From: Eledone cirrhosa
Taxonomy: Eukaryota
Length of the DNA: 64,000 bases
NCBI GenBank assembly: GCA_964016885.1
Contig: OZ024740.1
Span: 118,048,001-118,112,000 of the forward strand
Reading direction: 5' to 3'
Shown: positions 1 through 64,000 of the stretch, in pieces
Layout of the letters: each line of letters starts with the position of its first letter
Position numbering within the stretch: the first letter of the stretch is position 1
The notes under the pieces: model-generated
What the model was told of the DNA's origin: nothing
Seen by the model: the letters and a program-made list of their open reading frames with translations, nothing else
Database searches by the model: none
Position numbers and translations under genes: made by a program

Positions 1-2536
1 AAGGTTGCTGGCAGCAGATGGATCTTCTCACCATAGGAGGGCGCTTCTTCCAAAGAAATTGAAAGAGCATGCGTTCCATGGTGGTGAGTGTTTCCTTAGG
101 GCAAGGCACGACAGTCAGGCGGTAGTAGGTGACGGACGCTATGTAAATGTTCGCCACCTCCGCCCGACCTTTCAGGGACAGCTTACACTTGGCCCATTTC
201 TGGGTCAGTGCAAACACCTTGCTCGTAACCTCGCCCCAGTTCTTTTCCACCTGGAGGTCCGGTCCAAACCAGACCCCAAGCAACTTCACCGGGCCCTCCG
301 TCCAGTGTCCGACGACACCGTCGGGAGGCATCGGTCTGCCTCTCCACGTTCCGAGTTGCAGCACGATGGATTTTTCCCGGTTCAGTTTCGCTCCTGACAA
401 CCTTTCGTATTCCTCCAGTAAGGTACCGATCGTCTCGATCTCCGAGTCGGTTGATACCATTACTGTTACGTCATCGGCGTAGGCCGACACCGCTTTGCTC
501 AATCCTGGTTCCAGGGGGGTACGCTGCAACAACTCCAACTTCCTCAGTAAACGCTCGAGAGCCAATACGTACAGAAGGGAGGAGAGAGGGCACCCCTGTC
601 GAATGAATCGTGTGATTTCGAACGGCTTCGAAAGGTAGCCGTTCACCTTGATCCTAGAACAGATGTGGTTGCTATGTAAGGCAGTGATCCAGCCTCTGAA
701 AACAGGACCGAACCCAGCCGCCGCTAGTACCGCATCCAGGTAACCATGGTTGACCCTATCGAACGCCTTAGACTTATCCAAGGTGATCAGGGCCCCACCG
801 AAGCCGGGTTTGTTGCCAACCCTCTCTATGATGTATCGCATGAGGTGGAGGTTGTCGTGAATGGACCTGGATGGGATAGCACATGTCTGCGCATCTCCCA
901 CCAGGCTACCCACGACAAGCGCCAACCTCTTTGCTAACACCTTGGCCAAAATCTTTAACTCTGTGTTTAGCAGTGTTATGGGCCGAAAATTATTTATACT
1001 ATCCCCCTTGTTCTCGTCCTTCCTCACCAGCGAGACTACGCCCTTGGCTACAGAACAAGGAATTCTCCCGTTCTGCTGCCAATTGCAGTAGACTGCTTCG
1101 AGGAGTTTGGAGAAGAAGAGCGGCATTGCTAAATAAAGTTCGTAAGGTATACCATCGAGACCTGGAGATTTGCGTCTGCTGCATTGGCTCAGTGCATCCC
1201 CGATCTCATTAGCCGAGATTGGTCCCTCGCAGGACTCTGCCTCTTCGCTCGAGAGACGCGGCAGGCCGTCGAGGTATGGACCGAAATCCACGTCCCCGCC
1301 CGCACCCCCGCCTCCCCCGAACAATCGGGCAAAGTGCTTTTGAAAGGCCTCGCACATCTGCTTAGGCTCCCGGATCACCCGTCCATCCTCGTCTTGCAAA
1401 GACCGGATGGTGGATCGATTTCCACTCTTAGCTTCTGTCACGCGGGCCCAGCCAACGGCTTTGGCCCCCTCATTACCTAGAGCACGTATTTTATTTCGAA
1501 TGACGCAGCCTTCGTGCTTTGCATCTAAAAACTGGCTCAAGGCCGTCCTCGATGCCAGCACTCTGGCCACATCTTCGCTCTTGATTGCCTCTTCTAATTC
1601 ACCTGTTAATTCTTTCTCGTTCCTATTCCTATCGGCAGCTAACATCTTGCTATAACTTATTGATTCTGTTCTAATATCTCTTTTGAGAGATGCCCACTAT
1701 CGGTTGTGGACGATTGCACCCGTCAACCTCTCATTAACTAATCTGCTAATCCGGTTTTCTGTAAGCCTCTTTTGCCGGTAAAGACAAATTAAGTTTCCAG
1801 TAACCGGGACCCTGTCTATGTGTCTCTCGAGGTTGACTACGCAGGTCACTAACTTGTGATCTGTATAGCCAACCGTGAGCATTTCTGGACAGCTCAATGT
1901 GTCCCTATCCTTACTTCTAACTAAGAATCTATCTAAGTACGATCTAGATTGACTACTGTGGTTCGTCCAAGTCCAGGTTGGCACAGTTGGAAAATCTAGT
2001 CGATATCTATCGACCAAGTTAAAACGGTCGAGTAACCCCTTGAGGCTGTTACACACCCCTCTATTAGGACATGCTCCTGCATAGTCCCAACGTGCATCTA
2101 GGATGTCATTCCAGTCCCCCGCTAGAAGCAGGGAACGCGACGTTCCCAGAAAAGTCTCCAGACGCTGGAAGAAGTCGGGTCGTTCAGTTCCGAAAGGGGA
2201 GTAGACGGCTACCAGTCTCAAGGCGGCACCTCCACTACTGCCAACGTCTAGCACCAACAAACGACCTTCCGGGTCCGAGTGAACAACCTGTACGGCGAGA
2301 CCCAAGTGTTTTCCCAGCAGTACGACAACCCCACCCCCACTTCCAGGTTGACAGAGAGATGTGTGCACCTCAAAGTCATCGAAGGTGGGGGCTAGCTGCC
2401 GCACGACGCTGATCCGAGTCTCACAGATAACCATTACATTTATGCCACGTGACCTGAGGTCATTTAGAAGCTTTGCTTGCTTCCAAGTTGAGCCCAGGCC
2501 ACGTGCATTCAAACATCCTACTCTTAACACATCCAT
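1..2536 (-). pseudogene. LINE ORF2: apurinic-like endonuclease plus reverse transcriptase, disrupted
   Basis: APE motifs VGCLNARGL, ICETR, LAGDWN, SYLDRFLV, TDHKLV (ORF 1697-2536). My minus-strand translation of 1696->1 gives KSPGLDG, NFRPITLLNTELKILAK, LDKSKAFDRVNH, RQGCPLS and SAYADDVT. There is an in-frame TAG at 1697-1699 and a frameshifted GPGYWKLN motif at ~1790-1815. Confidence 0.93.
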
Positions 2537-4274
2537 GTGGGCGGCAAAGCCAAAGGAGAGTGTAGAGACCTACCTTTCTGCTTCCCGGGTTCGGGTCGCA
2601 CGACTTCCATGGGGTCGGGGGTGTTGGGTAAAGGGGTGTCTTGTGGTGGTGTCGGGTCGTCAGTGTGTGGTGGGGTTGGGGTGTTTGGAGTTGTGTTGGG
2701 GAGGGGAAGGGGAGGGGGAAAGCTTTTTAGGAGGACGCTGTTTATGGGTTTGACAGAGGGTGGTCCTACGTCCTCCTTAAAATCCTTTTTTAGTTTTTGG
2801 TAGAGGTTCATTGGGACCTTTATTAATTTTAATTGTGGGTTGTTTTCTGAAAAAACAAAGTTTACCCCTTAGGTTTGTACCGAAGGGTTATTGTTTATGA
2901 GTTCATTTAATTTATTATTGTTTCTGTTGATGTAAGTATAGTGTAATGTCTTTTTTTTCGGATAGTGTGAGTGTTTCGAAGAGGGGAGGGGTAGGTTTGG
3001 TTTTGTTTGTTGCTGGAGGGGTGTTTTGTGTTCTGTTGGATTATGTTGACATTTGGGTAGGGGCTGTTTGGCCTTGTGTGTTTTGCACATGTTTTCTTTT
3101 TTTCCTTTTAATCTGTCTGAAGGCTCCGTTCTTCCTCCGAATTCGTTGGGTTATCTTCAGTGTTGGAGGGAAGAGGTATGTTTGCTGGTAGTGTTTCCGT
3201 GTTAGTTTTCTTTGTGGGGGAGATGGATGTCACTTTGTTAGACTGTGTTGTGTGTTGTGGCTGCGGTGGTTGTGTTGTTTTATTGAGTGAGGGGTTGGGT
3301 GGGACTGTGTTTTGTTTTGGGGTAATGTGTTGTGTCTGTTTGTGCTGTGGTGGTGGTGTAGTTTTACTGAGGAACGGGTTGGGTGGGACTGAGTTTTGTT
3401 GTTTGTTTATCTGTTGTGGTGGTGGTGGAGCTGGTGTTGGTAGCAGGGTTTTCTTCTTGTTGAGTTGGGGACAAGCCGTCTTCAGGTGCCCTCTGCCTCC
3501 ACAGATATGACAGGACGGCCTTCTCCCCTCCACGCTAATTTTTATATACCCGTGGCCCTCTAATAGGATTCTGTCGGGTATTTGGGCAATGCGTTCAGGC
3601 TTCATTTGCACTATAAGTTCTATACCTGTTCCACTGAACGCATTGCCTGTGGTTTTCCCAATGGAAATTACGTTGTCATTCGCTGGATCGATGAAGCCAG
3701 CTATGAGCCAGCAGTAGTCCATATCTGGCATCACCGCATCCAGCCATATGCGCTGAGTTCTTTTACCCATATAAGATGGATAAAAGGTAAAATTTGTCGA
3801 ACGAATCGGCACACAAAGCATATTTTTTCGCCGCAGATTCGTTCTTCATAATAATGGCCAGCTTCCATACAGCCTGTATCTTCTTATGAAAGTGGCTTCA
3901 TTAAATACTTCTCTAAGTACCGCTTTAATTTCTACTTGTGTTGGTTGTTGTGACTTTTTTGAGATGTTGTTGATGGTGCGGAAAACGACCGTCCGACTTT
4001 CAATATCTTTGGTGAGTTCTTGGGGCATTTTTACCGACAAGGCTCCATTTTCCCCTTGAGTTATGAATTGTTTGGCGTTTTTTATTCTTTGTGCCACATC
4101 TGAAATATTTTCAGGTATGTACGTTAAAGATTTTTTTGTTGTTTGTGCAAATGAGATGTTATTGGTGTTCACTTTGTCGTCTGTTTTGCTTTCTGTTATG
4201 ATGTTGTTGTTTTCAAATGTTATTTTTGTGTTTGTTGTTTCTTTGTTTGTGGTATTGCTATGCAATTCTTTCAA
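2524..4274 (-). pseudogene. LINE ORF1 (nucleic-acid-binding, CCHC knuckle), broken into several frames
   Basis: CHICGGRGHLKTAC (CX2CX4HX4C) in ORF 3108-3821. Consecutive minus-strand ORFs 4274-3846, 3821-3108, 3090-2869 and 2811-2524 abut ORF2. The Pro/Gln-rich tail has an internal repeat (NSVPPNPFLSKTT / NTVPPNPSLNKTT). Confidence 0.85.
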
Positions 4275-6821
4275 ATTTTTTTTTTGTTGGAATTAATCTC
4301 CAGATTTGTGTTTTCGTCGACATTTTTCTCCGCACATTCGCCTGTTTTTATTTTATTTTTTCTTTCCTTCTCTATGACGTTAGTTGGGAGGAAGGGGGGG
4401 GGACTAAAGCGTGGGAGCTTACAACTCTTACCGCTGTCCCCCCACCACTATTTTCGTTAGCTTCATTTAACATTTCTCCCAGACGATTGAAATTTTATGC
4501 AACAACATTTTTTTTTAAAACAGGTTTTTCACCCCTTGGGAGGGGTGAAAATGAGCTGACCCACCGCCTGTCATTTCAGACGGGGGGTCAAGCTACACAA
4601 TAGTATCACAATCAAAATTAAACTTACAAAATTTCCGCAATAAATTGGAACAAAACTTCTGCGCGAAGTGAATTACGTCTACGCTATCGGACAGACGACA
4701 GCTAGATTATCAGGCAGATAGATAGATAGAACAATAGATAGATAAATAGATAGGCAAACATAAAGACAGATATACGTAGAGACAGAGAGATCGACAGAAC
4801 TAGGAAGATAAAAAGGGGGAAGGAAGTGAAAGAGAAGGAAGGACTGTGATTAAGAATTTGGAGAAGATAGTTGCAATGGAATGTGATATTTGAAGTTGAT
4901 GAAAGGATATCGAATTATCAGTCGCTTTGCTGGGATAGAATATCTGAGGAGGTTTTTTATTTCCTGTATATATCCACTTTGTATCTAACTAAGGAGCTGA
5001 AGAGGTAGGGTATGGAAGGAGTTTTGTTGGATGCAGGCAGTGAGAAGCTGAGGCACATGAAATAGCAAATGTGAAGGTTATTTTCAATGTGTGTTCTAAC
5101 AGCCCCGCCTTGGTTAATGCATTGTAATTAGAAATATTTCAAAACGTTGGTTGATATTCTCTTGTTTAAAGACAAGAAAGCTCTGCTGCAATTTGAACAG
5201 CAGAAAAAAAGCAAGCTGTACATTACATAAAGTTATCATCTATTTATCTGGTTGACGGTTAGGTAAAATCTCTCAGCTGGAGGTGGCGGTTATCTGCTTA
5301 CGATAATTTCAAATGCAATTATATTAAATATACCATGACCAAGTTGATGCAGCACAGTTTTAGATAAATAAGTTGAAGGCTTTGAGATAATAATCTTCGA
5401 TTTTGTGTGATATATGTAGTATTATATTTAAATGAATGAGTCTGGCTGGTCCCTTATTGCACTGTCTAAGATGGAGAAGAGAGGAAACATATTTGGTGCA
5501 ATGGCTAGTCGACATAGAACTGGTGATGCACCGACATGTTTGATTTCTGTGGGTACAGGCATAATAGGCCTGAGTGTTGCAATCTAATTTCCAGTATCAG
5601 ATCAGTCCAGATAAAAGACATTTTGCATATCAGACTGTTCGTAGAGGAGACGGATATGTCCGGTTTCTACTTGATGCAATAAATCAGAATGGTAAACATT
5701 TCAACTTATGCTAAGGCACGGAATGTGCGTTAATGAGGCGGTGTTTTATACACAGAACTCCCCAGTAGGACAAATGCAGTAAAAGGGAATGAGGTAAATA
5801 TCTTTCAATGTATGTATGTCATCAGAAATAGTAATCAGCAGATCATTATCATGTATTGCTAACGCAGTATAAAATCAGAAAGTACACTGAAGTACACGAC
5901 AGTTAATATAATCGGCATTGAATGAACAGTCGTCAACCCATGTCACAGTTAAAAAAAAACAAAAACAACTATAGATAAATTGAGCTTAAGTAAGCAGTAT
6001 TGCTAAATGGATTACACGCTAGAATCAGTTGCATGCAAACTTATATCAAAGGCTGCAAATTTGTATTTTTCGGAAGTTCTCAACGCAAAAGAGCTACCAG
6101 TGTGTGAAGTAAGAAACGTAAATCTAGCTCAGTAAAAACTACATCGTATGTAGGGCGACTAAATCTGGTAAAGGCGATCATTTACAATAATCTCAAAAGC
6201 TTTGGCGATGTTTGTGGAGATGTCTTGTTCTATAAGATTGTGTTGATATTGATAAAGAAAGGCAGAAAGCTTAGTGAAGAGAATGATGTGTTGCATGGAC
6301 TACTAAAGTTTTTCTATTTAATTTATCAATATTTGAAACAACTGCAGTACTTAATCTTTCAATATGTCTTTCTTCTTCTATAGTTGAAATTCTCTGCACA
6401 CAGATGCCATTCAACATTTTGATAATCATATCTGAAATGCCATTCAATAATCCATATATACACCTGGAAAGCTCAGTAAACGTGTTTATGAGCTTATATC
6501 CTGGTCTACAACAGAAAGGTGAGCACCGCAGAAGAAATCGTTATAGAAAGAGTACAAACATTACAGAGAATTTCTGCTTCTTAAAAATATTAGATGAATA
6601 ATTTCTGAGCGAAATTAATGAAGGTGCAGGTAGTGGGATGTATTTTACAATCTAGCTCCGCTCTTTCACATGTGCTCACAAACTACTGTATTTGTCAATC
6701 ATGTTTCAAGACTTGTTATTATACAAAGGATATTATATCAATATGTATCATGATAAGGAGGGTGGATTTACAGAATGCGTAAGGTATCAGACATTTACAT
6801 TATTTAGTTACAGTTCTGATG

Positions 6822-6992
6822 AGCAGAATCGGTAGAGTATCGGATCCAGTGTTTTAATCCCACAGACGTTAGCTTTGCTTTTCCTCCTTACAGGGTCGAT
6901 AAAATAAAATGCCAGTAACGCACTGGGATAATTTAATCGTCTTTCCTCTTCTTTTCAAACTGCTGGTATTGTACCAAAGGAAGCAACTATTC
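6822..6992 (+). mobile_element. Degenerate tRNA-derived SINE (same family as 9040-9228)
   Basis: cagaatcggtagag head remnant and cctccttacagggtcgataaaataaaatgccag body. Confidence 0.6.
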
Positions 6993-8024
6993 TTTGAGTT
7001 CTGAATTCAAATGATACTGAATTCAAATGATACATTGCATTTCAAATTTCCTTGTTAATAAAATAAGTACAGATGTCGATTAAATCAACTCGCCCTAATA
7101 TGGGAGGAGTGGTGAAGGCGCATGGCCTAGTTGGAATGTTCTGACTATCATAATATCATGGGTTCTATTTCTAAATGTAGTGGTGCGTTGTGATTTTGAG
7201 GAAGATGCTTCAATTCACGTTGATTTTCATGCTAAAAATGTCACTTGTTATTAGAACACCCAAGGAACCTCCTACGAGATTGATCTGATGAAGCAGCTAA
7301 ACACACATAGGTCTGACATTGTACAATGTATGTATCAGGATAAAATAAGGATGTATCAAGATATAATGATAAAGTGGTATCTATCAACAGATGTTATCTT
7401 CATATTTAATATAAAATATTTTTCGTCTTAGATAATTGTTTGCATACTTGAATAATAAATTATTTTCAAAAATTGATTTTTGTGCTTGTATGACTGAATC
7501 ATTGAATGCCATCTCCAGAACATATGTCACCTTTGCTGCTACATGTTTCGTCCAATGTAATATGAAATGAATGCCAATATGAAAGATCTCTTTTCATATG
7601 CTATCCAATGAAAAATAGAATTAAATGTCTGGCAGCAATTTTCCTCCTAGGCAATTAGAATTAAATAACTTGGTTATTGGCCAGAATATAAGAAACACAG
7701 CAAGATACATATCAATTACTCTTGGATAAAGAGGTTTCATTCCTAATATTTAGATTAATTTTCTCTATTTCAATTAGCATATATTTTTTATTATATTTCG
7801 CAACACTAAATCTAGTAGCAGATGGCTATAGTCAATAGAATCAAATTGACTTGTCATCAGCATAGTGAAAATCAATAACAACACTAGAAGAATTTGAACT
7901 CAAACCACAAGGAATGAAACAAGAATACTATAAAGTAGTATGTTGCTTTATCATCTACGTCATATTAATTACTGCATATCCATGTGATTAGTAATTTATA
8001 AATTAACAACGCACCAAGATATTA

Positions 8025-8530
8025 TGTAGCATGTTGAAATTACAAAAGAGAATTGTGTGGGTATGGTGTGGCGTGCGGTGGCCGGAAGCGGGGGAGTGCT
8101 CGACCGGAAGGGTGCTTGGCCGGAAGGACGCTCGACCGGAAGGGCCAGCAGATGGCTCTCTCTAGTGGTGACCAGCAACGGTGTGGACGCGAGTTTTGGC
8201 AGCTCCCGGTGTTAAGCAGTTGGACGCACGTGGAAGAGAAGAGACCAGCAGTGGAATTTAGCGGCGCCTATGAAAAGCGGTAAGTGAAATAGCTTTTGCT
8301 AACCACAAATTGAACTTTAGATCCAGATATTTTCTCACCGGCACCAGAGAAACCACCCTGGAACTTTGGATATGATAAATTGCGTTTCAGGTCATAGACT
8401 CTGCCAAATATCATTTAAAAGCGTTAAACCATTGTCTAATCACTGTCGAGCTACAGGTGAATCCAGTTGGGCAGTTAAGGTTGACTGTATGTCAACGTTA
8501 GGTCTACTGTTTTAATTCTGGTTACAACAT
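8025..8530. repeat. GC-rich island, possibly a solo LTR
   Basis: TGT...ACA-type ends and four CCGGAAG motifs in a short tandem (8082-8143). No convincing target-site duplication (TSD). Confidence 0.3.
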
Positions 8531-8586
8531 ATACATATTCCATTATTGTAAATATTAATAAACAGTTGCTAATGCGTCAGTCATTG

Positions 8587-8681
<95 letters not shown>

Positions 8682-8690
8682 ATATATATA
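8587..8690. repeat. (CA)n(TA)n microsatellite
   Basis: Seen directly. Confidence 0.98.
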
Positions 8691-8988
8691 ATTTAATGGA
8701 TTATAACCTTACGTTACAATTGGTACGCCAACAGGAGCACATGGTGCATATGTGGGTCTGTTTATAGTACATACTATATATAGTACATGGTGTTATAAAT
8801 TTGGTGCTATACTGTGGGCGGTTTCCCTCATGAGCAAGCTGTAATATTAATAGTAAATAGGAACGTGGTGTCAGAGTATTATCATTAGGTTTGTTCAGAT
8901 GAACCTTGAGCTGATCTGTGGCGAAACACACGTCACACCCGAATAAAATTAATGATGGTATTCTGACACATCTTTCCCACTCGTTATT

Positions 8989-9039
<51 letters not shown>

Positions 9040-9040
<1 letters not shown>

Positions 9041-9228
9041 CTGTTTCTACTTTTTGGCACAAGGCCAGCAATTACCCAGTGCATTACTGGTACTTTATTT
9101 TATCGACCCCGTAAGGATGAAAGGCAAAGTCAACCTCAGCGGGAGTTGAACTCAGATCGTTAAGGGACGTAACTATGCTGGAAAGCATGGCATCCGACCC
9201 TCTACCGATACTGCCAATCCACCGCCTT
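9040..9228 (-). mobile_element. tRNA-derived SINE, full length, inserted in (TA)n
   Basis: Minus strand has A-box TGGCAGTATCGG, B-box GAGTTCAACTCC and body GCCTTTCATCCTTACGGGGTCGATAAAAT (resembles the Meta/Sauria-SINE domain, from memory). Near-identical copies occur elsewhere in the window. Confidence 0.92.
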
Positions 9229-9297
9229 TATATATATATATAACGGCGATGAATTAGTTTTGCGAGGTTTTTGATATGAAATCGCGTGTCGAAACAA

Positions 9298-9857
9298 ATA
9301 TTGTTATACTTGGGGAGGGTCATATTTGTGTAATAATATTGCCAGAATTAATAACAGAACACACTCACTGTTTGATTGGTTTTCGCTTCTGTGTCTTTTA
9401 TATCGGTTAATTTAATTTATTCGGTCTTCATTGTTACCATTGACTGACCAACGGTCAAAAATACAGATACAATATAGACACAAACACATATATATAGTCT
9501 AACAAAGTTCTTTCGTTGCATATCTACAACATCGTCAGTGGTGCTATTATGTTTCCTCCCGTTTTATTGTATGCCTACGCCATCTTTATTTAGTCTGTTT
9601 ATTTATTTATTTATTTGTTTATTTTTTTGTCTTCTCTGCGCATGCGTTTGCGTGTGTGTGTAGTGTTTTGTTTGATGTGTGTTCGTATTTGGGTGACTGT
9701 GTATTGGTTATTGTATTCTATCTTAGTTTACTAGTGTGTGTTTATATGTGTTTGTTGTTATTGTGCTTGTGTATGTATTTATTTATTTATTTGTCTTCTG
9801 TTATTAATTCTGGCAATATTATTACACAAATGTTACCCTCCCCAAGTATAACAATAT
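9298..9857 (-). mobile_element. PLE-like 3' end/pseudo-LTR fragment with ~60-bp inverted termini and a hammerhead-like motif
   Basis: 9298-9359 is the reverse complement of 9796-9857. The terminus ctccc(c)aagtataacaatat also ends the PLE fragment at ~30735. Minus-strand CTGACGA-T-GTTG...CAAC-GAAA at 9503-9540. Confidence 0.65.
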
Positions 9858-9863
9858 ATATAT

Positions 9864-10418
<555 letters not shown>

Positions 10419-13325
10419 CGAAGGAAATGTGGTAAGGAACCAGGTGGACCATAACGCACCAAAGTACTCAATACTTGAGGTAGTAGAGTGGGTAATAGGA
10501 ACCAGTAAGACCCCGACAGCTGAGCTCAAGCCGTTTCGACGGCTAATTCTGGACTCAGAATCAATTGAATCAATCGACAAAATCTCTGAACTCACTCGCC
10601 CATTGAGTTTTGTGGGTCTCTTCAAATAGGACAAAGAAAACAATGGTCATAACATTTCTGATACTTACTACAGGCCGCGCATATGTATTTGTGTCATTCT
10701 GTTTTCATTTGATAGCAACGTTCCTTGAAATATTTACTACTCGTCTACAGGTTGAGAAAATCCCGTATAGGATGAAGGCAGAAATTGTTTGCTCATATTT
10801 TAATCTGTACTAATAATAATTACACACGCACACCCACACACCCACATCCACGCACACATACACACAAATATATATATATAGCCAATGTGTGTATTCTCCT
10901 TCCACTCATTATTATCATCAACAAATTATAAAATTAATTATTGAATAGTTCATTAAATATTCTACCTAACAATTGGTATATAATTTAAAATCTATGAAAA
11001 TACCCCAGGCAGAATGATGTGTTAATTAGTGTTAATTGCTTCATTGAAGTCCTATGCAGGGAGATGATATACGATCCGAATTTCTGTATCTTGAGCTATG
11101 TAGCCTGTGTTCTTTCCGTATAAGCAAACACTGAAAAATATCCAGTTAATTGCATTAAGTTTGCCCTATGGTTATTTAATTATGACTTTAAATAATTTAC
11201 TACAATGCTCATTTAAAAAATATATATTAAGCTCAATATGCGTTTTACTTATTACACAACTGTCTTAATCGAAGAAAGCTATCACACGCAGGTAGATAGC
11301 TGGTAATATGGCAATGCACTATCCACAGACCCAGTCATCCAAATTAATCTTATCACTGCCTATTTGATGGATATTGTTAACTCAAGTTTGTAGTGCGTTG
11401 CTTTTTTATATGGAATGTATTGTGGTTGTCTTTTCTTCATGTAATATTTCTACACTTTCCAATAACGTTTTGAATGGCACGCAATTTCTTTTTATGGATG
11501 TAGGAAATTTTAACAAGTGGGATTAGGTCTATATGCAACAGCTTTTAGAAAACTACCATTTCAATAGTGATTATTATTTTCAGTTATATCTAATATTGTT
11601 TGCTGTTTCGGATTAGGAAGCTTGTTGTAAATTTCATAAGTGCTATTTAGAGTCAAATAAGTTAATGTAATACTTGAGTAGTTGTACATATGAATCTGTG
11701 GATTGCCAGAAGTATATAATTGGGACGTCTTCTGTGTATATCTTTTGTGTGTGTAGGCATGTCATGTAGTTAAAAGGAGTAATATTTGAAATCTTTGAGG
11801 TACTTCGTCTGGGAAATTACAGGTAGTTAATGTTTCTCTTTCTTAATCTAGACAATGAATGCAAAATTGCTTGATGTTTAAGAGGTTTGCGTCGCAATCA
11901 TAAGGTTCATCCAGGTTGCATACCATTTAGTGCAAGTGGCTGTTACTGTAGCTTCAGGTTAATTCAAACCATGTGAGTGAAATTAGGTATAGAGAAACTG
12001 CTTTGAAGTCCATCATGTGGGTTGTGAATTTAATTAAAAAAGCAAGTCTAGCTACACATTTACATGTCTATTCATATTCAGAATTATGTGGAATAGTCAA
12101 TCACTTACACGTTCATATCAGAAATAGGCAATTTCTTTGGCCATACAGCTGTACCACTCATCGTCGAAACGGATGAGGGTAAATTACTTTAGATAGGTTT
12201 TAGTATCCCAAAATAGGTCCCTATCCAACGTTGTTTAAGGCTCTCCTCTAAAGAAATGTTAAGTATTTTGATTATAAGTTCATGGTGAAGATATAGTAGG
12301 CGAAAGCTTTTCTGATGTTAGTTGCATTTAAGATGACGCTTGTATGGTTTATATTGTTGAAATCCTCATGCAATCTTTTTATAGCGTTTGAAAATAGCAA
12401 GGTGATTTATTGGCGGAGTTTGATTTTATGTCGCAGGCTGGAAAAGGGAAATATTAGATATAAAATGACATAATGGATAATGCAATTCTGGATAGGCTGT
12501 CCTAGAATAAATGAAGGCATGACCTCAACCAGTATGCTAGTCAAACAAAAAGTATATTTCCCTGCAGTAGCGTTGAAGGGAAATATTTGAAACTAAAAGC
12601 CAAAACTCAGATCTTATTAAATCTCGTTTCTAAATGAGACTTGAATATATTTATAATCACATTCTGAAATATAACTAGTTTTTGCGATTTGTGATCCCAT
12701 TACTAGCGTTTTTAAATTGTTTATCATTTATATACACTGCATCTAAATTAGGATGGTAGAACTTTATTTATTTGTTATTAACGATGAGACAACACGGTAC
12801 CAAATCTCATCTTTATTCCTAATTAACTTTAATAGTATAAAGAATGGATCTTACCAATGAGCAACTCAGTGACTGTAATTTCATAGTTAAACATTTGTAG
12901 ATACTCTGATAGTAGATAAAAAAACATAATGCAGTCTATGTTCGACAGCTCAGAAGATGAAGGCAAATCTATAGTAAAATGTAGATACTAGTATATAGGA
13001 TCCTACGTACGTGCTACTATTAGTACATATAATGTGTGAATATACAACATTTTGCAGGGAGACAAACAATGAAAATATCGTTGCTCACACAAGAATGAGC
13101 ATAGGAGTAATAAGATTAACACAGAATACTATTAGTAGTGGAAATCAGAATTTATAATAGCGCGACAAGTATACATTTCAAACGTTTAATCTTCTTATTT
13201 AGAACTTCATATTTGATTGAGTAAACCTATAATTAAAAGAATTACAGCTATGGCCATCATGTATTTTATTCAGGCATGATATATCTACTATTTTGGCATC
13301 TACGCCTGTGAAAATCTGAGTTATC

Positions 13326-13540
13326 CAATATACATACATACCCAGAAACATAGATATATGCATACATACATACATACATACATAGATGCATGCATACATA
13401 CATACGTACGTACATACATACATGCATGTATACATTCGTACATACATACATGATGGCTGCCCCCTCGTTATCGAGTATGGCCATTGCACGAGAAGAAAAA
13501 AAAATAAAACTAAAAAAAATAAAAAAATAAAATAAAATAA

Positions 13541-13581
<41 letters not shown>

Positions 13582-13634
13582 ATACATACATACATACATA
13601 CATACATACATACATACATACATACATACATACA

Positions 13635-13666
<32 letters not shown>

Positions 13667-13670
13667 CATA
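13326..13670. repeat. Compound (TACA)n/(TAAAA)n/(TAA)n microsatellite
   Basis: Seen directly. Confidence 0.95.
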
Positions 13671-16367
13671 GCACAAACAATACTGGTCTCCAAGAACAAA
13701 GACACTCACTTGGGGAGAAAAAAAAACTACCGACCCATTGGACGCCAGAACCTGATGTATAAGATGTATACAGCCTACCTGAACCTATTTCACCAAGATC
13801 ACTGCAACAGTAATGACATTATCACTGATGAACAAGCAGCTGGAAAGAAAGGTGTTTGTGTGTGTGCCGAACAACACCTAATTAACAAAAGTTCGATGGC
13901 AGAGATGCGACAACTTAGGAGAAATATGGCTATAGTCTGGCCGGACTACAGGAAAGCATTTGATTCTATTCCCCACTCTTGGACATGCTAAATCCCAGAC
14001 ATTGTGGATTGGCAGTATCGGTAGAGGGTCGGACGCCATGCTTTCCAGCATAGTTACGTCCCTTTACGATCTGAGTTCAAATCCCGCCGAGGTTGACTTT
14101 GCCTTTCATCCTTACGGGGTCGATAAAATAAAGTACCAGTAATGCACTGGGTAATTACTGGCCTTGTGCCTAAAGTAGAAACAATTATTATCAGTATCGG
14201 TAGAGGGTCGGCGCCATGCTTTCCAGCATAGTTACGTCCCTTTACGATCTGAGTTCAAATCCCGCCAAGGTTGACTTTGTCTTTCATCCTTACGGGGTCG
14301 ATAAAATAAAGTACCAGTAATGCACTGGGTAATTGCTGGCCTTGTGCCTAAAGTAGAAACAATTATTATCAGAGCCATAGAAAAGCTATCTTATTATTGG
14401 ACTACTATCCTAAAGTTAAACACAGAGAAGGAGGACTCCTATTGTCACTGATTAAATAGAATATCATAATTTCAAGGAGACAGTCTCTCTGGGCTACTAT
14501 CTATCCTGTCATTGAACCCCTTGTCCTTTCTGCTCCAGAAATGTGAATGATACATCATTGGCGCACATGAGGATAGAAGACGAATTTAACCCATAATTTC
14601 TTTGTGTATGACCTGAAACTCTATGCCAAGAACATAAATGGGATGAAGAAATATTTTGACCTGGTAACAACATTCTCAAAGGATATAGGAATGGAGTTTG
14701 GCCAATATAAATGTTCAAGCGGGGAAAAACTACAACCCAATCTAGCAATATTTTTTATCAATGGCCTAACTGTTTCACCGATATCTGACGAGGACTGCTA
14801 CAGATACCTGGGGATAGATGAGAATATATCCTATAATGGTATTTGTAATAAGGAACGCGTAACCAGGGAATATTACAACCGATTAACAAAAATATGGTAA
14901 TCGGAACTCTGTGCACACAATAAACAGTGGCTTACAATATGTTTGCTGTGCCTGTCCTAACACCAACGTTTGGAGTAATAGGATTGGACGATAGACGAAA
15001 TCCTAGCAATTGATGTTAAAACTCTAAAAATTCTAAACAACACCGTACACTTCCACATGAACAGTGACATAGACCGCCTCTACTTGAAACGTAAGCAGGG
15101 AGACAGAGGCCTAACATCAGTCTAGACAGCATTTGAGTGTCGCATCATGTCCCTCCGATAATATTTACGAACCTCTAAGCGTAGGAGCCCATCTATTGAG
15201 CAATGCTGTCTGCATGAGACAGATAAGATGATGGGCGTTGAGAAGGAAAGGTATTCTCTGCATGATAATCAAAACCTCGCACTCAGGGAAATTTCCCCGC
15301 AATACCTCAGCAAATTCATGAATGAAAAGCTGCATGCTTATCAGCAAAAAGTCATGCCTGGATATGTTGCGAGGAAGCTCCAGAGTGAGAGTAATATAGA
15401 TAAGCAAAGTAGTCTATCTTGGACTAACAACCGCTATATTGGCTCCCGCTTTGAAAGATATGCTTTTAAAATTCAAGAACAGAAAATCAGCACAAAATAC
15501 CTGATTCACAAAAGAGATAGCGATGCAGGCTAACATCTAGATGTGAAAACAAGTGCAGACTCTGCAGAATTAATACCGAAGTTGTGACCCTATCACAAGC
15601 AGCTGTCCAAAAATGTCATCATTGTACTATCTACCTATGAGGCATGATGTAGTGGCAAAAAAAAACTGTACAATGTAATCCGTAGAAAAGATAGCCCCGA
15701 CAATAAACACATTAAAAGCTACAACAATGTGGAAGACATACACATAACAGGAAAGAGTACTGGTGGAATGTTCCAGTCAAAACCCCAATAAAATGCGAGC
15801 ATAACAGACCAGATGTAATGAAATAGGACAGGGAAAAGAATGTATGCAGTAGTGGGAGTTAGCTGTCCAGCAGATGCCAATATAATATTAGTGAAACGGA
15901 GAATATCTATGCAGATATAATGAGAAATCTGCAGATACTCCACCATGACTACACATTCAGATTTATACCTGTGATTATTGGGGCACTTGGATATATGGTA
16001 GTAACTGCCTCAATACAAATCCTGAGAATCTGGGCTTCACAGAAACAGAAAGAACACGATAAGTTAGGAAATTGCAAGTACAACTCATTAATGGAACAGT
16101 AACAAATATGTAAGACATTCCAAAAATTTGGCATCTAATAACTGCATGTACGCATGTACAGATACAATGCACATGCACACATAACTCAAAACATCCACAT
16201 CCACACATACAATAACATCCATACCTGCACACACATGCATTCATGCAGACATGCATTCATATCTACCTAGTTGATGTGTAAATTCTAATGAGAGAATCTT
16301 GTATCTATGTTAAAAACCGACTTTCTCTCTATTGGTGAAAATGTATAACATTATAAAACCAGAAGAA
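13671..16367 (+). mobile_element. 5'-truncated, degraded R4/Dong-clade non-LTR retrotransposon (RT, C-terminal Cys/His finger, restriction-like endonuclease)
   Basis: Motifs NYRPI, DEQAAGKKG, DYRKAFDSIPHSW, YDLKLYAKN, YRYLGI, DIDRLYLKRKQGDRGL, CRLC...MRHDVVAK, HNRPDV and FIPVIIGALG, with many stops and frameshifts. Confidence 0.85.
14003..14370 (+). mobile_element. Head-to-tail dimer of the tRNA-derived SINE inserted into the R4/Dong RT
   Basis: Two near-identical units (14003-14190, 14192-14370), each with B-box GAGTTCAAATCC and ending in aaacaattattatc. Confidence 0.93.
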
Positions 16368-17767
16368 CATACATAAATACGATAGGTTTTTGCACAGTTG
16401 TCTACCAAATACATTTTAGCAGATATTGGTTAATCAGAAATAAAAGTAGGGTATATTTGCCCAAATTCTGCGTGTTGGGATCTAACTCGAAACCACGAGA
16501 TGAAAATTAAATATTTTAGATATTCTTTAATATATTTGAGTTCAATTTAAGGGATATTTTGTATTTTCATCAGGTCAAGGGACCATATAGACTACATCTA
16601 GTTGACTTATTGATTTGTGCTCTTTAGGTAAGAGCTGTGTTTCATCAGGATTTCTACGGAAAATTTTGTAAAGCACATAAATGGAATAACATAAGAATGA
16701 AGCAGAATTTCATTGAATAAAGCGGAGGCATCTGATGAAATAGTCGTTACAAAAAATAATTAGATTTCGCTGGATATAATCTTTACTTATGACGACACAA
16801 TTTTAACATTGGTAATAGGCCTATCATTAGCTGATGTAGAAACTTTGTACTTATATGCCAGTTCGGGTCATATAATAATGGGATTAGTATTTCGATACCT
16901 CTGATGTGTTTTATTTAGTTGTTTAATAGTGATACTACTAGCTCCATTACATAACATGAACTGACTAAGATGAATGACAGTCTGTCTTCTTTAGAGCTCA
17001 TGACTAGAGCTGCCGAAGTCAAAGTTTGTACTATTTGCCCTTAATATTACTTTTCTGTATATTTGGAACCAAGTCCGGATTTTTGGTACGTTTTAAAGAG
17101 TGAACTTGCTTTGTGAATTTGGCTTAATTGCTATCCTAAAATCACCATTTAATGATTTACCATTTATCAGCTATAACGACATTTACGCTGAGAAGCTATC
17201 CATTGATCGTATTTGCCAACAGATCTAATTTGACATCAATAATTCCTTTCTGCGTAGATTTCAAATCAGTAGCCAACCATCTTCTGTATTATCCTAGTAG
17301 CAATCGATCGGTGGACGTTTCATTTGAATTGTTTCCGCTGACAATACGCAAGGACATCTAGATATAGATGAATTAAGACAAATTCTTGGAAGACAACCGT
17401 ATCAGTTAAGTTTAAACAGTTGTATCACGGCATGCAGTGCGCTTTTGCGGCATCGTCTCAACTGTTTTGCCTTTTTGAGAAACATTTTGAACCCACCATG
17501 AGTGGAAAAAAGGAACGAAAATGACACTCTTCGGAAGAAAAACACTGAATTCGACTTCCTATGAAAGAAAGTTTCTGTCAAAATTAATTAAACGATGAGA
17601 AACTTTCATGGTGGCTGGAATTGAGTAAAAAGACTGCAAGTAAAAACTACTGCAAATTGTGAAATTGTGAGATAACTGGCAGCTTATCCAATAGTGAGGC
17701 ACGAAGAGACGGAAAAACACCAAAAGTATGCGAAAGTAGTGAAACAAACAGTGAAGTTGATAGATTT

Positions 17768-17873
17768 AATTGTTTCTACTTTAGGCACAAGGCCAGCAAT
17801 TACCCAGTGCTTTACTGGTACTTTATTTTATCGACCCCGTAAGGATGAAAGGCAAAGTCAACCTCGGCGGGAT
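17768..17873 (-). mobile_element. 5'-truncated SINE with 10-bp TSD
   Basis: Same SINE body. Direct repeat tagatttaat at 17761-17770 and 17874-17883. Confidence 0.88.
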
Positions 17874-17914
17874 TAGATTTAATATAGCCTGATCATTGTT
17901 TTGTTCACTTAATG

Positions 17915-18170
17915 AAAATAGCATCAGCTGAGCTGAAACTGTGGGGATATATTGTTGAGCGCATCATAATCATTGCAATTTGGGATCATTTGCCTGGCAT
18001 TATGACCAACGTATGCTCTGATTAAAACTTTTCCAAAGATATCAAGTGTGCAAGAATTAAAGAAACTTCCATTTTTTCAAATGAGATCGTTCCCCATGCT
18101 TTCAATGATTTGTTGCCTAGGTTCTCCATTATTGTATACGAAACAATCGATATTTCTAACAACAAACATG
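17915..18170 (+). pseudogene. Degraded hAT-type transposase fragment
   Basis: Manual translation AELKLWGYIVE...WDHLPGIMTNVCSD*NFSKDIKCARIK...FSIIVYETIDISNNKH resembles the hAT DHL...DS.IAK...C.RTK and FSI..DE.TD.S motifs. Confidence 0.5.
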
Positions 18171-18684
18171 TTCAAGTAGCTTTAAACCCGGCCAATGTTA
18201 TTGAAGATAAGCCAAAACCGATCATGAAATGGGTAATGGAATTTTACAGGCCTGTGCATGGAGACAAATATCAATAAATAGAGAATGGAGGTAATTGTCT
18301 CTACATGATGTCTCTCTTAATACACAAAATGAGCCCGACGAATACTGGTTTCATATTTCTCAAGAAACATGTGGTGACATTAATATCTAAGTTCATGATG
18401 CAACTTCTTTCATTGCTACATTCTTCATCAGATGCAGAAAACGTTCTCTTTCCTTCTCATATAAACACAAATATTTCAATGCTTTAAAAACATTAACATT
18501 AAATGCCCTGTTAAGATCAATGTTTCTGCTGAAAATTCTTGGCTGCACTAAGTGGCATCCACTACTGCAACTTTGTCGCAAATTACAGGATAGAATTCGT
18601 ATAGAAAAAAAAGTGTGGAAGACTTCGATTAAAATATATAAAGTAAACGTAAGACATTTTCTTTTTTTATCATTTATGAGGTTT

Positions 18685-18925
18685 ATCATTATCATCATCA
18701 TCACTGTTTAACGTCCATTTTTCCACGCTAACATGGGATAGACGAGTTGTCCCGTTACGAGACAAGTCAGATCAGATGATTGTGTCTTGCTCATAGAAAG
18801 AACTGTTTATGGTTTGGTTTCTACAGCTGGATGCCCTTCCCAACGCCAAGCACATTTACAGCGTGGACTAGGTGATTTTTACTGTGGCACCGAAACGACC
18901 ACTGTGCAGTGTGGACTGGGGGCTG
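18685..18925 (-). mobile_element. SINE or RTE-tail repeat with a (GAT)n tail
   Basis: Minus strand has GAAGGGCATCCAGCTGTAGAAA and ...GGAAAAATGGACGTTAAAC followed by (GAT)n. Confidence 0.6.
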
Positions 18926-20924
18926 GGATAGGACTGGTGCGTCTATATAGGTCTACGGTGGAGCAATTGCGTGCTGAAGGGTGGAGTGTTAATACGTGAA
19001 TGAAGGATGGGATTTTGGACGTGGATGATGGGTTGAGTGTTAGAAGTGAGTAATTGGATTTAGTATGTTTTTTATATTTTGGTACATTTTTGGCAACCTA
19101 TTTGGTACTCTTTATAAAATGTTTCGGCAACCTTGTTAATGCCTACCTTACCACATAAAAACTCCGGCGTCTGAACAAACTAATCTACTTTTATCACTAG
19201 AACTTGGTGTTACACACGTTTATTTCACAAACATAAAGAATACATACATGTTGGATGCTACATCTTTACAGATAACCACCGTCTCCCAGCGATCGATCAA
19301 TTCCGTCACCATCAATACAGTACATCACTATGGCAAAACGAAGGTCCCACCCCGGGGCACTGAAAATATTTGAATATAGGAGATATTGGAACAGAAAAAT
19401 AGTGAATCGCGACTGCTCCCGCCTATTATTCTTCGGAGATGGTGGTAGTTCATTGGGGAAAATTCCTGCGATACCCAAATAACTGCAGTAATAGGTCTAA
19501 TATTTATATAATGCCAAGAAGTCAAAGACCCGATCTCTATTGTCCGACAAAATAGCTTGACAGATGAGAAAATCGCAAAAACGACATTTCTATATCATTG
19601 ACTATAGTGACAAATGCTTGTGGAACGCGAATGATTCTTTCTAAGTCTCAGTGATTGGCCTGATGACAGGCCTGGGCAAGATGATCAGTAATCACGTAAA
19701 TCACACGTTTCCCTTTAGAGTGTCCCTCTCATAGAAGAATGCTGGAACAAAAGCTCGGATTCCCTCACTCTCCGTTGGCATATAGCACGTCATGACATCA
19801 CTCAGCGGTGTTTCTGTCTTTCTGCACACAGATGGATTGTAATAATTACGACTAAGGTGTCCTATCAATTCCGGCTTTGAAACTAGAGTTACCCTTCTAA
19901 AGAGAGTGACACCCATGTCAGACGAATTCTGTTTATCAGAAACAATTGGATTTAGGGTCCTATAATTCGCCTTTGCTCCTTGTCAATTTCAAATATCTCT
20001 GCTTCAGTTAGCAGAGGTTATATAAGACATTATCCAATCCGTAGCAGACATATCCAATATGCCACACTGGTATTTTACCCAGTAACACGTAGTGAAAATC
20101 AAACATCTTAACTGCGGAACCATGTTATGAATAAATAAAGGTTATGTTAAAATCTCTGTATAAAGTTATTTTCTTAGTATAAAATTGTTTTGATAAGTTG
20201 CGAGATAAAGTTTGTTATCAATTCGGATAAAACATATTAAAAAAATGCAAAACACAAAGTAGTCTTGGAGGAGTTTGAACTCAACAAAATGAGAGTCTCT
20301 AGTGTAGCTTCCTAATATTCTTGTCTATGAACTTACGTGAGAAAAATTCCATCTGCTTGAGTATTTATGCTTGAAATTTCACGAGAAATATGTTTGCTAA
20401 TATATTTAATTCCCTTGTTGCAGAAAATAAAATTAGAATAAATCAATTTATGTAATAAGCTCTAAAACCGACCTTCTATAACAGTGCACATTTTTTTTTT
20501 ATCTCTTCCATTATTTTTTAACAGCTTTCCTCATTTGTGTCTTTCTTTCTCCTTTTCTCTTTCTAATTCTCCCTCTCATATTTATACTGCTTCCACAGAT
20601 TGAATTACTAATTCTTGCTTTCATGCACATTAAGATTTGTTTTCATTTTACTCATTTTTTCTATCATTTTCCTGCTTAATTTCTGTCTTTCTTTCACTCT
20701 GTGTATATATTGTATGTAAACTTATTCCTTTAAATCATATAATCTCTTTGTCACAGAAAGACTGTCTGTATCCGCTCTTTGCCCCTCCCAATCTCTCTCT
20801 TTCATTTCCTTTTTACTTTTTGTTACACAATTAAAAATTAACCCTATAAACATTTACCACATTATAAAACAGTGTTATGTAAACACAAACACACACAAGC
20901 ACACATTTATTATACACACACACA

Positions 20925-24326
<3,402 letters not shown>

Positions 24327-24729
24327 CAAATGTTGTCGATTGAGAGAAAGTAGATTATATTTTCTTATGTATTCCAACTTGATTGCTTTTATTTTCAACA
24401 AATTTCATCTAAAATACTAGTAATGAGATTATGTGTAACTTAATTCACCAGAACTTTCATGCTGGACTTAATTTATTCAAGAATGTTAGTCTGGTTGCCA
24501 ATTTGTTTTTCCAAATTATGAATGCGAAATATTTTTTGTCTTAACTTAAAACATAGATTCATCCTTTCAGATTCTGAGTATAATTATTATTTTTTTTTTC
24601 TAAAAGATCGTCAAGATGTGGGGTGGAGTGGGATGTTGTCCGTCAAATTGGACTAAGGGTACAATGTTTCTATTTGTTAGCTGATACTATCTACCGATCA
24701 TAACTCCAAGCAGAAAGTACAAAATGAAA

Positions 24730-24815
24730 TAAAATATCTTGCTCAAAGACATAATGCATCGCCTTGACCGGGAATCGAAACCCCAGCCTCGTGATTTTTA
24801 ATCCAACTCTCTAAC
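24730..24815 (-). mobile_element. Degenerate tRNA-head SINE (CORE-like)
   Basis: Minus strand GGTTTCGATTCCCGG followed by tgtctttgagcaagatattttatt. Confidence 0.5.
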
Positions 24816-26599
24816 GTCTATTATTTCGGTACTCTTGATAATTTTGTAAACGTGTGTATTCTATAACAGAGTTAGATGAACAATTGATATTAGGCAACAT
24901 TGAAATATAGGTTTCTTAAGTAGAATGGAATCTCAAGAAGAATAACAAAGAAGAACGTATCTTAATGAGCAAGACGATATATATACGATGTCTTGCTGAG
25001 GTAGTTCCCTGAAACTCCGTGATAATTTCTGCTATTTGAGAGTTATGTTCAGTTATGAAAGTAGCAGCACTAGATAAGAATATTACGGTATCAGTCTAGG
25101 GAGATATTACTTTTACTGATGTCAAAGAATTTCTCTTTTCAAACAGATCCTATTGAGTATGTATAATGAGCAGAGTACTGTACGCTAGTAAAACATCGTA
25201 TAATGAAGTAAGCTGAAGACCAGCATCAACGAAAGAGAAATAATCAATTTCATATGTCATAGCAATTTATTAGAAAGGCCGATTTACCTGCTGGCATCAG
25301 CCATTAAATGTTATGTTCTACTGCGTTCACAGTTGAAGGTGAATTAAGGGGCTTACTTTCCATCAAAGGAATTTGATGGTGTGTTTTGGGATGACAACCA
25401 TGCTAGAACGAAAAAAAGATATTCACTTTTGCTTATATGTGTTAGAAAAATTAAAAGCACAAACATCAGTAATATTTTCATTTTAATTTTTGCAAAAGAA
25501 TAAAAAATAAGAGTGGTGTTACTAATTAGTTAATGATTAGAAATGCCACCTTAATTTTCTGTGAATTGTTGTACACGATAGGACTCAATGAAAACACTAA
25601 AGACATTTAGGAGAATTAATCACCAAATCTGTTCAATGACCATACAGATAATTCTCATTGTTACTATTTGCTTCTCCTTTAATTATCTCCCTAAATGTGA
25701 CATTACATTTTTCACTGAATTGAGCTTTGCTGGTTGTGGAAGTCAGTTCAGAACATCAAACATTTTCACATGAAAATATTGTTTTGAAATTTGGGATCTG
25801 CAAATTGGGGATTAACTTGATATAATCCACTCACTCCTAAATATCAATGCGTTATCCTAAATTGTGTCGTAACTTTTGTTATCAAGGTTCTATTTAATTC
25901 CTACTAATATGCAAAGCGTGATATTATCCTCTAATTATCATTGTGTCACTTTCCTATCTAGTTCTGATATCATAATTCATAATACTTCGCAAAGCTTTGA
26001 GATACATTTTAGGCATGTACAGAAATCACAATTGAATATATTTGATAAAACTTTCTTGTATTACTTTCATTCTCAATTCTACCCAATTTATCTATGTTTC
26101 ATGCAGTACCATTCATGGTTTGTGTATAGGTACTCATGATACTTTTTCATCTTTCTAATACAAAGAAATACGTTTTTCCTGCAGTGTTTAAACATGTAGG
26201 ATTTTTGATCAGATAACTTAGATAACTTTGATAGGCTTCGACCAGTATTGGCACAGGCCATGTCTAACTTAATAGCACCACCTGGCAACATATCGCAGAT
26301 GTTTTGAATAATCTTTTTAAAGAGAAATGTGGAGGTTGTATGTCGTGAATCTACACTCAGGACGAGCTATTAGCTCATCCAAGAAGGTAACTTTATTGTT
26401 TTTTATCTTGTGTATTTTGCACTGTACTGAAGGATTTAATGAATTCCCTTGGTTCTGCAGTATTTGCGCTTTAGTTGCAGAAATTTGATATTAATTTTCA
26501 TATCTTTTGATGTTCAGTTTGGCAAACTTAGCATTAGAATGCTTGTCACACTTTCAGTCTCAGAAATTCAGCTTGCGTCTTAGGTATTTTCAAAGTTAA

Positions 26600-27200
26600 C
26601 CCCGCAGGGTGTCCGTATAATCTTAATCCCTGACGTGATATAAAACCTCCCGCAAGCGTGAAATACACAAATGCCGTTGTGGAGATCTCACCGACGAGTT
26701 CGGCATGCACCCTCTATCATGCCACCAAAACATAGACCGTTTTCCCCGACATGCAATGTTAAACGACATAATGAGAAGGAGCCTAGATGCAGCGGCTTCG
26801 CCTCACAACTAGAACCACCTGACCTCGACCGTGCAGACAACAACAGCCTCGACGGTATTACCCTCATCCCATTCGAGGCAAGTAAATCCCTTATCTAGGA
26901 CGCAACAAGCTGTGACACGTTCTTCGCTTCCACCCTAGCCGAGTCGGACACAAACCCCAGTAACGCGTCCCACAATGCAGAGGACAGGAAGATAAGCGAA
27001 TGCCGAGGGGGGGGGGAGGTGCCGGCTGCTTCCTCTTTGCACCGTCCAGGCATCAGGCGTCCGAGGAACCTGTAGGGCTGACCACCTCCATAAAATCAGT
27101 ATGCCGGCAGCCCGTTTGAGGAAGGAGCCCTGAAATGTGGTGTGGTGTTTCAGCGGTTGTCGCTGGCTATTGTCCGCGGCAATGCGTTTGCCATTTCCCT
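26600..27200 (+). mobile_element. Degraded 3' end of a CRE-like non-LTR retrotransposon (zinc finger plus restriction-like endonuclease)
   Basis: Across frameshifts: CRCGDLTDEFGMHPLSC, RHAMLNDIMRRSL, LEPPDLDRADNNSLDGITLIPF...*DAT. Locally GC-rich. Confidence 0.65.
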
Positions 27201-27867
27201 CTTTTCTTCTCATTTATATTCTTTTGCAATGCTATTTTCTTTTGTTTTTAATGTTTGACTAAATATTAAATTCTTTAATAATTTGATGTACTTTTATCCT
27301 AGAAATAAAAGAACATTTTATTTGCAAAAGGGGAATGCCCAAATCTTATTCAGCAGCATCAGGGTGATTGTTTGGGAACACAGAAAATGACATGCTTGAA
27401 ATGATTAGTATATATAATAGGTTCTTATTACATCTCCAGTAGGCCTAGCATAAAAATGTTCACTATATGGGCACCTTTTATTTTATAGGAAGTAACGATA
27501 AGCATGCAACTACAAAAAAAATTGGATTTGATTTATTGGATAATGGGACAGTGAATATAAGTGTTAAAGAAGTGGAGTAATTTACCTAGGAAGCATGAGT
27601 TCAATACCTAGGTCAGTCAATCTATATATACGCTGGTTCTGGTGGTATCAATTGTAGGGGAATTACTAATACAGGATTACTCCTGCTGTGGAGAACGAAA
27701 TGAGAACAATGTATCTCAGTGGAAAAGGTATAGAGTTCCGTTTGTCATAAACGGATACCTGAAGGCCAGAGAAAGCAAGGGCCGAATCCTTGTGACTATA
27801 ACAACCAAGATATGTATAGGAATTCAAGCTGAGGTATCGAAGTTATTGCCACATCTCTACTTAGAGT

Positions 27868-27908
<41 letters not shown>

Positions 27909-28065
27909 GTCATCACTATATTGTCATCACTACTACAGAGGTCCGACAAGCTTTTGAATCGGGGTAGATCGATACAGATCGAACCTTGAGCTGATCAGTA
28001 GCGAAACGCACGTCACTAATCAATAAAGGTAGTAACGGTGTAACTATTCGTCCTTGTATTATTAT

Positions 28066-28235
28066 TTGCCTTTCATCATTACGGGGTCGATAAAATGAAG
28101 TACCAGTAATGCACTGTGTAATTGCTGGCCTTGTCCCAAAAGAAGAAACAATTATTATTATTATTATTAAGTGCAATAAAGTACCATAATGCACTGGGTA
28201 ATTGCTGGCCTTGTGCCAAAAGTAGAAACAATTAT
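28066..28235 (+). mobile_element. Partial SINE with duplicated 3' tail
   Basis: tttgcctttcatcattacggggtcgataaaat followed by two gtacca...ggccttgt...aaacaattatta tails. Confidence 0.8.
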
Positions 28236-28324
28236 TATTATTATTATTATTATTATAATTATTATTATTATATATATATATACAAAGAGAGAGAGAAAGG
28301 GGAGAGAGAGAAAGAAATAGAGAT

Positions 28325-28357
<33 letters not shown>

Positions 28358-28374
28358 CAGATAAAGAGAGAGAG

Positions 28375-28448
<74 letters not shown>

Positions 28449-28456
28449 TGTGTGTG
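28232..28456. repeat. (TAT)n, (GATA)n and (GA)n microsatellites
   Basis: Seen directly. Confidence 0.97.
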
Positions 28457-29089
28457 AAGGTAGATAACGTTTTCTTTATGTATATCCGGAATGAATGTTT
28501 AAACAAGAAAGCTGCTTACCAGAAAGTTTGACTCGACGGTATCCTTTGCATCGTATAACGTAAATACCCAAACAGGCGAATATGCTATATAGGTCCAGAA
28601 GAGATCACAGAGTATATTAATATAAGTAAGTATTGCACCAAGAAAAATAAAAAGTTGGTGTGAACATATTACTTTATTTGCTTCGATATATGTTTCCCTG
28701 TCTATTATAAATGGTCTACATATGCTGACTACAATATATATTGTTCAATCATATGCAATACGTAATTATTTATTACCCTTTATCAGAAAGCCTCTAGTAG
28801 TGGAATTCAACTGTTCACCACGAAGTATAATTTAGTAGTGAGATTTAGTTTAAGAAAATGTAAATAAGTTAAAAGTAGCATGAAATACAGTAAGTTAGTG
28901 TGATAGTAGAGAGGAGAGTGAATGAGGGTAAAGAGATTCCCACTATCAATCCGTGTGCTATCAATCATGGGTAAGGAGGAAAGGAATTAAGAAAATGGGA
29001 TTGTTTTAAATATTACTGAATTACAATGTCACAGGAAATGTACAAAATAGGATATAGTAAAACCTAGGTATTAGGGATCGAATCTTGTT

Positions 29090-29835
29090 CTAGACCAGTT
29101 TGTATTTAGCAAAGGTTTTTAGAACCGTGTGTTGGCAATTAAATATCCTATCATGCTGGGAATTTACGTCATTTCCGGTCGTTATTTCAATTACTTCCGC
29201 CAAACATAGTTCGCAGGAGCGTCTATCATTCCGGTATGGACGGGCGAATTTTAGCACGGACCATTGTAGTGTGTATTCAATATTAGAGCGTTTCAGAACC
29301 CAGATTTATTTCACCAGGGCCGAAGATCTAGCTAAACTAGGGTTTTTAAATGTGTGGGTGTGCACAATACCATCTTTTTTGAAAATATTCGAAGTGGAAC
29401 CCACATATTTTTATATGTCCTCATGTTTATATTTTACCACACATTGACAAATTATGTTTGTATAAGCATTTACCCGATAGAAAACAATTGCTGGGATTTC
29501 TGCAGTTGCAGTTTGTCCATGTAGAGTATGTGGTTTACTCCCTGGTGCCAGTGTTGGGGGTGTTATTCCGGGTATGTTGTTGTTGCTCCGGATATGCACG
29601 TAAAGGGGAAGTGATGTTGGTATTTGTGAGTGCCGGTCTGCTCTGTGTTGGAGGCTGCGGATGTTAATGAGGATTCAGATTATGTTCGGGCTTCCGTTGG
29701 CTGTTGGTATTGCCATACCTGCAGAGGCATTTGTCATTCAATTTCATAATGAAATTGCCCAGGTTAGCTGAAGTGGAATAGGACAGTCGGATTGTGTCTT
29801 TATTTATTATTTTATGCAGTTTCTGTGTTATAGTC
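29090..29835 (-). pseudogene. Degraded Penelope-like element C-terminus (GIY-YIG), paralogous to 56545-57633
   Basis: QKLHKIINKDTIRLSYST, NCNCRNPSNCFLSGKCL, KYVGSTSN, HTFKNP, YTLQWSVLK and CELCLAE across stops and frameshifts. Confidence 0.8.
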
Positions 29836-29934
29836 AACATATGTAGGCAATTTATAATAGAAAAAGAAACATATGTCAAAGAAAATAGATTTATAATCAC
29901 TTCACGCTCAAGTTTTATTTTTCTTTATATACAT

Positions 29935-30740
29935 ACGCTTTTCAAACGCTTCCCTGTATAGATAAGAAATGTATAATCTGTAAATTAAGCCCCCATATTA
30001 ACTGTAAAACTAGAAATGTAGTATATAGCATAAAATGTACTGAAAGACAATGTAGAGATAAGAATATAGTGGACATAGGTGAGACAGCTCGTAGTATAGG
30101 GGAACGGATAAATGAACACTGGCGAGAGCTTCAAGATAGTAAAGAATCATCTGTACTCCACCAACATGCTACAATAGAACATAAAGGTAAATTAGAGAAA
30201 TTAGAAATAAAAATAGAATCTACACACAGAAAAGACGCAATGTTTAGACAAATCACAGAGGCAATAAACATAAATGAACTCCAACGAAATTAAATAGAAA
30301 ACATGAATGGAACAGCAACATCACCACTTACAATTAAGGACAAAATGAAAACACACACACACATAGAACAAACAACCAACCGGTAAGATGTAAATAAACA
30401 AATAAATAAACAAATATAAACACACACAGACACCCGGATGTAACAGATGCGCAAACTAAGCACACAACACACACAAAAACAAGATGGCGTAGGACAGAAC
30501 AAAGGAGAAGTACAAAAACAAAGAAAAGAATGTCCAGTCACTGAAGAGGTCAGAGAATCTATGACGAAAGAACTTTGACAATATATGTACAACAATCTGG
30601 TTGTGGAACCAACCAACCAACCGGAAATTTATAAATTGCTAAATTTATAAATTTAATTTATAAAAAATTGAAGTGAAAGCTTCTGGTGCGTGTGTTTCTT
30701 ATTGGCAACATGAACCTCCCAAAGTATAACAATATATATA
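29935..30740 (+). mobile_element. 3' fragment of a second, different PLE (GIY-YIG) plus 3' UTR/pseudo-LTR
   Basis: CIICK...NCKTRNVVYSIKC...C...DIGETARSIGERINEH...LHQH...RQITEAI. HHR-like motif at 30537-30580. Ends at a (TA)n tract. Confidence 0.85.
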
Positions 30741-30877
30741 TATGTTTTTATCGTCTCCGTTGAACCGGTACGTACTCACGCTCTATGCAAATTAGTCTGC
30801 CCACTACTAATTTTCATAGAAAAAGCATATAACGATATGTGCTTTTACGATTCTCTAGAAAGGCCGGAAGATAGGTA

Positions 30878-30922
30878 AATATTGCTGATGAGTTGTAACA
30901 ACAACGAAACTAGTTCAATATT
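30878..30922 (+). ncRNA. Minimal type I hammerhead ribozyme
   Basis: AATATTG-CTGATGA-GTTGT(aaca)ACAAC-GAAA-CTAG-TT/CAATATT. Confidence 0.85.
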
Positions 30923-31343
30923 CCTTGTCTGGCTTTCTGGAGAATAGAGGAAAGGTGTTTCCTCAAAAACCAGTATGACTCTAAAAACCGGTTTGTCTGT
31001 GTGTTTACATACAGAATAGCTGGACACTCACAGTAAAGTGACCAGTGAAAAACTCTGTACATCTACATATGTATACGTGTGTGTATTCATATGCATACTA
31101 GTATTTCAGTATACATATGTGGATGTACATTTTTAACTTAATTGTTTAAGCGTCAGTCATACAAAAGTGAGTTACAACCGAAACGAAATTTAATTTCGTT
31201 TCGTTATTTGTTTTTATCCTCTCCGTTGAACCGGTACGTACTCACGCTCTATGCAAATTAGTCTGCCCACTACTAATTTTCATAGAAAAAGCATATAACG
31301 ATATGTGCTTTTACGATTCTCTAGAAAGGCCGGAAGATAGGTA

Positions 31344-31388
31344 AATATTGCTGATGAGTTGTAACAACAACGAAACTAGTTCAATATT
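31344..31388 (+). ncRNA. Minimal type I hammerhead ribozyme (second tandem copy)
   Basis: Identical to 30878-30922. Confidence 0.85.
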
Positions 31389-31609
31389 CCTTGTCTGGCT
31401 TTCTGGAGAATAGAGGAAAGGTGTTTCCTGAAAAACCAGTATGACTCTAAAAACCGGTTTGTCTGTGTGTTTACATACAGAATAGCTGGACACTCACAGT
31501 AAAGTGACCAGTGAAAAACTCGGTACATCTACATATGTATACGTGTGTGTATTCATATGCATACTAGTATTTCAGTATACATATGTGGATGTACATTTTT
31601 AACTTAATT

Positions 31610-32070
<461 letters not shown>

Positions 32071-33426
32071 TAAGTATGTATACGTACATACATATATGTA
32101 TACAGACGTATAGTAGTATGTATATATATATACATACATGGACACAAATATATATATATGCATGGACGTATCCATTCACCTAAGATTTATTATAATGCTC
32201 GGTGTGTTTGTAAACAAACATCCCGAATTAAGCCGTACAGTGTCTAGCAACCATCGTTGCTCATTTGTTCAACACTGACAAAGGAACGCTGTACTAGTTT
32301 CAAGTTTATTAGCAATCGTCAGCAACGTATATCTTCCTGCCAGATGGTTGAACGTCTGAAAGTGTATACTTTCCTTATGCATATTAAGGGCTCAGCAGCC
32401 TAATTTGCATATCAAGTGAGCTAATCGGCTGGGGTAACGAAAACGATAAACGGAAATAATGAAACGAAATTTCATTTCTCACTCTTAGTACGGCTGTTAC
32501 TTAAATATAGGTATGTATACGTACATACATATATGTATTCAGACGTATAGTCGTATGCATATATATACATATATACACACATATATATTTATGTACGTAT
32601 GGATTCACCGAAAATATATTATAATGCTATGTGTGTTTGTAAACAAACATCCCGAATTAAGTCGTACAGTGTCTAGCAACCATCGTTGCTCATTTGTTCA
32701 ACACTGATAAAGGAACGCTGTTTCCAGCTTATTAGCTATCGTCAGCAACGTATACCTTCCTACCAGATGGTTGAACGTCTGAAAGTATATACATTCTTCA
32801 TGCATATTAACGGCTGAGCAGCAAGATTTGCATATCGAGTAAGATAATTGGCCGGCGTACCGGAAAGGATAAACGGAAAAAATGAAACGAAATTTCATCT
32901 CTCACTCTTAGTACGGCTGTTACATAAATATAAGTATGTATACGTACATACATATATGTATTCAGACGTATAGTCGTATGCATATATATACATATATGCA
33001 CACATATATATTTATGTATGTATGGATTCACCGAACATTTATTATAATTCTCGGTGTGTTTGTAAACAAACAACCCGAATTAAGCAGTACAGTGTCTAGC
33101 AACCATCGTTGCTCATTTGTTCAACACTGACAGAGGAATGCTGTAGTAGTTCCAAGCTTATTAGCTATAGTCAGCAACGTATACCTTCCTACCAGATGGT
33201 TGAACGTCTGAAAGTATATACTTTCTTTATGCATATTAACGGCTGAGCAGCCTAATTTGCATATCAAGTGACTTAATCGGCCGGGCTACCGAAAACGATA
33301 AACGGAAAAATGAAACGAAATTTCATTTCTCACACTTAGTACGGCTGTTACTTATAAAAAAGTATGTATACGTACACACATATATGTATACAGACGTACA
33401 GTCGTATGTATATATATACATACATG

Positions 33427-33509
<83 letters not shown>

Positions 33510-34375
33510 GTATGGATTCACCGAACATTTATTATAATGCTCGGTGTGTTTGTAAACAAACATCCCGAATTAAGCCGTACAGTGTCTAGCAACCATCGTT
33601 GCTCATTTGTTAAACACTGACAAAGGAACGCTGTAATAGTTTCAAGATTATTAGCTATCGTCAGCAACGTATACCTTCCTGCCAGATTGTTGAACGTCTG
33701 AAAGCATATACTTTCTTTATGCATATTAACGTCTTAGCAGCAAAATTTGCATATCGAGTAAGATAATCAGCTGGCGTACCGAAAACGATAAACGGAAAAA
33801 ATGAAACAAAAGTTCATCTCTCACTCTTAGTACGGCTGTTACGTAAATATAAGTATGTATACGTACATACATGTATGTATACAGACGTACACTAGTATGT
33901 ATATATATACATTCATGCACACACATATATATATATGTACGTATGTATACACCGAACATTTATTATAATCCTCGGTGTGTTTGTAAACAAACATGCCGAA
34001 TAAAGCCGTACAGTGTCTAGCAACCATCGTTGCTCATTTGTTCAACACTGACAAAGGAACGCTGTACTAGTTTCAAGCTTATTAACTATGGTCAGCAAGG
34101 TATATCTTCCTGCCAGATGGTTGAACGTCTGAAAGTATATACATTCCTCATGCATATTAACGGCTGAGAAGCCTAATTTGCATATCGAGTGAGTTAATCG
34201 GCCGGGGTACCGCCAACGATAAACGGAGAAGATGAAACGAAATTTCATTTCTCAATCTTAGTACGGCTGTTACTTAAATATAAGTATGTATACGTACATA
34301 CATATATGTATACAGACGTACAGTAGTATGTATATATATACATACATGCACAGGTATATATATATATATATATAT

Positions 34376-34801
34376 AACGATAAATTAACGGAGGCATAGG
34401 CCGTCGTTATTCCCTGTAAATAATGTGCTCAAAGGGGAAGAGATCCTGAGCCCTTTAATATATAATATGTTGAGAAGGTAACACACCAGAGAGAGATATA
34501 TAGTGCGTTATCAATAATACAGGGAAAAAAACCCACCAGTGTATGGAATCTATATCCTATGGAAGGCAGACTATAGACACGATAATTAAAAATATAATTC
34601 AAAGCGTAAATAAATACCTCTATAACTATATAACTATATATAGTTATAGAGGTATTTATTTACGCTTTAATTTATATTTTTAATTATCGTGTCTATAGTC
34701 TGCCTTTCATAGGTTATAGATTCCATACACTGGTGGGTTTTTTCCCTGTATTATTGATAACGCACTATATATATCTCTCTCTGATGTGTTACCTTCTCAA
34801 C

Positions 34802-34810
<9 letters not shown>
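34376..34810. mobile_element. Unrelated fold-back insertion within the (TA)n tract of one satellite monomer
   Basis: Unique ~80-bp leader, then ~175-bp inverted arms (34459-34632 vs 34640-34810), with (TA)n on both sides. Confidence 0.8.
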
Positions 34811-34864
<54 letters not shown>

Positions 34865-36141
34865 GATTGGATTCACCGAACATTTATTATAAGGCTTGGT
34901 GTGTTTGTAAACAAACATCCCGATTTAAGCCGTACAGTGTCTCGCAACCATCGTTTCTCATTTGATCAACACTGACAAAGGAACGCTTTACTAGTTTCAA
35001 ACTTATTAGCTATCGTCAGCAACATATATCTTCCTGCCAGATGGTTTAACGTCTGAAAGCATATACTTTCCTTATGCATATTAACGGCTGAGCAGCCTAA
35101 TTTGCATATCGAGTGTGTTAATCGGCCGGGGTACCGCAAACGATAAAGGGAAAAAATGAAACGAAGTTTCATTTCTCACTCTTAATACGGCTGTTACTTA
35201 AATATAAGTATGTATACGTACATACATATATGTATACAGATGTACAGTAGTATGTATATATATACATACATGCACATAGATATATATATATGTACGTATG
35301 GATTCACCGAACATTTATTATAATGCCCGGTGTGTTTGTAAACAAACATCCCGAAATAAGCCGTACAGTGTTTAGCAACCATCGTTACTCATTTGTTCAA
35401 CACTGTCAAAGGAACGCTTTACTAGTTTCAAGCTTATTAGCTATCGTCAGCAACGTATACCTTCCTGTCAGATTGTTGAACGTCTGAAACCATATACTTT
35501 CTTTATGCATATTAACGTCTTAGCAGCAAAATTTGCATATCGAGTAAGATAATCAGCTGGCGTACCGAAAACTATAAACGGAAAAAAATGAAACAAAAGT
35601 TCATCTCTCACTCTTAGTACGGCTGTTACTTAAATATAAGTATGTATACGTACATACATATATGTATAGAGACGTACACAAGTATGTATATATATACATT
35701 CATGCACATATATACATATATATGTACGTATGGATTCACCGAACATTTATCGTAATTCTCGGTGTGTTTGTGAAAAACATCCCGAATTAAGCCGTACAGT
35801 GTCTAGCAACCATTGTTGCTCATTTGTTCAACACTGACAAAGGAAAGCTGTACTAGTTTCAAGCTTATTAACTATCGTCAGCAAGGTATACCGTCCTGCT
35901 AGATGGTTGAACGTCTGAAAGTATATACATTCCTCATGCATATTAACGTCTGAGTAGCCTAATTTGCATATCGAGTGAGTTAAACGGCCGGGGTACCGCC
36001 AACGATAAACGGAGAAGATGAAACGAAATTTCATTTCTCAATCTTAGTACGGCTGTTACTTAAATATAAGTATGTATACGTACATACATATATGCATACA
36101 GAAGTACAGTAGTATGTATATATATACTTACGTGCACATAA

Positions 36142-36176
<35 letters not shown>

Positions 36177-36199
36177 TACATGTATGTATATATATATAT

Positions 36200-36269
<70 letters not shown>

Positions 36270-36275
36270 ATATAT

Positions 36276-36361
<86 letters not shown>

Positions 36362-36571
36362 ATGTGCACGTATGTATATATATACATACTACTGTACTTC
36401 TGTATACATATATGTATGTACGTATACACACATATATTTAAGTAACAGCCGTACTAAGATTGAGAAATGTAATTTCGTTTCATCTTCTGCGTTTATCGTT
36501 GACGGTACCCCGGCCGTTTAACTCACTCGATATGCAAATTAGGCTACTCAGTCGTTAATATGCATGAGGAA

Positions 36572-36664
<93 letters not shown>

Positions 36665-37642
36665 GTACGTTTGGATGGATTCACCGAACATTTATTATAC
36701 TGCTCGGTGTGTTTCTAAACGAACATCCCGAATTAAGCGGTACAATCTCTAGCAACCATCGTTGCTCATTTGTTCAACACTGACAAAGGAACGCTCTAGT
36801 AGTTTCAAGCTTATTAGCTATCGTCAGCAACGTATACCTTCCTACCAGATGGTTGAACGTCTGAAAGTATATACTTTCCTTATGCATATTAACTGCTGAG
36901 CAGCCTAATTTGCATATCGAGTGAGTTAATCGGCCGGGGTACCGAAAAACATAAACGGAAAAAATGAAACGAAATTTCATTTCTCACTCTTAGTACGGCT
37001 GTTACTTAAATATAAGTATATATACGTACATACATATATGTATACAGACGTACAGTAGTATGTATATATATACATACATGCACACATATATATATATATG
37101 TACGTATGGATTCACCGAACATTTAATATAATGCTCTGTGTGTTTGTAAACAAACATCCCGAATTAAGCGGTACAATCTCTAGCAACCATCGTTGCTCAT
37201 TTGTTCAACACTGACAAAGGAACGCTCTAGTAGTTTCAAGCTTATTAGCTATCGTCAGCAACGTATACCTTCCTACCAGATGGTTGAACGTCTGAAAGTA
37301 TATACTTTCCTTATGCATATTAACTGCTGAGCAGTCTAATTTGCATATCAAGTGAGTTAATCGGCCGGGGTACCGAAAAACATAAACGGAAAAAATGAAA
37401 CGAAATTTCATTTCTCACTCTTAGTACGGCTGTTACTTATAAAAAAGTATGTGTGCGTACACACATATATGTATACAAACGTACAGTCGTATGTATATAT
37501 ATACATACATGCACACATATATATGTACGTATGTATTCACCGAACATTTATTATAATGCTCGGTGTGTTTGTAAACAAAAATCCCGAATTAAGCCGTACA
37601 GTGTCTAGCAACCATCGTTGCTGATTTGTTAAACACTGACAA

Positions 37643-37699
37643 AGGAACGCTGTACTAGTTTCAAGCTTATTAGCTATCGTCAGCAACGTATACCTTCCT
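37643..37699 (-). ncRNA. Exemplar satellite hammerhead ribozyme (one of ~35)
   Basis: Minus strand: AGGA-aggtat-ACGTTG-CTGACGA-T-AGCT(aata)AGCT-T-GAAA-CTAG-TA/CAGCGT-TCCT. Predicted cleavage after GUA, between plus positions 37653 and 37652. Confidence 0.8.
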
Positions 37700-40600
37700 A
37701 CCAGATGGTTTAACGTCTGAAAGTATATACCTTCCTTATGCATATTTACGGCGGAGCAGCCTAATTTGCATATCTAGTGAGTTAATCGGCCGGGGTACCA
37801 AAACGATAAACGGAAAGATGAAACGAAATTTCATTTCTCACTCTTAGTACGGCTGGTACTTAAATATATGTATGTATACGTACATACATATATGTATAAC
37901 AGACGTACAGTAGTATGTATATATATACATACATGCACACATATATATATATATGTACGTATGGATTCACCGAACATTTATTATAATCCTCGATGTGTTT
38001 GTAAACAAACATCCCGAATTAAGCGGAACAATGTCTAGCAACCATCGTTGCTCATTTGTTCAATACTGACAAAGGAACGCTGTAGTAGTTTCAAGCTTAT
38101 TAGCTATCGTCAGCAACGTATACCTTCCTGCCAGATTGTTGAACGTCTGAAAGCATATACTTTCTTTATGCATATTAACGTCTTAGCAGCAACATTTGCA
38201 TATCGAGTAAGATAATCAGCCGGCATACCGGAAACGATAAACGGTAAAAATTAAACAAAATTTCATCTCTTACACTTAGTACGGCTGTTACTTAAATATA
38301 AGTATGTATACGTACATACATATATGTATACAGACGTACACTAGTATGTATATATATACATTCTTGCACACATATATATATATATATGTACGTATGGATT
38401 CACCGAACATTTATTATAATGCTCGGTGAGTTTGTAAACAAACATCCCGAATAAAGCCGTACGGTGTCTAGCAACGATCGTTGCTCATTTGTTCAACACT
38501 GACAAAGGAACGCTGTACTAGTTTCAAGCTTATTAGCTATCGTCAGCAACGAATACCCTGCTGCCAGATGGTTGAACATCTGAATATATATACTTTCCTT
38601 ATGCATATTAACGGCTCAGCAGCTTAATTTGCATATAGACTGAGTTAATCGGCCTGGGTACCGAAAACGATAAACGGAAAAAATGAATCGAGATTTCATA
38701 TCTCACTCTTTGTACGGCTGTTACTTTAATATAAGTAGGTATACGTACATACATATATGTATAACAGACGTACAGTCGTATGTGTATATATACATACATG
38801 CACACATATATATTTATGTACGTATGGATTCACCGAACATTTATTATTATACACGGTGTGTTTGTATACAAACATCCCGAATTAAGCCGTACAGTGTCTA
38901 GCAACCATCGTTGCTCATTTGTTCAACACTGACAAAGGAACACTGTACTAGTTTCAAGCTTATTAGCTATCGTCAGCAACGAATACCCTGCTGCCAGATG
39001 GTTGAACATCTTAAGTATATACTTTCCTTATGCATATTAACGGATGAGCAGCCTAATTTGCATATCTAGTGAGTTAATCGGCCGGGGTACCGAAAACGAT
39101 AAACGGAAAAAATGAAACGAAATTTCATTTCTCACTCTTAGTACGGGTGGTACTTAAATATATATATGTATACGTACATATATATATGTATACAGAAGTA
39201 CAGTAGTATGTATATATATACATACATTCACACATATACATATATATATATATATATGTACGTTTGGATTCACCGAACATTTATTATAAACCACGGTGTG
39301 TTTGTAAACAAACATCCCGAATTAAGCCGTACAGTGTCTACCAACCATCGGTGCTCATTTGTTCAACACTGACAAAGGAACGCTGTACTAGTTTCAAGCT
39401 TATTAGCTATCGTCAGCAACGAATACTCTGCTGCCAGATGGTTGAACATCTGAATATATATACTTTACTTATGCATATTAACGGCTGAGCAGCTTAATTT
39501 GCATATAGACTGAGTTAATCGGCCTGGGTACCGAAAACGATAAACGGAAAAAATGAAACGAAATTACATTTCTCACTTTTTGTACGGCTGTTACTTAAAT
39601 ATAAGTAGGTATACGTACATACATATATGTATAACAAACGTACAGTCGTATGTATATATATACATACATGCACACATATATATATATGTACGTATGGATT
39701 CACCGAACATTTATTATAAAGCACGGTGTGTTTGTATACAAACATCCCGAATTAAGCCGTACTGTGTCTCGAAACCATCGTTGATCATTTGTTCAACATT
39801 GACAAAGGAACGCTGTAGTAGTTTCAAGCTTATTAGCTATCGTCAGCAACGTATACCTTCCTACCAGATGGTTGAACGTCTGAAAGTATATACTTTCCTT
39901 ATGCATATTAACTGCTGAGCAGCCTAATTTGCATATCGAGTGAGTTAATCGGCCGGGGTACCGAAAAACATAAACGGAAAAAATGAAACGAAATTTCATT
40001 TCTCACTCTTAGTACGGCTGTTACTTAAATATAAGTATATATACGTACATACATATATGTATACAGACGTACAGTAGTATGTATATATATACATACATGC
40101 ACACATATATATATATATGTACGTATGGATTCACCGAACATTTAATATAATGCTCTGTGTGTTTGTAAACAAACATCCCGAATTAAGCGGTACAATCTCT
40201 AGCAACCATCGTTGCTCATTTGTTCAACACTGACAAAGGAACGCTCTAGTAGTTTCAAGCTTATTAGCTATCGTCAGCAACGTATACCTTCCTACCAGAT
40301 GGTTGAACGTCTGAAAGTATATACTTTCCTTATGCATATTAACTGCTGAGCAGTCTAATTTGCATATCAAGTGAGTTAATCGGCCGGGGTACCGAAAAAC
40401 ATAAACGGAAAAAATGAAACGAAATTTCATTTCTCACTCTTAGTACGGCTGTTACTTATAAAAAAGTATGTGTGCGTACACACATATATGTATACAAACG
40501 TACAGTCGTATGTATATATATACATACATGCACACATATATATGTACGTATGTATTCACCGAACATTTATTATAATGCTCGGTGTGTTTGTAAACAAAAA

Positions 40601-43600
40601 TCCCGAATTAAGCCGTACAGTGTCTAGCAACCATCGTTGCTGATTTGTTAAACACTGACAAAGGAACGCTGTACTAGTTTCAAGCTTATTAGCTATCGTC
40701 AGCAACGTATACCTTCCTACCAGATGGTTTAACGTCTGAAAGTATATACCTTCCTTATGCATATTTACGGCGGAGCAGCCTAATTTGCATATCTAGTGAG
40801 TTAATCGGCCGGGGTACCAAAACGATAAACGGAAAGATGAAACGAAATTTCATTTCTCACTCTTAGTACGGCTGGTACTTAAATATATGTATGTATACGT
40901 ACATACATATATGTATAACAGACGTACAGTAGTATGTATATATATACATACATGCACACATATATATATATATATGTACGTATGGATTCACCGAACATTT
41001 ATTATAATCCTCGATGTGTTTGTAAACAAACATCCCGAATTAAGCGGAACAATGTCTAGCAACCATCGTTGCTCATTTGTTCAATACTGACAAAGGAACG
41101 CTGTAGTAGTTTCAAGCTTATTAGCTATCGTCAGCAACGTATACCTTCCTGCCAGATTGTTGAACGTCTGAAAGCATATACTTTCTTTATGCATATTAAC
41201 GTCTTAGCAGCAACATTTGCATATCGAGTAAGATAATCAGCCGGCATACCGGAAACGATAAACGGTAAAAATTAAACAAAATTTCATCTCTTACACTTAG
41301 TACGGCTGTTACTTAAATATAAGTATGTATACGTACATACATATATGTATACAGACGTACACTAGTATGTATATATATACATTCTTGCACACATATATAT
41401 ATATATATGTACGTATGGATTCACCGAACATTTATTATAATGCTCGGTGAGTTTGTAAACAAACATCCCGAATAAAGCCGTACGGTGTCTAGCAACGATC
41501 GTTGCTCATTTGTTCAACACTGACAAAGGAACGCTGTACTAGTTTCAAGCTTATTAGCTATCGTCAGCAACGAATACCCTGCTGCCAGATGGTTGAACAT
41601 CTGAATATATATACTTTCCTTATGCATATTAACGGCTCAGCAGCTTAATTTGCATATAGACTGAGCTAATCGGCCTGGGTACCGAAAACGATAAACGGAA
41701 AAAATGAATCGAGATTTCATATCTCACTCTTTGTACGGCTGTTACTTTAATATAAGTAGGTATACGTACATACATATATGTATAACAGACGTACAGTCGT
41801 ATGTGTATATATACATACATGCACACATATATATTTATGTACGTATGGATTCACCGAACATTTATTATTATACACGGTGTGTTTGTATACAAACATCCCG
41901 AATTAAGCCGTACAGTGTCTAGCAACCATCGTTGCTCATTTGTTCAACACTGACAAAGGAACACTGTACTAGTTTCAAGCTTATTAGCTATCGTCAGCAA
42001 CGAATACCCTGCTGCCAGATGGTTGAACATCTTAAGTATATACTTTCCTTATGCATATTAACGGATGAGCAGCCTAATTTGCATATCTAGTGAGTTAATC
42101 GGCCGGGGTACCGAAAACGATAAACGGAAAAAATGAAACGAAATTTCATTTCTCACTCTTAGTACGGGTGGTACTTAAATATATATATGTATACGTACAT
42201 ATATATATGTATACAGAAGTACAGTAGTATGTATATATATACATACATGCACACATATACATATATATATATATATATGTACGTTTGGATTCACCGAACA
42301 TTTATTATAAACCACGGTGTGTTTGTAAACAAACATCCCGAATTAAGCCGTACAGTGTCTACCAACCATCGGTGCTCATTTGTTCAACACTGACAAAGGA
42401 ACGCTGTACTAGTTTCAAGCTTATTAGCTATCGTCAGCAACGAATACTCTGCTGCCAGATGGTTGAACATCTGAATATATATACTTTACTTATGCATATT
42501 AACGGCTGAGCAGCTTAATTTGCATATAGACTGAGTTAATCGGCCTGGGTACCGAAAACGATAAACGGAAAAAATGAAACGAAATTACATTTCTCACTTT
42601 TTGTACGGCTGTTACTTAAATATAAGTAGGTATACGTACATACATATATGTATAACAAACGTACAGTCGTATGTATATATATACATACATGCACACATAT
42701 ATATATATGTACGTATGGATTCACCGAACATTTATTATAAAGCACGGTGTGTTTGTATACAAACATCCCGAATTAAGCCGTACTGTGTCTCGAAACCATC
42801 GTTGATCATTTGTTCAACATTGACAAAGGAACGCTGTAGTAGTTTCAAGCTTATTAGCTATCGTCAGCAACGTATACCTTCCTGCCAGATGGTTGAACGT
42901 CTGAAAGTATATACTTTCCTTATGCATATTAACGGCTGAGCAGCCTAATTTGCATATCGAGTTTGTTAATCGGCCGGGGTACCGCAAATCATAAAGAGAA
43001 AAAATGATACGAAATTTCCTTTCTCACTCTTAGTACGGCTGTTACTTAAATATAAGTATGTATACGTACATACATGTATGTATACAGACGTACACTAGTA
43101 TGTATATATATACATTCATGCACACACATATATATATGTAAGTACGGATCCACCGAACATTTATATTATAACGTTCGGTGAGTTTGTAAACAAACATCCC
43201 GAATTAAGCCGTACAGTGTCTAGCAACCATCTTTGTTCATTTGTTCAACACTGACAAAGGAACGCTGTACTAGTTTCAAGCTTATTATCTATCGTGAGCA
43301 ACGTATACCTTCCTGCCAGATTGTTGAACGTCTGAAAGTATATACTTTCTTTATGCATATTATCGGTTGAGCAGCCAAATTTGCATATCAAGTAAGTTAA
43401 TCGGCCGGGGTACAGAAAACGATAAAAGGAAAAAATGAAACGAAATTTCATTTCTCTCTCTGAGTACAGCTGTTACTTAAATATAAGTATGTATACGTAT
43501 ATACATATATGTATTCAGACGTACAGTCGGTTGTATATATATACATATATGCACACATATATATACATGAACGTATGGATTCACCGAACATTTACTATAA

Positions 43601-46600
43601 TTCTCGGTGTGTTATGCATATTAACGTACATACATATATGTATACAGACGTATGTATACGTATATACATATATGTATTCAGACGTACAGTCGTATGTATA
43701 TATATACATATATGCACACATTTATATATATATGAACGTATGGATTCACCGAAGATTTATTATAATTCTCGGTGTTTTTGTAAACACACATCCCGAAATA
43801 AGCCGTACAGTATCTCGCAACCATCGTTGCTCATTTGTTAAATACTGACAAAGGAACGCTGTACTAGTTTCAAGCTTATTAGCTATCGTCTGCAACGTAT
43901 ATCTTCCTGCCAGATGGTTGAACGTCTGAAAGTATATACTTTCCTTATGGATATTAACGGCTGGGCAGCTTAATTTGCATATCGACTGGGTTAATTGGCC
44001 GGGGTACCGAAAACGATAAACGGAAAAAATGAAACGAAATTTCATTTCTCACTCTTAGTACGGCTGTTACTTAAATATATGTATGTATACGTACATACAT
44101 ATATGTATACAGACGTACATTCGTATGTATATATATACATACATGCACACATATATATATATGTACGTATGGATTCACCGAACATTTATTATAATGCACG
44201 CTATGTTTGTATACAAACATCCCGAATTAAGCCGTTCAGTGTCTCGCAACCATCGTTGCTCATTTGTTCAACACTGACAAAGGAACGCTGTACTAGTTTC
44301 AAGCTTATTAGCTATCGTCAGCAAGGTATACCTTCCTGCCACATAGTTGAACGTCTGAAAGTATATACATTCCTCATGCATATTAACGGCTGGGTAGCAT
44401 AATTTAGCATATCGACTGGGTTAATCGGCCGGGGTACCGAAAACGATAAACGGAAAAAATGAAACGAAATTTTTATACCTCACTCTTAGTACGGCTGGTA
44501 CTTAAATATAAGTATGTATACGTACATACATATATGTATACAGACGTACAGTCGTATGTATTTGTATACATATATGCACACATATATATATATGAATGTA
44601 TGGATTCACCGAACATTTATTATAATTCTCGGTGAGTTTATAAACAAACATCCCGAATTAAGCCGTACAGTGTCTAGCAACCATCGTTGCTCATTTGTTC
44701 AACCCTGACAAAGAAACGCTGTAATAGTTTAAAGCTTATTAGCTATCGTCAGTAACGTATACCTTCCTGCCAGATGGTTGAACGTCTGAAAGTATATACT
44801 TTCTTTATGCATATTAACGGATGAGCAGCCTAATTTGCATATCGAGGGAGTTAATCCGCCTGGGTACCGAAAACGATAAACGGAAAAAAATGTAACGAAA
44901 TTTCATTTCTCTCTCTTAGTACAGCTGTTACTTAAATATATGTATGTATACGTACATACATATATGTATTCAGACGTACAGTCGTATGTATATATATACA
45001 TATATGCACACATATATATATATATGAACGTATGGATTCACCGAACATTTATTATAATTCTCGGTGTTTTTGTAAACAAACATCCCGAATTAAGCCGTAC
45101 AGTGTCTCGCAACCATCGTTGCTCATTTGTTAAATACTGACAAAGGAACGCTGTACTAGTTTCAAGCTTATTAGCTATCGTCAGCAACGTATATCTTCCT
45201 GCCAGATGGTTGAACGTCTGAAAGTATATACTTTCCTTATGGATATTAACGGCTGGGCAGCTTAATTTGCATATCAAGTGAGTTAATCGGCCGCGCTACC
45301 GAAAACGATAAACGAAAAAATGAAACGAAATTTCATTTCTCACAATTAGTACGGCTGTTACTTAAAGATAAGTATGTAACGTACATACATATATGTATAC
45401 AGACGTACAGTCGTATGTGTATATATACATACATGCACACATATACATATGTACGTATGGATTGACGGAACATTTATTATAATGCTCGGTGTGTTTGTAA
45501 ATAAACATCCCGAATTAAGCCGTACAGTGTCTAGAAACCATCGTTGCTCATTTGTTCAACACTAACAATGAAACGCTGTAATAGATTCAAGATTATTAGC
45601 TATTGTCAGCAAAGTATATCTTACTGCCAGATGGTTTAACGTCTGAAAGTATATACTTCCCATATGCATATTAATGGCTGAGCAACCTAATTTTCATATC
45701 GAGTGAGTTAATCGGCCGGGGTACCGAAAACGATAAACGAAGATGAAACGAAATTTCATTTTTAAATATTAGTACGGCTTTTACTTAAATATACATATGT
45801 ACGTATGGATTGACGGAACATTTATTATAATGCTCGGTGTGTTTGTAAACAAACATCCCGAATTAAGCCGTACAGTGTCTAGCAACCATCGTTGCTCATT
45901 TGTTCAACCCTGACAAAAGAACGCTGTAATAGTTTCAAGCTTATTAGCTATCGTCAACAACGTATACCTTCCTGCCAGATGGTTGAACGTCTGAAAGTAT
46001 ATACTTTCCTTATGCATATTAACGGCTGAGCAGCCTAATTTGCATATCGAGTGAGTTAATCGGCCGGGGTACCGAAAACGATAAACGGAAAAAATAAAAC
46101 CAAATTTCATTTCTCACTCTTAGTACGGCTGTTACTTAAATATAAATATGTATACGTACATACATATATGTATACAGACGTACATTCGTATGTATATATA
46201 TACATACATGCACACATATATATATATGTACGTATGGATTCACCGAACATTTATTATAATGCACGCTGTGTTTGTATACAAACATCCCGAATTAAGCCGT
46301 TCAGTGTCTCGCAACCATCGTTGCTCATTTGTTCAACACTGACAAAGGAACGCTGTACTAGTTTCAAGCTTATTAGCTATCGTCAGCAAGGTATACCTTC
46401 CTGCCACATAGTTGAACTTCTGAAAGTATATACATTCCTCATGCATATTAACGGCTGAGTAGCATAATTTAGAATATCGACTGGGTTAATCGGCCGGGGT
46501 ACCGAAAACGATAAACGGAAAAAATGAAACAAAATTTTTATATCTCACTCTTAGTACGGCTGTTACTTAAATATAAGTATGTATACGTGCATGCATATAT

Positions 46601-48429
46601 GTATACAGACGTACAGTCGTATGTATATATATACATACATGCACATATATATATATGTAAGTATGGATTAACCGAACATTTATTATAATACACTGTGTGT
46701 TTGTATACAAACATCCCTAATTAAGCCGTACAGTGTCTCGCAACCATCGTTGCTCATTTGTTCAACACTGACAAAGGAACGCTGTACTAGTTTCATGCTT
46801 ATTAGCTATCGTCAGCAACGTACTCCTTCCTGCCAGATGGTTGAACGTCTGAAAGTATATAGTTTCTTTATGCATATTAACGGCTGAGCAGCCTAATTTG
46901 CATATCAAGTGAGTTAATCGGCCGGGGTACAGAAAACGATAAACGGAAAAAATGAAACGAAATTTCTTTTCTCACTCTTAGTACGGCTGTTACTTAAATA
47001 TAAGTATGTATACGTACATACATATATGTATTCAGACGTACAGTCGTATGTATATATATACATATATACACACATATATATATATACGAATGTATGGATT
47101 CACCGAACATATATTATAATTCTCGGTGAGTTTATAAACAAACATCCCGAATTAAACCGTACAGTTTCTAGCAACCATCGTTGCTCATTTGTTCAACACT
47201 GACAAAGAAACGCTGTAATAATTTCAAGCTTATTAGCTATCGTCAGCAACGTATACCCTGCTGCCAGATGGTTGAACGTCTGAAAGTATATACATTCCTC
47301 ATGCATATTAACGGCTGAGTAGCCTAATTTTGCATATCGACTGAGCTAATCGGCCGGGGTACCGAAAACGATAAACGGAAAAAATGAAGCGAAATTTCAT
47401 TGCTCACTCTTAGTACGGCTGTTACTTAAAGATAAGTAGGTATACGTGCATGCATATATGTATACAGACGTACAGTCGTATGTATATATATACATACATG
47501 CACACATATATATATATATATGTAAGTATGGATTCACCGAACATTTATTATAATACACGCTGTGTTTGTATACAAACATCCCGAATTAAGCCGTACAGTG
47601 TCTCGCAACCATCGTTGCTCATTTGTTCAACACTGAGAAAGGAACGCTGTATTAGTTTCAAGCTTATTAGCTATCGTCAGCAACGTATACCCTGCTGCCA
47701 GATGGTTGAATATCTGAAAGTATATACTTTCCTTATGCATATTAACGGCTGAGCAGCCTAACTTGCATTACGAGTGAGTTAATCGGCTGGGATACCGAAA
47801 ACGATAAACGGAAAAAATGAAACGAAATTTCATTTCTCACTTTTAATACGGCTGTTACTTAAATATAAGTATGTATACGTACATACATATATGTATATAG
47901 ACGTACAGTAGTATGTATATATATATACATACATGCAGATATATATATATATGTACGTATGGATTCACCGAACATATATTATAATGCTCGGTGTGTTTGT
48001 AAACAAACATCCCGAAATAAGCCGTACAATGTCTAGCAACCATCGTTGCTCATTTGTACAACACTGACAAAGGAACGCTGTACTAGTTTCAAGCTTATTA
48101 GCTATCGTCAGCAATATATACCTTCCTGCCAGATGGTTGAACGTCTGAAAGTATATACTTTCCTTATGCATATTAACGGCTGAGCAGCCTAATTTGCATA
48201 TCGAGTGAGTTAATCGGCCGGGGTACCGAAAACGATAAACGGAAAAAATGAAACGAAATTTCATTTCTAACTCTTATTAGCTATCGTCCGTTCATCGTTT
48301 TCGGTACTCCGGCCAATTAACTCACTCGATATCCAAATTAGGCTGCTCAGCCGTTAATGTGCATAAGGAAAGTATATACTTTCAGACATTCAACCATCTG
48401 GCAGAAAGGTATGCGTTGGGAGATGAGCT

Positions 48430-49540
48430 ACTTGTCACGGACCAAAGACTCATTTTAAGTTATGGTAGAAATATTTAAAGTCTTATCTATCATCAGCACT
48501 CTGCAATTCTTGTGCCTTTATTTGCCACTATGTCTCTCTCATTTGCCGCTGCTGAGATTGACATTTATTTCTGGCCTTCTTGAACTCATTGCACACTGAG
48601 GCATTATTCCTCTCTGTCATCCACTGGAGGAGGAGCTTGCCCTTGTTATCCAAAATTGTAGAAATGTTTGGATCGTTTTAATCAAACAATGTTTGATGTT
48701 TTCTCTTTACAGAGCCAAATTTTTGCAGGGATGATTCATAGATAGCATTTTTGAAAGCAGACGATGTTGATTCTATATCTGTGCCCTCAGGGATACCAGC
48801 AAGCATACTATCACAGATGTGGTGTTATATTGTTCGTGTTGTTGAGTCTTTTCAATCTCCAGTAGCTGATCAGGATCATCTTGTCTAGTTTCTAAGATAG
48901 TAGTTATGCCAATGTTTTTCTCTTTTAGGCCATCGACAATCAAAGTGGTCCTACGTTCGAGGTTCGTCTTGCTGTCTTGGAGAGTTTGCATATTCCAAGA
49001 TCTAATGAATAGGGTTTTGAATTTCAATTTTGATTCCTGTAGTGTTCTGGTGCAGTTTTGTATACCCAGTCATCTGACAGGGAGTGATGCGAGTAATTCA
49101 TTTTTAGGTCACAGTTTTATGACTTCTCCGCCCATTCCAAACAGGGCTGCTTTGATGTGAGAGATGGACGGGAGTTACTCAATAACTTACACATATTGTG
49201 CAAAACCGCCATCTTTCTCTCACTACTCATGTGAAGACGTCAAGCTGGGAACTTCCAGTGACATTCTTCGCCTGTTCCTGTCACTATCTCTCCATCACCA
49301 TTGAATGTTTTTATGGTATTTACTAAACTACCCGCACATGACTTCTTTATAGCAGCCATTGCTTGTGCAGTTCAATACACACTCTCTCCACCAAGGTAGC
49401 ATTTACTCTGCGGGTGCACAGTGTGCCATATGCCAGATGCTAAAATAATTGCAAGTTTTATTTTGGGATGGGCTGTGACTCTCCTGCCATTCTCCACTCT
49501 TTGAAAAGTTTTGCTTTTCATCCAACAGGCTGTCCAGTAA
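48430..49540 (-). mobile_element. RTE/BovB-like LINE 5' fragment (start of the APE endonuclease), degraded
   Basis: ORF 48773-49027, SWNMQTLQDSKTNLERRTTLIVDGL...ILETR, resembles the RTE motif TWNVRTL...ERRTALIA..L...SETR. Outer boundaries are approximate. Confidence 0.7.
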
Positions 49541-49580
49541 TCACCATCCTTTATGTGTGTGAGAGTGTATATATATATAT

Positions 49581-51267
<1,687 letters not shown>

Positions 51268-51269
51268 TA

Positions 51270-51311
<42 letters not shown>

Positions 51312-51899
51312 CACTAAAAATTCATGCATATACAATTTTAGATAATATCGTTGCGACTTTTTAAAATTCAGTTGAAAATATATTATTTACAGAAATCGCT
51401 ATATAGCTACCAAAATATGTTTATTAATAAACCTTACAGTAAACTTTAAAGGAGGCTTTCTTTGTCTTCTATAGTACATTTTACAGCAATCTAAATTAAG
51501 AACACCAACGCAGTGTTCACCTTCAATACACTCGTTTGTTTTTTCAACAGTATTTTAAAAGCTCGTCTTTAAAATTTCAATAGGTGTTTAATGAAGCCTT
51601 CTAAATTGGATTGAAATGATGATATTCTAAATTGGGAACATCATACTGGATTTCAATAAAATCATTTGCAATAGTGCATGTTTTTGCTATCCTCTTTTAT
51701 TTTTTAAACATTCAATTATCCATTATCCTTCAATAGTCAATTGTTTTAAAACTCCTTCATTGAATCGCTGTCTTAAGCAAAAGTGAAGTGTTTGTATGAG
51801 AGCTCTGAGGGATTTCTTTGTTTGAAGTCTTCTACAAGATTATATAACAATAGAATAACAAATAATAATAATACACGTAAGTAATGGGCATGAAAATCT

Positions 51900-54827
51900 T
51901 GTAGTGACCTACATTCCGCGGGCTCACATACATTTTCTGTGCGTGATTTGGCTCAGCTCAGCCAATCAGCGCCAGGAGAAGAGGATATATCCATACGCGT
52001 TCTGAGAGAGAAATAGCCCGCGAAGATTTGAGGCAACTCAGACTTGCAGCTTGACCATGCTAAGGTAAACACCACTTGTTCTTTTGCTCCGTAAGCACAA
52101 ACAATATGTAACGACAAAACATTGCTACCGACCTGGCTAAACGCCTCAGCCAGTCGACCGTATTTTCTCTTGTAATCTTAATTGAATTATTTCATTATTC
52201 TTGGCATGCCAACTTAATTCACTTCTTAACCTTTGTTAATAAATAATGTAAAAACAAGCTAAAGTCGTTGTCGATATTCCTATCATATCTTTCTACCAAA
52301 CCTGGTTCCTCGTGGCAACCTTATAACTCTCTAAACATAATTTTCCTCTAAATTGGTGACCCTCGACGATTAAGTATGAAAAAGCAGCCTATTTGAATTC
52401 GCCATTCGTTTTAATGGCTATGTGGAGTGGCTTAACATTTGGAATGTTCGAATCGGGTAGCTAGACTCACTTAGCGTAAGTCCATAAAATTCATAATATT
52501 CCATTTGTTGAAGCACGCGGCCTGCACAATATTTCTGTCATAACTTTCATGGTAACACTAGTGACTCACGCATACCGACGAACACAAATATACAATACAA
52601 AAGAAAGGGTTTTTTCGACGACTAACAGAAAATTTCTCTTTTGGACTGAAAATTATGCGATGCCTTCTATCCGGTTGAGGTGGTTTGGTATATTTCAATT
52701 AGTTGATAAAATGAGTACGGTGACCACCGACTAAGAACAACTTGCCTTGCAAGCATAGTTTGTTAAAAACAAAAACAAAAAAAAAAAAAAAAAAAAAAAG
52801 AATTTCTCTGAATATAGAATTTTGCTTTCAAACTTCTGTTAAAGTTCCAAAATGGAGACTCAAAAATTTTGTTTTCCCGCGTACAGCTTGTCTTCTTCAA
52901 TCCCAGCTGTCTGATTGGCTGCATCGTGCCACATGACGGATTCTTCATCACGGACACATTTTTTGATCGGCCATCTTGGGATTTTCATGGAAAATAATTT
53001 TTTTTATTATTCAAAATTTCTTTAGAATATTTTTAGAAAAAAATTAGCAGTATTTCAAAAACTTTACGTCACGAGGAAATTTCAAAACGGCTACCACCAA
53101 GTACCAGCCATCGGCAGCAACACATGGCTAACTATTAACCAACACCAGGGAACGACTTGTAACTTTACCGACGCAACCACCATACCTTCTGTCTCGTTAC
53201 CATAAGGACTCGAGAAATTAAGACATTAGTTTTCTCACCATTATGGCGTCAGACGTGGCTGCCATGTTGGTGACTCTGGGTCCTTCAACGCTAGACTTCG
53301 ACTCTACAGAAGATTCATTGTGACTTTGATTTAACAACAACAACTCTACTAGCTCCCTAGTAAAAGCGTTCCCAAAGAAAAAAGAAGCGAACTTTTTGTT
53401 AAAAGAAAAGAAACAATTCTTTCTTTCTTCCTTTTTTTTCAGGCATTTATTTTGGACATTTACTTTTTTAAACTGTATTATATGAAAATTCATATGTCTC
53501 TATCATTGTATACGTGACCGCACGCACACATTTTCTTTGCTGTATTACATGCCTGCATATATACACACACCAACATGTTGTTGTCTATGGTATGTGATCT
53601 TCAAGCGTCGTAATATTCTGCGAGATCCCTTTTCACCTTCTGGAGGTACCAAATCATGCTATCGACACTTGCAGCTTAATTCACCTGCACCGCAACACGA
53701 GAATGCTAATTGTAGCTGAACTCAAACAGTTTCGCATCTCGTTGCACATGCATCGTCCATAACAACCTCTATCTTGTTATCTTACCCAACTCACGGGGAA
53801 AACAACAAATAGAACTGGACTTGTCAGTATTTCCACCACTTCTGTGGATTCGCCCGAATTATGGAACTGCAACCCACCTACAGATTTAACTTGCTTTTTT
53901 TCTTTTCAAAGCAACCAGCCATTTTTTTCCTGGCTCCCTAGCACATTCGGCAATACATCTGGGAGGCCAACATTTTCTCGCCTATCCATCATATTCTTGC
54001 CAGCACTGGTAAACTGCCATAATAGCTTCGTCCACAGCTACTGGTACAACACTTACCATTAACATTTAATGCAAGAACAGCAACTTCGCCCATGTCAGAC
54101 TTTAACGGTTTTCTGTTAGACCTTTGGTGGTCACGTATAAACTACAAAACAGCTAGTCATTTGACAGCGGCTCAACACGGCCCGTAGCGCCTCATTTTTT
54201 TTCTTGCATGCATCTTTCTGCTCAATTATTTTTTCACTGATGTGCTCTTTCAGCATTTGTTCTTGCTGATTCAATAATCTGTATCGACTTCCGTCTAGAA
54301 GGGGGTGTAAACAGTACCTTGTGGGTCCTTGGCTTCATCGTTAACGATTTTCGGCTAAAAATCTGTTCGGAGGTGATGTAGTGACTTACATTCCGCGGGC
54401 TCACATACATTCTCTGTGCGTGATTTGGCTCAGCTCAGCCAATCAGCGCCAGGAGAAGAGGATGTATCCCTACGCGTTGTGAGAGTGAAATAGCCCGCGA
54501 AGATTTGAGGAAACTCAGACTTGAAGCTTGACCATGCTAAGGTAAACACCACTTGTTCTTTTGCTCCGTAAGCACAAACAATATGTAACGACAAAACATT
54601 GCTACCGACCTGGCTAAACGCCTCAGCCAGTCGACCGTATTTTCTCTTGTAATCTTAATTGAATTATTTCATTATTCTTGGCATGCCAACTTAATTCACT
54701 TCTTAACCATTGTTAATAAATAATGTAAAAACAAGCTAAAGTCGTTGTCGATATTCCTATCATATTTTTCTACCAAAGATGGTTCCTCGTGGCAACTTTA
54801 CCAACTTCTAAATACTTCTCCGCTAAA
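51900..54827 (+). mobile_element. Internally deleted or degenerate Gypsy-type LTR retrotransposon
   Basis: Direct repeats 51900-52352 and 54377-54827 (~452 bp, start TGTAGTG), a primer-binding site at 52354, purine-rich ggaggtga before the 3' LTR, and a 4-bp TSD ATCT (51896-51899, 54828-54831). CCAAT and AATAAA lie in the LTR. Confidence 0.88.
52354..52368 (+). promoter_or_regulatory. Primer-binding site, tRNA-Trp-like
   Basis: TGGTGACCCTCGACG vs TGGTGACCCCGACG, the complement of the animal tRNA-Trp 3' end. Lies 1 nt after the 5' LTR. Confidence 0.7.
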
Positions 54828-54902
54828 ATCTGATTGTGTTATTAAGATATATATTTGAAATGGGGAAATCGTTTTGAGAGTAACACACACACACACACAC
54901 AC

Positions 54903-54963
<61 letters not shown>

Positions 54964-55066
54964 GGTGGTGTGTATGTGTGTAGAGAGAAAGAGATAGAGA
55001 GAGATAATGTGTGTGTTACTCTCAAAACGATTTCCACATTTCAAATATATATCTTAATACAAAGAG

Positions 55067-55134
<68 letters not shown>

Positions 55135-55636
55135 GTTTGAGCGGATTGTTTGAGCGGAAATTATAATATTTCCCTTGTTAACACTTTGAATTTACCCGCC
55201 AAAAACCGGGGGTTGCTTCCTTTGTTGGAAATAACACGTGATAACGAAGTGTTTGAAGGCTGCCTTCTGTAGCGGTCGTATTTAGTTTGTTTACACCAGT
55301 TTGAGGCAGAACGGAATCCCTGTTGATGAAATGAATCCTGTGTTCGATCATGGAATACCACAAGCTTGCGTGTTACGTAAGTTGGATAAATGTTTTCGGA
55401 TTTCATAGAAACACCTCAGAGTTATATCGTTTGATTTGTCCAGGTCCGTTTCTTTTTTCGTTACTTAAGTATTGTACGGTTGGGTTTTGCCTACCGCAAT
55501 GTTCAATTTGTCAAGCTTTTAAACGTATGTTATTAGTCTAAGGACCTACCCTCATTGAGGGCCTTGCTAACTCATTCCTATTGTAGGTCGACTTTGCTTG
55601 GCCACAGCCAAAGCTTCGATTTTACTAAGCTTCCAC

Positions 55637-55775
<139 letters not shown>

Positions 55776-56544
55776 CTAATATATTTCCTCATTCTACTAT
55801 CTCGTTTGGTCTGTTATTTCTGTGTTTGCATATATATATATATATATATTAAGACAGGGGGGAAGAAAAAATGGCTTCACTTGTGCTTTCAACAAATTTA
55901 TTTTCTTCACAAAATCCAAAAAGAATTTTTTTCCGGATTAGAAAAAAATGTTTTAATTATATTTGTTCATTGAATAAAACCAACAAAGATTTAATATAGT
56001 CTGTCTGTTTGGTAACAGGTTTAGAATTAACCAATAGGAAGTTAATAATTGGCCAAATGGTAAAATAGTAGTAATTGAAGTTTATTTTAGGGGTAGATGA
56101 AGGTAGATTTCAGTTTTAAATGGAGTGTGAAGAATGAGAAGGTTATTTTAGGGGTGAAAATAGGTCAGGTCAGTAAAAGGTATACGAACAGTTGCTGTTA
56201 TAAAATAGTAATGCCAATGCAAATATCTAAGGAGACTAAAATTTTACGATAAGAGTGTTAGTGAAAAAAATACATCCATGAAAAGAATATAAATTAATTT
56301 AATTGATCGGTATATTTATATTGATAAAATTATACTAATGCATATAGATATGATAAATAAGAGTTAGATGTAGTTGAAGAGTGCTGTTAAAGATGAGGGG
56401 AAATTAAAAGAATATAATAATATATATATATATATATACACACATACACACACACATATATATATATATATATACACACATATATACATATATATATACA
56501 CACATACATACATACACATACATATAATTATTGGGGGGGGGGGG

Positions 56545-57633
56545 TTAAATTTATTAGTGAGAAATAATAACGAAGCTCTAGCTAGAAGTGGCCACAAAAA
56601 TAAATTAGTATATATACCTTGTACCAATAACACTACAAACACACAACCTAATATTACCAACAAACACCAAATGAAACATACACACCTAACTGCCACTCAC
56701 ACTATACCCCAAAATACCAACATAAAACCAAATTTCTATAACTCTTCTAATATACAATATAGTAACTCTCAAAAAACCACTCATCCTACAACTCTAATAA
56801 ATGGTAATAATAAAACTCCTAATAAACAAGCTAAAACACCTAAATCAATAAATCTAACTAAAAATGTGTGGTGAAGTCATTAACAATAATTATCTTAATA
56901 AACATCAGGATACATCCTATAAAAACAATAAACAACATCGAAACCGTAATAGACGAGTTACTTGGTATAATGCTCCATTTAATTTACAAATTAAGGATAA
57001 TATACCTAAAAAATTCTTTAATATCCTAGAGAAGAACTTCCCGCCAAACCACAAATACCATCAAATTTTAAATAGATCAACGGTTAAATTCTCCTACTCA
57101 ACAACCAAAAACATAAAACAAAATATAAGTGCCTACAATGCATATAAATGTAGAAAAACCATGAGTATACCAGCAGTACATCAAACAAACCATAATATCT
57201 CCTCGGATACAGGATTCACGAAAAGTTGTAACTGTAGAAACAAGGCAAACTGCCCATTAAAAGGAAATTGCCTTGTTAATAACATAGTATATAAATGTAA
57301 AGTTAACACTAAAGACTCAATTTATTCATATATAGGAGCTACCTCTAACAAATTTAAGGTAAGATTTAATACCCACAAACATACCTTTAAAAATGCCGCA
57401 CTAGCTAATACAACATCTCTAGCTGAAATAATTAATAATTATAGAAAGAGGAATATAGATTATGACCTGACCTGGAGTGTGCTCAAAATAATAGATATGA
57501 ATGTAGATTATGTTACCAAGAACTTTTTGAAATAATGAAATCTAAGGATATCCTATTAAATAAGCGAAAGGAATTAATAATATCGTGTAATCATAAACTG
57601 AGAAAAACCTTTAAATATTATAAACCTAATTAA
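56545..57633 (+). pseudogene. 5'-truncated Penelope-like element (RT thumb end, Asn-rich linker, GIY-YIG endonuclease), probably Hydra-type clade
   Basis: NEALARSGHKNKLVY, RRVTWYNAPF, HKYHQILNRSTVKFSYS, CNCRNKANCPLKGNC, IVYKC...YIGAT...RFNTH, then after a frameshift CRLCYQE...LLNKRKE...CNH*. The clade assignment is from memory. Confidence 0.88.
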
Positions 57634-58044
57634 TATACATCTTAGAAATTAATATATAAACTGTTTTTAATTTAGTTAACCTATAATTAATATTCTACTA
57701 CTGATGAACTATATAATTGAGGAAAATTATACATTAAAAGTTAAAAATTAAAAATTACGGTATTTGGGATATCCGAGGAATTCTCAAAGGGCTGCTTCAA
57801 CAGATACAACCTAGGCATAATAGGTACAATAATCTAATCAATTTAAGCAACTTAATTAGGGAGCAATTCAAGGAGTTTATCAAGTTGGGCAAGATTAAAG
57901 AAAGTGGTAACTAAGAAAATACATAAGCAAAAAGACAATAATCATAAAATGTATCTTCAAGAAGGTACAAGGTAGCTTCAGTGATCTAACCCTGTATTAT
58001 CACAAAAAAACATTCTAAAATTATTGATACAGGATTAAAAGTTA

Positions 58045-58190
58045 TTACAAAATCATTATAAAATTACCACAAAATCATTACAAAATTATCAAATCATCAC
58101 AAAATTACCACAAAATCATTACAAAACTATCAAATTATCATAAAATTATCGCAAAATTATTACAAAATTATCATAAAATTATTGCAAAAA
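58045..58190. repeat. Degenerate 11-12-bp minisatellite (caaaattatca-like)
   Basis: Seen directly. Confidence 0.8.
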
Positions 58191-58914
58191 TATAACAGGA
58201 TGAACATTACTGGTGACCGTGTGGGCGCGATATCCATTCTGCCTATGCAGTCCCCTGCACAGCTCCAGGCACGATATCCACTAGGCGTTTTTAACTTTTA
58301 ATGTATAATTTTCCTCAATTCGTTTTTATATTTATCCTCAAAGGCTCTCTAAAATTTTAATTCTTCGAAGGGTCTCTCGGAAGAAGTTCCTATTGGAAAT
58401 AGTAAAGGGGCCTTTTCTGAGAGATTTATGGAAGGCTCTCTGATTTAACCTCTAATTAATTAGTTTCTTTCAACCTAGTTTTCAATTCAGTTTTCTGAAT
58501 TTTGCAAACGTGATCTCGGGGGAACAAGGTTTTTTTCTTTCGGAAAAAAATTTTTTCTCTAGAAGAAATTTCATAGGAACTCTATATATTTTTTAGGGAA
58601 ACTTTATATTTTTATTTTCTTATTTTATTAGCCTCTTAATTTTCTTCTAGACTAATAGGTGTATTGGAGCCTGTAAGCTTTATGCACTCATTGAGGGATT
58701 TTCTGAGGTGCTTCTACGGGACCCCAAGTCTCTTGGTTTAATGTTGATGCGTGAATTATATATTTTTGTCTAATTTTTAAACTTCAATCCCTGACCCCGA
58801 CAACTAATATAAAAGAGGCCCCCTTAAAGCGGAGTTGCTGATGTATACAACAATTTCAAACTGCTAGCCTTGAGTGATACGTTGATGTAAACAATGATCT
58901 TGCAATCACATGTT

Positions 58915-58966
58915 ATATGCCTTGATAAGTCCCACCATGGGGTCGGACGAAACGGCTGTCGGCAAT
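58915..58966 (+). ncRNA. Hammerhead ribozyme, U3-A8 core variant
   Basis: TGCC-TTGATAA-GTCC(c-acc-atgg-ggt-c)GGAC-GAAA-CGGCTG-TC/GGCA. Confidence 0.78.
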
Positions 58967-61900
58967 AAACTTGTTATAATGTCATAATAGTTCCTTTGTT
59001 CTTTTTCACTAATATTTCTGCTCTGCGTATACGCATAGAGCTTAACTAGCTACCGTCACATATTTGGTAAGTCAGACGTGATCATCGCGATTCACATACG
59101 TCCTACCATACATCTTACTTATATATATATATATATATAATTTTGAAAACCATACAATGTATTAGAAAGAAATTCAAGATTGCTAAGATAACAAAGAATC
59201 TTACCTTAGCATATTTGATTATCAAATTTGGTAAGGTAAGCTTCCTTGTTACCTTAGCAATCGTGATTTTCTTTCTAATGCATTGTATGGATTTCAAAAT
59301 TATTTAAATTTGTGTTTCCTATTCAACAATGCTTCAAGCAAATTACAACTCTCTGATATATATATATTTATATCGTCTCTTTATTTCAATGCTTCAGTGA
59401 GTTAGATATTCATATCGCTGCTTTCAACGTATCAAAGAACAACTACTTTTTATCTTCAGGCTTGATTTTCTACTGATACTGACATGTTTGTCATAATTTT
59501 CCAACAATAAGTTGCACTTATGTTGTACACTTCTCATGATTCTGTAAGTACACATGTGCAAGTAGTACGCAGTAGCTGAATAAAAAAAAAACGAAATGTG
59601 AACTAAAGAATGAATGATGACAATTTCTCAGTGAAAGTGAGTGCTGGTACATGTATTTGTAGTTTATTTTGGAAAAGGTGAAGTTTTGGGAGAAGATAAT
59701 TCCAGTGTAAATACTCAAACTAAAATAGCATATACAATAACACAAACACTAAAAAAGATAAGGTATTGATATAAACTTAACTATGCATATGCATTAAATT
59801 ATACTGCTGTAATTATATATTCGTGTATAGGATGCAAGGAAATTTAGGTACGAAATTTCTGGTTAAAAAGATGCACTCCATGTATTGGAAACTATGTTAA
59901 ATCATCCATCAAGTAAATATGGCACAGGTATGCCACAAAATATAGTACCCATTTTACTAAAGAAATTCACTTCAAATTGCCATAACTACAATAATATAAT
60001 TGACATTTATTTGTCTAAGTGGATAAATGATTTGAGTAAAACTAGTGTAGCTATTGTAGTGATTTTACCCTGCAAATGACGAATATGTTTTAATTAACAA
60101 ACGAAGTACTAATATAATGTGACATCCACTCATCAACTTACAAATTCAGGAGACTATGATTAAATAATTTGCCTTTGTTTTCATAGGAATTCACTCAATT
60201 TAAGACCATAAGTGTGTTAATAATTAATTGTTGGAAACATAAGAAATATTTAGAAAGCTGTTAATTTACCCTGGACTTAGAAATATGTTTAACTGAAAAC
60301 AAATCATAATGATTTAAGACAACAGAGAATATAAGAATTCAGTTCGACAAACTAACATTAACAAAACAAATGCAACAACCAGCTTCCTGAAATTTAATTC
60401 GTGTGTTTTTGTAAGTTTTTTATAATTTAATATCAAAATAGGATAAGCTCATATGTAAACGTCTCATTATTTTATGTCAACTTGACTAAATATTTCTTTG
60501 TGAAAGTAAAAATATATATAGAGCATTGACTCGATATCTGTTCAGGCAAACTAATCTAGCTACTTATACAAGATCATTGAAATAAACACCAGTAATATAG
60601 CGGTATATATGAGCAGAATGGTTGAAATGATGTTTACATATACATCCAGTATAGGGTCAACATTTTAAGTATATCAGTATGTGATAGATGATTCTGTACT
60701 TAAAAATATGATTTAACAACCTATTTTGGGATAGTTATATTATACTATCAAATCTTGTTTTAAATACCTCTGGTTTTGACAGTTTATATGATACATTGTG
60801 TAACTCATTACTTGATACCTAAATATCAACAAACAAGAATGATGACATCATATTTCTGGTAATTTGTCAATGTCACAAAACAACAACAATTAAACTATAA
60901 ATATATTTCGAAATAATACGTGAATAAATAAATTTTAAGCTGAATGAAAAAAGTTATGTATTTATGTTGTTGGTAGACGATGAGAGCAAGTAGTAAATGA
61001 GAAGACAAGATAGTGAACATTTCACAATGACAATACAAAATAATCAATATTGTACAGCAATTGCCTAGTAGACCGGTTTAACCTTATGAGAAAAATCTCC
61101 CCCGAGACTTCTCTAGAATTCCCCAAACTAAACTTATCCATAGATAATTACTTTCTAATGATGTATGAGTCATGTATGGTTCAGAGAATTTTGACACAAG
61201 CTCTGGTCACAAAATCAATTCCTGTCTGACCAAATATATGGCAGTTATTTTTTATACATATTTTCTTTCAACATTACATACTGCCTGTTTCATATTCTTT
61301 AAAATACTATTAACTCTAGGTCAAAATAGCACTACTGCCTGGTTTACAAAATTCTCAATTTACCCATGCCTTACCAAGGCAAAAGACTATATAAGTTTAG
61401 ACGAGTAACATGAGACTGTAATATTTATTATTGTCCTATGAACATTAGCAGTTTAAATGAAATAAATCTGTATTTATTTGAAATCAAAACTTGCCTGTTA
61501 GCTTTTTATAAGAAGAGTTTACTGATCATGTTATTGTGTTCATCATCACCCTTAATATATTAACCATATATTAAAGAGTATCTGACCTGTAATTATAAAC
61601 AATTGTTTTCATGGAAATTCTAAATAAATATTCAACCATTGGTATATAGAAGAATAGCTTTATTAATTTCCAAGTGAGTATATTTGCTTTTTTATATTAG
61701 TGATGCATAATAACCAAACAACGTAATTATTCATGAGATACTATAGCCATGTTGAGGTATTGTGCGTGACCTGCTAGAAATAGCAACCAATTCACCATCA
61801 GTTGCACTTTACAAAAATCACACATTACTTTACAATCCTCCAACTAATAAGGCAAATGTCTATAAAAAATAATAAAAGGACACCTAGATTCATGAACATG

Positions 61901-62640
61901 TGCGAATACTTGCACAATTAAAACCAATGACACCTTTGTCGGTCTGGGTTGAAAAAAATGAATTTAGAATGTAGAGAATAGATGTGTTAAAAATGTATTA
62001 TTACAGTATGAAAGGGTTGGCGAAATGATATAATATTGGTATTTTCTATCACGGAGTATACATTTAAATACTCCATGTTTTACTTACTGTAAAAGCTATG
62101 ACGTTAAGTCTAACATACTTGTATGATAGTATAATAATTATAAGTTCAAGAGTTGAATTCCTGTTCAAAAGTTGAAGCCTGGCTACAACAAATGAGCTGT
62201 AAATCTAGACAAAGTATACGACCTTGATTATCTCAGTCTGTTTAGTTCAAATCAGTTATTGTTTATACTGATTATCATGAAAATGTAAAAACAACTGCAC
62301 TAGCTATATGTAAGTAGATATGTGTGCGTGTGGGTTTGAGTGTGTGTGTTAAAGAGAGTAGACATTACAACTGTTTGTGAAAAGGTAGCTGAACCAGAAA
62401 TGCTGCCAGTTGGGTTACAAAGGTTACCATTCAGTTAACGATTATGAGTTCCATATTCAGTTGAGGTTCTCTGACAAAAGAACGAGGAAGGTTTACAATA
62501 GTAGCTGCCTCAAAGAAAAGAAAATATAACCTTCCAGGAAATCATAAGGCATTATTACTCACGTGCACAGGTGCAAAACTTCGTAATCGAGTATTACCCC
62601 TCGCTCGCACACAACACAAAAACTAAGAGCAATAATGAAA

Positions 62641-62833
62641 TAATTGTTTCTACTTTTTGGCACAAGGCCAGCACTTATCCCAGTACATTACTGGTACTTT
62701 ATTTTATCGACCCCGTAAGGATGAAAGGCAAAGTTAACCTCGGCGGGAATTGAACTCAGATCGTAAAGGGACGTAACTATGCTGGAAAGCATAATCCAAC
62801 TCTCTACCGATACTGCCAATTCACCGCCCTAAT
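62641..62833 (-). mobile_element. Full-length tRNA-derived SINE with 17-bp TSD
   Basis: Same family as 9040-9228. gagcaataatgaaataa occurs at 62627-62643 and 62834-62850. Confidence 0.95.
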
Positions 62834-63857
62834 GAGCAATAATGAAATAAGAAATCTAAATGTAATACTGGTTTTACACCAAACAAAAACACTATTGAAC
62901 AAATGAAGCTTAAATATTAACATCTCTTTCTTCAGAAACGGTACCGCTACGTTGAAAACTCATACTGAGAACGAACTTCTAACCAGTCTATTGCAAATAC
63001 AATTTGAGTCATCGAAACGTATATCAATTGTATGGGATTCTATTGGGAATTTGACTGTATAAACAAAGCAGTCTCGGGAATTCGACTGTGTGAACATGGC
63101 AGTCTCTATTAAGACTAAATTCATTCGTTAATGATATCATATTACAACAATATAATGCCTATGTTCGTATTGTTTCTTACATCAATAATAAATGAGAGAA
63201 CTCTTCAATCCTAATACTGGGTAAGACATATTTTAATATTTGGTAATTTATTTCTCGTAGAAATGTATACATTTCTACGAGAAAATCTGAAGGGTATTGT
63301 CAGGAAAAATACCTCTCGCAGATTTGCTGATGCAGGAGTTTCTGTGTTCGACTTTGTTGAAGCCGCTAAAACTTTTAATGATAAACACTTAAGAGACTAA
63401 AATAAAGACACAAGTTATAAAACTCCATCTGCAAAAATGGGTCTAATCACTAATTAATTAAAACCAAAGTAATGTTTGTTGATAACTTGAATATCACACA
63501 ATACAATATAACGCCACAGAAGGTAAAATTGATATTGTTACGCAGTCTATATTATCCATGAAATGACTGGGCGGATAAAAGAAATGTTTCTAGACAGTCG
63601 TGTGACATAACATATGTAAAAGTGCGCAAATATTATGTTATTTCAAATCGTTTAGTGAATAATAGCATTGAATTGCAACTTTTCAAAGTAAGATATGCAG
63701 TGAAACAGCTCTGTTGCATAGTAGAGAAATTTAGAAAATATGGGAAACATTAGCTGAAGAGATAAACGCTGAGTATCATTCTCTTTTAAGATTTACGGTT
63801 TCCAGGACAGAAAAAACCCCGGCTAAATCCAACATTAGGACCGAAAAGATTAATTCT

Positions 63858-63872
63858 GTATATATATATATG

Positions 63873-63924
<52 letters not shown>
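63858..63924. repeat. (TA)n microsatellite
   Basis: Seen directly. Confidence 0.95.
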
Positions 63925-64000
63925 AAGAATTAATATTTAGTAACATATATATAAATACAGATGCATATCAATGCTAGCAAATATATAGGTTTTGTCTTAG

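Follow-up and report, generated by a model that had tools for sequence, protein, structure and literature searches.

A dispersed 431-bp hammerhead repeat of Eledone cirrhosa is a variant non-LTR retrozyme with PLE-type insertion footprints

We analysed a 64,000-nt window of the Eledone cirrhosa genome (assembly GCA_964016885.1, contig OZ024740.1, positions 118,048,001-118,112,000). All positions below refer to this window, and q denotes the unit coordinate, in nucleotides past the predicted hammerhead cut site. The main feature is a tandem array, flanked on one side by a canonical 3' terminus within (TA)n and on the other by an inverted 5' piece (Table 1). An earlier note on this DNA had described a 16-kb satellite with about 35 hammerhead motifs on the minus strand, between ~32290 and ~48115. 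A fuzzy search returned 35 motifs spanning 32297-48115, all on the minus strand and none on the plus strand. The claimed monomer of ~431 bp agrees with 29 of the 34 cut-to-cut intervals (423-440 bp); the other five measure 348, 490, 594, 924, and 946 bp. The observation of hammerhead-bearing units was confirmed, and its interpretation as a whole is partly supported. A LINE-like remnant suspected by eye at ~48420-49500 found no confirmation in tblastn with two RTE-like proteins.

Table 1. Features of the window (window coordinates)
Feature	Position	Strand	Remarks
Solo, diverged, 5'-truncated unit copy	23371..23571	+	q73-277, ending in (AT)n
3' fragment of autonomous Neptune-type PLE	29889..30738	+	GIY-YIG end, 3' UTR, own hammerhead at 30537
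Sister retrozyme family, independent insertion	30739..31611	+	465-bp unit; hammerhead cores at 30885, 31351
(TA)n target	31611..32070	.	Array ends there (q~221) from the right, sister repeat from the left
Array, 35 hammerhead-bearing ~431-bp non-LTR retrozyme units	32065..48418	-	Limits 32065/32071 to 48418
Interruption at internal TA tract of a unit	34371..34860	.	Unrelated ~430-bp inverted-repeat element
Interruption at internal TA tract of a unit	36138..36663	.	(TA)n expanded on both sides of inverted piece 36341-36579 (q126-360)
Near-exact seven-unit duplication	36797..42836	-	36797-39815 vs 39816-42836, 3017/3019 aligned bases identical
'Tail' segment between fixed ends q~221 and q277, exemplar unit	37382..37437	-	Conserved hairpin, T6 run 37395-37390
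Exemplar type I hammerhead motif	37643..37699	-	GUA triplet; predicted cut 37653/37652
TATA-like box, exemplar unit	37723..37729	-	42 nt after PSE-like element
PSE-like upstream element, octamer inside, exemplar unit	37760..37772	-	PWM 20.2 bits, 0/1000 shuffles
Inverted, 5'-truncated piece at array 5' end	48287..48418	+	q269-400, 132 bp

The stems, core, GAAA, and GUA of the exemplar motif were all located on the minus strand as the note had written them. The core CUGACGA (37683-37677) is followed by U 37676 (position 10.1), by stem II (AGCU/AGCU with an AAUA loop), and by U 37663 (position 11.1) beyond it. GAAA lies at 37662-37659, with CUAG and then GUA next; the palindromic stem III covers 37659-37654, and stem I is extended by AGGA/UCCU on the far side of a bulge. 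As the note remarked, U.U flanks stem II in place of the usual G-C pair. G10.1-C11.1 is a 'highly conserved' hammerhead pair (PMC4209133); it is replaced by U.U in the 431-bp family and present in the sister family, and U.U at 10.1/11.1 was also seen in single unrelated motifs at loci L067 and L078. Stem III had been called 'vestigial'. It is the palindrome ACUAGU, and a palindrome in stem III characterises those hammerheads whose cleavage takes place in dimers (PMC4209133). The 431-bp family combines the features of that type: a stem III of 1-2 bp, a palindromic loop, and tandem copies. The core is intact in 27 of the 35 array motifs (type I order, NUH triplet GUA), and the palindrome is retained in 17 of the 35 and in 99 of 103 dispersed motifs (at a variable G position).

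The pairing of the motif was compared among nine motifs from three related families. Paired cells made up 95.6%, and 6 of 15 stem pairs were changed on both sides; none of 500 shuffles reached the observed pairing or covariation score, and slid controls were 34-48% paired. This result is supportive and is not to be read as a probability, because the motifs are kin and the structure was hand-drawn. The Rfam hammerhead models, which the note had proposed as a check, gave no match at gathering score, nor at E<=10 on 37200-38600. The isolated 71-nt hammerhead fold is of ordinary stability (z -0.44). Within the array, core positions are modestly better conserved than others (7/242 changes versus 355/6701 elsewhere, compared without a significance test). 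Judged by its sequence, the hammerhead motif is not a product of chance, and self-cleavage of the 431-bp family at the predicted site is putative. Monomer constructs may cleave poorly even if the element is functional, because stem III is palindromic. Of the dimers predicted for Xenopus retrozymes, one of nine cleaved in vitro (bioRxiv 10.64898/2026.07.22.740005).

A first look gave 1952 candidate dispersed copies, the best 40 of which show 94-96% identity and lie on many contigs. Most dispersed copies are partial tandems of 1.5-5 units. Four chance insertions in 247,550 bases retrieved for other purposes correspond to a density near one per 60 kb, in a sample biased towards repeats. Motifs, tandem units, and dispersed copies support the class named in the note, a hammerhead-bearing tandem repeat or non-LTR retrozyme. 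The unit is non-coding, tandem, a few hundred bp long, and below 50% GC, with at least two consecutive complete hammerheads, and Penelope-like elements (PLEs) are present in the same genome. No LTR structure was found in two sets of 28 loci. The 431-bp family is a member of the known non-LTR retrozyme class and a new variant of it. The note did not recognise it as described, and no description was found in the literature searched; Repbase, Dfam, or the supplements of earlier surveys may list the family or its U.U variant.

The description as a 16-kb satellite stands in that the tandem array is real. It does not stand as a statement of what the repeat primarily is, because copies are dispersed genome-wide and the array, as read from its variants, arose secondarily, when one copy of a dispersed mobile repeat was amplified in place. 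These variants are private: shared derived changes amount to 0.0041 per site within the window versus 0.0006 between the window and dispersed copies. The seven-unit duplication would reflect either recent unequal exchange or duplication in the assembly.

Insertion ends were compared in 28 loci, drawn from the top BLAST matches with the query placed wholly 3' of the cut and biased to young copies. The 3' end was fixed in 27 of the 28 (14 at q221-225 and 13 at q276-277), and nearly all ends adjoin a TA microsatellite, (TA)n. An inverted 5' arm adjoins 18 of these loci. None of the 28 has its 5' start at the hammerhead cut site, and 25 reach far enough upstream to include part of the promoter region beyond the predicted start. 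Contigs assembled from sequencing runs showed loose ends at 37382 (q277); three runs from one study contained 34-38% of the words, and the runs may come from the assembly's own sample. As the insertion footprints show, reverse transcription begins at two internal sites, giving the PLE 'tail', and not at the ribozyme cut. The insertion ends rule out a cleaved linear template, save for clean template jumping by the enzyme.

Two fixed 3' ends with an optional tail, an inverted 5'-truncated arm, and a microsatellite target are characters of PLE insertion. Partial tandems, an inverted 5'-truncated copy, a tail, and a microsatellite bias are known PLE hallmarks (PMC8557442), with an in vitro basis in two internal reverse-transcription start sites (PMC11167929). 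The genome contains an autonomous Neptune-type PLE with RT and GIY-YIG domains and a C-x4-C-xx-C linker. Its end motif gave 40 matches at 29 loci; 19 of them stop there and 21 run into a tail of 57-60 nt, after which 18 of the 21 go on into (AT)n. Since the autonomous element has the same two-ended tail, PLE target-primed reverse transcription is the likely route for the 431-bp family. The PLE fragment of the window belongs to a family with such a tail and is a candidate mobiliser, without homology to the 431-bp unit. The sister repeat beside it was considered as the pseudo-LTR of this PLE and rejected, as the sister unit follows the 3' UTR in 0 of 29 other copies.

The sister family is 67% identical to the 431-bp unit over q130-360 and has the same palindromic stem III and promoter-like element. 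Its insertions end at q227-232 and q298-301, positions homologous to the two ends of the 431-bp family, and its tail of ~70 nt lies outside 56-60 nt. At young sister loci, units that belong to a single insertion hardly differ from one another, including between its two arms. In locus L102, four of five units show 0 differences, L098 has 0-3 among its own versus at least 17 to other loci, and L096 has 3 versus at least 13. This suggests that each insertion may derive from a single template. The argument is weakened because divergence in the 431-bp family is 3.7% within a locus versus 3.9% between loci, and because the sister loci L102 and L091 are only 3-4 changes apart.

Upstream of the hammerhead, the PSE-like element matches a host element at -76 to -78 of U6, U6atac, and MRP genes. 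The same motif was found in 7 of 12 U6 loci, in 1 of 6 U6atac loci (the best one), and in the single MRP gene. The predicted start, 30 nt past the TATA-like box, would lie at ~37699, in the 5' strand of stem I. Each unit apparently has a U6-type promoter element of its own and would not depend on read-through alone. That the element is no working Pol III promoter but a dead relic, an element used by Pol II, or a site for an octamer factor, with the units transcribed by host read-through, falls somewhat short of an even chance. The distance from the element to the TATA-like box is 42 nt (41 in the sister family) versus 46-48 nt in host genes, so neither family has its TATA box at host spacing, and the T6 run lies inside the unit. 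The exact element occurs in 18 of 35 array units, and its conservation within the array (17/264 changes) is no better than at other sites. Five of the 12 U6 loci have a different variant, and a held-out test failed, the one RNase P gene having a U1/U2-type element instead. No convincing counterpart of a distal element at about -260 emerged when upstream regions were aligned locally. However, the element is the best-conserved non-ribozyme block between the two retrozyme families, and its spacing to the TATA-like box and to the hammerhead is fixed. Its background is one non-retrozyme match in 432,548 positions, and it is missing from all 13 U1/U2 upstream regions (<=3.5 bits).

The locus is probably best explained by a non-autonomous, protein-free non-LTR retrozyme copied by a PLE reverse transcriptase-endonuclease, followed by local growth of the array. 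Multi-unit RNA would arise from the unit's own U6-type promoter, with the T6 run partly read through, or from outside read-through. The palindromic stem III would pair two hammerheads, a 431-nt monomer would be excised, and a host RtcB-type ligase may circularise it. According to the footprints, the PLE enzyme would nick both (TA)n strands and prime cDNA at internal sites ~221 and ~277. The cDNA would then cross the ribozyme junction into further units, giving 5'-truncated partial tandems, often with two inverted arms. The template may be circular or an uncleaved multimer. The sequence shows that this one insertion then expanded where it stood, reaching 35 units through duplication at the DNA level, and that later insertions struck its internal TA tract. 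Against this explanation, the T6 run would stop most Pol III short of a full unit.

The same PLE machinery could instead copy an uncleaved linear multimer from tandem source loci, with the hammerhead slow, protein-dependent, or dispensable and no circle formed. We consider this rather unlikely, although uncleaved multimers from a homogeneous source explain all the footprints equally well (no 5' ends at the cut site, a copied promoter region, and uniform units). There is a precedent in an anole PLE, for which RNA that had not been processed served as the main substrate and mutation of the ribozyme left insertion normal (PMC11167929); the circle step may therefore be unnecessary. Weak cleavage is indicated by the U.U at 10.1/11.1 and by the 10 of 26 non-redundant array units that have lost the palindrome. 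Conversely, core and stems are retained across families ~67% alike with compensatory changes, which argues for selection on the hammerhead fold, and coral, mussel, and axolotl retrozymes yield abundant circles (PMC7229834).

A fuller version of the retrozyme explanation, tentative and on balance unlikely, is a SINE-like retroelement that evades the internal-promoter rule. Each unit would have an external U6-type Pol III promoter immediately before its hammerhead, and read-through RNA would be cut and closed to a promoter-containing 431-nt circle. A Neptune-type PLE enzyme would copy this circle by rolling from two internal starts, so that every partial tandem is promoter-complete. In this version the hammerhead with U.U would be a naturally occurring active form, and arrays that grow long would be held in check as their units lose the stem III palindrome.

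It is very improbable that the unit is the pseudo-LTR of an unsampled autonomous PLE and its copies the 5'-truncated ends of that element. PLE pLTRs do bear such hammerheads (PMC4209133), and a relationship to pLTRs is described for Xenopus retrozymes (bioRxiv 10.64898/2026.07.22.740005). However, no coding sequence separates the units, which abut head to tail, and no PLE ORF enters the unit in the examined loci, save chance neighbours that reach their own 3' ends first. No ORF with RT and GIY-YIG was found within the unit or continuous with it in the sampled loci, and no autonomous PLE homologous to it in two sampled PLE families or the examined loci (top matches only). The lack of an Rfam match, the unremarkable folding score, and the DNA-level amplification would fit an ordinary satellite in which a hammerhead-like motif arose by chance. 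This reading is hardly credible given the full core, palindromic stem III, covariation, and the retrotransposition footprints of copies dispersed across the genome.

Hammerhead satellites, the basic object here, have ample precedent. Metazoan non-LTR retrozymes of coral, mussel, and axolotl are likewise non-coding tandem units of 150-450 bp that are poor in GC and have a single type I hammerhead each; they occur in short dispersed arrays and a few long ones, alongside PLEs (PMC7229834; bioRxiv 10.64898/2026.07.22.740005). The 431-bp family, known from DNA sequence, differs in its U.U at 10.1/11.1, in its U6-type promoter element, as retrozymes seem promoterless (PMC7761336), and in its PLE tail and inverted arms, which the available portions of PMC7229834 and the 2026 preprint do not report. 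The words 'tail' and 'promoter' do not occur in that preprint. Neptune/Poseidon PLEs share partial tandems, a 5'-truncated arm in inverted orientation, a pair of 3' ends with a tail, insertion into (TA)n, and a dimer-type hammerhead with palindromic stem III (PMC8557442, PMC11167929, PMC4209133). In contrast to them, the unit has no ORF, a tail of ~56 nt instead of 30-40, and no homology to the sampled autonomous families. Newt satellite 2 and Schistosoma SM-alpha, as far as the available portions of their descriptions go, also have hammerhead units whose own promoter is usefully placed only in tandems: Pol III in the schistosome SINE-like repeats, and Pol II with dimer cleavage in the newt (PMC6765202, PMC6155905). 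The unit differs from both in that its element, plus TATA, matches the host U6/U6atac/MRP upstream element. Newt satellite 2 is said, in work by Coats, Zhang and Epstein of 1994, to have an snRNA-type promoter with octamer and PSE, so a promoter of this type would probably not be new to hammerhead satellites.

For the mobilising enzyme of animal retrozymes, PLEs have been named only as likely candidates (PMC7229834, PMC7761336), and the link has been argued from phylogeny (bioRxiv 10.64898/2026.07.22.740005). Which enzyme moves these elements, and whether the circle is the template, is the question that the insertion ends address. They map the starts of reverse transcription to the nucleotide, and the tail is the same as that of a coding PLE in the same genome; this brings the question within direct reach of the published TPRT assay for PLEs. 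If each unit has a U6-type promoter, this would overturn the general statement that retrozymes have no promoter and would explain the need for tandem or circular forms. The matched upstream element defines a host U6-type promoter motif, which could serve guide-RNA expression in this animal group.

Tandem Repeats Finder gave a periodicity of 430-431 bp from ~33465 to 48276 in the window, which lies on contig C1 of an AT-rich animal genome of 3.0 Gb with a microsatellite and SINE make-up suggestive of an octopus. A fuzzy search of the window found 35 hammerhead motifs between 32297 and 48115, all on the minus strand (35/35), in agreement with the earlier note's count of about 35 minus-strand hammerheads in ~431-bp monomers. 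The core is intact in 27 of the 35, and 17 of the 35 also retain the stem III palindrome ACUAGU; a short palindromic stem III is the signature of dimer-cleaving hammerheads (PMC4209133). The Rfam hammerhead models, proposed in that note as a check, did not recognise the motif in a scan of the window sequence, and the isolated hammerhead fold was not unusual. Despite both results, the predicted structure is supported by relatives: across nine motifs of the array family, the sister family (a related hammerhead repeat) and a third subfamily (locus L088), the core is almost invariant, with changes on both sides in 6 of 15 stem pairs. U.U instead of G-C at stem II, also claimed previously, was confirmed at pair 10.1/11.1 of the array family, whereas the sister family has the canonical G10.1-C11.1. 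At least eight more unrelated hammerhead-like motifs were seen at other loci (L008, L009, L017, L023, L024, L027, L028, L067, L078, and L096); stem III is palindromic in most, and U.U closes stem II in L067 and L078.

Unit positions (q) are counted in nucleotides along the 431-nt majority unit, a consensus built from the window, starting at the predicted cut site. A genome search with a 316-bp unit query returned 1952 first-look candidates, the best 40 of which are spread over many contigs and show 94-96% identity. The 28 non-window loci from this query hold partial tandems of few units, often with an inverted arm, and end at two places (q218-225 and q276-278), then in (TA)n. Because the query crossed the cut site, end mapping was redone with q1-110, giving 30 loci, or 28 after exclusion of two window loci (L143 and L160 duplicate L013 and L026). 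Here, 3' ends fell at q221-225 in 14 loci, q276-277 in 13, and q382 in one, and in 18/28 an inverted arm lay no more than 40 nt from the 5' end. The 5' ends were scattered from q23 to q408; none of the 28 lay at the cut site, and two scored as q1 retain upstream hammerhead sequence on inspection. Sister-family ends occupy sites homologous to these two. Four chance insertions were met in 64 loci (247,550 bases) taken for other reasons, about one per 60 kb; if this repeat-rich sample is typical, the genome would hold tens of thousands of copies. Judged from its copies, the array unit is a dispersed mobile element. The earlier description of a 16-kb satellite holds for the tandem hammerhead array and fails for the repeat's main state, since copies are scattered over many contigs.

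On sequence grounds, the insertion footprints of the unit are those of Penelope-like elements (PLEs), and such elements abound in the genome. The array family behaves like a non-autonomous PLE and is very probably a PLE-mobilised retrozyme. Family B, an autonomous Neptune-type PLE, matches RT and GIY-YIG weakly, below Pfam cut-offs, and carries a C-x4-C-xx-C linker of Neptune type and its own hammerhead. Its end motif gave 40 matches in 29 loci: 19 stop there and 21 have a tail of 57-60 nt, close to the ~56 nt between the two array-family ends, with (AT)n following in 18 of the 21. Because no sequence shared by family B and the unit was detectable, family B is a candidate mobiliser only. No PLE ORF running into a unit was found among the sampled loci. 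The idea of the sister repeat as a family B pseudo-LTR was rejected: 0/29 other family B copies supported it. A very abundant PLE family with a C-terminal endonuclease (L032-L050) gave 61,279 first-look candidates and open frames up to 834 aa; it showed no hammerhead by pattern search and no homology to the unit.

In the q1-110 set, copies reach upstream of q385 in 25/28 loci. Copies span the cut-site junction and carry sequence from upstream of the predicted start, which argues for a circle or an uncleaved multimer as the template of reverse transcription, and against a terminated primary transcript or, unless the enzyme jumps templates cleanly, a linear monomer left by cleavage. We lean slightly towards the circle. 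Rolling-circle copying of one monomer predicts uniform units within an insertion, and in young sister loci the units of a single insertion are nearly the same across both arms: 4/5 are identical in L102, and differences within the locus versus to others are 0-3 versus at least 17 in L098, 3 versus at least 13 in L096, and 0-5 versus at least 5 in L089. However, L102 and L091 differ from each other by only 3-4 changes, and older sister loci hold 8-17 differences within a locus. Equally uniform units would be expected from a homogeneous source array. In the array family, differences were 3.7% within loci and 3.9% between, a weak test, and derived changes were in common five times more often within loci than between. 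In a predicted fold of one unit as a circular monomer, made without a shuffle control, stem I forms with its extension, and a hairpin lies in the stretch from one end site to the other.

Newt satellite 2 reportedly has an snRNA-type promoter. The best-conserved non-ribozyme block between array and sister families contains an octamer, and the same 12-13-nt motif occurs at -76 to -78 of U6 genes on three contigs, the best U6atac match, and an MRP gene, all with TATA at -30. A matrix built from five genes (U6, U6atac, MRP) scored the unit at 20.2 bits (0/1000 shuffles) and the sister at 16.0 (1/1000), the motif window having been picked once the motif was known from the unit, which leaves these scores not blind. 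Thirteen U1/U2 upstream regions scored at most 3.5, and the background was one non-retrozyme match in 432,548 positions. In both families, a start 30 nt past the TATA-like box would fall at stem I's 5' strand. A working U6-type promoter in the unit is possible, though we stop short of calling it probable: 5/12 U6 loci have a variant element at the same place, 5/6 U6atac matches lack the motif (probably pseudogenes), and the held-out RNase P gene has a U1/U2-type element instead. Moreover, motif and TATA-like box are 42 nt apart in the unit and 41 in the sister versus 46-48 in genes, most Pol III transcripts would terminate at a T6 run at q264, and the element is exact in only 18/35 array units. 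In the host (loci L112-L123, L166, and L172 versus L124-L127 and L173-L183), the octamer-like element at -77 and TATA at -30 are common to U6, U6atac, and MRP genes; U1, U2, and RNase P have another common element near -60 with a TATA-like box, RNase P may be Pol II-type, and U6 and U2 both have a CT-rich motif near -260. According to PMC7761336, retrozymes seem to be without promoters, and a review (PMC6765202) assigns schistosome repeats to Pol III and newt satellite 2 to Pol II.

Array units diverge from the majority sequence by 5.9% versus 2.0% for the best dispersed matches and carry variants peculiar to the array, in which a block of seven units also occurs twice in nearly identical form; because of this, the array is most likely one older insertion expanded in place. 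The duplication is either a very recent event or an assembly artefact. Two interruptions each lie at the internal TA tract of a unit. The stem III palindrome G (position 16.2, e.g. 37655) is the most variable of ~316 sites scored in the array, being altered to C, T, or A in 11/22 non-redundant units versus 4/103 dispersed motifs, where array units are non-independent and the dispersed set selected, so that the computed P value exaggerates the contrast. The variability may reflect a hotspot, common ancestry, or, in long arrays, selection against cleavage.

Features of the window and of the sister family
Feature	Position	Strand	Description
Array 5' end	48287-48418		inverted piece
Array 3' end	32065-32071		stops in (TA)n at the canonical q~221 site
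Seven-unit duplication	36797-42836		over 3 kb, 2 mismatches plus one 2-bp indel
Array interruption	34371-34800		unrelated ~430-bp element consisting of a long inverted repeat, in a unit's TA tract
Sister copies	30739-31611; 9870; 10164-10295	+; +; -	
Sister loci	L088-L106; L110-L111		
Short element	49563-50510	+	partial tandem ending in (TA)n; remnant like PLE N-terminus
tRNA-like copies	50700-51260		tandem and inverted, ending in (TA)n; Rfam tRNA 39 bits at 50742-50806; possibly a tRNA-derived, PLE-mobilised element
Abundant PLE family	56569-57535	+	C-terminal endonuclease
LINE fragment	1697-4292	-	ORF1-like zinc-knuckle region; endonuclease domain (Pfam Exo_endo_phos, E 4.7e-08)

No description of the array family was found in the literature searched, which did not extend to repeat databases, key supplements, or several of the older papers. 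Compared with the accessible literature, a PLE tail footprint in a retrozyme, a U6-type element in every unit, and the U.U pair at stem II appear new. By the features tested, the array family is a non-LTR retrozyme (PMC7229834; bioRxiv 10.64898/2026.07.22.740005); the class proposed earlier fits, with expression, cleavage, and circles as predictions. The sister family adjoins the array directly and also occurs elsewhere in the genome. Its 465-470-bp unit has a canonical stem II and the triplet GUC/GUU, one array of at least 20 kb shows two-unit periodicity, and its young, dispersed copies share the array family's two insertion ends. It is the better candidate for bench tests.
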